DNA of 50,279 bases from Bacteriovoracaceae bacterium. Lineage in GTDB: Bacteria; Bdellovibrionota; Bacteriovoracia; Bacteriovoracales; Bacteriovoracaceae. Shown one piece after another: positions 1 to 50,279 of the stretch. Both the position numbers and the translations under genes were made by a program. Location of the stretch: NCBI GenBank assembly GCA_041586955.1, contig JBFGZE010000015.1, positions 1 through 50,279 of the forward strand, written 5' to 3'. The notes beneath the pieces are model-generated. The model worked only from the letters and a program-made list of their open reading frames with translations, was not told the DNA's origin and did no database searches. Within the stretch, counting starts at the first letter, position 1; the number at the start of each line of letters is the position of its first letter.

Positions 1-1
1 C

Positions 2-202
2 AGTACTTACGACTTAGATCAAAACCATCAACTTTCGCTTAAAGTGATGGCGATTGATGAGCAAAAAACTTATGAAAGAGTGGTTAATTTAATGGAGTTG
101 AAAGATCTCCTATTTCCAATCTGGAATAAGATAGGCAGTTTTTCCCCAAATACATCCCATTGCTCCGAATGCAGTTTCAGAAGGATATGCCAGTATAATT
201 AG
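2..202 (+). CDS. Partial (3' end) gene; C-terminal CxxCx5C Fe-S motif of PD-(D/E)XK nuclease type (AddA/AddB-like)
   Basis: Frame 2 is open from the window edge to TAG at 200-202 and ends ...FSPNTSHCSECSFRRICQYN*. This three-Cys tail is typical of AddB/Cas4-like nuclease domains. Confidence 0.6.
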   Translation, partial: STYDLDQNHQLSLKVMAIDEQKTYERVVNLMELKDLLFPIWNKIGSFSPNTSHCSECSFRRICQYN

Positions 203-254
203 CACCTTGTATCAAGGCCTAGCTGTGTTAAAATTTTAATGACATATTTATTAC

Positions 255-288
255 GAGTTAAGGATTAACTCTTACCTAGCAGGAAGCT
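255..288 (+). promoter_or_regulatory. Two GGA-loop hairpins in the 5' leader of the glt-like operon (candidate CsrA/RsmA sites)
   Basis: gagttaa-GGA-ttaactc (255-271, perfect 7-bp stem) and agc-AGGAA-gct (278-288), the latter overlapping the probable SD. Confidence 0.45.
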
Positions 289-998
289 TGATCATGAGTC
301 GATTGATTGTTTTTTTATCTTTCATGTTTGTTACCATTCCCATTTCTTTGGCCGCCGAAAGAGATCTTTATAGCTTTTCTTGGCTAGATCCAGATAAGGA
401 AGTCTACGTTCTTCAGAACAGGCGCTATAGAAAAAAAAATAAATTTTACTTCAATGTTGGAGCGGGAGTCACAACTTCAGGTGCATTCGTTGACTCTAGC
501 CTCTACCAGGGACGAACGGGGTATTTTTTTCGAGAAGAGTTTGGATTCGAAGTAATTTACGCAATGTCTGATGGCAAGGAAAATGAAACCGCTGCGAGTC
601 TAAGAAACGAAGGGGCCGCAGGCTCTAGGCCATTTCGCCGGATTGTCGATAATTACTTTGGCGGCATGTTTACCTGGGCGCCTTTTTATACCAAAACTAA
701 TACCTTTGATACGATCATCTATATTGATTGGATTCTTGGTGCTGGCGTGGCCAAAATTCAGGAAACAAGTAATGAGCAGGAATTTCTATTAGGGATTGAT
801 TCAACGGAAATGCGCACTCAAGATCATACAGGGCTTATCTGGAATATTGGAGCTCTCTTTTATATTAATGAGACTTTCGGAGTTAGAACGGATCTCACAA
901 CGACTCATTATAAAGCAGAAAAGCCGTCCAATATTTCCACAGAAAAAGTTTGGTACTCAAACTGGGACTTGGCGCTTTCTTTAAGCGCAAGGTTTTAA
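288..998 (+). CDS. Outer-membrane beta-barrel protein, GltA/GltB-like gliding component
   Basis: Signal peptide, VLQNRRY motif after the N-terminus, alternating amphipathic strands, C-terminal Phe (LSLSARF). First gene of the TPR/GltG operon. Confidence 0.75.
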   Translation: MIMSRLIVFLSFMFVTIPISLAAERDLYSFSWLDPDKEVYVLQNRRYRKKNKFYFNVGAGVTTSGAFVDSSLYQGRTGYFFREEFGFEVIYAMSDGKENETAASLRNEGAAGSRPFRRIVDNYFGGMFTWAPFYTKTNTFDTIIYIDWILGAGVAKIQETSNEQEFLLGIDSTEMRTQDHTGLIWNIGALFYINETFGVRTDLTTTHYKAEKPSNISTEKVWYSNWDLALSLSARF

Positions 999-1010
999 CA
1001 GGAGCTCCGG

Positions 1011-2432
1011 GTGATGAAATTACGAGTCCTATTTATTTTTGTTTTACTTAGCCAGGGGATAGTCGCTGATTCTGGCCGAGAGATATGGTCTTTGTTGGTA
1101 GATAAAAAAAATCGTATTAAAAACTACCCTAAGGTTGTCGAGTTATTAACTCAAAAGAAGCTCTACTTTACTTCGGTTCCTTTTATTAAGGAATATCTTG
1201 TCCGCAGCAATACTCCTTATAGTAGACGAATGGACCACCTCCTTGATGAGGTGATAACACATGTCGGAATAAGGCAGTTCGAAGTGTTACCGACATCCAT
1301 CCTACGAAAATATAAGAATCCAAGTGTGAAATATATTCTAGCAAAAAAGTTATTCAGATTCGGGAAATATGATCAGGCGATGTCTTTTTTAGAAACGTCG
1401 ATACCAAAATCACATCCTTCAAGGCCCTTTTTACTGTTAATAGAAGGGTCTATTCAAAGCATAAAAAAGCAGTATGGGACGGCCATTAGCACCCTCCAAA
1501 ATTGTGTAGAATTATCTGAAAAGCAAATGTCGACCATGAAAAAAAGCAATCGTTTTCGGCAATTGGTTATGAATCGAGACTATTGCTTGGCCGGGATTGC
1601 TCGTACATTATTTGCGGCAAAAAAATATAAACAAGCAAATTCAGCCTATTTGGATATCGACAAACGATCCTTTATTTGGCCTGAAATTTTGTTTGAAGAA
1701 GCGTGGAATAGCTTTTACCTAAAAGATTATAATAGGACCCTTGGGAAACTGGTGACCTATAAGGCCCCTCTTTTAGAGTATATATTTAATCCAGAAACAG
1801 AGTTATTAAAGGCCTTGACCTATATGGAACTCTGCCTTTGGAGTGACGTCAAAGTAACAGTGGAAGACTTTTATAAGAAATATCAGCGACCCTATAATAA
1901 GGTAGTTAGATTTCTTAATAAGGTTGGGAAAAATTATAATTACCATTATATGCTTTCTCGCAATTATGTAGATGGCCGTGAAAAGGGATTACCTCTTTTA
2001 AACAATCTTCTCGCTTATACCACTAAAGATCCCTCCTATATTGAAATGATGGAGAATTATATCAGTGGTGCTGGTGAAATTTCTCTTTTGAGGAGTAACT
2101 TTGGTGGTCAGTTGGGCGCGATTCTAGCGAAGTCATTAAAAGATACATTAGTTTTTCAGAAAAAACTGATCGGTGCATATACTCGGAAATCATTATTTAC
2201 GATGATGGGCCAATTAAATAAAACATTTCAGGGAATTTCCTATATCAATCTAGAAGTTCTGGGGCGGAAAAAAGAAAGTCTTTATGACCCTAAGAAGACC
2301 TTTAATCGATCACGGGGAGATATCAGAAATTTATTAAGAACAGAAAAACAATATTTTTGGGATTTTATCGGAGAGTTTTGGGCCGATGAATTAGGCGACT
2401 ATGTGTTTAGTCTTAAATCGGAATGTAAATAA
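1011..2432 (+). CDS. TPR protein, GltC-like (adventurous gliding motility)
   Basis: Signal peptide, TPR-like helices, WPEILFEEAWNSF, and C-terminal YFWDFIGEFWADELGDYVFSLKSEC resembling GltC-family tails. Confidence 0.75.
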   Translation: MMKLRVLFIFVLLSQGIVADSGREIWSLLVDKKNRIKNYPKVVELLTQKKLYFTSVPFIKEYLVRSNTPYSRRMDHLLDEVITHVGIRQFEVLPTSILRKYKNPSVKYILAKKLFRFGKYDQAMSFLETSIPKSHPSRPFLLLIEGSIQSIKKQYGTAISTLQNCVELSEKQMSTMKKSNRFRQLVMNRDYCLAGIARTLFAAKKYKQANSAYLDIDKRSFIWPEILFEEAWNSFYLKDYNRTLGKLVTYKAPLLEYIFNPETELLKALTYMELCLWSDVKVTVEDFYKKYQRPYNKVVRFLNKVGKNYNYHYMLSRNYVDGREKGLPLLNNLLAYTTKDPSYIEMMENYISGAGEISLLRSNFGGQLGAILAKSLKDTLVFQKKLIGAYTRKSLFTMMGQLNKTFQGISYINLEVLGRKKESLYDPKKTFNRSRGDIRNLLRTEKQYFWDFIGEFWADELGDYVFSLKSECK

Positions 2433-5311
2433 TGATGAGAACGTTTTTATTATTTTGTGCATTTTTATTAACAATTAACGCCAATGTTAACGCCAATGTT
2501 AATGATAGACGGGGGAAGATCCTCTCGATTATTGATGACGAATTGAAAGAAGTTACGCGTTTAAGTCGGACAATGGGAAGTCGGAATCCTGAGCTCCTCC
2601 TACGTATGGCAGAGCTTTATTTAGAAAAAGCGCGTTTGATTAGAGATCATGAGAATAAAGAATATCTCATTTTACCGCCGGAAAAGCGCCAGAGAGTTAG
2701 GAAGAAGGTTTTTTTTAAGGAGTCTTACGGGTATTTCATTAAAGCACAAAAAACCTGTTATTTTCTTTTGAAAAACTTTAAAAGGTTTAAAGGGAAGTCA
2801 AGGGTTTATTATATTCTCGCCTATAATGCAAAAGAGTTTCAAAAGCACAAGCAGGCCTTAACCTATTATAAGAAAGCCACACAAAATTCAAAACGACATA
2901 GTCGCACACATCATTTGTCGAAGTTGGCCTTGGCCGAGATGTTATTCAATAAAAAAGATTTCGCAAAGGCCTATACATTATATCATCAATCATTAACTGT
3001 TATAAAAGATAGATGGTGGACAAAAAATGCTTTTGATATGGCCTGGTGTGCTTTCAAAATAGGAAAGAGAAAAAAGGCCATTAACTTAATGCATGATATT
3101 TATAAGAAAAGTAAAAGTCCAAATTATATCGATATGAGTAACCTTGTGGAGCGCGATATTGGTTATTTTTATGTCGCCTCAAACCGCCTTGCAGGGGCAA
3201 AGAATTTTTATAAAAGTATTGGTAAGGATACAAGCGGTCATTTTATTAAAATTGCGAAATCTTTAAAAGGACAAGGCAAGTTCACAGATAGTGAAAAAAT
3301 GTTTCAGACCGCCTTGGATCTCACCAAAAATGAGAAAAGTGTTATTGAAATTAAAACAGAATTATTGAGTCTATACGACCGCTTTGGAAAAACCAGTGAT
3401 CATTTAAAAACCTGTCAATATTTAGTTTCTCAGCATCAAAAAGGAAATTTAACAGGCCCTCAATTAGAAATTGTTAAATATCATATCAATCGTTTTTCAG
3501 CTATTTTGCAAAAGCAAATTGCTGGTAAGACTTATGCAAAGTTAAGAACTTTACGAAAAAAGAAAGCTGCTTATGCCGCTGACTATTTTGCGTTACAGGG
3601 CACTCTCAATAAAGGGAGCAGGTATAAATCAGTATTCCTAGCGGCAGAAGCTTATTATGCAGGTACTGATTATAATAGGGCGATACCTCTTTATGATACT
3701 TCTTTTAAAGGGGCCCGACGTGCTAAAGACAAAAAGTTAGTAAACCTCTCGTTGGAGGGGATGTTGGCCTGTTTAGGACAAAAGGGCCTATCAAAAAAAC
3801 TAAAAAACGAATATTTGGACACGGTGTATCAGGCTTATCTAATTCAATACCCTAAGGGAAAAAAGTCGTTTGCAATCTATCAGCGACTTTTTTCCAAAGA
3901 AATGGAATTGAAGAAAGTAGAAAACGCTGAACGAACGTTAATGGCCTTTACAAAAAATTTTCCCAAGGCCTATGTTAAGCAAGAGGCCATGTTGGCAAAG
4001 TTAATGGACCATTATAGGAAAATAAAAAATATTTCCGGTATTAAAAAATTTGTTGCTCTCATTAAAAAAGGACAGCTTAAGGTATCGCGTAAATATGCAA
4101 AAAATTTGAATGCCTATCTTTTGACCGTTCAATTCGAAGGTGTCGAAAAAGCATCAAGTAAAGGACAGAAAAAAGCGGCGTTAGTTGGCTATCTGCAAAT
4201 ATATAAATCTAGTGATACATCAGCTATCGCTAAAAAAAATGCTGCCTATAATATTGCGGTCTTATTGCACGAACTTGGTGATATGGATAAGACCTTTAGA
4301 TGGCTAGAGCGTGCTATTAAATTGATGAACAAGCAGGATATTAAGAAGTTTAAATCAAGCTTCATCCTGATGGGAAATTCTTTATTTGAATCGCGAAAAT
4401 TTAAAGAAGCAAGCGTTTATTATGAAGGACTTCTAACAAAGCTTTGTCATACAAAGCTAAAAGAAAAATCAATTCTGTTCAAAAATGCTTATATTATCTA
4501 TCTCGCCGATAGAAGACCGGACAATGTCATTTCGCTGATCAATCAGGGGAAACAATGTGGGATTTCGATGGCGGAAATTTCTACGGCGCGTCTGGAGCTG
4601 ATTAAATTTCTTGCGGAGGGAAAAAGGTATACCACTCTTGAAGAGCAAGTCGCAATTGCCGGTAATTATAGGCCAAGTCGTTCTGAACTTATTATCTATC
4701 TTGATATTTTACGTAAGGCCTACGCAGCAACTGGGCGCATTGAAAATGCCAACCAGATGACCAGCAAGATTCATTCCTATTACCGCTACTGTGTAAAAAA
4801 GGGTTATGCTATTCCCCTTGAAAGTTTAGACATTATTGCAGACAAAAAATTAGAAAGTTTAGAAAGAATGGCCTTGAGTATCAGAAATGAAAAATTCAGG
4901 TTTCCCGAGAATAGCTTTAATAAAATCTTGAAACGAAAGTTTGGAATTTTAGAAAAAGTGACGAATAAATCACTCGAAGTTTTAAAGATTGGATCAGGGA
5001 AGGGAATCATTTTTTCCTATAATCGCCTGATTTTTACTTATGAATCATTAATACAACAAGTTTCCGAGTTTCGTCCTCAAGGAAAAAGTGCCGAGTATAT
5101 TAAGTCCTTTCAGGCAAGTATGAGCGGTATTATTAAGCCACTTAAAGGTAAAGTAAGTGAATTTAAAAGAGAGGCAAGGAACCATATTTTACGAAGTAAT
5201 ATATTGACGGATGAAAATTATAAATTTCTCTCTCGCAACCCTTTGCCTCTGGATTTAAAGTTTTTTACTAAAAATCGTGGAATAATTATGGATAGGGGAG
5301 GATTACGATGA
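2432..5311 (+). CDS. Large periplasmic TPR protein, GltD/AgmU-like
   Basis: 959 aa, signal peptide, ELLLRMAELYLE motif and many TPR-like repeats. Overlaps both neighbours; expected position between gltC-like and gltE-like genes. Confidence 0.7.
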   Translation: MMRTFLLFCAFLLTINANVNANVNDRRGKILSIIDDELKEVTRLSRTMGSRNPELLLRMAELYLEKARLIRDHENKEYLILPPEKRQRVRKKVFFKESYGYFIKAQKTCYFLLKNFKRFKGKSRVYYILAYNAKEFQKHKQALTYYKKATQNSKRHSRTHHLSKLALAEMLFNKKDFAKAYTLYHQSLTVIKDRWWTKNAFDMAWCAFKIGKRKKAINLMHDIYKKSKSPNYIDMSNLVERDIGYFYVASNRLAGAKNFYKSIGKDTSGHFIKIAKSLKGQGKFTDSEKMFQTALDLTKNEKSVIEIKTELLSLYDRFGKTSDHLKTCQYLVSQHQKGNLTGPQLEIVKYHINRFSAILQKQIAGKTYAKLRTLRKKKAAYAADYFALQGTLNKGSRYKSVFLAAEAYYAGTDYNRAIPLYDTSFKGARRAKDKKLVNLSLEGMLACLGQKGLSKKLKNEYLDTVYQAYLIQYPKGKKSFAIYQRLFSKEMELKKVENAERTLMAFTKNFPKAYVKQEAMLAKLMDHYRKIKNISGIKKFVALIKKGQLKVSRKYAKNLNAYLLTVQFEGVEKASSKGQKKAALVGYLQIYKSSDTSAIAKKNAAYNIAVLLHELGDMDKTFRWLERAIKLMNKQDIKKFKSSFILMGNSLFESRKFKEASVYYEGLLTKLCHTKLKEKSILFKNAYIIYLADRRPDNVISLINQGKQCGISMAEISTARLELIKFLAEGKRYTTLEEQVAIAGNYRPSRSELIIYLDILRKAYAATGRIENANQMTSKIHSYYRYCVKKGYAIPLESLDIIADKKLESLERMALSIRNEKFRFPENSFNKILKRKFGILEKVTNKSLEVLKIGSGKGIIFSYNRLIFTYESLIQQVSEFRPQGKSAEYIKSFQASMSGIIKPLKGKVSEFKREARNHILRSNILTDENYKFLSRNPLPLDLKFFTKNRGIIMDRGGLR
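2475..2502 (+). repeat. 12-bp tandem duplication (ttaacgccaatg x2.3) encoding NANV-NANV
   Basis: Directly visible; in frame, at the end of the signal peptide. Confidence 0.85.
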
Positions 5312-6207
5312 AGTATCTTATTCTGATATTAATGGTGGCAACTTTCTATTCATGTGGATCTAACGAAGTTAAAAATAAGCCGGCAAATGAGTTTTCCGAA
5401 ATTGAAGATAAGGACTTTGCTAAGCTTAAGCCTCAAATACTTAATAAATCGACTGACGCTTTCTTTGAAAGGGTTGGGAATTATGATTCCACCAGCTCTG
5501 AGAGCGTGTCCCGAGTGCCAGATTCTCTACTCGATGATTTAACGGAATCTGATGATAAGTTAAATGAAATTATTTCACGTTGTCATAAAAAGGATTTTGC
5601 GAGAGCTTTTAAAATGATTGACCACCACCGTGCCTCTTATTTAAAACATCCAGGGTTTTGGAATGCGGTTGGATCTTGTTATTTATTAAGTGGCCTTAAA
5701 CGCAAGGCCTTGCTCTTTTATAATAAGTCACGAGAAATCGACTCTAAATATGCACCTCCGTATAACAATCTAGGTGTTCTTTACCTGAGAGACGGTAAAT
5801 CACAGAAGGCATTTACAGCATTTAAAAAAGCGGGGTCGATCAATCCTTTTTCCCTAACTCCTCAGTTTAATTTAGCGATGCTTTATTTAAGGTATGGATT
5901 TGTGGCCAAAGCTGAAGAGCTACTTAATTCATTGGCCATGCAGAACGATAATGATATTGATGTGATTAGTGGACTCGCTGTTGCAAAATTATTTAAGGGT
6001 GATTATGAAGAAGCGGTTCTCCACTACAGCAAATTACCGGCGAATATTCATCGCCGCTTCGATATTGGTATTAATTTTTCTGTAGCTTTGAAAAAAATTG
6101 GTCGCTCTCAAGACGCAAGGTCACTTTTGGCAAATCTTGAGCAAGGTTCAGGCCAGATAGAGCAAAATTATTTTAAACAGGTGAAAATTTATGTTGAAAA
6201 GAACTAG
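5308..6207 (+). CDS. TPR lipoprotein, GltE/AglT-like
   Basis: Lipobox-like FYSC after a hydrophobic stretch; TPR motifs (YNNLGVLY, FNLAMLY); ATGA overlap with the upstream gene. Confidence 0.75.
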   Translation: MKYLILILMVATFYSCGSNEVKNKPANEFSEIEDKDFAKLKPQILNKSTDAFFERVGNYDSTSSESVSRVPDSLLDDLTESDDKLNEIISRCHKKDFARAFKMIDHHRASYLKHPGFWNAVGSCYLLSGLKRKALLFYNKSREIDSKYAPPYNNLGVLYLRDGKSQKAFTAFKKAGSINPFSLTPQFNLAMLYLRYGFVAKAEELLNSLAMQNDNDIDVISGLAVAKLFKGDYEEAVLHYSKLPANIHRRFDIGINFSVALKKIGRSQDARSLLANLEQGSGQIEQNYFKQVKIYVEKN

Positions 6208-6454
6208 TATGCTTTTAACGATATTGTTTCTCGCATCTATTGGTACGAGCATCGCTAAAGATAAGGTCAAAATTATTTATAAATACGAGAAATATCAAAA
6301 ATTTGATTTTGAGGATATGTTTGTTGAAGGCGGAACAGATTCTCCAGGAGATTTGAGTATTAATACCAGAATGCAGAAAAAGTTTAAAAATAAATTACCC
6401 TACCGACGAACATTTATTAAAGAAATTCGCAAGGGAATAGAGAGAGTTCGCTAG
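6191..6454 (+). CDS. Small secreted protein, GltF/CglF-like
   Basis: Signal peptide then KFDFEDMFVEGGTDSPG, resembling the GltF 'IDFxDxxIEG' motif. Lies between gltE-like and gltG-like genes; true start may be the second Met. Confidence 0.7.
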   Translation: MLKRTSMLLTILFLASIGTSIAKDKVKIIYKYEKYQKFDFEDMFVEGGTDSPGDLSINTRMQKKFKNKLPYRRTFIKEIRKGIERVR

Positions 6455-6468
6455 AATAAGGAGTATTC

Positions 6469-8421
6469 GTGGAGACAATCATTACTGACAATATGCCAAA
6501 GTATGAATTAGTTCCTTCTGGCGTTAAAAAAGGCCAAAAAGGTTTTGGAATTACTAAAAGAAGAGTACTTATTGGTAGCTCTCTGGCCTGTGATATCTAT
6601 ATCCCACACTCAAGTGTGAGTGCCATTCATGCTGTTCTTGAAATCTCAAATTATGGGCAGAAAATTTACGATATGAATAGTGAGAAGGGAACCCTTGTTA
6701 ACGGCAAGAAGGTAGTAGTCAACGACATTTCTATTGGAGATGTCATTGGTCTTGGTAACCAAACATTTATATTTAAAGACTTTTCCGAAAAAGAGGTTCT
6801 TCCTCCAGCTCTTAATATGTTGAAGGAGTTGCCAAAAATGGCAAGGCCTACCATGCAAAAGGCAACCACTCAAAAGCATCTTCCACGTGTCGATTACCCC
6901 CTCGCTAAAGACCCTAAGGCCGAATTTAGCGAGTATATTTTTGAAGATGTGGAAACCCTCTATCCTATTTTTGATTATAATATTAACCATGGGGCCATTG
7001 AAATTATTATTTTATTTAACAATAAAATATTTTCAGTTGATTATTTACCCCAGAAAGATGGAATCTATAACCTCGTGGGTGTTAACCGCTCAGGAAGAGA
7101 TTTGGAATTTGCCTATTTAGGCAAAGAAGAAAAATGTCCTTTTGTCGAAGTCAAAGGCGACGACTTATTTATTTTTCCTTTAGATGGTTATGAGTTTTTC
7201 TGTATTGGAGATAAAAAACCTGGGAATGGTGATAACGGTCCTGTTTGCCTATGCGACAACGATATATTTCGCTTCTCCAAAGGTAGCACCCAGATATTTG
7301 TCAGACAAGCATCTGCCCCTCCTAAAGTGGCCCCGGCCCCTATTCTTCGTCGAGATCAAGATTTTAAAAAGTATTTATTTTTAGTTTTAGGGTTTTTGTT
7401 CATTTCACTGGCTGGTTTGTCGGTTTTCGATGTGGATAAAGAAATAGAAAAAGAAAAAGTGCCGGCGCGTATTGCGACTATTCTTTATAAAAAGAAATTG
7501 GTCGTGAATAAAAATCCATCTCCGGATAAAACGAAGAATGCACCTCCTAAGATAAAACAAAAATCACCGAAGCAGGTTAAGACTAAAAAAATAGTGAAAA
7601 ATCAAACAGAGCCTAAACCTAAAAAAACAAATAAGCGAGTGACGGTTAAATCTGGTTCCAAGACCGCCAAAAAAGTCGTGAAATCTAAAAAAGTTGCTCC
7701 CAATAAGGCCTCTGTAACACGAAAAAGTGCAAAAGTTACACCAACCAATAAGAGACCTTCTGGTAAAAAGAATATTGGGCGGTCACAAAGAAAAACTCGA
7801 TCTACTCGCGTTGCTAAGTCCCAAGGTAATGTAGACGTTTATAAGTCGATGGACTTTAAAAGTACGATTAGTAGCTTAATGGCCAAAGGTGGTTCTACGA
7901 AGGGAGTTAAGTCTGTTAAAAATGCTGACTCAAGCACAGGGTTTGGATCAGTTAGTAGTGCAGGTGCTGGGGCAACTTTAAAAACTGCACAAGTCAGTAA
8001 AAATGTCGGCAGTTTCTCTGGAGCCGCGTCAGGCTCTTTAGACACGAGTAAAGGTGTTGAGGGCCTGGTGAGTAAGAAAGGTATTTTTACTGTTGGAATT
8101 CCTGCCAAAACGATCATTCGCGGCGGCATGGACCCAGATGTCATTCGACGTATTCTTATGGAGCATTTACCTCAATTTCAATATTGTTATCAAAAAGCAC
8201 TCGACCGTTCGAGTCGCGCCTTTAGTGGCGTTGTTAAACTAAACTTTCTTATAGGAGCATCTGGCCACGTGACCAAGGCCGGAGCTCGGGGCCCTTCGTT
8301 GCCTTCGAAAGTACGTGGTTGTGTCATCAATGTCCTTCGAGGGATTCGCTTTCCTGAGCCTATGGGCGGAGGTGTTGTGGAAGTTAATCAGCCAATGAGC
8401 TTTTTTCCCAAAGGAAATTAG
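6469..8421 (+). CDS. FHA domain + TM + Lys/Pro-rich linker + TonB-C-like (AgmX/PglI C-terminal) protein, GltG-like
   Basis: FHA-like IGSSLACD...SVSAIHA...DMNSEKGTLVNG; one TM helix; Lys/Pro-rich linker; C-terminal IRRILMEHLPQFQYCY...CVINVLRGIRFPEP. SD aaggag precedes GTG. Confidence 0.8.
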   Translation: METIITDNMPKYELVPSGVKKGQKGFGITKRRVLIGSSLACDIYIPHSSVSAIHAVLEISNYGQKIYDMNSEKGTLVNGKKVVVNDISIGDVIGLGNQTFIFKDFSEKEVLPPALNMLKELPKMARPTMQKATTQKHLPRVDYPLAKDPKAEFSEYIFEDVETLYPIFDYNINHGAIEIIILFNNKIFSVDYLPQKDGIYNLVGVNRSGRDLEFAYLGKEEKCPFVEVKGDDLFIFPLDGYEFFCIGDKKPGNGDNGPVCLCDNDIFRFSKGSTQIFVRQASAPPKVAPAPILRRDQDFKKYLFLVLGFLFISLAGLSVFDVDKEIEKEKVPARIATILYKKKLVVNKNPSPDKTKNAPPKIKQKSPKQVKTKKIVKNQTEPKPKKTNKRVTVKSGSKTAKKVVKSKKVAPNKASVTRKSAKVTPTNKRPSGKKNIGRSQRKTRSTRVAKSQGNVDVYKSMDFKSTISSLMAKGGSTKGVKSVKNADSSTGFGSVSSAGAGATLKTAQVSKNVGSFSGAASGSLDTSKGVEGLVSKKGIFTVGIPAKTIIRGGMDPDVIRRILMEHLPQFQYCYQKALDRSSRAFSGVVKLNFLIGASGHVTKAGARGPSLPSKVRGCVINVLRGIRFPEPMGGGVVEVNQPMSFFPKGN

Positions 8422-8634
8422 ACTTATAATGGTAAGGTGACTGTTTTCCTTTGATCATTATGTGATTGAGGTTTTCAATTATAAAGTTAGCTAATAAGTA
8501 AACAGATTTCACTTTATGAGCACTGGAAGGGGGTGGAGATTAATCTTCAGGACCTCAATGGCCTTCAGAGTGGATAACTTATTAACCTTGCGAATGATCG
8601 GATTGCTTTCTAATTAAGCATTTGTTCATTGATA

Positions 8635-9711
8635 TTAACCAAACTTTAAAGCATCTACTGGGCAAATATCAATACAGCCACCACAACCAATACACAATGT
8701 CGTATCTAGGCCAAACTCGCCCATTATAGGAACTTTGTTCTTATGGGCATACTCTGCAACATCAATGCCCATAGGGCAGGCCTGAGAGCATAGGTTAATG
8801 CCCTTGCATGCATCATTTGCGACAACTTTAAATTTTGACTTTCCGTAACGGCCGATTAGTTCCATCATTTTTGCTAAAGGGCAACCATAGCGACACCAGA
8901 TGCGCGTCCCTAGAAAAGGATAGGCGCCTATTCCAATAAGCGCCCCGAAAAGTAAATCCATCACTAGATCTTGAAAGAGCTTTCCTGCGCTAAGTAAGCT
9001 TGTCGCAGTGACAATTTGCAGAAAATCAAAAAATAAAACCAGTCCATAGGCGAACCCAAAGGCCATAAAAAATAATTGAAGCTTTTCCACTTTTTTGGCG
9101 GTCGCACCAGTCGGAGTTTTATACTTGACCCAATTGGCGCCCCATTTAGTGACACCAATTGTTTCGGCGAGATTCCCACAGGCACAAAACCAGGAGCAAT
9201 AACGTTTACCAAAAAAATAAACGGAAATGGGGACTAAGATAAAGAGATAAATGAATCCTCCCCATGAGGTAAAGCCTTTAGAGATATAAACGTAGGCATC
9301 AGTCTTGGTCATTGAGGTCGCGTCGTAAAAAATATTTTGACCGGTTAGGAGAGGGACAATGAAATAGGGAAGCAGGTAGAAAATAATTAATTGGACAAAA
9401 AATATAGATAAAAATTTATTGCGTTGATAGGAATTGAGTCGAGTTTTCTTACCTTTCCTATAAGGGGATTGATTTCTCCAAAGGACCTGGCCGGCAATTG
9501 TACAAACAATCAATGTATAGAGCGTTGAGTACCAAAAGGAGGGGCTTTTATTTAAAAAATAGACTGTTCTTATGGAATCGAGTAATCCCCAGGATACTAG
9601 GTATTGCGGGTATTTATAGGTGGCATACATGATAATAACAAAAGGGAGAAAGAGATATAAAAATATTGTTTCGCCTGTCGATCTTTTAAGATCTCCTTTT
9701 GCGTAGCTCAT
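8635..9711 (-). CDS. Multi-pass membrane 4Fe-4S binding protein (NapH/RdxA/CcoG-like polyferredoxin)
   Basis: Several TM segments; RYCSWFCACG and RIWCRYGCP motifs; C-terminal CKGINLCSQACP and CIGCGGCIDICP. Confidence 0.8.
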   Translation of the reverse strand: MSYAKGDLKRSTGETIFLYLFLPFVIIMYATYKYPQYLVSWGLLDSIRTVYFLNKSPSFWYSTLYTLIVCTIAGQVLWRNQSPYRKGKKTRLNSYQRNKFLSIFFVQLIIFYLLPYFIVPLLTGQNIFYDATSMTKTDAYVYISKGFTSWGGFIYLFILVPISVYFFGKRYCSWFCACGNLAETIGVTKWGANWVKYKTPTGATAKKVEKLQLFFMAFGFAYGLVLFFDFLQIVTATSLLSAGKLFQDLVMDLLFGALIGIGAYPFLGTRIWCRYGCPLAKMMELIGRYGKSKFKVVANDACKGINLCSQACPMGIDVAEYAHKNKVPIMGEFGLDTTLCIGCGGCIDICPVDALKFG

Positions 9712-9744
9712 AAATTAATTCCTAGAGGGGGGGGATTCTGTCAA

Positions 9745-10260
9745 TTATTGTTCGTCACCTAGGACTACAAATTTATAGGTTTTAAAACCCGCTTCAGCAC
9801 AAGTATACATAACTTTTTTAATCTGACTGTATTTAATGGATTTGTCGATAATCAAGTTAATAATTCCACTGAACTTTTTAGCATGTGGAGACGATTTTTC
9901 AATTTGCTTAATGGTTTGTTTTTTTCGTACCAATTCGTTAAAGAGGGGGATAATTCTCCGTCCAGAGTGGTCATGAAGGCGACCAGAATAAGTTTCTTGT
10001 TGGTATACTTCTTTAGAATCAACCCAAATGGTTTCAGGCGCGACCTGAACAATGATACCTGAAGTATTAAGCTCTCGCGATGCCGATTCAGGCAATTTAA
10101 TTCCTTGTGGAACATTGAGAACAACTCCCGAAGAGTTATAGCTCTTTAAGAGGAAAACGAGGAGAATCACCAGAATATCGAGTAAAGAAGTAATATCAAT
10201 ATCCATGACCTCTTTCTTTACTCTTTTGACTCTATTTCTTATTGAACGGTTTGATCTCAT
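9745..10260 (-). CDS. ExbD/TolR-family protein, AglS-like
   Basis: DITSLLDILVILLVFLLKSY TM segment with the conserved Asp; C-terminal IKKVMYTCAEAGF. Confidence 0.85.
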   Translation of the reverse strand: MRSNRSIRNRVKRVKKEVMDIDITSLLDILVILLVFLLKSYNSSGVVLNVPQGIKLPESASRELNTSGIIVQVAPETIWVDSKEVYQQETYSGRLHDHSGRRIIPLFNELVRKKQTIKQIEKSSPHAKKFSGIINLIIDKSIKYSQIKKVMYTCAEAGFKTYKFVVLGDEQ

Positions 10261-10262
10261 AA

Positions 10263-10793
10263 TTAACTCTGAACGTTTCCAAAAATAATTTTACCAAAAA
10301 TAGTTTCTAATTTTTGATCATTGCCATCTTTATCTCTGAGATAAATGGAGGGATCAGTTTTTCTCATATCTCTAACTGCGTCCATTACTTTTACAATGGT
10401 TTCATAATTAACATTGATCAATGGTTCAAAAATGATGGTGTTTTCATCAAGATGCTGCTTTTTTAATGTAATGAGAAAGTTATGAAGGGCCTCAAGATCA
10501 TAATCACCATTTGCGACTTTTCCAAATGACTTGAAGGCCCGACTTGGAATTCCTCGATAGAGAGTGATCTGTGACTCCGTTATTTTTAAAGTCAACGCTA
10601 ACGGTACCTTTTTCTTTTTAGGTGGGGCCGAATTTGACAATAACGGAATGTCCGACGGGATTTCGTAAATTTTTAGAAAGCTTGCGGACATTAAGAGAAA
10701 GAAAACTAAAATAAAAACCGCGTCCAGGATGGGGACGAGGTTCATTTTTTTATCTCTAGGCCTCGTTCGTCTTTTACTTGGAGGATTTAACAC
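10263..10793 (-). CDS. ExbD/TolR-family protein, AglQ-like
   Basis: NLVPILDAVFILVFFLL TM segment with the conserved Asp; YETIVKVMDAVR motif. Confidence 0.85.
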   Translation of the reverse strand: MLNPPSKRRTRPRDKKMNLVPILDAVFILVFFLLMSASFLKIYEIPSDIPLLSNSAPPKKKKVPLALTLKITESQITLYRGIPSRAFKSFGKVANGDYDLEALHNFLITLKKQHLDENTIIFEPLINVNYETIVKVMDAVRDMRKTDPSIYLRDKDGNDQKLETIFGKIIFGNVQS

Positions 10794-10828
10794 AATTCAC
10801 CTCATAATCTGAGGAAAAGGGGAGTCTA

Positions 10829-11488
10829 CTACTCGCCCTTCTCTCTTTTAGTTCCTAATAAATCCATTAATTTTACCGAAAACTCATCAATCTCATTGAT
10901 GATCTTTTCTGATTTACTACTAAGGAATGTATGAAGCATTAAAATGGTAATCGCCGCTAAGAGCCCTAGAAAAGTTGTATTCATCGCCAGGGAAATACCT
11001 TTGGCAAGAATCTCTTGCTTTTGAGCAGGGTCCGCTTCAGCAACAGCAGAGAATGATTGAATCAGACCTTGGATAGTACCAAGTAAACCAAATAGCGTAG
11101 AAATATTTGCGATCATTTGGAGATAATTAAGTCGTAATTCAACTTTTGGGATGACTTCTAATGCTGTCGCGTCTATTGCATTTTGAATTTGGTTAACGGA
11201 GGATGTTGACCTCTTTAGTCCCGATTTTAATACCTTTGGCAATGCTGCGATTGAACCTGAGCAGACTCGGATCGCCCCTTGGATATCATTAGATAGGATA
11301 TACCTTTGCAGCTCGTTCATAAAAGAAGGTCCATCGACATCCATTTTGAATGAAAGCTTAATGAAGCGCTCTAAAGCGATTGCTAAACCGATTCCCCAAA
11401 TGATGACAATTACCCACATGAATACACCACCGCCCTGGATAAAATCGGCGATTGTATTAACTGATGCTGTGGCCGCTGTTCCTTCCAT
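10829..11488 (-). CDS. MotA/TolQ/ExbB proton-channel protein, AglR-like
   Basis: GGVFMWVI...IALERF, TLFGLLGTIQGLIQSF and GISLAMNTTFLGL motifs. Confidence 0.92.
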   Translation of the reverse strand: MEGTAATASVNTIADFIQGGGVFMWVIVIIWGIGLAIALERFIKLSFKMDVDGPSFMNELQRYILSNDIQGAIRVCSGSIAALPKVLKSGLKRSTSSVNQIQNAIDATALEVIPKVELRLNYLQMIANISTLFGLLGTIQGLIQSFSAVAEADPAQKQEILAKGISLAMNTTFLGLLAAITILMLHTFLSSKSEKIINEIDEFSVKLMDLLGTKREKGE

Positions 11489-11586
11489 GGAAAACTTCTC
11501 CTTTTAAATTATTGATATAACTAAAATAATTATACCAAAGAAAAAGGACTCCAGTGGATCAGGCCATAAAGGCAGGAACATTCTGC

Positions 11587-12177
11587 CTAATGAGTATAAT
11601 GATCGGGAAAAAGTTCCCGTTCGATACCTTCTATAAAGTTGTGGATAATTTTGATATGGATTTCTTGAATCCGATCTGTCATTGCGGATGGGACTATGAT
11701 GGGAACATCAACCATCGACTTTAGTTCGCCACCATCCTTGCCTAATAAGGCGATCACTTTGACATTTTTCTTTTGGGCGACCTTAACAGCTTTAATCACA
11801 TTTTTTGAGTTGCCGCTTGTTGATATGGCCAAGAGAACATCACCGGGATTGGCCCAGCCATCGAGAAAGCGCGAGAACACATCATCGTAGCCAAAGTCAT
11901 TCGCGACACATGTCATATAGCCAGGGTCGTTGATGGCCACCGCCTTGAGCGGAGCACGGTCTTTACGAAAGCGACCGGTGAGTTCCTCGGCGAAGTGCAT
12001 TGCGTCACACATGGAACCGCCATTGCCACAACTATAAAGGGCGCCGTTACTTTTTAAACTTTCAACCATCAGGGATATCCCCTCTTTGATATGTTTAAAA
12101 AATGATTCATCATTCAAAATGGTTTGCATCAATTTTTGTGACTCTTCAAAATTTTTCTGAATAAAATGATTGGGCAT
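11587..12177 (-). CDS. gmhA: D-sedoheptulose-7-phosphate isomerase
   Basis: CGNGGSMCDAMHFAEELTGRF, AISTSGNS and DRIQEIHIKIIH motifs. Confidence 0.97.
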   Translation of the reverse strand: MPNHFIQKNFEESQKLMQTILNDESFFKHIKEGISLMVESLKSNGALYSCGNGGSMCDAMHFAEELTGRFRKDRAPLKAVAINDPGYMTCVANDFGYDDVFSRFLDGWANPGDVLLAISTSGNSKNVIKAVKVAQKKNVKVIALLGKDGGELKSMVDVPIIVPSAMTDRIQEIHIKIIHNFIEGIERELFPDHYTH

Positions 12178-12190
12178 ATTGGTGACCTAT

Positions 12191-12219
12191 AAAAAGGGAG
12201 GGGCTTTATGGCCCCCCGC
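12191..12219 (-). terminator. Possible rho-independent terminator after trxA
   Basis: Minus strand reads gcggggggc-cataaa-gcccctccc-ttttt (imperfect GC-rich stem plus U-run). Confidence 0.5.
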
Positions 12220-12226
12220 GCATAAA

Positions 12227-12550
12227 CTAGGAAAGTTCTTCAAGTGTTTTCTTGATTTCGTCTTTAGGCTGAACACCGACAAGTGTTTTGGCCGCTTCGC
12301 CATCCTTAAAGAAGATCATTGTTGGAATACCACGAACACCGTATTGCTGTGCTAATTCTTGATTGTCATCAACATTGATTTTTACAATTTGAGCTTTCTC
12401 GCCAATTTCTGATTGAACTTCATCTAAAATTGGCCCTAAGGTACGACAAGGTCCACACCACTCGGCCCAAAAATCAACTAAAACTGGTTTAGAAGACTTG
12501 ATCACTTTTTCATCAAAATTTACTTTATCTACTTTTTCTACTTGGCCCAT
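12227..12550 (-). CDS. trxA: Thioredoxin
   Basis: VDFWAEWCGPC active site, 107 aa. Confidence 0.97.
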   Translation of the reverse strand: MGQVEKVDKVNFDEKVIKSSKPVLVDFWAEWCGPCRTLGPILDEVQSEIGEKAQIVKINVDDNQELAQQYGVRGIPTMIFFKDGEAAKTLVGVQPKDEIKKTLEELS

Positions 12551-12685
12551 GATTTTCTCCTCTCGAGTTATTTCTTTCTATTTTTTAACCCATAGAAGAA
12601 AAACTGTCTATGACGCTATGACTAAACCCTTGTCGTGCAAAAAGTTCCTATTTTTATTGCATAATCAATAGGATAGTATGAGGTC

Positions 12686-13186
12686 ATGGATCGCAAGTAT
12701 TTTTTAAAACGAACTTTCAATACTGCCCTGCTTGCTAGACTCGTAGCTAAGGCCATCGATATTTTTATCGTCATTATTCTTTCGTTCTTTTTTTACCCTA
12801 TGGGTATCGTGCTTTCCCTCATTTATATTTCTATTGCAGATTCACTTCAGCATGGGCAATCGGTGGGCAAGAAGTTTATCGGCTTTTTCGTGATTTCTTT
12901 AGAAGACGGCACTCCATGCTCACTTAAGCAGTCAATCATTCGCAATTTACCACTCTCAATCCCTTTATTTTTTGCCATTATCCCTATTTGGGGATGGGTT
13001 CTCTGTTTTCTCACCGGCCTACCTTTAATTGGCCTAGAGCTATACCTGCTATTCAAACTCGACTCAGGCCATCGAATTGGTGATGTCATGGCCGATACCA
13101 CTGTTTTGGCCAATGATTCTCATCAGATTGCCATGAGGAATCAAAAAGAGGGATGGTTCGATAAAAATACAGAACCCTGCTCATAA
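12686..13186 (+). CDS. RDD family membrane protein
   Basis: RLVAKAID...GQSVGKKFIG...RIGDVMADTTV: the conserved R, D, D residues. Confidence 0.88.
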   Translation: MDRKYFLKRTFNTALLARLVAKAIDIFIVIILSFFFYPMGIVLSLIYISIADSLQHGQSVGKKFIGFFVISLEDGTPCSLKQSIIRNLPLSIPLFFAIIPIWGWVLCFLTGLPLIGLELYLLFKLDSGHRIGDVMADTTVLANDSHQIAMRNQKEGWFDKNTEPCS

Positions 13187-13281
13187 TCCTTAATTTCCTT
13201 TGATCTTAAAATATTAAGGCCATTTAGTTGTCCGTGGGTGATAGCAATGTTAAAACATTGCCCTAAACCCTGGAGTGAGTA

Positions 13282-15990
13282 ATGGCCGAGAAACGACTTA
13301 TTGTTGTTGATGTAAGTAATTTTATTTTTAGAGCTTTTTTTGCAATTCGTGTTCTTCATTCCCCTGAGGGGGTACCTGTTAACGCTGTTCATGGCGTTCT
13401 TAATATGTTTCTCAAATTATTATCGAAATACCGCCCGACTCATATGTTCTTGGCCAAGGATACATCTGGCGGCAGCTTTCGTAACGAAATGTACTCCGAA
13501 TATAAGGCCAATCGCTCAGTGCCACCAGAAGATCTTGTGCCTCAATTCGAGCTAATTCAAACCTTGATTGAAAAGATGGGATTTAAGTACTGTGCCCTGG
13601 AAGAGTTTGAGGCCGACGATATTATCGGTAGTGCCGCAGTTCAATGGGCCAAGGATTTTGATGAAGTCCTTATTGCCTCTGGAGATAAGGATTTAATGCA
13701 ATTTGTGGGTGGCAATATTAAAATGCTCGATACCATGAAAGATATTGCTTACGACGCCGACGCCGTTTTTGAAAAAATGGGAGTGCGACCAGACCAAATC
13801 GTTGATTACCTTGCGATGGTTGGAGATGCATCCGATAATATTCCTGGAATGAAGGGCATTGGCGCTAAGGGGGCGGCAAAATTATTGGCCGAATATGATT
13901 CTTTAGAAAAATGTATTGAAGCTAAGGACACTTTTAAAGGTAAGAAATTAACAAATGCTTTTGAAAACCATTTAGACGATGCTTTACTGTCAAAAAAACT
14001 AGTCCAAATCGTCACTGATATTGATCTTGGCGTGGAAGTGGATAACCTTGCTTTTCAATTTTACCCCAGCGATGAGTTAATTGAGTATCTTCGCAGTTTA
14101 GGCTTTAAAACTGTATTGAAAAAGCTAGAGGATATGCGTCTTGCTGAATACCATGCAAATACTAACGATAATAATATTGAAGAATCAAATAATTTTGTCA
14201 CCGCAACAAAAACTTATCCTTCAACGGAGATTACAACTCAGGACGAATTAAAGGATTTATTAAAAAAAATCAAGGCCGTTTCTTTTCTGTCCGCTCATTC
14301 AGAATATGATGGCAATGATCCTCATGATCGTCATCTTTTAGCTCTGAGTATATCGTTGGATGGCGAGAGCGCATTTTATATTTCCTTTGATAAAGCTTCT
14401 TCTCAATTTGGTGAGAAGGAAAGGTTTGAAGTATTAAAGGCCATTTGGGGGCGCGATGATCTAGAGGTTGCCAGCGAGCATTGGAAACGCGACTTTGCCG
14501 AATCATTAAAATTAGAATTGGAAGTCAAGGCCCAGCGCTTTGATATTGTTCAGGCCCATTTTATTTTAAACCCTCAGGTCAAGCATGAACTCGATTTTAT
14601 CGCAAAAGAATATCGTGGTTATGATATCACTTTATTGGAAAAGAAAAGCCCTTATATATTATCTTTAGAGGAGAGTGAGCGAGGTAAATTTTGCGCCGAG
14701 CGCTCTTGTCTCATTTTTCAAATTGCTGAAGAGATGAAAAAGGAGCTCGTCGCAAAAGAGTTAAATACTGTTTATGATGAAATCGATAATCCGTTGATTC
14801 CGGTATTAGCGAGAATGGAGCTCGAGGGGATTTTTCTTAATCGCGAGTACTTTGAAGAACTTAGTATTGAGTTTGAAAGTGCCTTAGTTGATATAGAAAA
14901 ATCAATTGAAGAAGAAATTGATGGTGATTCAATAAATTTGAATTCACCTAAACAGGTAGGGGAGCTTCTTTTTGAAAGAATGGAACTTCCCATCATAAAA
15001 AAAACAAAAACGGGATTTTCAACTGACTCAGAAGTATTACAAGAATTAGTTTCTCTAGACTTAAGCCCTATTCCGGGTCTTATTTTAAAGTATCGTGAAA
15101 TGAGTAAATTATTATCAACTTATGTTCGCGCCTTGCCAGAGTTGATAAATCCTAAAACATCTAAAATACATACGACTTTTAATCAGCATATTGCTGCGAC
15201 TGGGCGTCTGGCGTCCAGTAACCCGAATTTACAAAATATTCCTATTCGCACGGAATTGGGTAAAAAAGTGCGCAAGGGGTTTATCGCGACACCGGGACAT
15301 TTACTTCTTGGAGCTGATTATTCTCAAGTCGAGCTCCGCTTATTGGCGCATTTTTCGGGTGATGAAACGATGATCAAGGCCTTTCAAGCTGGTCAAGATA
15401 TTCATAGGCAAACAGCTTCTGAAGTTTTGGGTATTCCTTTAGATGAGGTGACAAGTGAGCAAAGAAGTCAGGCCAAGGCCGTTAACTTTGGGCTCATGTA
15501 TGGCCAGTCATCCTTTGGGCTCTCTAAACAATTGCGCATTTCACGTAAAGAGGCGAAAGAATATATTACTCTCTATTTCTCGCGGTTTTCCAGAGTTAAG
15601 GAATACCTCGACACTCTTAAAGAAGAAGCTGAGAAAACAGGGTACGCTCAAACCTTTTATGGAAGGAAGCGTTTTCTCCCCGATATTCATTCTAGTAATC
15701 GCACCATAAAGGCGATGGCCGAGCGTGTGGCGATCAATAGCCCGATTCAGGGAACTGCCGCCGATATTATTAAAGTAGCGATGATTAGAATTCAGCAAAA
15801 AATTGAAGACAAGAATTTGAAATCGCGGCTTATTTTACAAGTGCATGATGAATTGATTTTTGAAGTTCCGGAATCTGAATTAGCAGAGATGAAAACTCTT
15901 GTGCGGGAAGGAATGGAGCATGTCGTCGAATTAAGCATTCCCATGAAGGTCGATATGGGGATGGGCGTCAATTGGCTGGATCTTAAGTAA
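13282..15990 (+). CDS. polA: DNA polymerase I
   Basis: 5'-3' exonuclease N-terminus (EADDIIG, GDASDNIPG); polymerase motifs DYSQVELR, KAVNFGLMYG, LQVHDEL. Confidence 0.98.
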   Translation: MAEKRLIVVDVSNFIFRAFFAIRVLHSPEGVPVNAVHGVLNMFLKLLSKYRPTHMFLAKDTSGGSFRNEMYSEYKANRSVPPEDLVPQFELIQTLIEKMGFKYCALEEFEADDIIGSAAVQWAKDFDEVLIASGDKDLMQFVGGNIKMLDTMKDIAYDADAVFEKMGVRPDQIVDYLAMVGDASDNIPGMKGIGAKGAAKLLAEYDSLEKCIEAKDTFKGKKLTNAFENHLDDALLSKKLVQIVTDIDLGVEVDNLAFQFYPSDELIEYLRSLGFKTVLKKLEDMRLAEYHANTNDNNIEESNNFVTATKTYPSTEITTQDELKDLLKKIKAVSFLSAHSEYDGNDPHDRHLLALSISLDGESAFYISFDKASSQFGEKERFEVLKAIWGRDDLEVASEHWKRDFAESLKLELEVKAQRFDIVQAHFILNPQVKHELDFIAKEYRGYDITLLEKKSPYILSLEESERGKFCAERSCLIFQIAEEMKKELVAKELNTVYDEIDNPLIPVLARMELEGIFLNREYFEELSIEFESALVDIEKSIEEEIDGDSINLNSPKQVGELLFERMELPIIKKTKTGFSTDSEVLQELVSLDLSPIPGLILKYREMSKLLSTYVRALPELINPKTSKIHTTFNQHIAATGRLASSNPNLQNIPIRTELGKKVRKGFIATPGHLLLGADYSQVELRLLAHFSGDETMIKAFQAGQDIHRQTASEVLGIPLDEVTSEQRSQAKAVNFGLMYGQSSFGLSKQLRISRKEAKEYITLYFSRFSRVKEYLDTLKEEAEKTGYAQTFYGRKRFLPDIHSSNRTIKAMAERVAINSPIQGTAADIIKVAMIRIQQKIEDKNLKSRLILQVHDELIFEVPESELAEMKTLVREGMEHVVELSIPMKVDMGMGVNWLDLK

Positions 15991-16068
15991 GCTCCCGAAT
16001 TTATAAGAAAATGGTGATGGCCCACTTTCGGTCGATAAAAAATATCCAGTTTTCTTATTGTTCAGGGC

Positions 16069-16096
16069 TTGACATCGATCTAGTCGGCATTACATT
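16069..16096 (+). promoter_or_regulatory. Candidate sigma-70-type promoter of groES-groEL
   Basis: TTGACA (16069-74), 16-bp spacer, TACATT (16091-96). Confidence 0.45.
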
Positions 16097-16162
16097 GTGT
16101 TCGAAAACTTAATTTAATTGATAAGTTAATGATATTTATGTCTAAGAATAGAGGAGGACATT

Positions 16163-16450
16163 ATGCAGGTAAGACCACTTCAAGATCGTGTTTTAGTGAC
16201 GAGAACAGAAGAAGAGAAAAAAACAGCTGGCGGGATTATCATTCCAGATAATACTTCTGAAAAGCCCGCTCAAGGTGAAATTATCGCCGTTGGAGCTGGC
16301 TACCGTCTTCAAGATGGTACCGTTCGTTCACTAGAAGTTAAAAAAGGGGACGTTGTCCTTTTTGGAAAGTATGCAGGAACAGAAGTTAAGGTTGATGGAC
16401 AAGAGTATTTAATCATGAAAGAAGACGATATTCTTGGTGTGATTCAATAG
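16163..16450 (+). CDS. groES: Co-chaperonin GroES
   Basis: RPLQDRVLV...TAGGIIIPD...KYAGTEV; SD gaggagg. Confidence 0.99.
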
Positions 16451-16495
16451 AACTTCACTTTAAATTATTTTACTAAATGAAATTGTTATTTTTAA

Positions 16496-18166
<1,671 letters not shown>

Positions 18167-18200
18167 TTTTACAACGCCTAAATATTAAAAAATGATTGAG

Positions 18201-18229
18201 AGGGCCACTCTAATGAGTGGCCCTTTTTT
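18201..18229 (+). terminator. Rho-independent terminator of groESL
   Basis: agggccactc-taat-gagtggccct, a perfect 10-bp stem followed by a T-run. Confidence 0.92.
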
Positions 18230-18390
18230 CTCTATGACAAACACGTTCTCGTAAACTGCGATGCGAAATACCTGGGCATTCCACTAGATTTGATATTGAT
18301 ATCGCTTGAGATAAGAACCTTTACTTCCCCTTTTTTGATTTTTATGCTCAAATCATAAGATCAAAATATTGCCAAAGGAAAGTCGGATAT

Positions 18391-19119
18391 ATGGATCCCA
18401 AAAGAAAAAGTTTACTTAAAGAGTTAAGAGATTACGCGCTTATTTTTATTGTTGTTTTTGGCTTTAAATCAACCTTTTTTGAACCGAACCATATTCCCTC
18501 AGGCTCCATGTTACCAACAATGGCCATCGGTGACTTTGTTGTTGTGAATAAAATGGCCTATGGTTTTCGAATTCCTTTTAGTGACTTTGCGATGTTTGGC
18601 CTCAACTTTAACTCCATCTATTTAAATGACTTTAAAGTGCCTGATAAGGGTGACATTGTTGTTTTTAAATACCCCAATGATCCTAGTATCTCCTACGTTA
18701 AAAGAGTGATAGGGCTTCCAGGTGATGAAATCGAAGTATTTGATAATGAGGTGTTTATCAACGGTGAGCCGGTTGTAACGACTCCCGTTGATCGCAAGGG
18801 ACTCATTGACCTTTATGATCAGCACTTTCACCCTGATACAATTGAATTTCACAAAGTAAGAGTGGGTGAAAAAGAATTTACAACGGCGTATAATGTAGGG
18901 ATGCCCTATCACCTCAATATGGAGAAAAAAGTTGTGCCAGCAGGGCATATCTTTGTGATGGGTGATAATCGCGACTTTTCTTCAGACTCCCGCGTTTGGG
19001 GCTTTGTTCCTTTCGAGAATATAAAGGGACGCGCTATGTTTGTTTGGCTCAATATGGTTTATCCTTGGTCTAAGGAAAAGTTTCATTTTAGGCCAGGACG
19101 TATTGGTACCTCTTTCTAA
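18391..19119 (+). CDS. lepB: Signal peptidase I
   Basis: IPSGSMLPT (catalytic Ser), YVKRVIGLPGD (Lys), GDNRDFSSDSRVWG. Confidence 0.95.
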   Translation: MDPKRKSLLKELRDYALIFIVVFGFKSTFFEPNHIPSGSMLPTMAIGDFVVVNKMAYGFRIPFSDFAMFGLNFNSIYLNDFKVPDKGDIVVFKYPNDPSISYVKRVIGLPGDEIEVFDNEVFINGEPVVTTPVDRKGLIDLYDQHFHPDTIEFHKVRVGEKEFTTAYNVGMPYHLNMEKKVVPAGHIFVMGDNRDFSSDSRVWGFVPFENIKGRAMFVWLNMVYPWSKEKFHFRPGRIGTSF

Positions 19120-19120
19120 A

Positions 19121-19810
19121 ATGTCTGACCCTGTTTGGACAATCTTTGGAAAATACCCCCAAAAAGGATTTTCTAAAACACGACTTGCCAGGGACTTAGA
19201 CGAGGAATCAGCTCTTCTTCTTTATCACGCTTTTATTGAGGACTTTTTTGAGGGCCTGGCGAGATATCAAAAAAGTAAACAGGACGTAATTCAATTATGG
19301 CCCACTCCCTTTAATCAAAAGGTCAAAAATTATTTTGAAGACCTAAGTCTCAAAGTCAATTTAACGGGAGAGTTAGAATACCACCCACAAGATGAGAAAC
19401 TCACTTTTTTTGAAAGATTAAAGGCCATCTTAAACGCCAATAAAGGAAGGACAGTTCTACTCACTGGAACAGATATTCCCAATTTTCCCTTTCATTATTT
19501 AAATGCACCCTCTCCCAAAAAAGATGAGGTGATTATTGGTCCAGATCGTGATGGTGGTTTTTATTTTATGGCAGTGAATGGTGAGCATGCTGATCTTTTT
19601 AACATCAACCCCGACCTTATGTCTTCTGGCCAATTGATGACTATATTGAAGAACAGAATTAGACAATTGAATTTAAAATTAACTCTATTGAGTCCTTGGT
19701 CAGACATTGACACTCTCGAGGACCTAAAGCTGCAATTACAATCCCCAGAAAATATGGAGAAAACGACAATCGTCGCTAAGACTCTGGGGATAGGAATCGA
19801 GACCTTTTAA
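19121..19810 (+). CDS. DUF2064/TIGR04282-like nucleotidyl/glycosyltransferase-fold protein
   Basis: KYPQKGFSKTRLA, GTDIP, IGPDRDGGFYF, WSDIDTLEDL. Start moved to ATG 19121, just after the lepB stop. Confidence 0.8.
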   Translation: MSDPVWTIFGKYPQKGFSKTRLARDLDEESALLLYHAFIEDFFEGLARYQKSKQDVIQLWPTPFNQKVKNYFEDLSLKVNLTGELEYHPQDEKLTFFERLKAILNANKGRTVLLTGTDIPNFPFHYLNAPSPKKDEVIIGPDRDGGFYFMAVNGEHADLFNINPDLMSSGQLMTILKNRIRQLNLKLTLLSPWSDIDTLEDLKLQLQSPENMEKTTIVAKTLGIGIETF

Positions 19811-19900
19811 AAAGTGTCATAACTCCACCTCTCAAGATAAATGCACTAGCGCCAATTTGGACCTTCTTTTGCGATTCCCTTTATTTACCTCATTAATTTG

Positions 19901-19917
19901 TTGGCATATTAAATGCA
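19901..19917 (+). promoter_or_regulatory. Sigma-54 (-24/-12) promoter
   Basis: TTGGCATATTAAATGCA, with GG-N10-GC spacing, about 70 bp upstream of ORF 19985. Confidence 0.7.
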
Positions 19918-19927
19918 CCTATAAAGC

Positions 19928-19987
19928 TGTGTCCAGGAGGGACATGCATTTAAATTCAAGGATTGAAGCCAAGGAGCTATTAGGATG
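19928..19987 (+). promoter_or_regulatory. Array of AGGA-loop hairpins in the 5' UTR (candidate CsrA sites)
   Basis: tgtgtcc-AGGAG-ggacatg, ttca-AGGAT-tgaa, agc-cAAGGA-gct, then tAGGAtg at the start codon. Confidence 0.55.
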
Positions 19988-20305
19988 GGCCACTCAGTAA
20001 AAAAAGGATTGTTACTTCTTTCAATCTTCTTCTCCTCAAGTAGAACACTCGCAATAACAAGAATTCCTTTTCATTGTCCTGAAAAATTTTTGGGAAAGGT
20101 GAAGCAAGTGACCGATTCTAAAGCTCCTTTTTCCTCCTTTCCACGTCAAAAAATTGAATTTATTATTCAAAATCCCGAGGATAGCACTACCAATGATACT
20201 CGAGAAATAATTGTGGTGAAAAGTCATGGCCATCAATTTAAAAAAGGTCAGAAGTTCCTTGTTGAAATGAATAATAATTTAGTTTGCAAAATTAAAAAGA
20301 TGTAA
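19985..20305 (+). CDS. Small secreted hypothetical protein
   Basis: Signal peptide (KKGLLLLSIFF...TLA), two Cys, SD aaggag. Confidence 0.65.
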   Translation: MGHSVKKGLLLLSIFFSSSRTLAITRIPFHCPEKFLGKVKQVTDSKAPFSSFPRQKIEFIIQNPEDSTTNDTREIIVVKSHGHQFKKGQKFLVEMNNNLVCKIKKM

Positions 20306-20325
20306 ATTTCACCAAAAGGAATTGT

Positions 20326-21114
20326 ATGAAATTAAGAGACATCATACTGGCGGTATTCATTTACCTCATGCCGGTTCACATTATCTATGCCTATTCATAC
20401 ACCGATGATTTCAATCTCGGATTTTATTGGAGGTCAATTCCTGTCAATGTCAAAAACTTTGTCATTACAGATAGTGAAGGAGAACTTTTGGCGGGTCTGG
20501 TAAGAGAATCGATTAATGAATGGGAAGAATCTGTTGGTAAAGACTTATGGAATATTCATGAAGACTATATAATTTCTGAAAACTATTCAGGTAATTATAT
20601 CCGGTGGTCAAATAATTTTGCCGAAGATACGGGTTATGATCCCAGCTATACCCTCGCTATAACAACTCGCTACTCAGTGGGTCCTTATATCTCACGTACT
20701 GAAATTATATTAAATGGTGAACTAATTTATCTCAGACAAAATGATGGAGATATTTTAAAGAAAACGATCCTCCACGAATTGGGGCATACATTAGGCCTGG
20801 GTCATTCTGAAGAGGACTCTATTATGCGTTCTTATATTTCTTCAACTAACTCTCTTCAAGAAGATGATATTTATGGTATGTCTCAATTGCTGCAAGAAAC
20901 TGAGCGCCGTGTATCAACAGGTTATATTTCTCAGCATGCTTATATTGAGGAAGAATCTAATGCGGCAAAATTTGCCGGCTGCGGTACCATTCAAAACCCC
21001 AGTGGCGGTGGAGGAGGTGGTGGACATGGGCCTTCCTTTTTGCTTGGTTTGATCGGGGTTTCATTCGCTATGAGAAGATCTTCAAAGGAGAATTTTTCCT
21101 CTGTGAATCTCTAG
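20326..21114 (+). CDS. Matrixin (M10-like metzincin) metalloprotease with C-terminal membrane anchor
   Basis: HELGHTLGLGH zinc motif, Met-turn SIMR, LQEDDIYGM; C-terminal GCG, poly-Gly, hydrophobic stretch, RR. Confidence 0.88.
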   Translation: MKLRDIILAVFIYLMPVHIIYAYSYTDDFNLGFYWRSIPVNVKNFVITDSEGELLAGLVRESINEWEESVGKDLWNIHEDYIISENYSGNYIRWSNNFAEDTGYDPSYTLAITTRYSVGPYISRTEIILNGELIYLRQNDGDILKKTILHELGHTLGLGHSEEDSIMRSYISSTNSLQEDDIYGMSQLLQETERRVSTGYISQHAYIEEESNAAKFAGCGTIQNPSGGGGGGGHGPSFLLGLIGVSFAMRRSSKENFSSVNL

Positions 21115-21159
21115 GGCCAATTAACTTACCTTCTTTTTCTTAAATGCCGAACGGCAGGT

Positions 21160-21627
21160 ATGAATAATGAAGCGGAAACTATTCATTTTATTTATTATTT
21201 AAAGTTGGGAGATAAACTTACCCCTGACTTTATTAAATTATCTGAAGTCTTAAAAAAATATGAAATTCAACTCATTCCCATTGAAAGAAGAGATCTTTTA
21301 AAATTATCCCATCGTAAAGAATTATGGATTGTCAGCGTAAATCGCAGTATCGCAACTCATAAAAATCTATCCTTATATTTTAATCGGATCCTCAATTTTT
21401 CAATCATGAGTGGTAAGGTAAATTTCATCGAATTGAGCTCGTTTTCCCCTTTATTGAAAACCAACGGGGTCAAGCGGATTGATAATTATCATCATATTTC
21501 TCTTCCTGTAAGTGTCAAAGAATTTGCCTTAAAATTGGCCCAATTATATTTTAATAAACAGATAAATAATAAGTCTTGGCCGGGAAGAAGAGCACCGCGA
21601 ATGTCCCCCCTTATTTCTGGCACTTGA
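21160..21627 (+). CDS. Hypothetical protein
   Basis: 155-aa ORF, co-oriented with neighbours, no recognised motif. Confidence 0.65.
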   Translation: MNNEAETIHFIYYLKLGDKLTPDFIKLSEVLKKYEIQLIPIERRDLLKLSHRKELWIVSVNRSIATHKNLSLYFNRILNFSIMSGKVNFIELSSFSPLLKTNGVKRIDNYHHISLPVSVKEFALKLAQLYFNKQINNKSWPGRRAPRMSPLISGT

Positions 21628-21637
21628 TAGGTTATTA

Positions 21638-22063
21638 ATGATGAAAAATGAATCTCTTCTCGTTTTATTGCGGTTAGATGCTCAGCGCCTATATGAGCGA
21701 ATTAAGTATCGGCAAACGGAATACATGACACTCTTTTCGTTAAAGCGCACCCGCGGCCATTTTAAATATATTTTTAAAAACCGTTATGAGGATATTCCGA
21801 TCGATTCTTTGAGAATATTGGACTCCGACCTATTGGAAGCACTTGACTATTTTTATCACCAAGTTGATGAAATGAGATGGTATCTCTACTTTACTGAAGA
21901 TATGCCTGGCAAGGTTTCGGACTTTATTGACCATTATGTGACTGAATTAGATTCAGCATTCGAACAACTCCAGAATGCTTTTGGGAATTCGATAGATGAT
22001 AAAAATCGTCAGAACTTAGGTCTGTTTGAGGAATACGGCCTGGATGATTTAAAACAAGAGTAG
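21638..22063 (+). CDS. Hypothetical protein (helical, acidic)
   Basis: 141-aa ORF 10 bp downstream of the previous gene. Confidence 0.7.
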   Translation: MMKNESLLVLLRLDAQRLYERIKYRQTEYMTLFSLKRTRGHFKYIFKNRYEDIPIDSLRILDSDLLEALDYFYHQVDEMRWYLYFTEDMPGKVSDFIDHYVTELDSAFEQLQNAFGNSIDDKNRQNLGLFEEYGLDDLKQE

Positions 22064-22121
22064 ATTTTTTCCTCTCTCAAGTAATTTGCACCTAAAAGAC
22101 GTGATGCGGCATAATAAGAGT

Positions 22122-22802
22122 ATGAATCCTTATCATTATATCTTTTTAATATTTCTGATATTACCTGGCCTGGCCGCCGATGAGGGGGATCTTGGGTATT
22201 TCAGCGGTCGAGTTGATCATATTAGGCCAGAAGCAAGTCTCGTAAGGATTTATACCACCTTTGACAACCTTAAGTATGTGAATAAGAAGGACAAGGTTGA
22301 GTTTTGGGACGAGCGCAATACCAAAAGCAAGTGCAAGGGTTATGTTCTCGGTAAATCAAACGAATACCTCCTCTTAAAGGTTCCACAGTATAAATACTGT
22401 AAACGCTATGTGCTGCTGACTCCTGGTGCCTATCTCCATTTCTATGGGCCTGATTTGGTCAATAATATAAAGATGGGCCAGGAAGTACTTAAAATTTTAA
22501 TAAAAAAAAGAATGGCTGTGCAGTCGCGTCATTTACGCCGCAAAAAAGAATTAGATTCTCATATTGAAAAGGTTAATAGTATTAATATGCGCTTTAAAGT
22601 TCTAAGAGATAAGCTTGAATCCCAGTGGCGCAAGCAATTGGCCTTGGTTGAGGAAGATAGGGTGACGAGTTTACGCAACTTTAAGGAGTTGGAGCTGCGC
22701 ATTAGTGACATTGATAAAAAGATTGAACAGTACCGCATTGCTGACGAGAATATGGTGGAAGACCGCTGGGCCCTCGATCCTCGACTTTATTTTAAAAAAT
22801 AA
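22122..22802 (+). CDS. Secreted hypothetical protein with C-terminal coiled coil
   Basis: The ORF track starts at 22086, but ATG 22122 gives a signal peptide (MNPYHYIFLIFLILPGLA). Heptad-rich C-terminal half. Confidence 0.7.
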   Translation: MNPYHYIFLIFLILPGLAADEGDLGYFSGRVDHIRPEASLVRIYTTFDNLKYVNKKDKVEFWDERNTKSKCKGYVLGKSNEYLLLKVPQYKYCKRYVLLTPGAYLHFYGPDLVNNIKMGQEVLKILIKKRMAVQSRHLRRKKELDSHIEKVNSINMRFKVLRDKLESQWRKQLALVEEDRVTSLRNFKELELRISDIDKKIEQYRIADENMVEDRWALDPRLYFKK

Positions 22803-22908
22803 CGCAGTTTCATTTTGACACCATTAATCATTCCACTTGACTATCAATATACTTTTTCGTTTATTGGTAGCGAATAGTTCACCCTTTCTTTCTACAAAAG
22901 GAAATTAA

Positions 22909-24534
22909 ATGATGATGATCTTGACCCTTCTTGCGGCCTTAATTTTTTCCAATAGCACTTTTGCTAATTTAGGAAATGTTAATGCACCATTTGGTGGGAC
23001 CTTTAAATATAATTTAGGTCAACAACCAACAACTTTAAATCCTCTTTCTTCAACAGATGCCTACTCCTCAAACGTTCAGTCGTATATCCTTGAAGGCCTA
23101 CTAGAAAGGAATGTTGATACCTATGATTGGCAACCAGCACTTGCCACAAAATGGGAAATCTCTAAAGATGGCCTACAGTATACTTTTACGCTGCGTGAGG
23201 GCGTTAAATGGCACGACGGCAAACCTTTCACCGCTGAGGACATTAAATTTACTTTTGATGCAATCATGCACCCGAAAAATAAATATAAGACGGCCCATAG
23301 CAAACCATACTTCGAAAATATCAAAGAAGTAAAAATCTTGGCCCCAAATAAAATTCAATTTATCGCAAAGAAAGTTTATTTCGCCAACTTTGACACCGTT
23401 GCTTCCATGACTATTGTGCCAAAGCATCTCTATGAAAACCCAACTGAGAAGCAACAGAAAAAGCTCAATAAAACTCTGATTGGGACAGGAGCTTATCGCT
23501 TAGGACCTTATAAAAGAGGTAAAAGTTTAACTCTTGTTTCTAATAAAGAATGGTGGGGACGATTAGATAAAGACCGCAAAGGTGAGAAAAATTTTAGTAA
23601 AGTTCTGATGAGATTTGTAAAGGATGGAACTGTTGCCATTCAAAGAACTGAAAGGGGAGATCTCGATTTCCTTAGTCTCTCGTCTGAAGAATTTGAAAAG
23701 AAAACTTCTGGTAAGAAATGGGGGAAAGACGTTTTTAAATTAAAGATGCAAAATAAGGCGCCTCAGGGTTATGGCTTTATTGGCTGGAATATGACGAATA
23801 AAATGTTCCAATCTAAAAATGTTCGTATTGCTCTCTATCACCTCCTTAATAGAGATCTTATGATTAAGAAATTTCGTTATGGTTATTCTGATCCTGCGAC
23901 AGGCCCTTGGTATAGAAAAAGCATTTACGCTGACCCGAGTGTTAAACCTGTTAGCTATGATCCAAAGAAGGCCCTTGCTCTTCTCAGAGAAGAAGGCTGG
24001 AAGGATACTGATGGGGATCAGATCCTTGATAAGGTAGTTAATGGTGTTAAGACGAACTTCTCTTTCACTATTCTTGAACCTAATAAAGAATTTATGAAAT
24101 ACCTCACCCTCTATAAAGAGGACGCAAAGAAAGCTGGTATTGATATTAATATTAAATATGTAGAGTGGAACACTTTTATTAAGCTTCTTGATGAAAGAAA
24201 ATTTGAAGCTGTTCGTCTTGGCTGGAGTGGTGGGGCCGTCGATATTGACCCCAAGCAGATTTGGCATTCATCTTCGATTAAAGGTGGATCTAATTTTATT
24301 GGTTATAATAACCCTACAATTGATAAATTAATTGATGAAGCTAGAGTTACAATAGATAAAAATAAACGAATTAAAATTCTCAGAAAAGCTTACAAGATTA
24401 TTGCCGAGGATGTCCCTTATGCGTTCTTCTTTAATGATAAATATGGATTTTATGGCCATACTAAAAGAATGAAGCGGATTAAAGATACTTATGAGTACGG
24501 AGTTGGCTTAGATTATTGGTGGATTGAGAAATAA
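22909..24534 (+). CDS. Peptide ABC transporter substrate-binding protein (family 5, OppA/AppA-like)
   Basis: PTTLNP, PALATKWEISKDGLQYTFTLREGVKWHDGKPFTAEDIKFT, IGTGAY. Confidence 0.95.
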   Translation: MMMILTLLAALIFSNSTFANLGNVNAPFGGTFKYNLGQQPTTLNPLSSTDAYSSNVQSYILEGLLERNVDTYDWQPALATKWEISKDGLQYTFTLREGVKWHDGKPFTAEDIKFTFDAIMHPKNKYKTAHSKPYFENIKEVKILAPNKIQFIAKKVYFANFDTVASMTIVPKHLYENPTEKQQKKLNKTLIGTGAYRLGPYKRGKSLTLVSNKEWWGRLDKDRKGEKNFSKVLMRFVKDGTVAIQRTERGDLDFLSLSSEEFEKKTSGKKWGKDVFKLKMQNKAPQGYGFIGWNMTNKMFQSKNVRIALYHLLNRDLMIKKFRYGYSDPATGPWYRKSIYADPSVKPVSYDPKKALALLREEGWKDTDGDQILDKVVNGVKTNFSFTILEPNKEFMKYLTLYKEDAKKAGIDINIKYVEWNTFIKLLDERKFEAVRLGWSGGAVDIDPKQIWHSSSIKGGSNFIGYNNPTIDKLIDEARVTIDKNKRIKILRKAYKIIAEDVPYAFFFNDKYGFYGHTKRMKRIKDTYEYGVGLDYWWIEK

Positions 24535-24546
24535 GGGTCATAAATT

Positions 24547-25590
24547 TTGTTAAATTATATACTTAGACGTTTAGTAGCAATGATTCCCACCCTGTTGGGA
24601 ATCACTGTTTTGTGTTTTGTTGTCATTAATTTGGCACCGGGAAGCCCTGTTGAACAAAAGATTCAACAGCTTCGTTTTGGTGGACAAGGTGGAGCAGATG
24701 GCGGTGGTGCTTCAGTTGATGGAACAAATGGTAAAGATAGTGCGGTCTCACAAGAAGTGATAGATGCCCTGAAAAAGCAATATGGCTTTGATAAACCTTT
24801 GCATATTCGATATTGGATTTGGCTTAAAAATATTGCCACCCTCGATTTTGGCGAGAGTTTTACTTATGAAGAGCCTGTTTTGGATGTCATCATTAGTAAG
24901 TTTCCGGTCTCTCTACAGTTTGGCCTAACATCACTAATATTGTCTTATTTGATATGTATTCCACTGGGTGTATTAAAGGCCATTAAAAATGGTACGGCCT
25001 TTGATCTGTCATCTAGTTTTGTCATATCAGCGGCCTATTCTATTCCCAATTTCATGTTTGCCATTCTTTTGATTGTGTTCTTTGCCGGTGGTAACTTCTT
25101 TGAATGGTTTCCAGTCGGAGAGTTATATTCTGATACTTACGAAGAGTTAAGTCTTTGGGATCAAATTGTGGATCGAGTTCATCACTTTATACTACCTCTT
25201 GCTGCATATATGATTGGGCAATTTACTGTTTTGACAATCTTAATGAAGAACTCTCTTATTGAAGAAATTAAAAAGGATTATATCCGTACCGCCCGTGCTA
25301 AGGGTGTCCCTGAGAGAATGGTTTACTTAAAGCACGGATTGAGAAATGCTCTCATTCCTATTGCTACTGGTATTGGTCATTTCTTATCTTTATTTTTTGC
25401 AGGATCTCTTCTCATTGAAACGATTTTCAATCTTGATGGGATGGGACTTCTCGGTTACCAATCAGTTCTTGAAAGAGATTATAACGTCCTTATGGGCCTA
25501 ATCTTTATTCAAAGTTTCTTAATGTTGATTGGAAACCTTATCTCTGATTTAGTTTATGTGGCAGTTGACCCAAGGATTGATTTCTCATGA
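24547..25590 (+). CDS. Peptide ABC transporter permease (OppB/YejB-like)
   Basis: YILRRL, GFDKPLHIRY, DYIRTARAKG, VDPRI. Confidence 0.95.
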   Translation: MLNYILRRLVAMIPTLLGITVLCFVVINLAPGSPVEQKIQQLRFGGQGGADGGGASVDGTNGKDSAVSQEVIDALKKQYGFDKPLHIRYWIWLKNIATLDFGESFTYEEPVLDVIISKFPVSLQFGLTSLILSYLICIPLGVLKAIKNGTAFDLSSSFVISAAYSIPNFMFAILLIVFFAGGNFFEWFPVGELYSDTYEELSLWDQIVDRVHHFILPLAAYMIGQFTVLTILMKNSLIEEIKKDYIRTARAKGVPERMVYLKHGLRNALIPIATGIGHFLSLFFAGSLLIETIFNLDGMGLLGYQSVLERDYNVLMGLIFIQSFLMLIGNLISDLVYVAVDPRIDFS

Positions 25591-26606
25591 TCGAACGATT
25601 TTTAAAAAACGACCTTTCTAAAAAGCGCTGGAAAAAGTTCATATCCCGTAAGACGGCCTGGTATTCAACCATTATTTTGATCGGACTCGTCATCGTTACA
25701 TTTACGGCGCCATTAGTTTCTAATAGTAAGCCTCTTTACATGAATTATAAGGGCAAGTCCTATTTCCCAGTATTGGTTGATTACCACCCTAAGGAATACG
25801 GAATTTTAGATACACTGGTGGTTAACTACAAGGGATTTAAATTTTCTGAAACTGACACCGTTATATGGCCTATGTTCAGGTGGGATCCATTTGAAAGTAA
25901 TAAAAGTGTTGATCATTATCCTTCTGGACCGACAGCGGATAATATCTTGGGGACTGATGAGTCTGGCCGTGATGTTTTTGCTCGTATTCTATACGGTTTC
26001 AAATATAGTATTATTTTCGCGTTTCTGGTATGGGTCTTCAGTCTAGTCGCAGGTATTGTCATTGGCGGTATTCAGGGCTTTCTTGGGGGAAAAGTAGATT
26101 TGATTGGTCAAAGAATGGTCGAAATCTTTTCTTCGACCCCACAATTTTTCCTTTTATTAATCCTAATCTCTATTTTTACACCTAGTTTGTTGATGTTAGT
26201 TGTTATTTCAACTATTTTTGGTTGGATTGGGATCTCTCAATATATTAGAGCGGAATTCTTGAAAAATAGAAAAAGAGAATATGTTGAGGCCGCGAAATCT
26301 CTCGGAGCTTCTAATAGTCGTATTATTTTTAAACACCTTTTGCCTAACTCACTTGTTCCCGTTATTACTTTCGCACCTTTTGTCATTTCGGGTAATATTG
26401 TTAGTTTAGCGATGCTCGATTATTTAGGATTTGGCCTTCCTGTCCCCACTCCAAGTTGGGGGGAACTCTTGGCCCAAGCTCAAAAGCATTTTACCGTAGC
26501 TTGGTGGTTAGCTGTTTACCCATCGATTGCCCTCTTCCTAACATTGGTTTTAATGAACTTGATTGGCGAAGGCGTAAGGGACGCGATGGATCCCAATATG
26601 AACTAG
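25587..26606 (+). CDS. Peptide ABC transporter permease (OppC/YejE-like)
   Basis: LGTDESGRDVFARILYG, EYVEAAKSLGAS, PSWGELL, GEGVRDAMDP. Confidence 0.95.
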   Translation: MIERFLKNDLSKKRWKKFISRKTAWYSTIILIGLVIVTFTAPLVSNSKPLYMNYKGKSYFPVLVDYHPKEYGILDTLVVNYKGFKFSETDTVIWPMFRWDPFESNKSVDHYPSGPTADNILGTDESGRDVFARILYGFKYSIIFAFLVWVFSLVAGIVIGGIQGFLGGKVDLIGQRMVEIFSSTPQFFLLLILISIFTPSLLMLVVISTIFGWIGISQYIRAEFLKNRKREYVEAAKSLGASNSRIIFKHLLPNSLVPVITFAPFVISGNIVSLAMLDYLGFGLPVPTPSWGELLAQAQKHFTVAWWLAVYPSIALFLTLVLMNLIGEGVRDAMDPNMN

Positions 26607-26719
26607 GCCTTTCTAAGAGAAGCTCTCTGCATCATCGATATAAAGAGACACGAAATAATCTCAGTATTTCGAAGTGCTCGCTTAAGCTATGAAATAAAAA
26701 ACCTTGGATCAAGATCAAG

Positions 26720-28546
26720 CTAAAATTGCTTTTTACATCCTAGTAAAAACTGCCTTCCCTTAGTTCCAAAGCCTTTAACGTCTTCATATTTTTTATTCAA
26801 GAGATTATGAACTCGCGAAAATAGGCTAAAGTCTAAAGAGAGAGACTGGTTAAAAAATAAATGGTGTAAGGTATGGCCAGCTAGAGTTCCATTCGAGAAT
26901 TGCCGGCGACCTTTATAATATATTTCATGGCCAATATTAATGCGGTCATTAAGAGAGAAGCGAGAGACCAGCCCTGCAAGATACTTCGCGCGACCTAATA
27001 AATACGCGCCGCTTTCTTTTCTCGCGAGCGTGTAGGTGTAATTGCTGGAGAAACTTAAACGCTTATGGGGGGTTAGCTTGAGCTCGATTTCGTGACCGTA
27101 ACTTTGGCCACGCCCACCATTGAGATAGCTGGAGTGGTACTCAATAAGGTTCTTGAGTTGAATGAAGAAGAGGGAAACCTTAAGATGCCCAAATTGTTTG
27201 AATCCCTTGATCAACTCGAGATTATGACTATGACTTCTTTCAGGTAAGAGAGTGGGGTTGCCGATCTCTTGGCCTGTGACAAAGTCTTTGTCTGTGGAAT
27301 AGAGCTGATAGAGACTAGGAGAGCGATGGCCTGTCCCCCAATTATACTTCATTCGCAATTGCATTTTTTGTGAATATCCTCCTAATGAGGCCTGATAGGA
27401 GAGAAAATTTCCATAGGTTTGGTGTTTTTCAATACGACTGCCAATAGAGTAAAAGAAATTATTTTGATCTCCTAAAAGATTAATCGCTTGACCCCATTGC
27501 TCTAAAGACTTTTGAGGGAAGGTGTATTTCTCTTCGCCTTTTTCTTGTAAATAAAAGCTTTGTAGCCATAATTGATGATTCGCTGGGAGTTGAATTTCAT
27601 TTTTAAATTTAAGATGAATATTTTTTCCGGTGTAAAAAGATTGACTCGTTGTGGTTTTGATTTCTCTTTTATTAACGGCCGAGGAAAGAGAGAGTTTACT
27701 TTCCCAAAGCTCGTTAAGGCCCTTTTCCCATTCTAAAAGGTTATTGAAATGAGTATTTTTGCCTTCCGGAATAAGGGAATCACGGGGGCCCCAATCATCA
27801 AATTTAAATTGGTGAATTAGATAATGACTTTTCCAAAGAATAGCAGAAGAGGGACTCAGTTCTCGCCGAATAGAGATATCGGCGGCCTGAGTTTCATAAG
27901 AATCTTTCTCCACCGCTTCAAAGGACTCTGGCCTAGCGGCACTAACACCTTCTTCTCCGGTACGAGAATAATGGCCATTAATCTGAGTTTGACCGTCGTT
28001 ATAATTAAGCCCAAGGCCTTGTTGCCCATATTGGTAATTGCCGCCTATGAGAGAGAGTTGACCATTTATATGAGGCCTCTTATATTGTTTTTTTGTCTTT
28101 ATATGGATGACACCACCAATCGCTTGAGGCCCATAGAGGACAGATTGGGAACCTTTGATAATCTCGATGGTGTCAATATTATTGATGTTGAGTTGGGCAA
28201 GGTTTACTGAGCGGTCAATCGATAGCCCATCATTTAGTTCGACTCCATCGAGAAGAATAAGAGTTTGGCCAGCATCCATCCCCCGTAAATACAAAGAAGC
28301 GTTGCCTGAGCCTGCACCATTTTGAGAATATTGAAGGCCCGAGCGGCCACTTAGAATCTCGAGAGGATTTACGAGAAGTCGACCCTCAATTTCACTATGA
28401 TAAATAATTTCAGTTGGTTGGATGTCTTTGGCCAGGGGGGAGTGCCACTTTCTTCCGGTTACGATGAGTTTTTTGTCCGAGGTCTGCGCTAAAACTTGGG
28501 AAAGGGTAAAAATAGGTAAGGCGCATAGCGCAATAAGGGTTTTCAT
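26720..28546 (-). CDS. TonB-dependent receptor, BtuB-like (probable cobalamin)
   Basis: LIVTG TonB box, LYLRG...LILLDGV, IEIIKGSQSVLYGPQAIGGVI plug motifs, HNLLNKKY, C-terminal Phe. 608 aa, divergent from a BtuFCD-like operon. Confidence 0.85.
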   Translation of the reverse strand: MKTLIALCALPIFTLSQVLAQTSDKKLIVTGRKWHSPLAKDIQPTEIIYHSEIEGRLLVNPLEILSGRSGLQYSQNGAGSGNASLYLRGMDAGQTLILLDGVELNDGLSIDRSVNLAQLNINNIDTIEIIKGSQSVLYGPQAIGGVIHIKTKKQYKRPHINGQLSLIGGNYQYGQQGLGLNYNDGQTQINGHYSRTGEEGVSAARPESFEAVEKDSYETQAADISIRRELSPSSAILWKSHYLIHQFKFDDWGPRDSLIPEGKNTHFNNLLEWEKGLNELWESKLSLSSAVNKREIKTTTSQSFYTGKNIHLKFKNEIQLPANHQLWLQSFYLQEKGEEKYTFPQKSLEQWGQAINLLGDQNNFFYSIGSRIEKHQTYGNFLSYQASLGGYSQKMQLRMKYNWGTGHRSPSLYQLYSTDKDFVTGQEIGNPTLLPERSHSHNLELIKGFKQFGHLKVSLFFIQLKNLIEYHSSYLNGGRGQSYGHEIELKLTPHKRLSFSSNYTYTLARKESGAYLLGRAKYLAGLVSRFSLNDRINIGHEIYYKGRRQFSNGTLAGHTLHHLFFNQSLSLDFSLFSRVHNLLNKKYEDVKGFGTKGRQFLLGCKKQF

Positions 28547-28593
28547 TAGTGAAAAATGGTATAGGATGAGGGAATAGTCAAGCGAGAAGGAAG

Positions 28594-29721
28594 ATGGGTT
28601 TTAAGGTGAAAAGTTTTTTCATTATATTATTATTGTTTTCAAATATTTTATGGGCGCACGAGAAATGTTTGACCTCTCACTCCTTTAACAAATTGAATAT
28701 TGAATTCGCTGAGTTCTTTGAAATTTGGCAACGAAAAAAACAATTGATCCTTATTAATAAAATGCCCTGGGATGGGAAGAAGGCCATCTTTTATGGCAAG
28801 GGAATTAAAAAAATAAATTGCTCTTTTTCCCTTTCTCTATTATCTGAAGGCCCTCAAATTAATATTGCCTCCAACTCGACAACACATATCGCTTTTCTAA
28901 GCTTAATCAGGGCCATTAATCTCGTTAAAGGGTTTTCAGGTTCTCATTACGTCAGTAATCCATTTTTTATCGAGCGAGAACAAGTAGGCCCTATCGTTGA
29001 ATTAGGGATTCCACCAAAGGTGGAGCGCTTATTAAAAAATAAAATAAATTATTTTTTTTCCTTTTCAACATTAGGCCCTGACGCTGAGGGATTTTCTGAA
29101 TTTTCTAAAGTTGGAGTCGACCCCATTTATATAAGTGAATTCCGAGAAAAAGGCCCTCTTGCGAGAGCTGAATGGATTCGTTTTATAGGCCATATTATAG
29201 GTAAGGGAAAAGAGGCCGATCAAAAGTTTTTAGCAGTTAAAAATCGCTATTTATTTTTGAAAAGTCTGGTGACTCAAGAAATTAAGAATAAGCCTGCTGT
29301 TATGATAGGAAGTCCTTATATGGGACGATGGCATATCCCAGGCGCACAGAGCGACTTTGCCCATATTGTGAGGGCCGCTGGAGGTAAATATATTGGAAAC
29401 AATAAACAGAGCAATAAAACTCAGACCCTGCCATTTGAAAAAGTCGTCTCATTAATTAAAAAAACTGATATTTGGTTAACCCATAATAAATGGAAAAGCA
29501 TGAAGGACTTGAGGGAGGGGGAACCACGTCTTAAAAAAATAATTAATTTTAATAAAATTAAAATTTACAATAATAATCGTCTTATGACTTCAGATCAGGC
29601 CAATGATTTTTGGGAAAGCTCAGGCGTCAGGCCGGATCTCCTCTTGGCGGATATGATTCATATGATTCATCCCAAATTAAAAACAGGCAATCAATTACGA
29701 TGGTATCAGATAATAAAGTAA
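28594..29721 (+). CDS. ABC transporter substrate-binding protein (Fe/B12 class, BtuF-like)
   Basis: STTHIAFL, EFREKGPLARAEWIRF, DFWESSGVRPDLLLADMIHMIHP. Confidence 0.85.
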   Translation: MGFKVKSFFIILLLFSNILWAHEKCLTSHSFNKLNIEFAEFFEIWQRKKQLILINKMPWDGKKAIFYGKGIKKINCSFSLSLLSEGPQINIASNSTTHIAFLSLIRAINLVKGFSGSHYVSNPFFIEREQVGPIVELGIPPKVERLLKNKINYFFSFSTLGPDAEGFSEFSKVGVDPIYISEFREKGPLARAEWIRFIGHIIGKGKEADQKFLAVKNRYLFLKSLVTQEIKNKPAVMIGSPYMGRWHIPGAQSDFAHIVRAAGGKYIGNNKQSNKTQTLPFEKVVSLIKKTDIWLTHNKWKSMKDLREGEPRLKKIINFNKIKIYNNNRLMTSDQANDFWESSGVRPDLLLADMIHMIHPKLKTGNQLRWYQIIK

Positions 29722-30710
29722 AATTGATGATTGGCCTATTGCCTATTTTAATAATACTTCTTGTGGGCGTGGACCTGTCATTAGGAGAAATGACCCCCGC
29801 TGGTGGTTGGGCCCACATCTTTTCCGACTCAGATTTCATGGTTGTCTTTATTAATATTCGTTTGGCCCGTGTTATCTCTGCTTTTGCTGCGGGCATAGGC
29901 CTTGGAGTATGTGGCATTTTAATGCAATCATTTTTTCGTAATCCCCTCGCAGGGCCTTATGTCCTCGGTGTTCATACCGGTCCAATGGTAATGATGGCGC
30001 TTCTGCTACTAGGGGGCGATATTTTTGGTCAAAACTTTTTTGCTGAATCCTCTCGTATTGGTATTTCTTTTATATGCACCTTAGGCTCTTTTGCTATTTT
30101 GATGTTATTGTTGACCTTGGGACGAAAGTTTTCTTCCAAATCGAGCCTTCTCATTATTGGTCTGCTTCTGTCTCAAATGGTATCTGGCTTTATTAATATA
30201 CTTGTGGGTATGAGCAAGGCAGAAAATTTAAAAAGCCTAACCCTCTGGAATCTTGGGGGCTTTGAGCGCACCGTCTTTCGAGAGTCATTATTTTTATTAA
30301 TAGTTGTTTTATTTCTTAGTTTGCTAAGCTTTATACTTAGTAAGAGACTTAATATTTTACTCTTAGGTGAGAGGTATTCTGTTACTTTAGGAGTTAATCT
30401 TAAAAAGGTGAAATACTTAGTTATTGTGATTAGTGCCTGTTTTGTTGGTATTATTACAACTCTTTGTGGACCAATTAGTTTTATCGGTATTATTTCTCCC
30501 CATATATTTAGACGTTTAACTTTGTGTTCAAACCATTATTATTTAATTCCTGGCTCTGCTATGGTTGGCGCCTGTTTGGCCTTGAGTGCTGATATCATAG
30601 GACAAGCTTTAACAAGCTTTTATATACCATTAAATGGAATTTTGGGAGTCATCGGTGTTCCCCTTATTTTCTTTTATTTATTTGAAACCAGGGAGGCCAA
30701 ATGGCAATGA
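29700..30710 (+). CDS. FecCD/BtuC-family ABC permease
   Basis: IRLARV, MQSFFRNPLAGPYVLG, CGPISFIGIISPH. Start moved from 29610 to ATG 29700. Confidence 0.9.
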   Translation: MVSDNKVKLMIGLLPILIILLVGVDLSLGEMTPAGGWAHIFSDSDFMVVFINIRLARVISAFAAGIGLGVCGILMQSFFRNPLAGPYVLGVHTGPMVMMALLLLGGDIFGQNFFAESSRIGISFICTLGSFAILMLLLTLGRKFSSKSSLLIIGLLLSQMVSGFINILVGMSKAENLKSLTLWNLGGFERTVFRESLFLLIVVLFLSLLSFILSKRLNILLLGERYSVTLGVNLKKVKYLVIVISACFVGIITTLCGPISFIGIISPHIFRRLTLCSNHYYLIPGSAMVGACLALSADIIGQALTSFYIPLNGILGVIGVPLIFFYLFETREAKWQ

Positions 30711-31651
30711 TCTCTGGCGAGAATTTAGTTTTTGGCCATGATAAAGCACTTAACAATCCCATTTCATTTTCTCTTAAAGAAGGAGATTTTGTATGTCTTA
30801 TGGGGGATAATGGTGTTGGTAAATCAACTTTCATTGAAACCTTGGCCGGAATGATTGCTCCCCTTAGAGGGGCAGTTAAGTTAAATAATCACCTTTTAGG
30901 TAATATTGGCGCCCATGAGAAGGCCAAAAAGATTGCACTGGTATTAACTGAAAGGCCATCAATAGACTTTCTAAGGGTAAGTGATATTTTAAAAATGGGG
31001 AGGTCTCCCTATTTAGATTTCTTTTCTCGTTTAATGGATGAAGACCTCCATATTATTGAACAAAAATCTAAATTTGTTGGAATTGAACACTTAAAAAATA
31101 AATTTTTTAATGAATTAAGCGATGGCCAAAAGCAGAGAGTGATGATTGCTCGTGCTTTGATCCAAGATACTCCGATCCTTATCTTAGATGAGCCAACATC
31201 TTTTTTAGACTTTAAAGCAACAGCGGATATCTTAATTCTCTTAAAGAAAATTTCGGTAGAATTTAAAAAGACGGTCTTATTTTCATGCCATGATTGGAAT
31301 TTTGTATCTAAGATTTGCCCTCATATTTGGCTTTTAAATGATAAAAATTTAATTACCAGCTCTCCTGAAGACTTAGGTATGAGTGGTCTTTTTCCCAACT
31401 TATCACCAGCACTCGATTTTGATATGAGTTCATTTAATTATTGGCCGCGTGAAGGTCAATCAAGCTTTATTGAAGTGAACTTTTTTACGGAAAATGAAAA
31501 GGCCAATTTATGGTTTCAGCACTTTTGTCGCCGAAATAATATCAAAAGAGATCCAGCAGGAAAGAGATTATCTTATGTTGATGACTGTTGGTACCTAGAA
31601 AACGAATCATTTAAGGACCTTAGGTCTTTAGAAAAGGCCCTATTAAAGTAA
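30701..31651 (+). CDS. ABC transporter ATP-binding protein (BtuD/FepC-like)
   Basis: GDNGVGKST Walker A, LSDGQKQR signature, LILDEPT Walker B. Confidence 0.93.
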   Translation: MAMISGENLVFGHDKALNNPISFSLKEGDFVCLMGDNGVGKSTFIETLAGMIAPLRGAVKLNNHLLGNIGAHEKAKKIALVLTERPSIDFLRVSDILKMGRSPYLDFFSRLMDEDLHIIEQKSKFVGIEHLKNKFFNELSDGQKQRVMIARALIQDTPILILDEPTSFLDFKATADILILLKKISVEFKKTVLFSCHDWNFVSKICPHIWLLNDKNLITSSPEDLGMSGLFPNLSPALDFDMSSFNYWPREGQSSFIEVNFFTENEKANLWFQHFCRRNNIKRDPAGKRLSYVDDCWYLENESFKDLRSLEKALLK

Positions 31652-31729
31652 TCCACTATTCTTTTTTCTCATAATTAACCGTCATTATTCTTATTGGTTT
31701 TCCGATAAGATGAGTGGGAGTTTTGGTTA

Positions 31730-33070
31730 ATGAAGTTGTTTTTATTGGGCCTGGTTTTGTTTCAATGTGTGGTTTCACTTGATGTGAGTGCCAGTGATAT
31801 TTCTTTAGGTTCTAATAAACTTGATGTTAAATTGACTCAATTGCAATGTGAAACTGTTGCTCAGTTAAGAAGTTCTCCCGAATTGGGAAAAGATAACCAG
31901 ATTGGTCATATTGATTGTAAGACAAAAGATTATCGCTCATCTCATCTTCTCATTTTGGATGAAACACCGGATATGTATAAAATATTCCACGATGGCCGTG
32001 TGGGGTGGATTGCTAAATCGATAACAATAAAACCAAAAATCGACCCAACAAAAGCTGGTAATCGATTTGAAAAAATAGCATCTGGTTCTTTGAATTGCCA
32101 CACTCGTCTCAATATCCGTCGAGAACCAGGAATGAATTATAAAATCAAAGGTAAGATTCCCTGCCGGTCAAAAAGTGGAAAAAGGACAAAGATTTCAGTC
32201 CTTGGTCACGACTCCAATTCTGGTTGGTATTATGTTAATTACGGTAATACCAAAGGTTGGGTGAGCAGTAATTTCGTCGAGGTGGAAAGTGAAGATCTCT
32301 TAAATTCTGTAAAAGTTGTACGAGAGGCCTTTAAGGGAATTAAAAACACTGGCCGCTTAGGAATTTTTTGTGGCCAAGGATTAGATGATAATACCTCTTG
32401 CATGATTGTTGACCATTCTTTTTTTCAAAATAAAACCTCTGCCAAAAAAATTGCCGAAGAGATGCAGGCCGCAGATCGTCATAGTAAGCAAGAAAAGAAG
32501 AGAAAGTTTAAAGAATTATTTGGCCCGATCGCTGTTCATATTCAAACTTTGACAGGCTGGCCGGCCTCCGTAACTTTATCCCAGATGGCGCTTGAGACCA
32601 ATTGGGGTACTTCAAATGTTTTTAAGAGGCTTAATAATTTTGGAGGACATTCTTGCACCAGAATGAATATTAATGCTAGAAGGGAAGTGCGTAATATTAG
32701 TTTAAAGCGATACCTTAGAACAAACCCCCATTCAATGGGATCGATCATTAAAGAAAAGAATCGAGTTTTTTTAAAGACTCCCTGTACCTACCCTCGGCCT
32801 AAAAATGAGGGGTATTTTTACCGATCATTTGAATCTGTTTTAGACGCAGCTTATCTTTATGCTGATAATGTTTTGGCCAATTCGGCCTATAAAAATGCTC
32901 AGGGTTATATTGCTGCCGCCCATAAAAAGGGACAGCGACCAGATCCCTATGAAGTGATTAGAGGTCTAGGGGCCTATGCCGCAGATAAAAACTATCGAAC
33001 AAAGTTAAAAAACATTATGAAAGCGAATGATTTTGGAACGTATAATAATGTAAAGGAGTGTGGAAAATGA
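31730..33070 (+). CDS. Secreted SH3b-domain + GH73 glucosaminidase (FlgJ-like) peptidoglycan hydrolase
   Basis: Signal peptide; LNIRREPG...WYYVNYGNTKGWVSSNFV (SH3b); SQMALETNWG, NNFGG, YAADKNY (GH73 YATD-like). Confidence 0.85.
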   Translation: MKLFLLGLVLFQCVVSLDVSASDISLGSNKLDVKLTQLQCETVAQLRSSPELGKDNQIGHIDCKTKDYRSSHLLILDETPDMYKIFHDGRVGWIAKSITIKPKIDPTKAGNRFEKIASGSLNCHTRLNIRREPGMNYKIKGKIPCRSKSGKRTKISVLGHDSNSGWYYVNYGNTKGWVSSNFVEVESEDLLNSVKVVREAFKGIKNTGRLGIFCGQGLDDNTSCMIVDHSFFQNKTSAKKIAEEMQAADRHSKQEKKRKFKELFGPIAVHIQTLTGWPASVTLSQMALETNWGTSNVFKRLNNFGGHSCTRMNINARREVRNISLKRYLRTNPHSMGSIIKEKNRVFLKTPCTYPRPKNEGYFYRSFESVLDAAYLYADNVLANSAYKNAQGYIAAAHKKGQRPDPYEVIRGLGAYAADKNYRTKLKNIMKANDFGTYNNVKECGK

Positions 33071-33693
33071 AAAGAACCACTATGTATTATATTCAACTTT
33101 TAATGCTACCTACACTTTTACTATTCCCACTAAATGCTCAGGATTTATGCTCCTTGGAAGTGATATCCGCTTTAGAGCTTGGTGGTGCGGAAGTTATTTC
33201 ATGTGAAACTTTTCACAAGAAAAAAAAGAAAACGACAGAAATGATTGCGGCATTACTTATTTATCCTGATTCAAATAATGAAGTAAGAAATGCCACATTT
33301 TCTATTTATCGATTTCATAAAAAGAAAAAAGATAAGTTAGAACTTCTTTATCTTAAATCTAACCTTGGCGAAACCTTTTTACCTTTTAAATATCACGGCA
33401 CAGACACAATCTTTACCATCGCTGATGTTAATCAAGATGGCGCTATTGATTTTCTTTTTATGTATGATGACTTTAGTACGACGCGATTAAATATTTTAAC
33501 CATCGATACGAAGAAGAAATCTCTTGTTCCCATTGGATTTTTTACAGTGTACGAAAAGAAATTGGAATTCTATCCATTTTTTACGGGACATCTGGGCAAG
33601 GACGTAGAAGTTTTACCGGGGGCCATCAAAACTCACGGTAAAGAGGGGATTCGCAATTTTAAGTTGGATGGCCTTCATTTCCGTGAGGATTAA
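33067..33693 (+). CDS. Secreted hypothetical protein with DxNxDG Ca-binding-like motif
   Basis: ATGA overlap with the hydrolase stop; signal peptide; DVNQDGAID. Confidence 0.7.
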   Translation: MKRTTMYYIQLLMLPTLLLFPLNAQDLCSLEVISALELGGAEVISCETFHKKKKKTTEMIAALLIYPDSNNEVRNATFSIYRFHKKKKDKLELLYLKSNLGETFLPFKYHGTDTIFTIADVNQDGAIDFLFMYDDFSTTRLNILTIDTKKKSLVPIGFFTVYEKKLEFYPFFTGHLGKDVEVLPGAIKTHGKEGIRNFKLDGLHFRED

Positions 33694-33694
33694 T

Positions 33695-34756
33695 TTATAT
33701 CTTAATTAATTTTAAATCTACCGTTTTGAGCTTGCCATGGCGCTCATAGGTGACCTTGACTTTATCACCGATTTTATAATTTTCTAGAGTATTATAAATA
33801 TCGTCAAAGGAATTAATATCATACTTATCAATTTTTAAAATAATATCCCCGATATAATAACGGCCATATTGGTCGCGTGACATGCCCTCAAGCCCAGCTT
33901 TGGCCGCAGGACTATCTTGGGGAATATATTTTATAATAATTCCCTTTTTAATGCCGAAATGAGCTTTTACATATTCTTCAGCAACTGTAATTCCAAGACC
34001 CGGACGAGTGATTTTTCCATGTTTTATTAATTGAGGCACCATCGATTTGATGGTGTTGATCGGTACAGCAAAGCCAATTCCCGCACTCGAGCCAGAGTGA
34101 CTAAAAATCATGGTATTCATACCGATTACTTCACCTTTTGAATTAAAAAGAGGCCCACCAGAGTTTCCAGGGTTAATCGCACAATCTGTTTGAATCATGC
34201 CGTGGATCTTTACTCCTCCAATACCTTTAATCTTTCTCTCTAGCGCTGAAATAATACCTTGAGTAATGGTTTGGTCAAGGCCAAAAGGGTTGCCAATGGC
34301 CAGGGCCTTTTGACCAACCATTAGATTCGTAGAGCTACCGATCGTGACCGGCTTTAAATTCTTAGGAAGCTTTTCTAATTTGAGAACGGCAATATCTTTA
34401 GCAGGGACAACCCCGACTAACTTCGCCGGATATTGTGTTTTATCATTTTTAAAGGAGATGAGAAATGAATCGCCACCTTGGATGACATGAAAATTAGTAA
34501 TAATATGACCTTTATTATCCCAAACTAACCCCGATCCAGTGCCGGAAGGTACTTCCATAATGTCGAAATCAAAAAACCATCCCGTTTTCGCTAATTTAAA
34601 ATTGGAAACGTTGACCACTGAGGCGCCATTTTCTCGGTAAATATCAATGGTATTTTGTTCATTTTGTAATAGGCTGGCCTTCTCATCACCGAATAGGGCG
34701 AAGTGATTAAGGGATAGAAAACTAAGGATTAGTATTAGAATGAATTTGAACTTCAT
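33695..34756 (-). CDS. HtrA/DegP-like trypsin serine protease with one PDZ domain
   Basis: GSG...ITNFHVI, DIAVLK, AINPGNSGGPL triad; PDZ SPAAKAGL...GDII. Confidence 0.95.
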   Translation of the reverse strand: MKFKFILILILSFLSLNHFALFGDEKASLLQNEQNTIDIYRENGASVVNVSNFKLAKTGWFFDFDIMEVPSGTGSGLVWDNKGHIITNFHVIQGGDSFLISFKNDKTQYPAKLVGVVPAKDIAVLKLEKLPKNLKPVTIGSSTNLMVGQKALAIGNPFGLDQTITQGIISALERKIKGIGGVKIHGMIQTDCAINPGNSGGPLFNSKGEVIGMNTMIFSHSGSSAGIGFAVPINTIKSMVPQLIKHGKITRPGLGITVAEEYVKAHFGIKKGIIIKYIPQDSPAAKAGLEGMSRDQYGRYYIGDIILKIDKYDINSFDDIYNTLENYKIGDKVKVTYERHGKLKTVDLKLIKI

Positions 34757-34888
34757 TATAGCACTCCAGTTTTTGCATGATCGAAGGCGTAATCAGTCGC
34801 CAAATGCCCTCATTATAGATATAATAATTCATCAGTTTTTTGGCAAGCAAAGACTTTGTCAGGATGGCGTCAAAAAGAGGTTAATCAT

Positions 34889-35800
34889 TTGGAAATACAG
34901 TACTTTAATCGGCAAACTCAGAAACTCGAAATTGAAAAGGTCTATGGCGAAAAGGCCATTCTTTGGGCCTATAAAAGGCCTCTTGGTAAGCTTCTTTCTC
35001 CGATCCTAACGGGTAGTTTATTGAGTCGCTTTTATGGCATGTTACAGGATTTACCTAGTTCAAAAAAGAAAGTAAGGCCTTTTATTAAAGATTTTAATAT
35101 TCAAGTGGACGATTTTATTCCATCTGATGGCCATTCAGTTGACGACCCCTATCCTACATTTAATGATTTTTTTGTTAGAAGATTTAAAGAAGGGAAGCGT
35201 CCATTCGACTCCGATCAAAAGGTATTCCCGGCATTTTCCGAAGCTCGCTATTTTGGTTACGAGCAAGTACATGAAGACGAAAAATTTCCAGTCAAGGGAA
35301 AATACCTATATCCTAGTCACATTATTGGGAATAAAAAATGGCAATCCACATTTAAAGACGGCCCATTATTGTTAGCGCGTCTATGTCCTGTTGATTACCA
35401 CCGCTTTCACTATCCTGATAATGGCCGTGTCATTGATCATTATCGCATCGAAGGGGACCTTCACTCGGTTAACCCCTTGGCCTTAAAGATGAAAGAGGAT
35501 ATTTTAATTAAAAATGAAAGACAGGTGACCATTCTTGAAACTGAAAACTTTGGAAAACTAGCTTATGTTGAAGTTGGGGCGATTTGTGTTGGTAAAATTG
35601 TTCAAACATCGGATCTAACCACCTTTAAAAGAGGTGAAGAAAAGGGGATGTTTCTCTTTGGGGGTTCAACAGTGATTGTTATTGGTGAAAAGGGAAAATG
35701 GAAACCTAGCGATGAGATCCTCGATTACACTAAAAAGGGAATTGAAGTCTACAGCCATTTGGGACAACCTTTAGGTCTTAGAATTGATAGCGGCCAATAA
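34889..35800 (+). CDS. psd: Phosphatidylserine decarboxylase proenzyme
   Basis: FNDFFVR, RLCPVDYHRFHYP, NER, FGGST self-cleavage motif. Likely TTG start at 34889 after SD gagg (ORF track 34856). Confidence 0.92.
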   Translation: MEIQYFNRQTQKLEIEKVYGEKAILWAYKRPLGKLLSPILTGSLLSRFYGMLQDLPSSKKKVRPFIKDFNIQVDDFIPSDGHSVDDPYPTFNDFFVRRFKEGKRPFDSDQKVFPAFSEARYFGYEQVHEDEKFPVKGKYLYPSHIIGNKKWQSTFKDGPLLLARLCPVDYHRFHYPDNGRVIDHYRIEGDLHSVNPLALKMKEDILIKNERQVTILETENFGKLAYVEVGAICVGKIVQTSDLTTFKRGEEKGMFLFGGSTVIVIGEKGKWKPSDEILDYTKKGIEVYSHLGQPLGLRIDSGQ

Positions 35801-36545
35801 TAGGAAAGTGATCGGAGGGAAAAATTCCATTTTTTTCCTCTAAAATGGCCTCTAATTCTTCACAGAAAAAATCATTAGTGGTGAGAATCCAATCTATTCT
35901 TGCGCCACCAAATTTCAAATCATATTGGCCATTAAATTTATGAAAAGTACTGATCTCCTTCTTTTTTTTCTCTATCCAGGGATCCCGAAGGTTCGCGAGT
36001 TGATCAATCTCTTTACGTACGTTCTCTACAGGAGACTCATTGAAATCTCCCGTTAAAATCCATGGAGTATCTTGAAGACCTAATTTTTTGGTTTCCATGA
36101 GAAGCACTTTAATTTGTTCATGGCGAGTGTGTGAATACATATGATCTAAGTGGGTATTAATCATATGAAAAATTTTACCATTTAGATCCTGGGCCTTTAT
36201 CCATGTGCAAAGTCTTGGAAAGGCACTTTCAAAGGACTTTGTTCCTGCTTCGAAGGGAGTTTGTGATAGCCAGATATCACCGCTGGCCAATACCTCGATT
36301 TTTTCAGGATTATAAAAAATACAAGGATACATTCTCTCATCGATATATTGGCGATGATCATCGGCCATTTTGAGAGAGATATGCTCTTCTAATTCTTTTA
36401 ATTGCGAGAAGCGCCCTTCTTGGGTACCGAGTAGGTCAGGCCCTTGCGTTGAAATAATATTTTTAAGAATCGGTAGTCGATGGGGCCAAGCATGCTCATT
36501 GTCGCTAGGGTTATTGAACCGAATATTGGAAGTCATGATTTTCAT
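35778..36545 (-). CDS. Endonuclease/exonuclease/phosphatase family protein
   Basis: MTSNIRF, GTQEG, NTHLDH, TGDFN, RIDWI, SDHFP. Start moved to ATG 36545. Confidence 0.92.
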   Translation of the reverse strand: MKIMTSNIRFNNPSDNEHAWPHRLPILKNIISTQGPDLLGTQEGRFSQLKELEEHISLKMADDHRQYIDERMYPCIFYNPEKIEVLASGDIWLSQTPFEAGTKSFESAFPRLCTWIKAQDLNGKIFHMINTHLDHMYSHTRHEQIKVLLMETKKLGLQDTPWILTGDFNESPVENVRKEIDQLANLRDPWIEKKKKEISTFHKFNGQYDLKFGGARIDWILTTNDFFCEELEAILEEKNGIFPSDHFPIIGRYQF

Positions 36546-36639
36546 AAAAATTCCTTTAAATCGGACCAAAAAGAGTCTGACTTGGACTTATTTTAAAATA
36601 GATTGATGCCGTTGGTAAAGTAATATCAACTATTTGAAA

Positions 36640-36656
36640 TTGGCATCGCGATTGCT
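36640..36656 (+). promoter_or_regulatory. Sigma-54 (-24/-12) promoter
   Basis: TTGGCATCGCGATTGCT, a near-consensus TGGCA-N7-TTGC, 27 bp upstream of ATG 36684. Confidence 0.78.
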
Positions 36657-36683
36657 CTAATGCTTTTCAAAAGGAGAAGTATT

Positions 36684-37019
36684 ATGGGACTGCAAAATGC
36701 CGTTTTGAATGAATTTTATGAAATCTATAATCAACCATCTTATCGTGAAATTGCCAATATCACAGGTATCCAATTTACTCGTGTTTTTCGTCTTTATAAT
36801 GGCAATGCCATGAAGGTGCAGGAATATGAAGTATTTAAGAAAAAAATTGAGTCGAAAAATGGTAAATCCTTAGAGAATTGGGAATCTCTTATTCATGATT
36901 CCCTAACTATTTTAAGTCGAGATTTTTTACAAGAGCTCGAATCAATACTAAAAAGAAAGATCCGTGTTGCTCAATTGCAGAATAAATTAAAAGGGGGTGA
37001 AGTATGTGTAGCTTCTTAA
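36684..37019 (+). CDS. Hypothetical protein with N-terminal HTH-like motif
   Basis: PSYREIANITGIQFTRVFRLYNG. SD aaggag supports ATG 36684 rather than 36660. Confidence 0.7.
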   Translation: MGLQNAVLNEFYEIYNQPSYREIANITGIQFTRVFRLYNGNAMKVQEYEVFKKKIESKNGKSLENWESLIHDSLTILSRDFLQELESILKRKIRVAQLQNKLKGGEVCVAS

Positions 37020-37495
37020 TGGTGGAACGAATGGTCATCGAGTCCTTAGAAAAAAAACCTCGATCTTTAGAACAATTGATGGATGATACTGGGCTTGATT
37101 ATGAACTGGCCAAGGCCGTTTTATTTGAACTGACGAGCGAAGGATATATTTATTTTAAGAAAGGTGTGTATGTCTTAAATCGCGAAAAAATAGTTAATAA
37201 TAGCACCGATAATTCACTGGCCCGACAGGAAGAAATTGATGAGATTTTTTCATCTTTTGCACGGCAGGATAAAAAAGAGCAAGAAACCTTTTTAAAAGTA
37301 GATAAGATCTATCTTGATGATGATGAAACAAAATTATTATGGGCGATGCTTAAGGGAATAGAATCGTATATTTCAAATATTCGACAAGATCGCAAAAGAC
37401 ACCCCATTAATGAGAAAACTAGTAAGAAAAAGGTCATCTTCTTAGGGGTCTCTCCCTACGAAAACCTTGTGAAAGAAACACTAAGGGCGGTATAG
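37004..37495 (+). CDS. Hypothetical protein with N-terminal winged-helix-like motif
   Basis: RSLEQLMDDTGLDYELAKAVLFELTSEGYIYFKKGVY; overlaps the upstream ORF. Confidence 0.7.
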   Translation: MCSFLMVERMVIESLEKKPRSLEQLMDDTGLDYELAKAVLFELTSEGYIYFKKGVYVLNREKIVNNSTDNSLARQEEIDEIFSSFARQDKKEQETFLKVDKIYLDDDETKLLWAMLKGIESYISNIRQDRKRHPINEKTSKKKVIFLGVSPYENLVKETLRAV

Positions 37496-37502
37496 TAGAG
37501 GA

Positions 37503-38594
37503 ATGAGAATTCCTATTATTATTATGGGTGGGGGAGTCTTGGGACTCCTCACTGCTCTAGCGATTAAAAAGCAACACCCTGGTTTAGACTTGGCACTCTT
37601 TGATCAAAATCCTTTTTGGGGCGAAGGGGCCACAAGTCGCAATTCGGGCGTTCTCCACGCTGGAATTTATTATCCTCATCAATCACTTAAGCATTCTCTT
37701 TGCATGGCCGGAAATGAATTGTGGCGCTCATTAGCGAGTGAATTTGAAATACCAATCCTTGAGTGTGGTAAATATATCATTGCTAGCACTAAAGATGATA
37801 TTAAAGGTTGGGAAAAGACATTTTCCCAGGGAATAAAAAATGGAGTCACCGGCCTTCGCGAAGTTTCAGTCGATGAAGTTCAAAAGCTCAAGCAATATGC
37901 TCATATTGAAAAAGCATTTTTTTCACCGAATACGGCAGTTCTTGATACTTCCGTTGCGATTCAAAACATAGCACGCTATCTCCATAATAAAGATATCCCC
38001 TTAATGCTCAATAATAAGGTGCTGGATATTCAAAAAATAAATGACGGGTTTCAAGTGAAGACCGAGCATGAAACCTTAGAATGTGATTTCCTGATTAATT
38101 TGGCCGGCGCTCATGCACCAGATCTCCGATCTCAGTTATTGCCAACTTCTAATATTGAAAGTTATTGGGTTAAAGGCCATTATTTAAAATTGGCCCGACC
38201 TTTTTACAATGAATCACTTATATACCCAGTTCCCAATAAGGATTTAAAAGGGCTTGGTGTTCATACCAGTTTTGGTTTTGATCGCCAGGTTCGTTTTGGT
38301 CCCAATGTTGAGGATACCACTGATTACGACTATCAAATGAATACGAGAGTCATTGATCAAATGTTTCCAGCGATTGAGAAAATTTTTAAAGGTATTGAGA
38401 AAAAGGATCTGCAATTAGATTATTGTGGAATACGTTCAAAAATAAAAATAAACGGCGAGCTTTATCCTGACTTTTGGATCAAAAATGGAAAGGAATGGGG
38501 AATGCCAGGATATTTTGAAGCGTTGGGCATAGAGTCTCCTGGCCTAACTGCCTCTCCTGCAATTGCTAATTTGCTTGCAAGTTGGGTTGAATAG
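37503..38594 (+). CDS. FAD-dependent oxidoreductase, L-2-hydroxyglutarate oxidase (LhgO)-like
   Basis: GGGVLG, TSRNSGVLHAGIYY, LIYPVP, GLGVH, GIESPGLTASPAIA. Confidence 0.9.
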   Translation: MRIPIIIMGGGVLGLLTALAIKKQHPGLDLALFDQNPFWGEGATSRNSGVLHAGIYYPHQSLKHSLCMAGNELWRSLASEFEIPILECGKYIIASTKDDIKGWEKTFSQGIKNGVTGLREVSVDEVQKLKQYAHIEKAFFSPNTAVLDTSVAIQNIARYLHNKDIPLMLNNKVLDIQKINDGFQVKTEHETLECDFLINLAGAHAPDLRSQLLPTSNIESYWVKGHYLKLARPFYNESLIYPVPNKDLKGLGVHTSFGFDRQVRFGPNVEDTTDYDYQMNTRVIDQMFPAIEKIFKGIEKKDLQLDYCGIRSKIKINGELYPDFWIKNGKEWGMPGYFEALGIESPGLTASPAIANLLASWVE

Positions 38595-38599
38595 CGTTG

Positions 38600-38785
38600 A
38601 CCCGATTAGAGTCATCCAAATTTCACAATTTTCTTGTATCACAACTGGAGCATCATTAGTTCCTGAATCGATTCCTCGAAAAAGATTAACCTCGTCAACT
38701 TCCAGCTTAACCAAGTCCAATCTATCCTTAATTATTCTTATGCCTTCAACAAAGTACATATTATCTTTTATAAATCGCTCTTCAT
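38600..38785 (-). pseudogene. Decayed immunity-protein-like gene (DUF2489-like)
   Basis: FVEGIRII...LFRGIDSGTNDAPV. Restoring one base near 38641 continues G-DTRKL-[TGA 38623-25]-NLD, matching a 'GIDSETDxxPxGxxRxLW' pattern. Confidence 0.5.
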
Positions 38786-39212
38786 TTAACCACAATATCG
38801 CTTAAACGGATTTTTATATTTTTAAGTTGGTTTTCGAGGGTCCATTGAGTAGGTTTCTTGTCGTCCTCAAACCATTTTGTCCCCTCTTCAATCCATTCTG
38901 TTAAATATCCTTGGAATGAAATGCCATTGGATGTTCCAGGTTTATCAGCATTTCCAGCACTGTCAATTTTATTTAGTGCAAATTTGCTATCTCCATAAAA
39001 GTGTTTTTAAGATGCTTCCCTGTCAGTCCCCATTTTGAATTGGTTGATGGTAAAAGTTTGACTAACCTTTTCTTTGAGTTAATTCCTAACTTCCGTGCGG
39101 AGTGGGTTATTTCTTGTAACTCCTTCCCCTCATGGGAAACTGTCGCAAATGTGGTGCTTGAGATAAGAGTGAAGAGGATGATTGGGAGGATAATTTCTAA
39201 AAGTCGCTTCAT
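38782..39212 (-). pseudogene. Orphan/frameshifted polymorphic toxin module with signal peptide
   Basis: ATG 1 nt after the CPCC stop; signal peptide; SARKLGINSK resembles SAAKLGLKAK of the upstream toxin. One extra A in the A5 tract (39004-39008) gives KHLKKHFYGDSKFALNKID..., open to TGA at 38782. Confidence 0.6.
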
Positions 39213-39213
39213 T

Positions 39214-39426
39214 TTATGGCGTTGCTTTTCCACGTTTTTTGAAATTTATCCGTGCCTGATTTAATGATGGGTCGTTAGCACCTCCTTCAAAATCAGGATC
39301 ATCAAATTGAACAGAGTCATCCTCCCAACCACAAACCTCACATATTTCATAAGAGCCGGGAAAGTTTTCCTTAGTGAATGAATTTGTTCCACATACAGGA
39401 CATGGTACTAAATCAATATTGCTCAT
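39214..39426 (-). CDS. CPCC-family cysteine-rich protein, probable immunity protein
   Basis: CPVCG...YEICEVCGWEDDSVQ...GGAN..SLNQAR.NF (Cys_rich_CPCC pattern). Starts 1 nt after the toxin stop. Confidence 0.88.
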   Translation of the reverse strand: MSNIDLVPCPVCGTNSFTKENFPGSYEICEVCGWEDDSVQFDDPDFEGGANDPSLNQARINFKKRGKATP

Positions 39427-39427
39427 A

Positions 39428-41152
39428 TTACAGTCCTTCCTTTTTAATCAATCTGTCCCAATACCCTTGCCCAGACTTTGGCCTGAACATAGTTTTAGGT
39501 AATCCATTCTTCGTTTTAACTCCAAAAATATTTGTCTTAGGATTATAAAGTAACTGTTCACCATTTGGTCTCATCTTAGAAATAGTGCCAGAAGGAGGAT
39601 TCGTAAAAAAACTTTTCGCTTTTTCCACATATTCTTTTGCATTGTTTAATTCTGGAAATGTCTTGCCATGTTTCTTCCAATGACTAAAGGCATTTTCTAC
39701 TCCATTGAACTTAGGTCCCTTTGTCCAAACTTCGCTCTTACTAAGGTTTCCAATGGAACCAGTATTGTCCAATATCCTGGAAGAGAACTTCGCAAAATCA
39801 GCTATTTCAGACTTCGCTTTTAATCCTAACTTCGCTGCGGAAGAGGCGGCACTCTTAATAAAACCAGAGTGCTTTACAACCTTGACCAGGCCTGATGCTC
39901 CTCCTGGAATAGCAGGTAAAATCGCAGCAACAGTATCGGCTCCAACTCCAAGAACGTCTAAGACTTTTTCATAGAGAAGAGTATTGTTATTCCATTTTGA
40001 AATACTGTCAATCCCCATGCCTAGTGACGCCAAGTCAATCGCCGATTCAAAATAAGCGGGAGATCTATTACTATTTTGAATAAGAAGCTCTGCCAAAACT
40101 CTGGTAGCGTTTTCGACATTAATTTCTCTTCCCTCAGTTATATGCTCTAATATCGGAATGAGTGCTTTTGGAGTATTGGAAGAAATTTTTCCATCTGAAA
40201 GTAAAGCTTTGATCCCGGCATAAAGATAGAAGTTCGCTTCAAATAAGGTGAGAGCTTTTACATCTCCAAGTCCTGCTTTTTTGGAAAGGGCAAGGCTTGA
40301 ATAAAAACTGAACCAGGCGAGGTCTAGGATAATTTCTTTTTGTTCATCGTTTTGAATAAGGTCGTGATCGAGAGTGTTTTCTTCCAATCTAAGCCTTAGC
40401 TTTTTTAAATCTTCAAAATAGAGATTAAATTCATTTTTAAATTGTTCAGCGAGGTTAAACGTTTGATTATGCCATTTTTGGTATTCAGGATCGTGGCGGT
40501 TTCCAGCATAAATATTGCCATCTGAATCCACTCCCCCTGATAGATTAATATTACATTTCGTCTCTTCTTCGATCTGGTTGGCCAACCAGCAAAGGCCATT
40601 TGAGCTCCATTTAAAAGGCGCTTCCAGCATTTTTTCAAGGATTTTATAGGAACCGCTCTCCTCAAGTTTTTTATTACCATAGGCAAAGGCATTTCCAAGT
40701 TTTTTCACCCCTCTTCCAATACTTTGTCCTGACTTTTTGGCCACGCATAGCGAGTATCCTACTGGGCGCGCGAGAGTTTTAATCTTTTGGAGTTCCTCTT
40801 TATATTGCGTTGATAATTCCCTTTTAATCTCATCTTTAAACCGTTTTTCCTTAATCTCTTGATAGATCGTTTTTGTACATTGGTACTGGACATCGGCCCA
40901 CGCCCATAAAATTTTCCAAGGCTTTTTCTTTATTTTTTGCTTAACTCTTTTGAGGCAAGTAGAGGTAATATTCACGGGTTTTTTAATGGTAACCCAATAG
41001 GCAGTTTTAATAGGAGTTTCAATGGTGACTTCGTAGGGCACTTTGACAAAGTCGATAACGAATTTCTTTTTCAAAGGGTAGTGCTTCTCACAAGATTCAT
41101 CTGCGAAAATCGCTGACGATAAAAGGATAATGCTTAAAATTATTCGTATCAT
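39428..41152 (-). CDS. Secreted polymorphic toxin with C-terminal nuclease-like tip
   Basis: Signal peptide from ATG 41152 (SD ggag); pre-toxin-like hydrophobic helices; C-terminal NAFSHWKKHG.TFPE...YVEKAKSF...YNPKTNIFG...TMFRP...YW, as in Rhs/CdiA-type tips; immunity-like gene follows. Confidence 0.78.
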   Translation of the reverse strand: MIRIILSIILLSSAIFADESCEKHYPLKKKFVIDFVKVPYEVTIETPIKTAYWVTIKKPVNITSTCLKRVKQKIKKKPWKILWAWADVQYQCTKTIYQEIKEKRFKDEIKRELSTQYKEELQKIKTLARPVGYSLCVAKKSGQSIGRGVKKLGNAFAYGNKKLEESGSYKILEKMLEAPFKWSSNGLCWLANQIEEETKCNINLSGGVDSDGNIYAGNRHDPEYQKWHNQTFNLAEQFKNEFNLYFEDLKKLRLRLEENTLDHDLIQNDEQKEIILDLAWFSFYSSLALSKKAGLGDVKALTLFEANFYLYAGIKALLSDGKISSNTPKALIPILEHITEGREINVENATRVLAELLIQNSNRSPAYFESAIDLASLGMGIDSISKWNNNTLLYEKVLDVLGVGADTVAAILPAIPGGASGLVKVVKHSGFIKSAASSAAKLGLKAKSEIADFAKFSSRILDNTGSIGNLSKSEVWTKGPKFNGVENAFSHWKKHGKTFPELNNAKEYVEKAKSFFTNPPSGTISKMRPNGEQLLYNPKTNIFGVKTKNGLPKTMFRPKSGQGYWDRLIKKEGL

Positions 41153-41326
41153 CGAATGTTCTCCCAACGGACGTTTCATTTTTTACGGGAAAAGAAGTAT
41201 CGAAAAACAGAATTTATTTAAAGTAAAATGAACGATTTTCCTCTTAGGCCAATATGAGGAGGGATATTATTAGCGAACTGTGGCAATTAAGTTACTATTT
41301 TTATTACTCTTAATCTGAAATAGCTA

Positions 41327-41356
41327 AAGCTAAGAGAGAGAGATTTCTCTTAGCTT
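41327..41356 (-). terminator. Inverted repeat, probable terminator of metF-metH
   Basis: aagctaagaga-N8-tctcttagctt, a perfect 11-bp stem about 20 bp after the metH stop. Confidence 0.65.
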
Positions 41357-41377
41357 GATGAAGGTATTTTGAACTTT

Positions 41378-44300
41378 TTATAAATTAGGGGCCAACCAAC
41401 GTCTGACTTCATCAACCTCCATGCCCTTTCTTTTGGCATAATCTTCAATTTGGTCAACATCAATCTTACCCAGGTTAAAGTATTTTGAATCAGGGTATTG
41501 CATATAATAACCGGAGACTGAGCTCGCTGGGTACATGGCATAATTCTCAGTTAAGACAGCGCCAATATTTTCTTCAACTTTGAGCAGATCCCAAATCACT
41601 CTTTTCTCAGTGTGGTCTGGGCAGGAAGGGTAACCAGGAGCAGGCCTAACACCACGGTATTTTTCCTTGATTAGGTCTTCTCGAGTCAAGTTTTCGTCTT
41701 TTCCAAAGCCCCAAGAGTCGCGGACTTTTTTGTGAAGGAGCTCAGCAAAAGCTTCGGCCAAGCGGTCACCGATGGCCTTAACGAGAATAGAATTATAATC
41801 ATCAAGCTCATCTTCAAAGGTCTTGGCAAATTTTTCGACCTCATCTCCCATGGTCACGACAAATGCGCCACTGAAGTCTTGATAACCTTTAGGTGCCACA
41901 AAATCACAGAGGCTGCGCAAGGGTCTGTCAGCGTCTTTTTCTTTTTGCTGGCGCAAGAAAGAAAATTGGCAGAGCTTTTCTTGGCGTTGTTCATCTTTAT
42001 AGAGAATGACATCATCGCCATGATTATTGGCCGGCCATAAACCAAAAACGGCCTTGGGTCTAAATTTTTTCTCTTTGATAATGAGTGCTAACATATTCTT
42101 TGCATCTTCAAAGAGAGATTTTGCCTGTTCACTATATTTTGGGTTTTCAAGGATTGCGGGAAATGTTCCCTTGAGTTCCCAGGTCCAGAAGAAGGGGGAC
42201 CAATCGATAAAATCAGCGATTTCCTCAAGTTCGACTTGATCCCAAACTTGGAGACCGATTTTTTCAGGGGTATGCAATTGGATTTGTTCCCAATCAATTT
42301 GTGGGGCCTTTTTTCTGGCCACATCAATAGGAGTAAAGGGAATGTTACTCTCTCCGCTATTAAAAGATTGCCTGAGAGACTCTTGTTTCGCCAAAAGCTC
42401 TCGAACATATTGCTCTTTTCTATTTTTATCTTCTGTAAGAAGGTTATTACATACCTCTACCACTAGAGAAGCGTCGCCAACTTGAACGATGGGTTGGTCA
42501 TAAGCGGGAGAGATTTTAATCGCCGTATGGGCCTTAGAGGTCGTTGCGCCGCCAACGAGAAGAGGTGTGGTGAATCCCTGCTTCTTCATTTCGCTAGCAT
42601 TAAAAATCATTTCATCAAGTGAAGGAGTGATAAGGCCACTCATGCCAATGATATTGGCATTTTCCTTTTTGGCGGTTCTAAGGATTTCTTCACAGGAAAC
42701 CATGACTCCTAGGTCAATCACCCTATAGCCATTGCAGGAAAGCACGACTGAAACAATATTTTTACCAATATCGTGAACATCGCCTTTTACTGTGGCGATG
42801 ACAAATGTCTTTTGAGAAGAGATATTTTTGCTTTTCTTTTCGGCGTCCATATAGGGTTCAAGGAAAGCAACCGCCTTTTTCATGACCCGTGCCGATTTCA
42901 CGACTTGAGGTAAAAACATCTTACCAGCGCCGAATAATTCTCCAACCACTTTCATGCCATCCATGAGTGGGCCCTCAATAACGGCAAGGGGAATTTTCAA
43001 TTCTTTAAAGGCCTCTTCAGTATCCTTTTCGATAAAATCGACAATACCTTGGACCAGGGCATGAGTAATACGCTCGCCTAATGGTTTTTCTCGCCATTCA
43101 AGATTATTGCGGTCTTTTTTCTTATTTTGACCTTTAAATTGTTCCGCGAAGTCAATCAGATTTTCTGTTGCCTCAGGACTTCTATTAAGAAGGACATCCT
43201 CTACCTTTTCTTTAAGTTCCGGTTTAATGTCTTCATATATCTCAAGCATACCGGCGTTAACAATTCCCATATCCAGACCTGCCTGGATCGCGTGATAGAG
43301 AAAGGCCGAATGCATCGCTTCGCGCACAACATTATTTCCTCTAAAGGAAAAGGAGATATTACTGACACCGCCAGAAGTGAGAGCGCCTGGGCATTCTTTT
43401 TTGATTTGGCGGACAGCTTCGATAAAGTCGACAGCATAATTATTATGCTCATCCATTCCCGTCGCCACTGTTAGAATATTGGGATCAAAGATAATATCGC
43501 GGGGGTCAATTTCAACTTGGTTGACCAAGATATCATAGGCCCTTTTGCAAATACGGACCTTGTCGGCCATTTCGGCAGCTTGCCCCTTTTCATCAAATGC
43601 CATCACTACCACGGCAGCACCATAGTTTTTAATGAGCTGCGCCTGTTTGATAAAATTTTCCTCTCCCTCTTTAAGAGAGATGGAGTTAACGATAGATTTT
43701 CCCTGAAGGCATTTGAGTCCGGCCTCAATCACTTCCCATTTTGACGAATCGATCATGATAGGAACTTTGCAGATGTCTGGCTCTGATGCCACAAGATGTA
43801 AAAACTTGGTCATGCAGGCAATGCCATCAATCAAGGCCTCATCAAAATTGATATCGATGATATTTGCGCCATTTTCAACTTGTTGGCGGGCGACCTTGAG
43901 GGCCTCTTCGTAGTTATTCTCTTTAATAAGGCGGGCAAATTTAGGGCTACCGGTAACGTTGGTTCTTTCACCAACCATTAAAAATTGGGTTAAACGCTCT
44001 TCCGTAATATTAAGAGCTTCCAGGCCTGAGAGGCGAGTTACTGGGGAAAGTGATGGAATGGAGCGAGGGGTCAGGTCTTTTAATTCCATATAAATGGCAT
44101 TGATATGATCGGGGGTCGTTCCACAGCAACCACCTACCATATTGACGTAACCTTCTTTCGCGAACTCCGACATAAAATTAGCGGTAATATTTGGCGTTTC
44201 ATCATAGCCCGTGGCGGCCAGGGGATTAGGCAGGCCGGCATTAGGGTAACAACTGGTATAACAATCAGAAACACGGGCAAGCTCGGCCATAAAAGGGCGC

Positions 44301-45073
44301 ATCTCTTCGGCCCCTAAAGCGCAATTGATTCCGACGCTAATCGGATCTGCGTGGCGAATCGAATTCCAGCAGGCCTCAACTGTTTGACCCGATAGGGTTC
44401 GACCGGATTGATCGGTAATAGTGATTGATATAAGGATAGGAATTTTATAATCAAGTTCTTTTTCTAATTCCTTGATGGCGAATAAGGCCGCCTTGAGATT
44501 AAGAGTGTCAAAGGTGGTTTCAGGTAAAAGAAAATCGGCTCCACCTTCAATAAGGGCCTTGGCCTGCTCAAAATAATCATTTCTTAACTCATCAAAACTG
44601 ATTGCCCTAAAAGCTGGGTTATTAACATCGGGAGACATCGAGGCCGTGCGATTGGTCGGACCTATCGCTCCGGCCACATAACATTTGCGATTGGGGTCCA
44701 TCGCCATTAATTTGCGACAAGCACTTTTGGCAATCTTGGCCGATTCTCTATTGATTTCAGCGGCGAAATCTTCTAATTGATAATCAGCTTGTGCCACTCT
44801 GGTACCACTAAAAGTATTCGTTTCAATGATATCCGAGCCTGCTTTTAAATACTGAAGGTGAATTTCTTCAATAATTTCTGGCCGAGTTAGACTAAGAAGG
44901 TCATTATTGCCTTTAAGGTCGACAGGGTGATCTTTAAATCGCTCCCCGCGGAAGTCTTCCTCTTCTAGTTTATATTGTTGAATCATCGTTCCCATCGCAC
45001 CATCGAGAAAAACGATGCGCTTGGAAAGAGTGTCAAGTAATTCGAGTCCAGCTTGAGAATATTGTTTTTTCAT
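41378..45073 (-). CDS. metH: Cobalamin-dependent methionine synthase
   Basis: [39 protein letters not shown] (B12 His ligand), RPAPGYP; 1231 aa. Confidence 0.99.
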
Positions 45074-46017
45074 TAGTTAAATTTCTTTACGATTTCTAAT
45101 ACAGAAGCAGTGTCATTCATAATATAAAAATGAACTGTCGGTACACCGAAGTTAAGAAGTTCCTCTGTTTGTTTCATGGCCCAGCGAAGACCAATTTCTT
45201 TGACGTGTTCTTGGTTTTCCATCACTTCGTTTACAAATTCATCCGGAAAATTAATATAGAAATGACGTGGGATCGATTGTAATTGCTTAACTGATTTTAA
45301 AATCTTTAGGCCTGGAATAATGGGGCAGGTGATTTTTTGTTCGCGGCATTCCTTAACAAAATCAAAATATTTTTGATTATTAAAAAACATCTGGGTGGTG
45401 ACATAGTCGGCACCATTATCAATTTTTTGCTTAAGAAATTGGATATCAGTTGAAAGATTTGGCGCTTCAAAATGTTTTTCGGGATACCCGGCGACGCCCA
45501 CTCCAAAGTCGAGAGGCTGACTATTTGAAATATCATCCAAAAAAGAGCCATCACGCAATTGACCAATTTGTGCGACAAGGTCACCAGCGTATTGATTGAC
45601 AGTTCTGTCTTTAGACACTTTCTTATTATAATTAAGGCCATCACCTCTTAGGGCGAGGACATTATGAATGCCAAGATAATTGAGCTCGATCAGGGCATCT
45701 TCGGTCTCTTCTTTAGTGAATCCATTACATAATAAATGGGTGACAGTATCAATTTTAAAGCGGTTTTGAATAATCCCACAAATGCCAATAGTGCCAGGCC
45801 TTTTTTTGATAATCCGTCGCTCGATTGAGCCATCTGGCCGGTCATTATAAAAAGCGCCAGCGGAATGGGCCGTGACGTCAATCCAAGGGGGGTTTTGGGG
45901 CATTAATTGTTCAACAATTTCGACAATATCTTTAACCGATCTACCGCGGGGTGGCGGTACAATTTCGTAAGAAAAAAGAGGGTTCGTCGCTTTATCAATA
46001 TGCTCAATTACTTTCAT
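45073..46017 (-). CDS. metF: 5,10-methylenetetrahydrofolate reductase
   Basis: SYEIVPP, LALRGD, AGYPEKH, TQMFF, PIIPG, HFY. One-base TAATG overlap with metH. Confidence 0.95.
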
Positions 46018-46124
46018 AGAAATCCCTAAAAAATTATCAATATATAATATAACCCCTTTTTTATCCTTTTTACAGATCCTTTAAGCAAAGATATTCTAGG
46101 TAGGTCTGAAGAATTTGGGGATGT

Positions 46125-47225
46125 ATGTCAAAGAAAGTTGTTTTTTTACATGATTGGTTAACGGGTTTTCGCGGCGGTGAGCGGGTGCTTGAAGCACTAC
46201 TTGAGCTTTATCCTCAGGCGGCAATCTATACTCTTATTCATGAAAAGGGGGCCTTGCCGGCCTCTATTGAGGAGCGCAAGATATACGCTTCCTGGCTTAA
46301 TTCTATTCCTGGCGTGTCCAAGCATTATCGCAAATTTCTTCCTCTCTTTCCTATGGCCGCGAGCTCTATTAAATTGCCTGAAGACACTGACCTCATTATT
46401 AGCAGCTCCCATTGTGTCATTAAGGGGGTACCACGGCCGTCGGGAGCGAAGCATATCTCTTATATCCACAGTCCGATGCGTTACGTCTATGACCAATTTG
46501 AAAATTATTTTGGCCCCTCGGCCCCTTTTTACCAGCGCTGGGGGATGAAGTTATGCCGCTCCTATCTTCAAAATTGGGATCAGGCCTCTAACATTCATGT
46601 CGATCATATGATTGCTAACTCCGCCTTCGTTGCCGAGAGAATTAAAACTTATTATCACACTGAACCTGCTATTATTCATCCTTTTGTCGATCTTAAAGAT
46701 TTTGAATCGATTCAAAAATCTCCTGCTCAGAAGGAGGATTTCTATTTAATGGTTACCGCTTTTGCACCCAATAAACGGGTTGATTTAGCGATTAAGGCGT
46801 TTAATCAATCTGGGCGAAAGTTAAAAATAATTGGTTCAGGCCAGCAAGAAAAGGACTTAATGGCGATGGCAGGGAAAAATATCGAATTCTTGGGGAATTT
46901 GTCACGCGAAGAGGTACTCTCTCATTTTTCTCGTGCCAAAGCTTTTATCTTTCCCGGAGTTGAGGATTTTGGCATCACACCCCTTGAGTCCTTGGCCGCC
47001 GGAACACCGGTTATTGCCTATAAGATTGGAGGAGTTTTAGAAACTCTTAATAATGATGTTGCGGTATTTTTTGAAAAACCAGATATTGCCTCGCTCAATG
47101 AGGCGGTCGAACAATTTGAGGGCATCGACTTTAGTCGAGAGGCGCTTTTTGCGCGAGCACGTGAATTTTCTCGCGATGCTTTTAAAAATAAAATGAAGGC
47201 CTTTATTGAAGGCCAATTAAATTAA
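46125..47225 (+). CDS. Glycosyltransferase family 4
   Basis: HDWLTGFRGGERVL, YIHSPMRY, EDFGITPLES (EX7E). Confidence 0.93.
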   Translation: MSKKVVFLHDWLTGFRGGERVLEALLELYPQAAIYTLIHEKGALPASIEERKIYASWLNSIPGVSKHYRKFLPLFPMAASSIKLPEDTDLIISSSHCVIKGVPRPSGAKHISYIHSPMRYVYDQFENYFGPSAPFYQRWGMKLCRSYLQNWDQASNIHVDHMIANSAFVAERIKTYYHTEPAIIHPFVDLKDFESIQKSPAQKEDFYLMVTAFAPNKRVDLAIKAFNQSGRKLKIIGSGQQEKDLMAMAGKNIEFLGNLSREEVLSHFSRAKAFIFPGVEDFGITPLESLAAGTPVIAYKIGGVLETLNNDVAVFFEKPDIASLNEAVEQFEGIDFSREALFARAREFSRDAFKNKMKAFIEGQLN

Positions 47226-47235
47226 GGAATCTCTA

Positions 47236-48216
47236 ATGGCGCAAAAAATTCTGATTACCGGAGGGGCCGGTTATATTGGCTCTCATATCGTCAATTTACT
47301 GGGTAAAGCGGGTCATGATTTAACAATTCTCGATAACCTTTCTACCGGCCGGAAGGCCTCCATTTTATATGGAAACCATATTCACGATGATATTGAAAAT
47401 TTAGAGGCACTTGATGCACTTTTGGCCAAAGAAAAATTTGAGGCCTGTATTCATTTTGCCGGTTCTATTGTTGTTCCCGAAAGTGTGGAAAACCCCACAA
47501 AATACTATAAAAATAATACCGAAAATTCTCTTAATTTAATGCGTTTATGTATTAAGCATAAAGTGAATAAATTTATTTTTTCAAGTACTGCTGCTGTCTA
47601 TGGCATGGGTGACGAAACAGGTCGTTGCAGGGAAGAGACCGCGGTTGCACCTATTAACCCCTATGGTTGGTCAAAATTAATGACTGAGCAAATGCTGAAG
47701 GATCATTCATTTGCCCATGATGATTTTGAATTTGTAGCGCTACGCTATTTTAATGTTGCTGGCGCTAATGTCGATAACCTTATTGGACAATGTACCCCTA
47801 ACGCCACCCATTTGATTAAAATTGCAAGTGAATGCGCATCTGGGAAGCGAGATAAAATGGCAATCTTTGGGGACGATTACCCCACACCAGATGGGACCTG
47901 TCTTCGCGATTATATTCATGTTGATGATTTGGCCCAAGCCCATGTCGATGCTCTGAACTATCTCGTTAAAGGTGGAAAATCGGAAATACTTAATTGTGGT
48001 TATGGCCATGGATATTCTGTTAAAGAAGTGATTGCCACAGTGAAAAAGGTCACGGGAGTCGACTTTAAGGTGGAAGTTGCTGGACGGCGGGCAGGAGATT
48101 CGGTTGAGTTGGTTTCTGTCGCCGAAAAAATACGCGACATTATTGGTTGGAAACCGCAATATGATGATCTCGAGCTTATTGTACGCACGGCCTTTGAATG
48201 GGAAAAGAAATTATAA
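47236..48216 (+). CDS. galE: UDP-glucose 4-epimerase
   Basis: TGGAGYIGSH, FSSTAAVYG, YGWSK, LRYFNVAGA, RDYIHVDDLA. Confidence 0.97.
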   Translation: MAQKILITGGAGYIGSHIVNLLGKAGHDLTILDNLSTGRKASILYGNHIHDDIENLEALDALLAKEKFEACIHFAGSIVVPESVENPTKYYKNNTENSLNLMRLCIKHKVNKFIFSSTAAVYGMGDETGRCREETAVAPINPYGWSKLMTEQMLKDHSFAHDDFEFVALRYFNVAGANVDNLIGQCTPNATHLIKIASECASGKRDKMAIFGDDYPTPDGTCLRDYIHVDDLAQAHVDALNYLVKGGKSEILNCGYGHGYSVKEVIATVKKVTGVDFKVEVAGRRAGDSVELVSVAEKIRDIIGWKPQYDDLELIVRTAFEWEKKL

Positions 48217-48236
48217 ATTTAACCTCAGAGGGATTA

Positions 48237-49070
48237 ATGAAAATTGAAAATTCTCACTTAAAAGTCGAAATAACTTCGCAGGGGGCAGAACTTCAATCCC
48301 TTTACCATAAGATGAGCGAGCGAGAATATCTTTGGCAGGGGGATGCGAAATTTTGGAAGCGTCGTGCCCCTCTTTTATTTCCATTTGTTGGTTGCCTAAG
48401 TAATGGTTCTTATATTTATGAAGGGCAGACCTACTCAATGACTCCCCATGGGTTTGCTCGTGATTCTCTTTTTACGGAAAGCTTAATCAATGAGAACGAA
48501 GTCGAGTATGAATTAGAAAGCTCCGCCCTAACTCGATCCAATTATCCCTTTGACTTTTCTTTGAAGGTTAATTATCGACTTGAAGATAATTGTTTAATTC
48601 ATCAAATGCGGGTTGCCAACCCAGGAGACAAGGACCTCCCTTTTTCCATAGGCTATCATCCGGCCTTTAATTTTCCTATCGGTGGCGAAATACATTTCGA
48701 AACCTTTATGGATCAATGCTTTTATTTAGAAGATGGTCTTTTACAAAATAAACCCTCAATTTCTCCTATTGATCAAAAGGTTTTAACAACCAATGACTTT
48801 ACCTTTCAAAGAGATGCTCTCATCTTTAAACATCATGAGAATCAAAAAATTACCCTTAAAGGGGAGGGCCATGATCTTATTGTCCATTTAAACGGGGCGC
48901 CCTCTCTTGGGCTTTGGGCAAAACCAGGAGCTCCCTATATTTGTATTGAGCCTTGGTATGGATATGCAGACCCTGTCGGTTTTGATGGAGATATATTTGA
49001 AAAACCTGGAATGGAAGTCATTGTGCCTGGTCAGGAATTTAATTGTGAAATAAAAATAGAAATCAAATAA
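48237..49070 (+). CDS. Aldose 1-epimerase family protein (LacX-like)
   Basis: GAELQSL, EYLWQGD, HGFARD, GYHPAF, YICIEPW. Start moved to ATG 48237. Confidence 0.92.
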   Translation: MKIENSHLKVEITSQGAELQSLYHKMSEREYLWQGDAKFWKRRAPLLFPFVGCLSNGSYIYEGQTYSMTPHGFARDSLFTESLINENEVEYELESSALTRSNYPFDFSLKVNYRLEDNCLIHQMRVANPGDKDLPFSIGYHPAFNFPIGGEIHFETFMDQCFYLEDGLLQNKPSISPIDQKVLTTNDFTFQRDALIFKHHENQKITLKGEGHDLIVHLNGAPSLGLWAKPGAPYICIEPWYGYADPVGFDGDIFEKPGMEVIVPGQEFNCEIKIEIK

Positions 49071-49082
49071 GTTGGTGAATTA

Positions 49083-50279
49083 GTGAAAAATTGGGAAGTG
49101 TCTTTTATATGGACAGCATTTATAATTTGGTCAGTATCGATTTATACATCGATTTCTCTCTCGGCACTTGGGCATATTATTTTAATACCGCCTTCCATTT
49201 TGGCGCTCATTCGCCTTATTAAAAGTAAAAATATCACTTTACCCAAAAGCTATTGGGCCTTATTGGCACTTTTTGGCGTGAGTGTTTTGAGTGTTCTTTT
49301 TAATTGGGATATTATTGAAAAACCTTTTCGCCATTTGGGTAAATTAAAATACTTTTTAATGACTCTTTTGATCGTGCTTCCGGTTAAGGAGCTTTTGGCC
49401 AAAAAATGGGATGAGAAAAAAGTACGTTTGATTCTTCATCTTTTTCTCATTTCAACAGCAATTGCCGCCATATCGGGAATTATTGGAGTACATACCGGTT
49501 TTAATCCTTTGAAAATGAAAAATGCCTGCCACCCGACACGCTCTTGTGGCCTCTATGGCATGTATATGACCTATGGCTATGGCATTAGTTTTTTTATTAC
49601 GATCTTAATAGGTCTTCTTCTTAAGAGAAAACAGGTCTTGCCTTATGCTCACCCTCTTCTTGTTTTGTCTTCGACATTGATTAATTTTGTAGGTCTGATC
49701 TATTCCTATACTCGTGGTGCATTACTGGGATTATTAATTTCTGCACCTTTTTACTTTTTTAAAAATTATAAGAAAAAATTCATTTTGCTAATGGTGAGCA
49801 GTGTCATATGTCTTGGGGTGGCCATTCAATACAGCCCTCGCCTAAATGATGTCTTCACTAAAAGATCGGGCTCTAATCTTCAACGAATTTCCTACTTTAA
49901 GGCCGCCTTTTATGGCCTTAAAGAAAGACCTATTTTGGGCCTTGGTTTTAAGAATTTTGAGCCGAACTCTGTCCGCTTAAAAACGGAACATGGACTTTAT
50001 GCACCTAATATTCAAGGGCATGCCCATAATAATTATCTTGAGGTTTTGGCGAGTACTGGACTTTTGGGGCTTTTATCCTTTGTCTTATTTTTGGGGTTTT
50101 GGCTGGTTGAAGTTTATAGGCGCGGTGATTTATTGGGATATGTCTGTTTTCCCTTTATCATTAACTTTATGGTTTCGGGAATGACTCAATACACCTTTGG
50201 AGATGGTGAAAACCTATTTTTTATCTTCTTTGTTTATATTTTACATGCTTGTTCATTTTCAAAAAGTGCGGAATCTTAA
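49083..50279 (+). CDS. O-antigen ligase/polymerase (Wzy_C) family protein
   Basis: Multi-TM; SYTRGALLG, RPILGLG, HAHNNYLEVLASTGLLG. Ends with TAA at the window edge. Confidence 0.9.
   Translation: MKNWEVSFIWTAFIIWSVSIYTSISLSALGHIILIPPSILALIRLIKSKNITLPKSYWALLALFGVSVLSVLFNWDIIEKPFRHLGKLKYFLMTLLIVLPVKELLAKKWDEKKVRLILHLFLISTAIAAISGIIGVHTGFNPLKMKNACHPTRSCGLYGMYMTYGYGISFFITILIGLLLKRKQVLPYAHPLLVLSSTLINFVGLIYSYTRGALLGLLISAPFYFFKNYKKKFILLMVSSVICLGVAIQYSPRLNDVFTKRSGSNLQRISYFKAAFYGLKERPILGLGFKNFEPNSVRLKTEHGLYAPNIQGHAHNNYLEVLASTGLLGLLSFVLFLGFWLVEVYRRGDLLGYVCFPFIINFMVSGMTQYTFGDGENLFFIFFVYILHACSFSKSAES

Follow-up and report, generated by a model that had tools for sequence, protein, structure and literature searches.

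A toxin gene and the Cys_rich_CPCC gene that follows it in a 50,279-nt stretch of DNA from a Bacteriovoracaceae bacterium (hereafter the window) are best explained as the operon of a polymorphic toxin exported through Sec, whose tip is an RNase of colicin D-like fold and whose immunity protein is of the CPCC type, a reading that we consider probable. According to this model, a 574-aa precursor would be exported by the Sec pathway and its signal peptide removed. The mature protein would then consist of a basic, probably lineage-specific N-domain, a helical middle, a pre-toxin module of Rhs/Tc type with an S..KLG junction, and a tip of about 100 residues. The tip would most likely cut RNA, probably tRNA, in the cytoplasm of the target bacterium and so stop translation, and the co-translated CPCC zinc-ribbon protein would bind the tip and shield the producer, as in the complex 8EY4. 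Direct observation covers the structure of the genes, the families to which tip and immunity protein belong, the fold of the tip, the sharing of modules and the variation of C-termini behind a constant N-domain and junction. The RNase activity and its substrate, the binding of tip and CPCC protein in this particular pair, the roles of the N-domain and of the pre-toxin module, the route across the outer membrane of the producer and the kind of target cell are the parts of this model that we infer. The features of the locus are collected in Table 1.

Table 1. Features of the toxin locus, in window coordinates. Toxin residues are numbered on the 583-aa form here and throughout the text.
Feature	Coordinates	Strand	Description
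Toxin ORF	39428..41179	(-)	583 aa if read from the first ATG or, more likely, 574 aa with the ATG at 41152 as start; stop codon counted in the end coordinate
Sec-type signal peptide	41102..41152	(-)	residues 10-26, MIRIILSIILLSSAIFA; predicted cleavage before D27; read from the sequence
N-domain	40724..41101	(-)	residues 27-152; rare family; basic, pI 9.7
Helical middle	40082..40603	(-)	residues 193-366; helical in AF2 at low confidence
Pre-toxin module and junction	39728..40081	(-)	residues 367-484; linker ends at W485
Toxin tip	39431..39727	(-)	residues 485-583; colicin D-like (BECR) alpha-alpha-beta4-alpha fold
Immunity gene	39214..39426	(-)	70-aa Cys_rich_CPCC zinc-ribbon-like protein; Cys 9, 12, 29 and 32
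orfA, second short-form toxin gene	38973..39212	(-)	79 aa; signal peptide, then junction THSARKLGI
Stop-free frame	38782..39006	(-)	74 codons; overlaps the end of orfA; no known family
Candidate immunity ORF for the second toxin	38544..38795	(-)	83 aa, TTG start; overlaps the stop of the 38782-39006 frame

The toxin tip and the CPCC immunity protein

The second ATG of the toxin ORF, at 41152, has GGGAG 7 nt upstream and is the more likely start. It yields the 574-aa form, which is also present in the protein collection (P0002) and which corresponds to the protein of about 574 aa with a Sec signal peptide reported by a first-pass annotation made from the letters alone. The strings quoted there are present as well, CLKRVKQKIKKKPWKILWAWADVQYQC at residues 75-101 and HWKKHGKTFPE...YNPKTNIFG...TMFRP within residues 500-567. 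As that annotation had also stated, a single base lies between the toxin stop TAA and the ATG of the CPCC ORF; a second 1-nt spacer separates the CPCC stop from orfA, the third gene of the series. The GC content of the locus (0.38-0.39) is similar to that of the rest of the window, and a promoter and terminator scan of positions 38300-41500 found no excess over shuffles. Searched whole or as three pieces, the toxin gave no Pfam or NCBIfam match above threshold, only sub-threshold noise. Matches to RHS, haemagglutinin, PAAR, VgrG, LXG and HINT domains were likewise absent from both collections, in agreement with the first reading.

The tip is homologous to one chain of 8EY4, the 'Contact-dependent growth inhibition toxin-immunity protein complex from E. 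coli O32:H37'. Its residues 492-576 align to residues 3-87 of the 88 residues of 8ey4_A (phmmer, E 2.2e-30). The AF2 model of the tip (pLDDT 88.3) has the secondary-structure order H-H-E-E-E-E-H and superposes on the same chain over 83 columns with 58% identity (Foldseek, E 1.9e-12, TMt 0.92, rmsd 0.7). Six PDB matches were obtained with this model at E <= 0.001, namely 8ey4_A and five chains of the colicin D tRNase (1v74_A, 1tfo_A, 1tfk_A, 5znm_A and 5znm_B; E 2.4e-4 to 8.9e-4, prob 1.00, TMq 0.47-0.51), the link to colicin D being structural only, with TM-scores of about 0.5. At the sequence level, the tip gave no Pfam match to Colicin_D (PF11429) even at E <= 10, and a comparison by hhalign of the tip family with the Colicin_D-bearing protein P0013 was not significant (probability 0.6%). 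Colicin D cleaves the anticodon loops of tRNA-Arg.

Residues H500, H504, R537 and T563 are invariant in a 15-sequence alignment of the tip family, and K502-K503 are also present. The two invariant N-terminal histidines and the threonine of the last strand fit the active-site pattern of BECR RNases as given by Zhang et al. (PMC3482391), although the residue register differs from the KK..H..D pattern quoted there. In colicin D tRNases the catalytic residues are Lys/His/Asp in the first helix and Ser in the last strand. Ntox35, a BECR clade with an 'H, KH' motif, is described in the same source as having two N-terminal histidines and a serine or threonine in the C-terminal strand (PMC3482391), a description that fits HWKKH...T of the tip. 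The tip showed no Pfam match to Ntox35, nor to any other Pfam family at E <= 10. The fold suggests that the tip is probably a colicin D-like RNase, and the nuclease-type activity proposed earlier is thus plausible on the strength of the structural model.

The same tip terminates proteins of other architectures. It ends the Rhs protein P0004 and three CdiA-type proteins with TPS and haemagglutinin regions, P0005-P0007 (four of the 51 candidates in a search of longer proteins). A search of shorter proteins gave matches in 11 of 14 candidates, including fragments named filamentous hemagglutinin or RHS and PT-HINT fragments. The locus therefore holds a real polymorphic toxin of a known tip and immunity type, as shown by the match to 8EY4, by colicin D as the next-best structural match and by the occurrence of the tip in Rhs and CdiA proteins elsewhere; the initial proposal of a polymorphic toxin is borne out.

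The CPCC protein matches PF14206 (E 1.1e-21, 76.9 bits against a cut-off of 24.5), the second chain of the complex, 8ey4_I (E 2.7e-19), and 8ey3_A, the immunity protein alone (8EY3; E 6.3e-19). The four cysteines are aligned, in CPVC and CEVC. Since tip and CPCC protein are both homologous to the chains of the solved complex, the CPCC protein would be expected to bind the tip, and the assignment of its gene as the immunity gene is supported by these matches. In the literature searched, nothing relevant turned up about 8EY4 or about an immunity role of CPCC proteins. With toxin immunity, the widespread CPCC family would gain a member of assigned function beyond enterobacterial CDI.

Pre-toxin module, junction and second cassette

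The helical middle is common to P0011 (query residues 193-436, E 3e-16) and P0012 (tblastn, window positions 41101-39896). The pre-toxin module that follows it reads Y.ESAIDLASLGMG...W...K.LDV.GVG.D..A..P.IPGG, then S447-A-A-K-L-G452, and for 47 of the 54 toxin matches the best stretch lay within residues 339-489. In relatives of Rhs type, the module begins directly after the end of the Rhs core (P0016, A5 consensus), and in other proteins the domains that come after it are Tox-REase-7, HNH, colicin/pyocin DNase, colicin D, TNT and AHH. All seven sequences aligned keep the junction S..KLG without change, with different tips after it. The module may serve entry into the target cell. Its occurrence here suggests that this post-Rhs-core module also works outside Rhs shells.

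Several families were considered for this segment. Ntox10 (PF15520) was found at E <= 1 in 17 of 28 module bearers (best 1.2e-7), the matches being sub-threshold and to the N-terminal part of the model. Among the six Ntox10-matching bearers listed, five scored 11.8-22.8 bits against a cut-off of 26.8, P0032 had E 7.5e-7, and the model of 193 positions was covered at 3-98 in five and at 20-139 in P0022. The pre-toxin segment of the toxin itself gave no match to Ntox10 and none to PT-TG (PF14449) at E <= 10; PT-TG was also absent among the 25 families listed for the 28 module bearers. Searching the ESM Atlas with residues 360-484 returned weak leads (0.86-0.90) to the polymorphic-toxin clusters PT-TG, MafB, Ntox50 and EndoU. 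The lead to PT-TG (0.89) shared few features, and the weak lead to MafB (0.86) is confined to this pre-toxin part. In a PDB profile search with the module alignment, the matches were confined to the Rhs cores of the relatives, ended at profile positions 278-299 and left the module uncovered.

A second cassette lies immediately downstream. The short orfA is 57% identical over 53 aa to the start of P0045 and 41% identical over 46 aa to P0047 (local blastp), and it ends early after an A5 run at 39004-39008. Given one more A in this run, the stop-free frame beyond it is likely the continuation of the second toxin's tip. The second tip is apparently frameshifted, and a sequencing error could account for this. 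The ORF that overlaps the end of this frame is a candidate immunity gene for the second toxin by position only. Two stop-free runs of at least 74 codons within 463 nt were obtained in 2 of 5000 shuffles, and neither frame downstream of orfA gave a Pfam match. A kinship of the two tips was also considered and rejected: the read-through, with X at the break, showed no relation to the profile of the first tip. The second cassette would be a spare or alternative toxin, with tips exchanged by recombination at the junction.

The apparent frameshift bears on another history of the locus, in which a C-terminal Rhs or CdiA fragment was acquired together with its immunity gene and joined accidentally to a secreted protein already present, delivery being lost and the gene surviving as an evolutionary leftover. 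Pre-toxin module and tip are indeed typical of Rhs and CdiA C-termini, and no delivery machinery was found. Nevertheless, the ORF is intact across 583 codons, the tip keeps all the residues invariant in its family, the immunity gene is intact and translationally coupled, and the base composition is unremarkable. Moreover, independent sequences combine the same N-domain, middle, module and junction in other ways, which argues that these modules are under selection. Such a leftover is very improbable.

The four-cysteine N-domain and the delivery of the toxin

From the start at 41152 the N-terminus reads MIRIILSIILLSSAIFA followed by DESC, with a short and basic n-region, then a hydrophobic core and, at the cleavage site, small residues; the leader, likewise read from the sequence, contains no lipobox. 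Equivalent hydrophobic leaders precede the first conserved cysteine in the aligned relatives of the N-domain. The conserved cysteines of the domain are C30, C75, C101 and C145, and the domain is probably disulfide-bonded. Residues 37-72 form a Pro-punctuated amphipathic beta segment, accompanied by a KKKPWK motif, in which the two-residue hydrophobic periodicity reaches 1.32 versus 0.17 at the helical angle, family-wide. AF2 predicts two 36-residue strands joined by a helical cap, with a pLDDT of 72-89 for the N-domain only. The periodicity of the second long strand of this prediction (residues 102-137) peaks at 105 degrees, which is helix-like and leaves it unsupported as a strand.

As the first reading had indicated, the N-terminus matches no known delivery domain, the N-domain being without a match in Pfam, NCBIfam, PDB, Foldseek or ESM Atlas. 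AF2 modelled residues 28-490 (463 aa of the N-terminal part) poorly on the whole, with a mean pLDDT of 54, and the model gave no Foldseek match at E <= 0.001 in the PDB and the viral library, a result that says little on the middle and pre-toxin parts because the model is so poor. A PDB profile search with the N-domain alignment gave nothing better than E 0.07, and an ESM Atlas search with residues 28-190 gave no usable match.

The N-domain was found in about 8-9 other proteins with differing C-termini: P0008, P0009, P0010, P0012, P0014 and P0030 (six of the 54 toxin matches), P0003, and ORF 7965-9092 of the locus L001. In an 8-sequence alignment the toxin, P0008, P0014, the pair P0003/P0009, the pair P0010/P0030 and P0012 diverge completely beyond about residue 150, and at least five unrelated C-terminal continuations stand behind the domain in its relatives. 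This is the C-terminal variability among homologues of the N-terminus by which the earlier proposal was to be checked. Two of the nine other N-domain proteins carry a taxon label, a Bacteriovorax MAG and an Oligoflexia MAG, both Bdellovibrionota; the lineage spread is known from these two, the other relatives being unlabelled metagenome proteins. A profile scan of 185,579 species genomes, based on a 4-sequence alignment, recovered one locus, L001, from an uncultured Bacteriovorax sp. MAG. There, 6 nt downstream of the N-domain protein begins a 663-aa protein, which has a signal peptide, the junction described above and a RES-like tip (sub-threshold in Pfam, E 3.2e-4) but no N-domain; a 160-aa ORF comes next.

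A route of export across the outer membrane is not evident, and the window contains no secretion genes: components of T5SS, T6SS and T7SS were found by Pfam in none of its 39 other large ORFs, consistent with the earlier remark that no transporter gene is adjacent. By analogy with MafB-N, the N-domain may serve surface anchoring or trafficking. If this rare domain takes part in export or targeting, it could account for the way in which polymorphic toxins that rely on Sec alone get out of a Gram-negative cell and arrive at their targets.

A bolder reading of the same domain makes it a self-sufficient export or insertion device, whose long amphipathic beta segments would assemble as an oligomeric barrel or fibre and carry the toxin over the outer membrane of the producer or into the envelope of the target, a new delivery principle rather than a passive anchor. 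We think this quite unlikely. The strong two-residue periodicity of residues 37-72, the predicted pair of strands with its cap and the position of the four conserved cysteines at both ends of the predicted ribbon point towards it, as does the lack of a nearby transporter gene, and in L001 the N-domain is a separate protein adjoining a toxin that lacks it. However, the model was built on about nine sequences, the second strand has a helix-like periodicity, and an amphipathic sheet might just as well lie against helices within a soluble domain. Moreover, the N-domain is very basic and charged, unlike a membrane barrel, and P0011, orfA and P0045 have the toxin part with a signal peptide only, without the N-domain. 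Unlikely as well is a more specific version, in which the four-Cys N-domain, alone or together with the middle, would serve Bdellovibrionota as a new kind of delivery device: a beta-ribbon, oligomerising and stapled by disulfides, that brings Sec-exported toxins through the outer membrane of the predator or attaches them to the prey envelope. If it were true, cargo of Rhs type, for instance the tRNase-like tip described here, would be fed into prey or rivals without a T5SS, T6SS or T7SS machine, and the split arrangement of the Bacteriovorax MAG would represent the device acting in trans.

The lineage of the labelled relatives raises the question of the target. Both belong to Bdellovibrionota, a signal peptide and probable disulfides indicate a protein at home outside the cytoplasm, and neither the toxin nor its surroundings show receptor-binding or injection machinery. 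The toxin could on these grounds be a predation effector released in the prey periplasm instead of a weapon against kin or competitors. The pre-toxin module would then take it over the prey inner membrane only, prey translation would be shut down, and the immunity protein would guard the cytoplasm of the producer only before export, as barstar does for barnase. Some Bdellovibrionota are not periplasmic predators, however, and tip polymorphism, a spare cassette and cognate immunity are the usual sign of conflict between related strains in a published account of polymorphic toxins (PMC3482391). Among the papers listed that mention both polymorphic toxins and Bdellovibrio, judged by titles and abstract openings, none reports such a toxin in these predators. 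A role in predation is possible but doubtful; if the toxin does act on prey, translation shut-off by an RNase would join the known tools of bacterial predators.

Comparison with known toxin systems

The first-pass annotation had proposed that the gene may represent an undescribed class of toxin carrier. This stands for the N-domain of about 125 aa and the helical middle, the only parts that are truly undescribed. It is not supported for the class as stated, because residues 367-484, about a quarter of the proposed delivery region, are a module common to many Rhs/Tc-type toxins, because the design of signal peptide, lineage-specific N-domain and variable toxin was described in 2012 (Zhang et al., PMC3482391), and because the tip-CPCC pair has already been solved as a CDI toxin-immunity complex. 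The locus is nonetheless a compact and testable case, with a solved tip and immunity pair on a carrier without recognisable secretion marker, a spare cassette and a clear recombination junction.

The tip of 8EY4 sits at the end of a CdiA protein ('PT-VENN domain-containing protein') that relies on two-partner secretion for its export, whereas the toxin described here lacks a TPS domain, haemagglutinin repeats and a PT-VENN match; these features and a cdiB neighbour were found neither in the toxin nor in the 39 neighbouring ORFs. The cargo markers of T6SS and T7SS (PAAR, VgrG, MIX, LXG and WXG) gave no Pfam match in the toxin, nor in the other large ORFs of the window. With toxins of Rhs/Tc type (TccC-like) it has in common the pre-toxin module, located there between the end of the Rhs core and the variable toxin. 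In contrast to Rhs toxins, which have YD/RHS repeats, a shell and a core cleavage motif, it has none of these (no RHS_repeat, RHS or TEN_YD-shell match), and solved Rhs structures match the module-bearing profile only as far as the core end.

Colicin D tRNase (1V74, 1TFO, 1TFK, 5ZNM; PF11429; 'Tox-ColD', BECR fold) has N-terminal helices followed by a four-stranded sheet, as does the tip. The tip also carries a basic/His motif in its first helix and a Ser/Thr in its last strand, in keeping with the BECR active site as described in PMC3482391. P0013, a relative that shares the junction, bears a true Colicin_D domain. The tip differs from colicin D in having no sequence-level membership and in being paired with a CPCC zinc ribbon in place of ImmD.

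A further likeness is to the proteins with MafB-N, Microscilla-N and APD1/APD2 domains, which combine a signal peptide, a lineage-restricted constant domain and variable toxins, with adjacent immunity genes and spare cassettes as here, a class described in 2012 (Zhang et al., PMC3482391). In the present locus the leader stands directly before the four-Cys domain, and a constant N-domain is followed by variable C-termini (8 sequences). MafB proper (Neisseria; MafB-N/DUF1020) differs in lineage, the N-domain described here being unrelated to MafB-N and the toxin giving no Pfam match to MafB; upstream of the toxin lies metH and no MafA-like lipoprotein gene. Taken as a whole, the locus has the architecture of a class already published, the MafB-like Sec-dependent polymorphic toxins whose N-domains are specific to a lineage, and does not represent a new class.

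Toxin tip and immunity protein

The three genes of the operon are separated by single bases: the TAA stop of the toxin gene is followed by one base and the ATG of the 70-aa CPCC ORF, whose stop is followed by one base and the ATG of orfA, the third ORF, at 39212. The gene arrangement that the first-pass annotation had described at 39214..41152 and the peptide strings that it quoted were all recovered in the translated ORFs. The ATG at 41152 is the likelier toxin start, because GGGAG lies 7 nt upstream and the resulting 574-aa form is present in the searched protein collection (P0002). From this ATG the N-terminus is MIRIILSIILLSSAIFA followed by DESC and can be read as a Sec signal peptide; it contains no lipobox.

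Features of the toxin operon, of the related locus L001 (contig of an uncultured Bacteriovorax sp. MAG) and of the window toxin (residues in the 583-aa numbering; P-numbers are related proteins of the searched collection)
Feature	Position	Strand	Description
Toxin ORF	39428..41179	minus	583 aa, counted from the first ATG
CPCC ORF	39214..39426	minus	70 aa; Pfam Cys_rich_CPCC, E 1.1e-21
orfA	38973..39212	minus	79 aa; own signal peptide, directly followed by THSARKLGI
Stop-free frame	38782..39006	minus	74 codons; overlaps the end of orfA; one more A in the run would join them
83-aa ORF	38544..38795	minus	overlaps the stop of the 74-codon frame
L001 N-domain protein	7965-9092	plus	375 aa, no toxin tip
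L001 toxin	9099-11090	plus	663 aa, signal peptide; starts 6 nt after the N-domain protein
N-domain	residues about 27-152		matched by P0008, P0009, P0010, P0012, P0014 and P0030 (6 of 54 proteins)
Helical middle	residues 193-366		common to P0011 and P0012
Pre-toxin module	residues 367-484		best stretch of the other 47 of the 54 matches within 339-489

Within the toxin, residues 492-576 align with chain A of PDB 8EY4, an 88-aa 'PT-VENN domain-containing protein' (E 2.2e-30). For the CPCC protein, the matches are chain I of 8EY4 (E 2.7e-19) and 8EY3 (E 6.3e-19), both named 'Cys_rich_CPCC domain-containing protein', and both CxxC pairs align. The title of 8EY4, obtained via Foldseek, is 'Contact-dependent growth inhibition toxin-immunity protein complex from E. 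coli O32:H37' (released 2023-11-08); a literature search found no paper describing the complex. The proposal that the CPCC gene is an immunity gene can consequently be upheld on a solved homologous complex, since the tip and the CPCC protein are homologous to two of its chains. Judged by these alignments, tip and immunity protein add a new member to a family of pairs that is already known and solved.

An AF2 model of the tip, computed from an alignment of 15 sequences, reached a pLDDT of 88.3 and is ordered helix-helix-four strands-helix. Residues N496, A497, H500, H504, F508, Y517, P529, R537, N539, G540, F552, G559, T563, F565 and P567 are invariant in the 15 aligned tips. Six PDB matches were obtained for the model by Foldseek at E <= 0.001. 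The best one is 8ey4_A (E 1.9e-12, TMt 0.92, rmsd 0.7, 58% identity) and the other five are colicin D tRNase domain chains (1v74_A, 1tfo_A, 1tfk_A, 5znm_A and 5znm_B; E 2.4e-4 to 8.9e-4, probability 1.00, TMq 0.47-0.51). RelE, HigB and another CdiA tip were among the weaker matches, at E around 0.4. The tip is predicted to adopt the fold of metal-independent RNases named Barnase-EndoU-ColicinE5/D-RelE (BECR). According to Zhang et al. 2012 (PMC3482391), this fold carries basic or His residues N-terminally and a Ser/Thr in the fourth strand, and its Ntox35 clade has two N-terminal His. The tip matched no Pfam family at E <= 10, Colicin_D and Ntox35 included, and the comparison of the tip-family profile with a Colicin_D-bearing relative was not significant (probability 0.6%). 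The modelled likeness to colicin D is structural only, with no sequence-level match, and for this reason the tip is named colicin D-like; that it is such an RNase, probably a tRNase, is the reading towards which we lean.

In a search for longer bearers, 4 of the 51 candidates have the same tip at their C-terminus: an Rhs protein of 1785 aa (P0004) and three TPS/haemagglutinin proteins with lengths of 2518-2681 aa (P0005-P0007). In a search for shorter bearers, the tip was matched in 11 of 14 candidates, some of them fragments with the name filamentous hemagglutinin or RHS repeat-associated, others fragments with PT-HINT. One of the shorter bearers, P0047 (138 aa, 72% identical), has the same junction sequence as the window toxin. 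By its distribution among carriers, the tip is polymorphic cargo.

Modules preceding the tip

An exhaustive protein search with toxin residues 1-490 retrieved 54 proteins at E <= 0.001, most of them through the pre-toxin module. Domains were scanned in 13 of the 47 module bearers (among 21 proteins scanned) and, separately, in 28 bearers. RHS repeats were found in five of the 13 and TcdB_toxin_midN in three, of which two also have the repeats and one does not. In these 13 proteins the module precedes Tox-REase-7, HNH, colicin/pyocin DNase and colicin D domains; a TNT match after it scored 22.8 bits, below the cut-off of 27. Among the 28, one carries TNT at E 4.2e-21 and one AHH. In short relatives the module starts directly at the end of the Rhs core, as in P0016, where NPLSNLDPSGH is immediately followed by YVESAIDLASLGMG, and in a PDB profile search the solved Rhs and Tc cores were matched only as far as that end. 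The module has no dedicated Pfam model. Ntox10 matched at E <= 1 in 17 of the 28 bearers (best 1.2e-7); in the six whose matches were inspected individually it was covered in its N-terminal part only, five of them below the cut-off, and the module segment of the window toxin itself gave no Ntox10 match in Pfam.

For the first 80-100 positions of the Ntox10 model, P0016, P0024, P0032 and other relatives point to a general pre-toxin module. These positions appear to describe the module found after Rhs cores and not a part of a toxin domain. Depending on the protein, the module sits in front of TNT, colicin D, AHH or another toxin. The pre-toxin module is, on this comparison, known in fact and without a name of its own. 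The delivery region had been called unfamiliar: this holds for the N-domain and the middle, which have no known family, but not for residues 367-484, a widespread pre-toxin element.

The N-domain is further borne by P0003 and by L001. Its alignment runs from a leader through C-E-x-K-Y-P-P and a Pro-punctuated beta-like segment to KKKPWK. It has four conserved cysteines (C30, C75, C101 and C145) and is basic (pI 9.7; 29 K+R vs 14 D+E). Beyond about residue 150 the aligned relatives split into at least five unrelated continuations, none with a Pfam family. The AF2 model of residues 28-490 has a mean pLDDT of 54, the N-domain alone being moderately confident (72-89), with two 36-residue strands (37-72 and 102-137), a helical cap between them and Cys pairs at either end. 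The fold is uncertain, because the family-averaged hydrophobic periodicity, taken from a shallow alignment, supports beta structure for residues 37-72 (1.32 at 180 degrees vs 0.17 at 100 degrees) but not for residues 102-137 (peak at 105 degrees). The N-domain gave no match in Pfam, NCBIfam, the PDB (sequences and profiles), Foldseek (PDB and viral) or the ESM Atlas. The helical middle lies directly behind the signal peptide in P0011, which lacks the N-domain. As far as these searches reach, the N-domain and the helical middle are new families of unknown function.

Related locus, junction and second cassette

Among one genome each of 185,579 species, the N-domain is encoded at one locus only, L001 (49% identity). 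The toxin tip there is RES-like at a sub-threshold score (Pfam E 3.2e-4, 21.2 bits vs a cut-off of 23.2), and a 160-aa ORF follows (locus span 7965-11575, plus strand). In the window a single protein combines the N-domain with the toxin part, and in L001 they are split between two adjacent proteins, which suggests that they work together. Taxon labels are available for only two of the nine other N-domain proteins, P0010 (Oligoflexia bacterium MAG) and that of L001; Bacteriovorax and Oligoflexia both belong to Bdellovibrionota. The remaining relatives are unlabelled, and the comparison of gene neighbourhoods covers the window and L001.

The L001 toxin, with SAQKLGL, has the same junction as the window toxin, in which S447-A-A-K-L-G452 lies at the end of the module. 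S..KLG is invariant in all seven aligned proteins (window toxin, window orfA, L001 toxin, P0013, P0045, P0047 and P0008), which diverge into different tips 25-35 residues further on. Over 53 aa, orfA shares 57% identity with the beginning of P0045, a protein of the same build; its reading frame ends shortly past the A5 run at 39004-39008. In shuffles of the 463 nt, two stop-free runs of at least 74 codons occurred in 2 of 5000 cases and at least one in 219 of 5000. The 74-codon frame and the 83-aa ORF matched neither Pfam nor the tip-1 profile. In our reading, 38544-39212 is another toxin cassette, short in form and accompanied by a candidate gene for immunity; it is either frameshifted or mis-sequenced and, by analogy, fits the 'spare cassette' usual at polymorphic toxin loci.

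Genomic surroundings, proposed action and toxin class

The metH/MTHFR genes flank the operon on one side; on its other side, a FAD-dependent oxidoreductase gene is encoded on the opposite strand. The operon does not stand out in GC content, and scanning for promoters and terminators was uninformative. At 41327-41356 (minus strand) there is a perfect inverted repeat, AAGCTAAGAGAG ... CTCTCTTAGCTT, which begins about 20 nt beyond the end of metH and precedes the toxin gene by about 150 nt. It resembles a hairpin that divides the metH from the toxin transcription unit, and is missing from the terminator-scan list because it has no T-run. The 50-kb window is ordinary chromosome, with genes for polA, groEL, signal peptidase I, ExbB/ExbD, a TonB-dependent receptor, an ABC transporter and O-antigen. 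At 31730-34756 and 20326-21114 are several secreted-hydrolase-type genes (a glucosaminidase with SH3, a trypsin-like protease with PDZ and a matrixin-like M10 peptidase), which suit an organism degrading other cells without being specific to such an organism. At 36660-37495 (plus strand), between an exo/endonuclease-phosphatase gene and the FAD oxidoreductase gene, an ORF of 119 aa overlaps one of 163 aa; neither has a Pfam match. No T5SS, T6SS or T7SS genes were found in the window by a Pfam scan of large ORFs.

In the proposed mode of action, the toxin would be exported by Sec and its signal peptide cleaved, and the N-domain would fold outside the cytoplasm with two disulfides. The protein would then be released or displayed at the surface. 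Upon contact with a target cell, which may be a related strain, another bacterium or prey, the pre-toxin module would help the C-terminal part to enter and the tip would cleave RNA, the producer being protected by 1:1 binding of the CPCC protein. More speculatively, a periplasmic predator might release the toxin in the prey periplasm, so that an inner-membrane step alone would be needed; the lack of parts for receptor binding or injection would be consistent with this. The system would gain in interest should the N-domain turn out to serve export or targeting, or should the toxin be used in predation.

The window toxin is neither a CdiA nor an Rhs protein, since tests for the domains that define these two found none. 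It is not a MafB, having neither a MafB domain nor a mafA neighbour. The closest conceptual class is that of the Sec/T2SS-dependent polymorphic toxins with lineage-specific N-domains (MafB-N in Neisseria, Microscilla-N, APD1/APD2). The window toxin shares with them the signal peptide, the constant N-domain and the variable C-termini; for the N-domains of the class, Zhang et al. 2012 (PMC3482391) proposed surface anchoring or homotypic clustering as the role.
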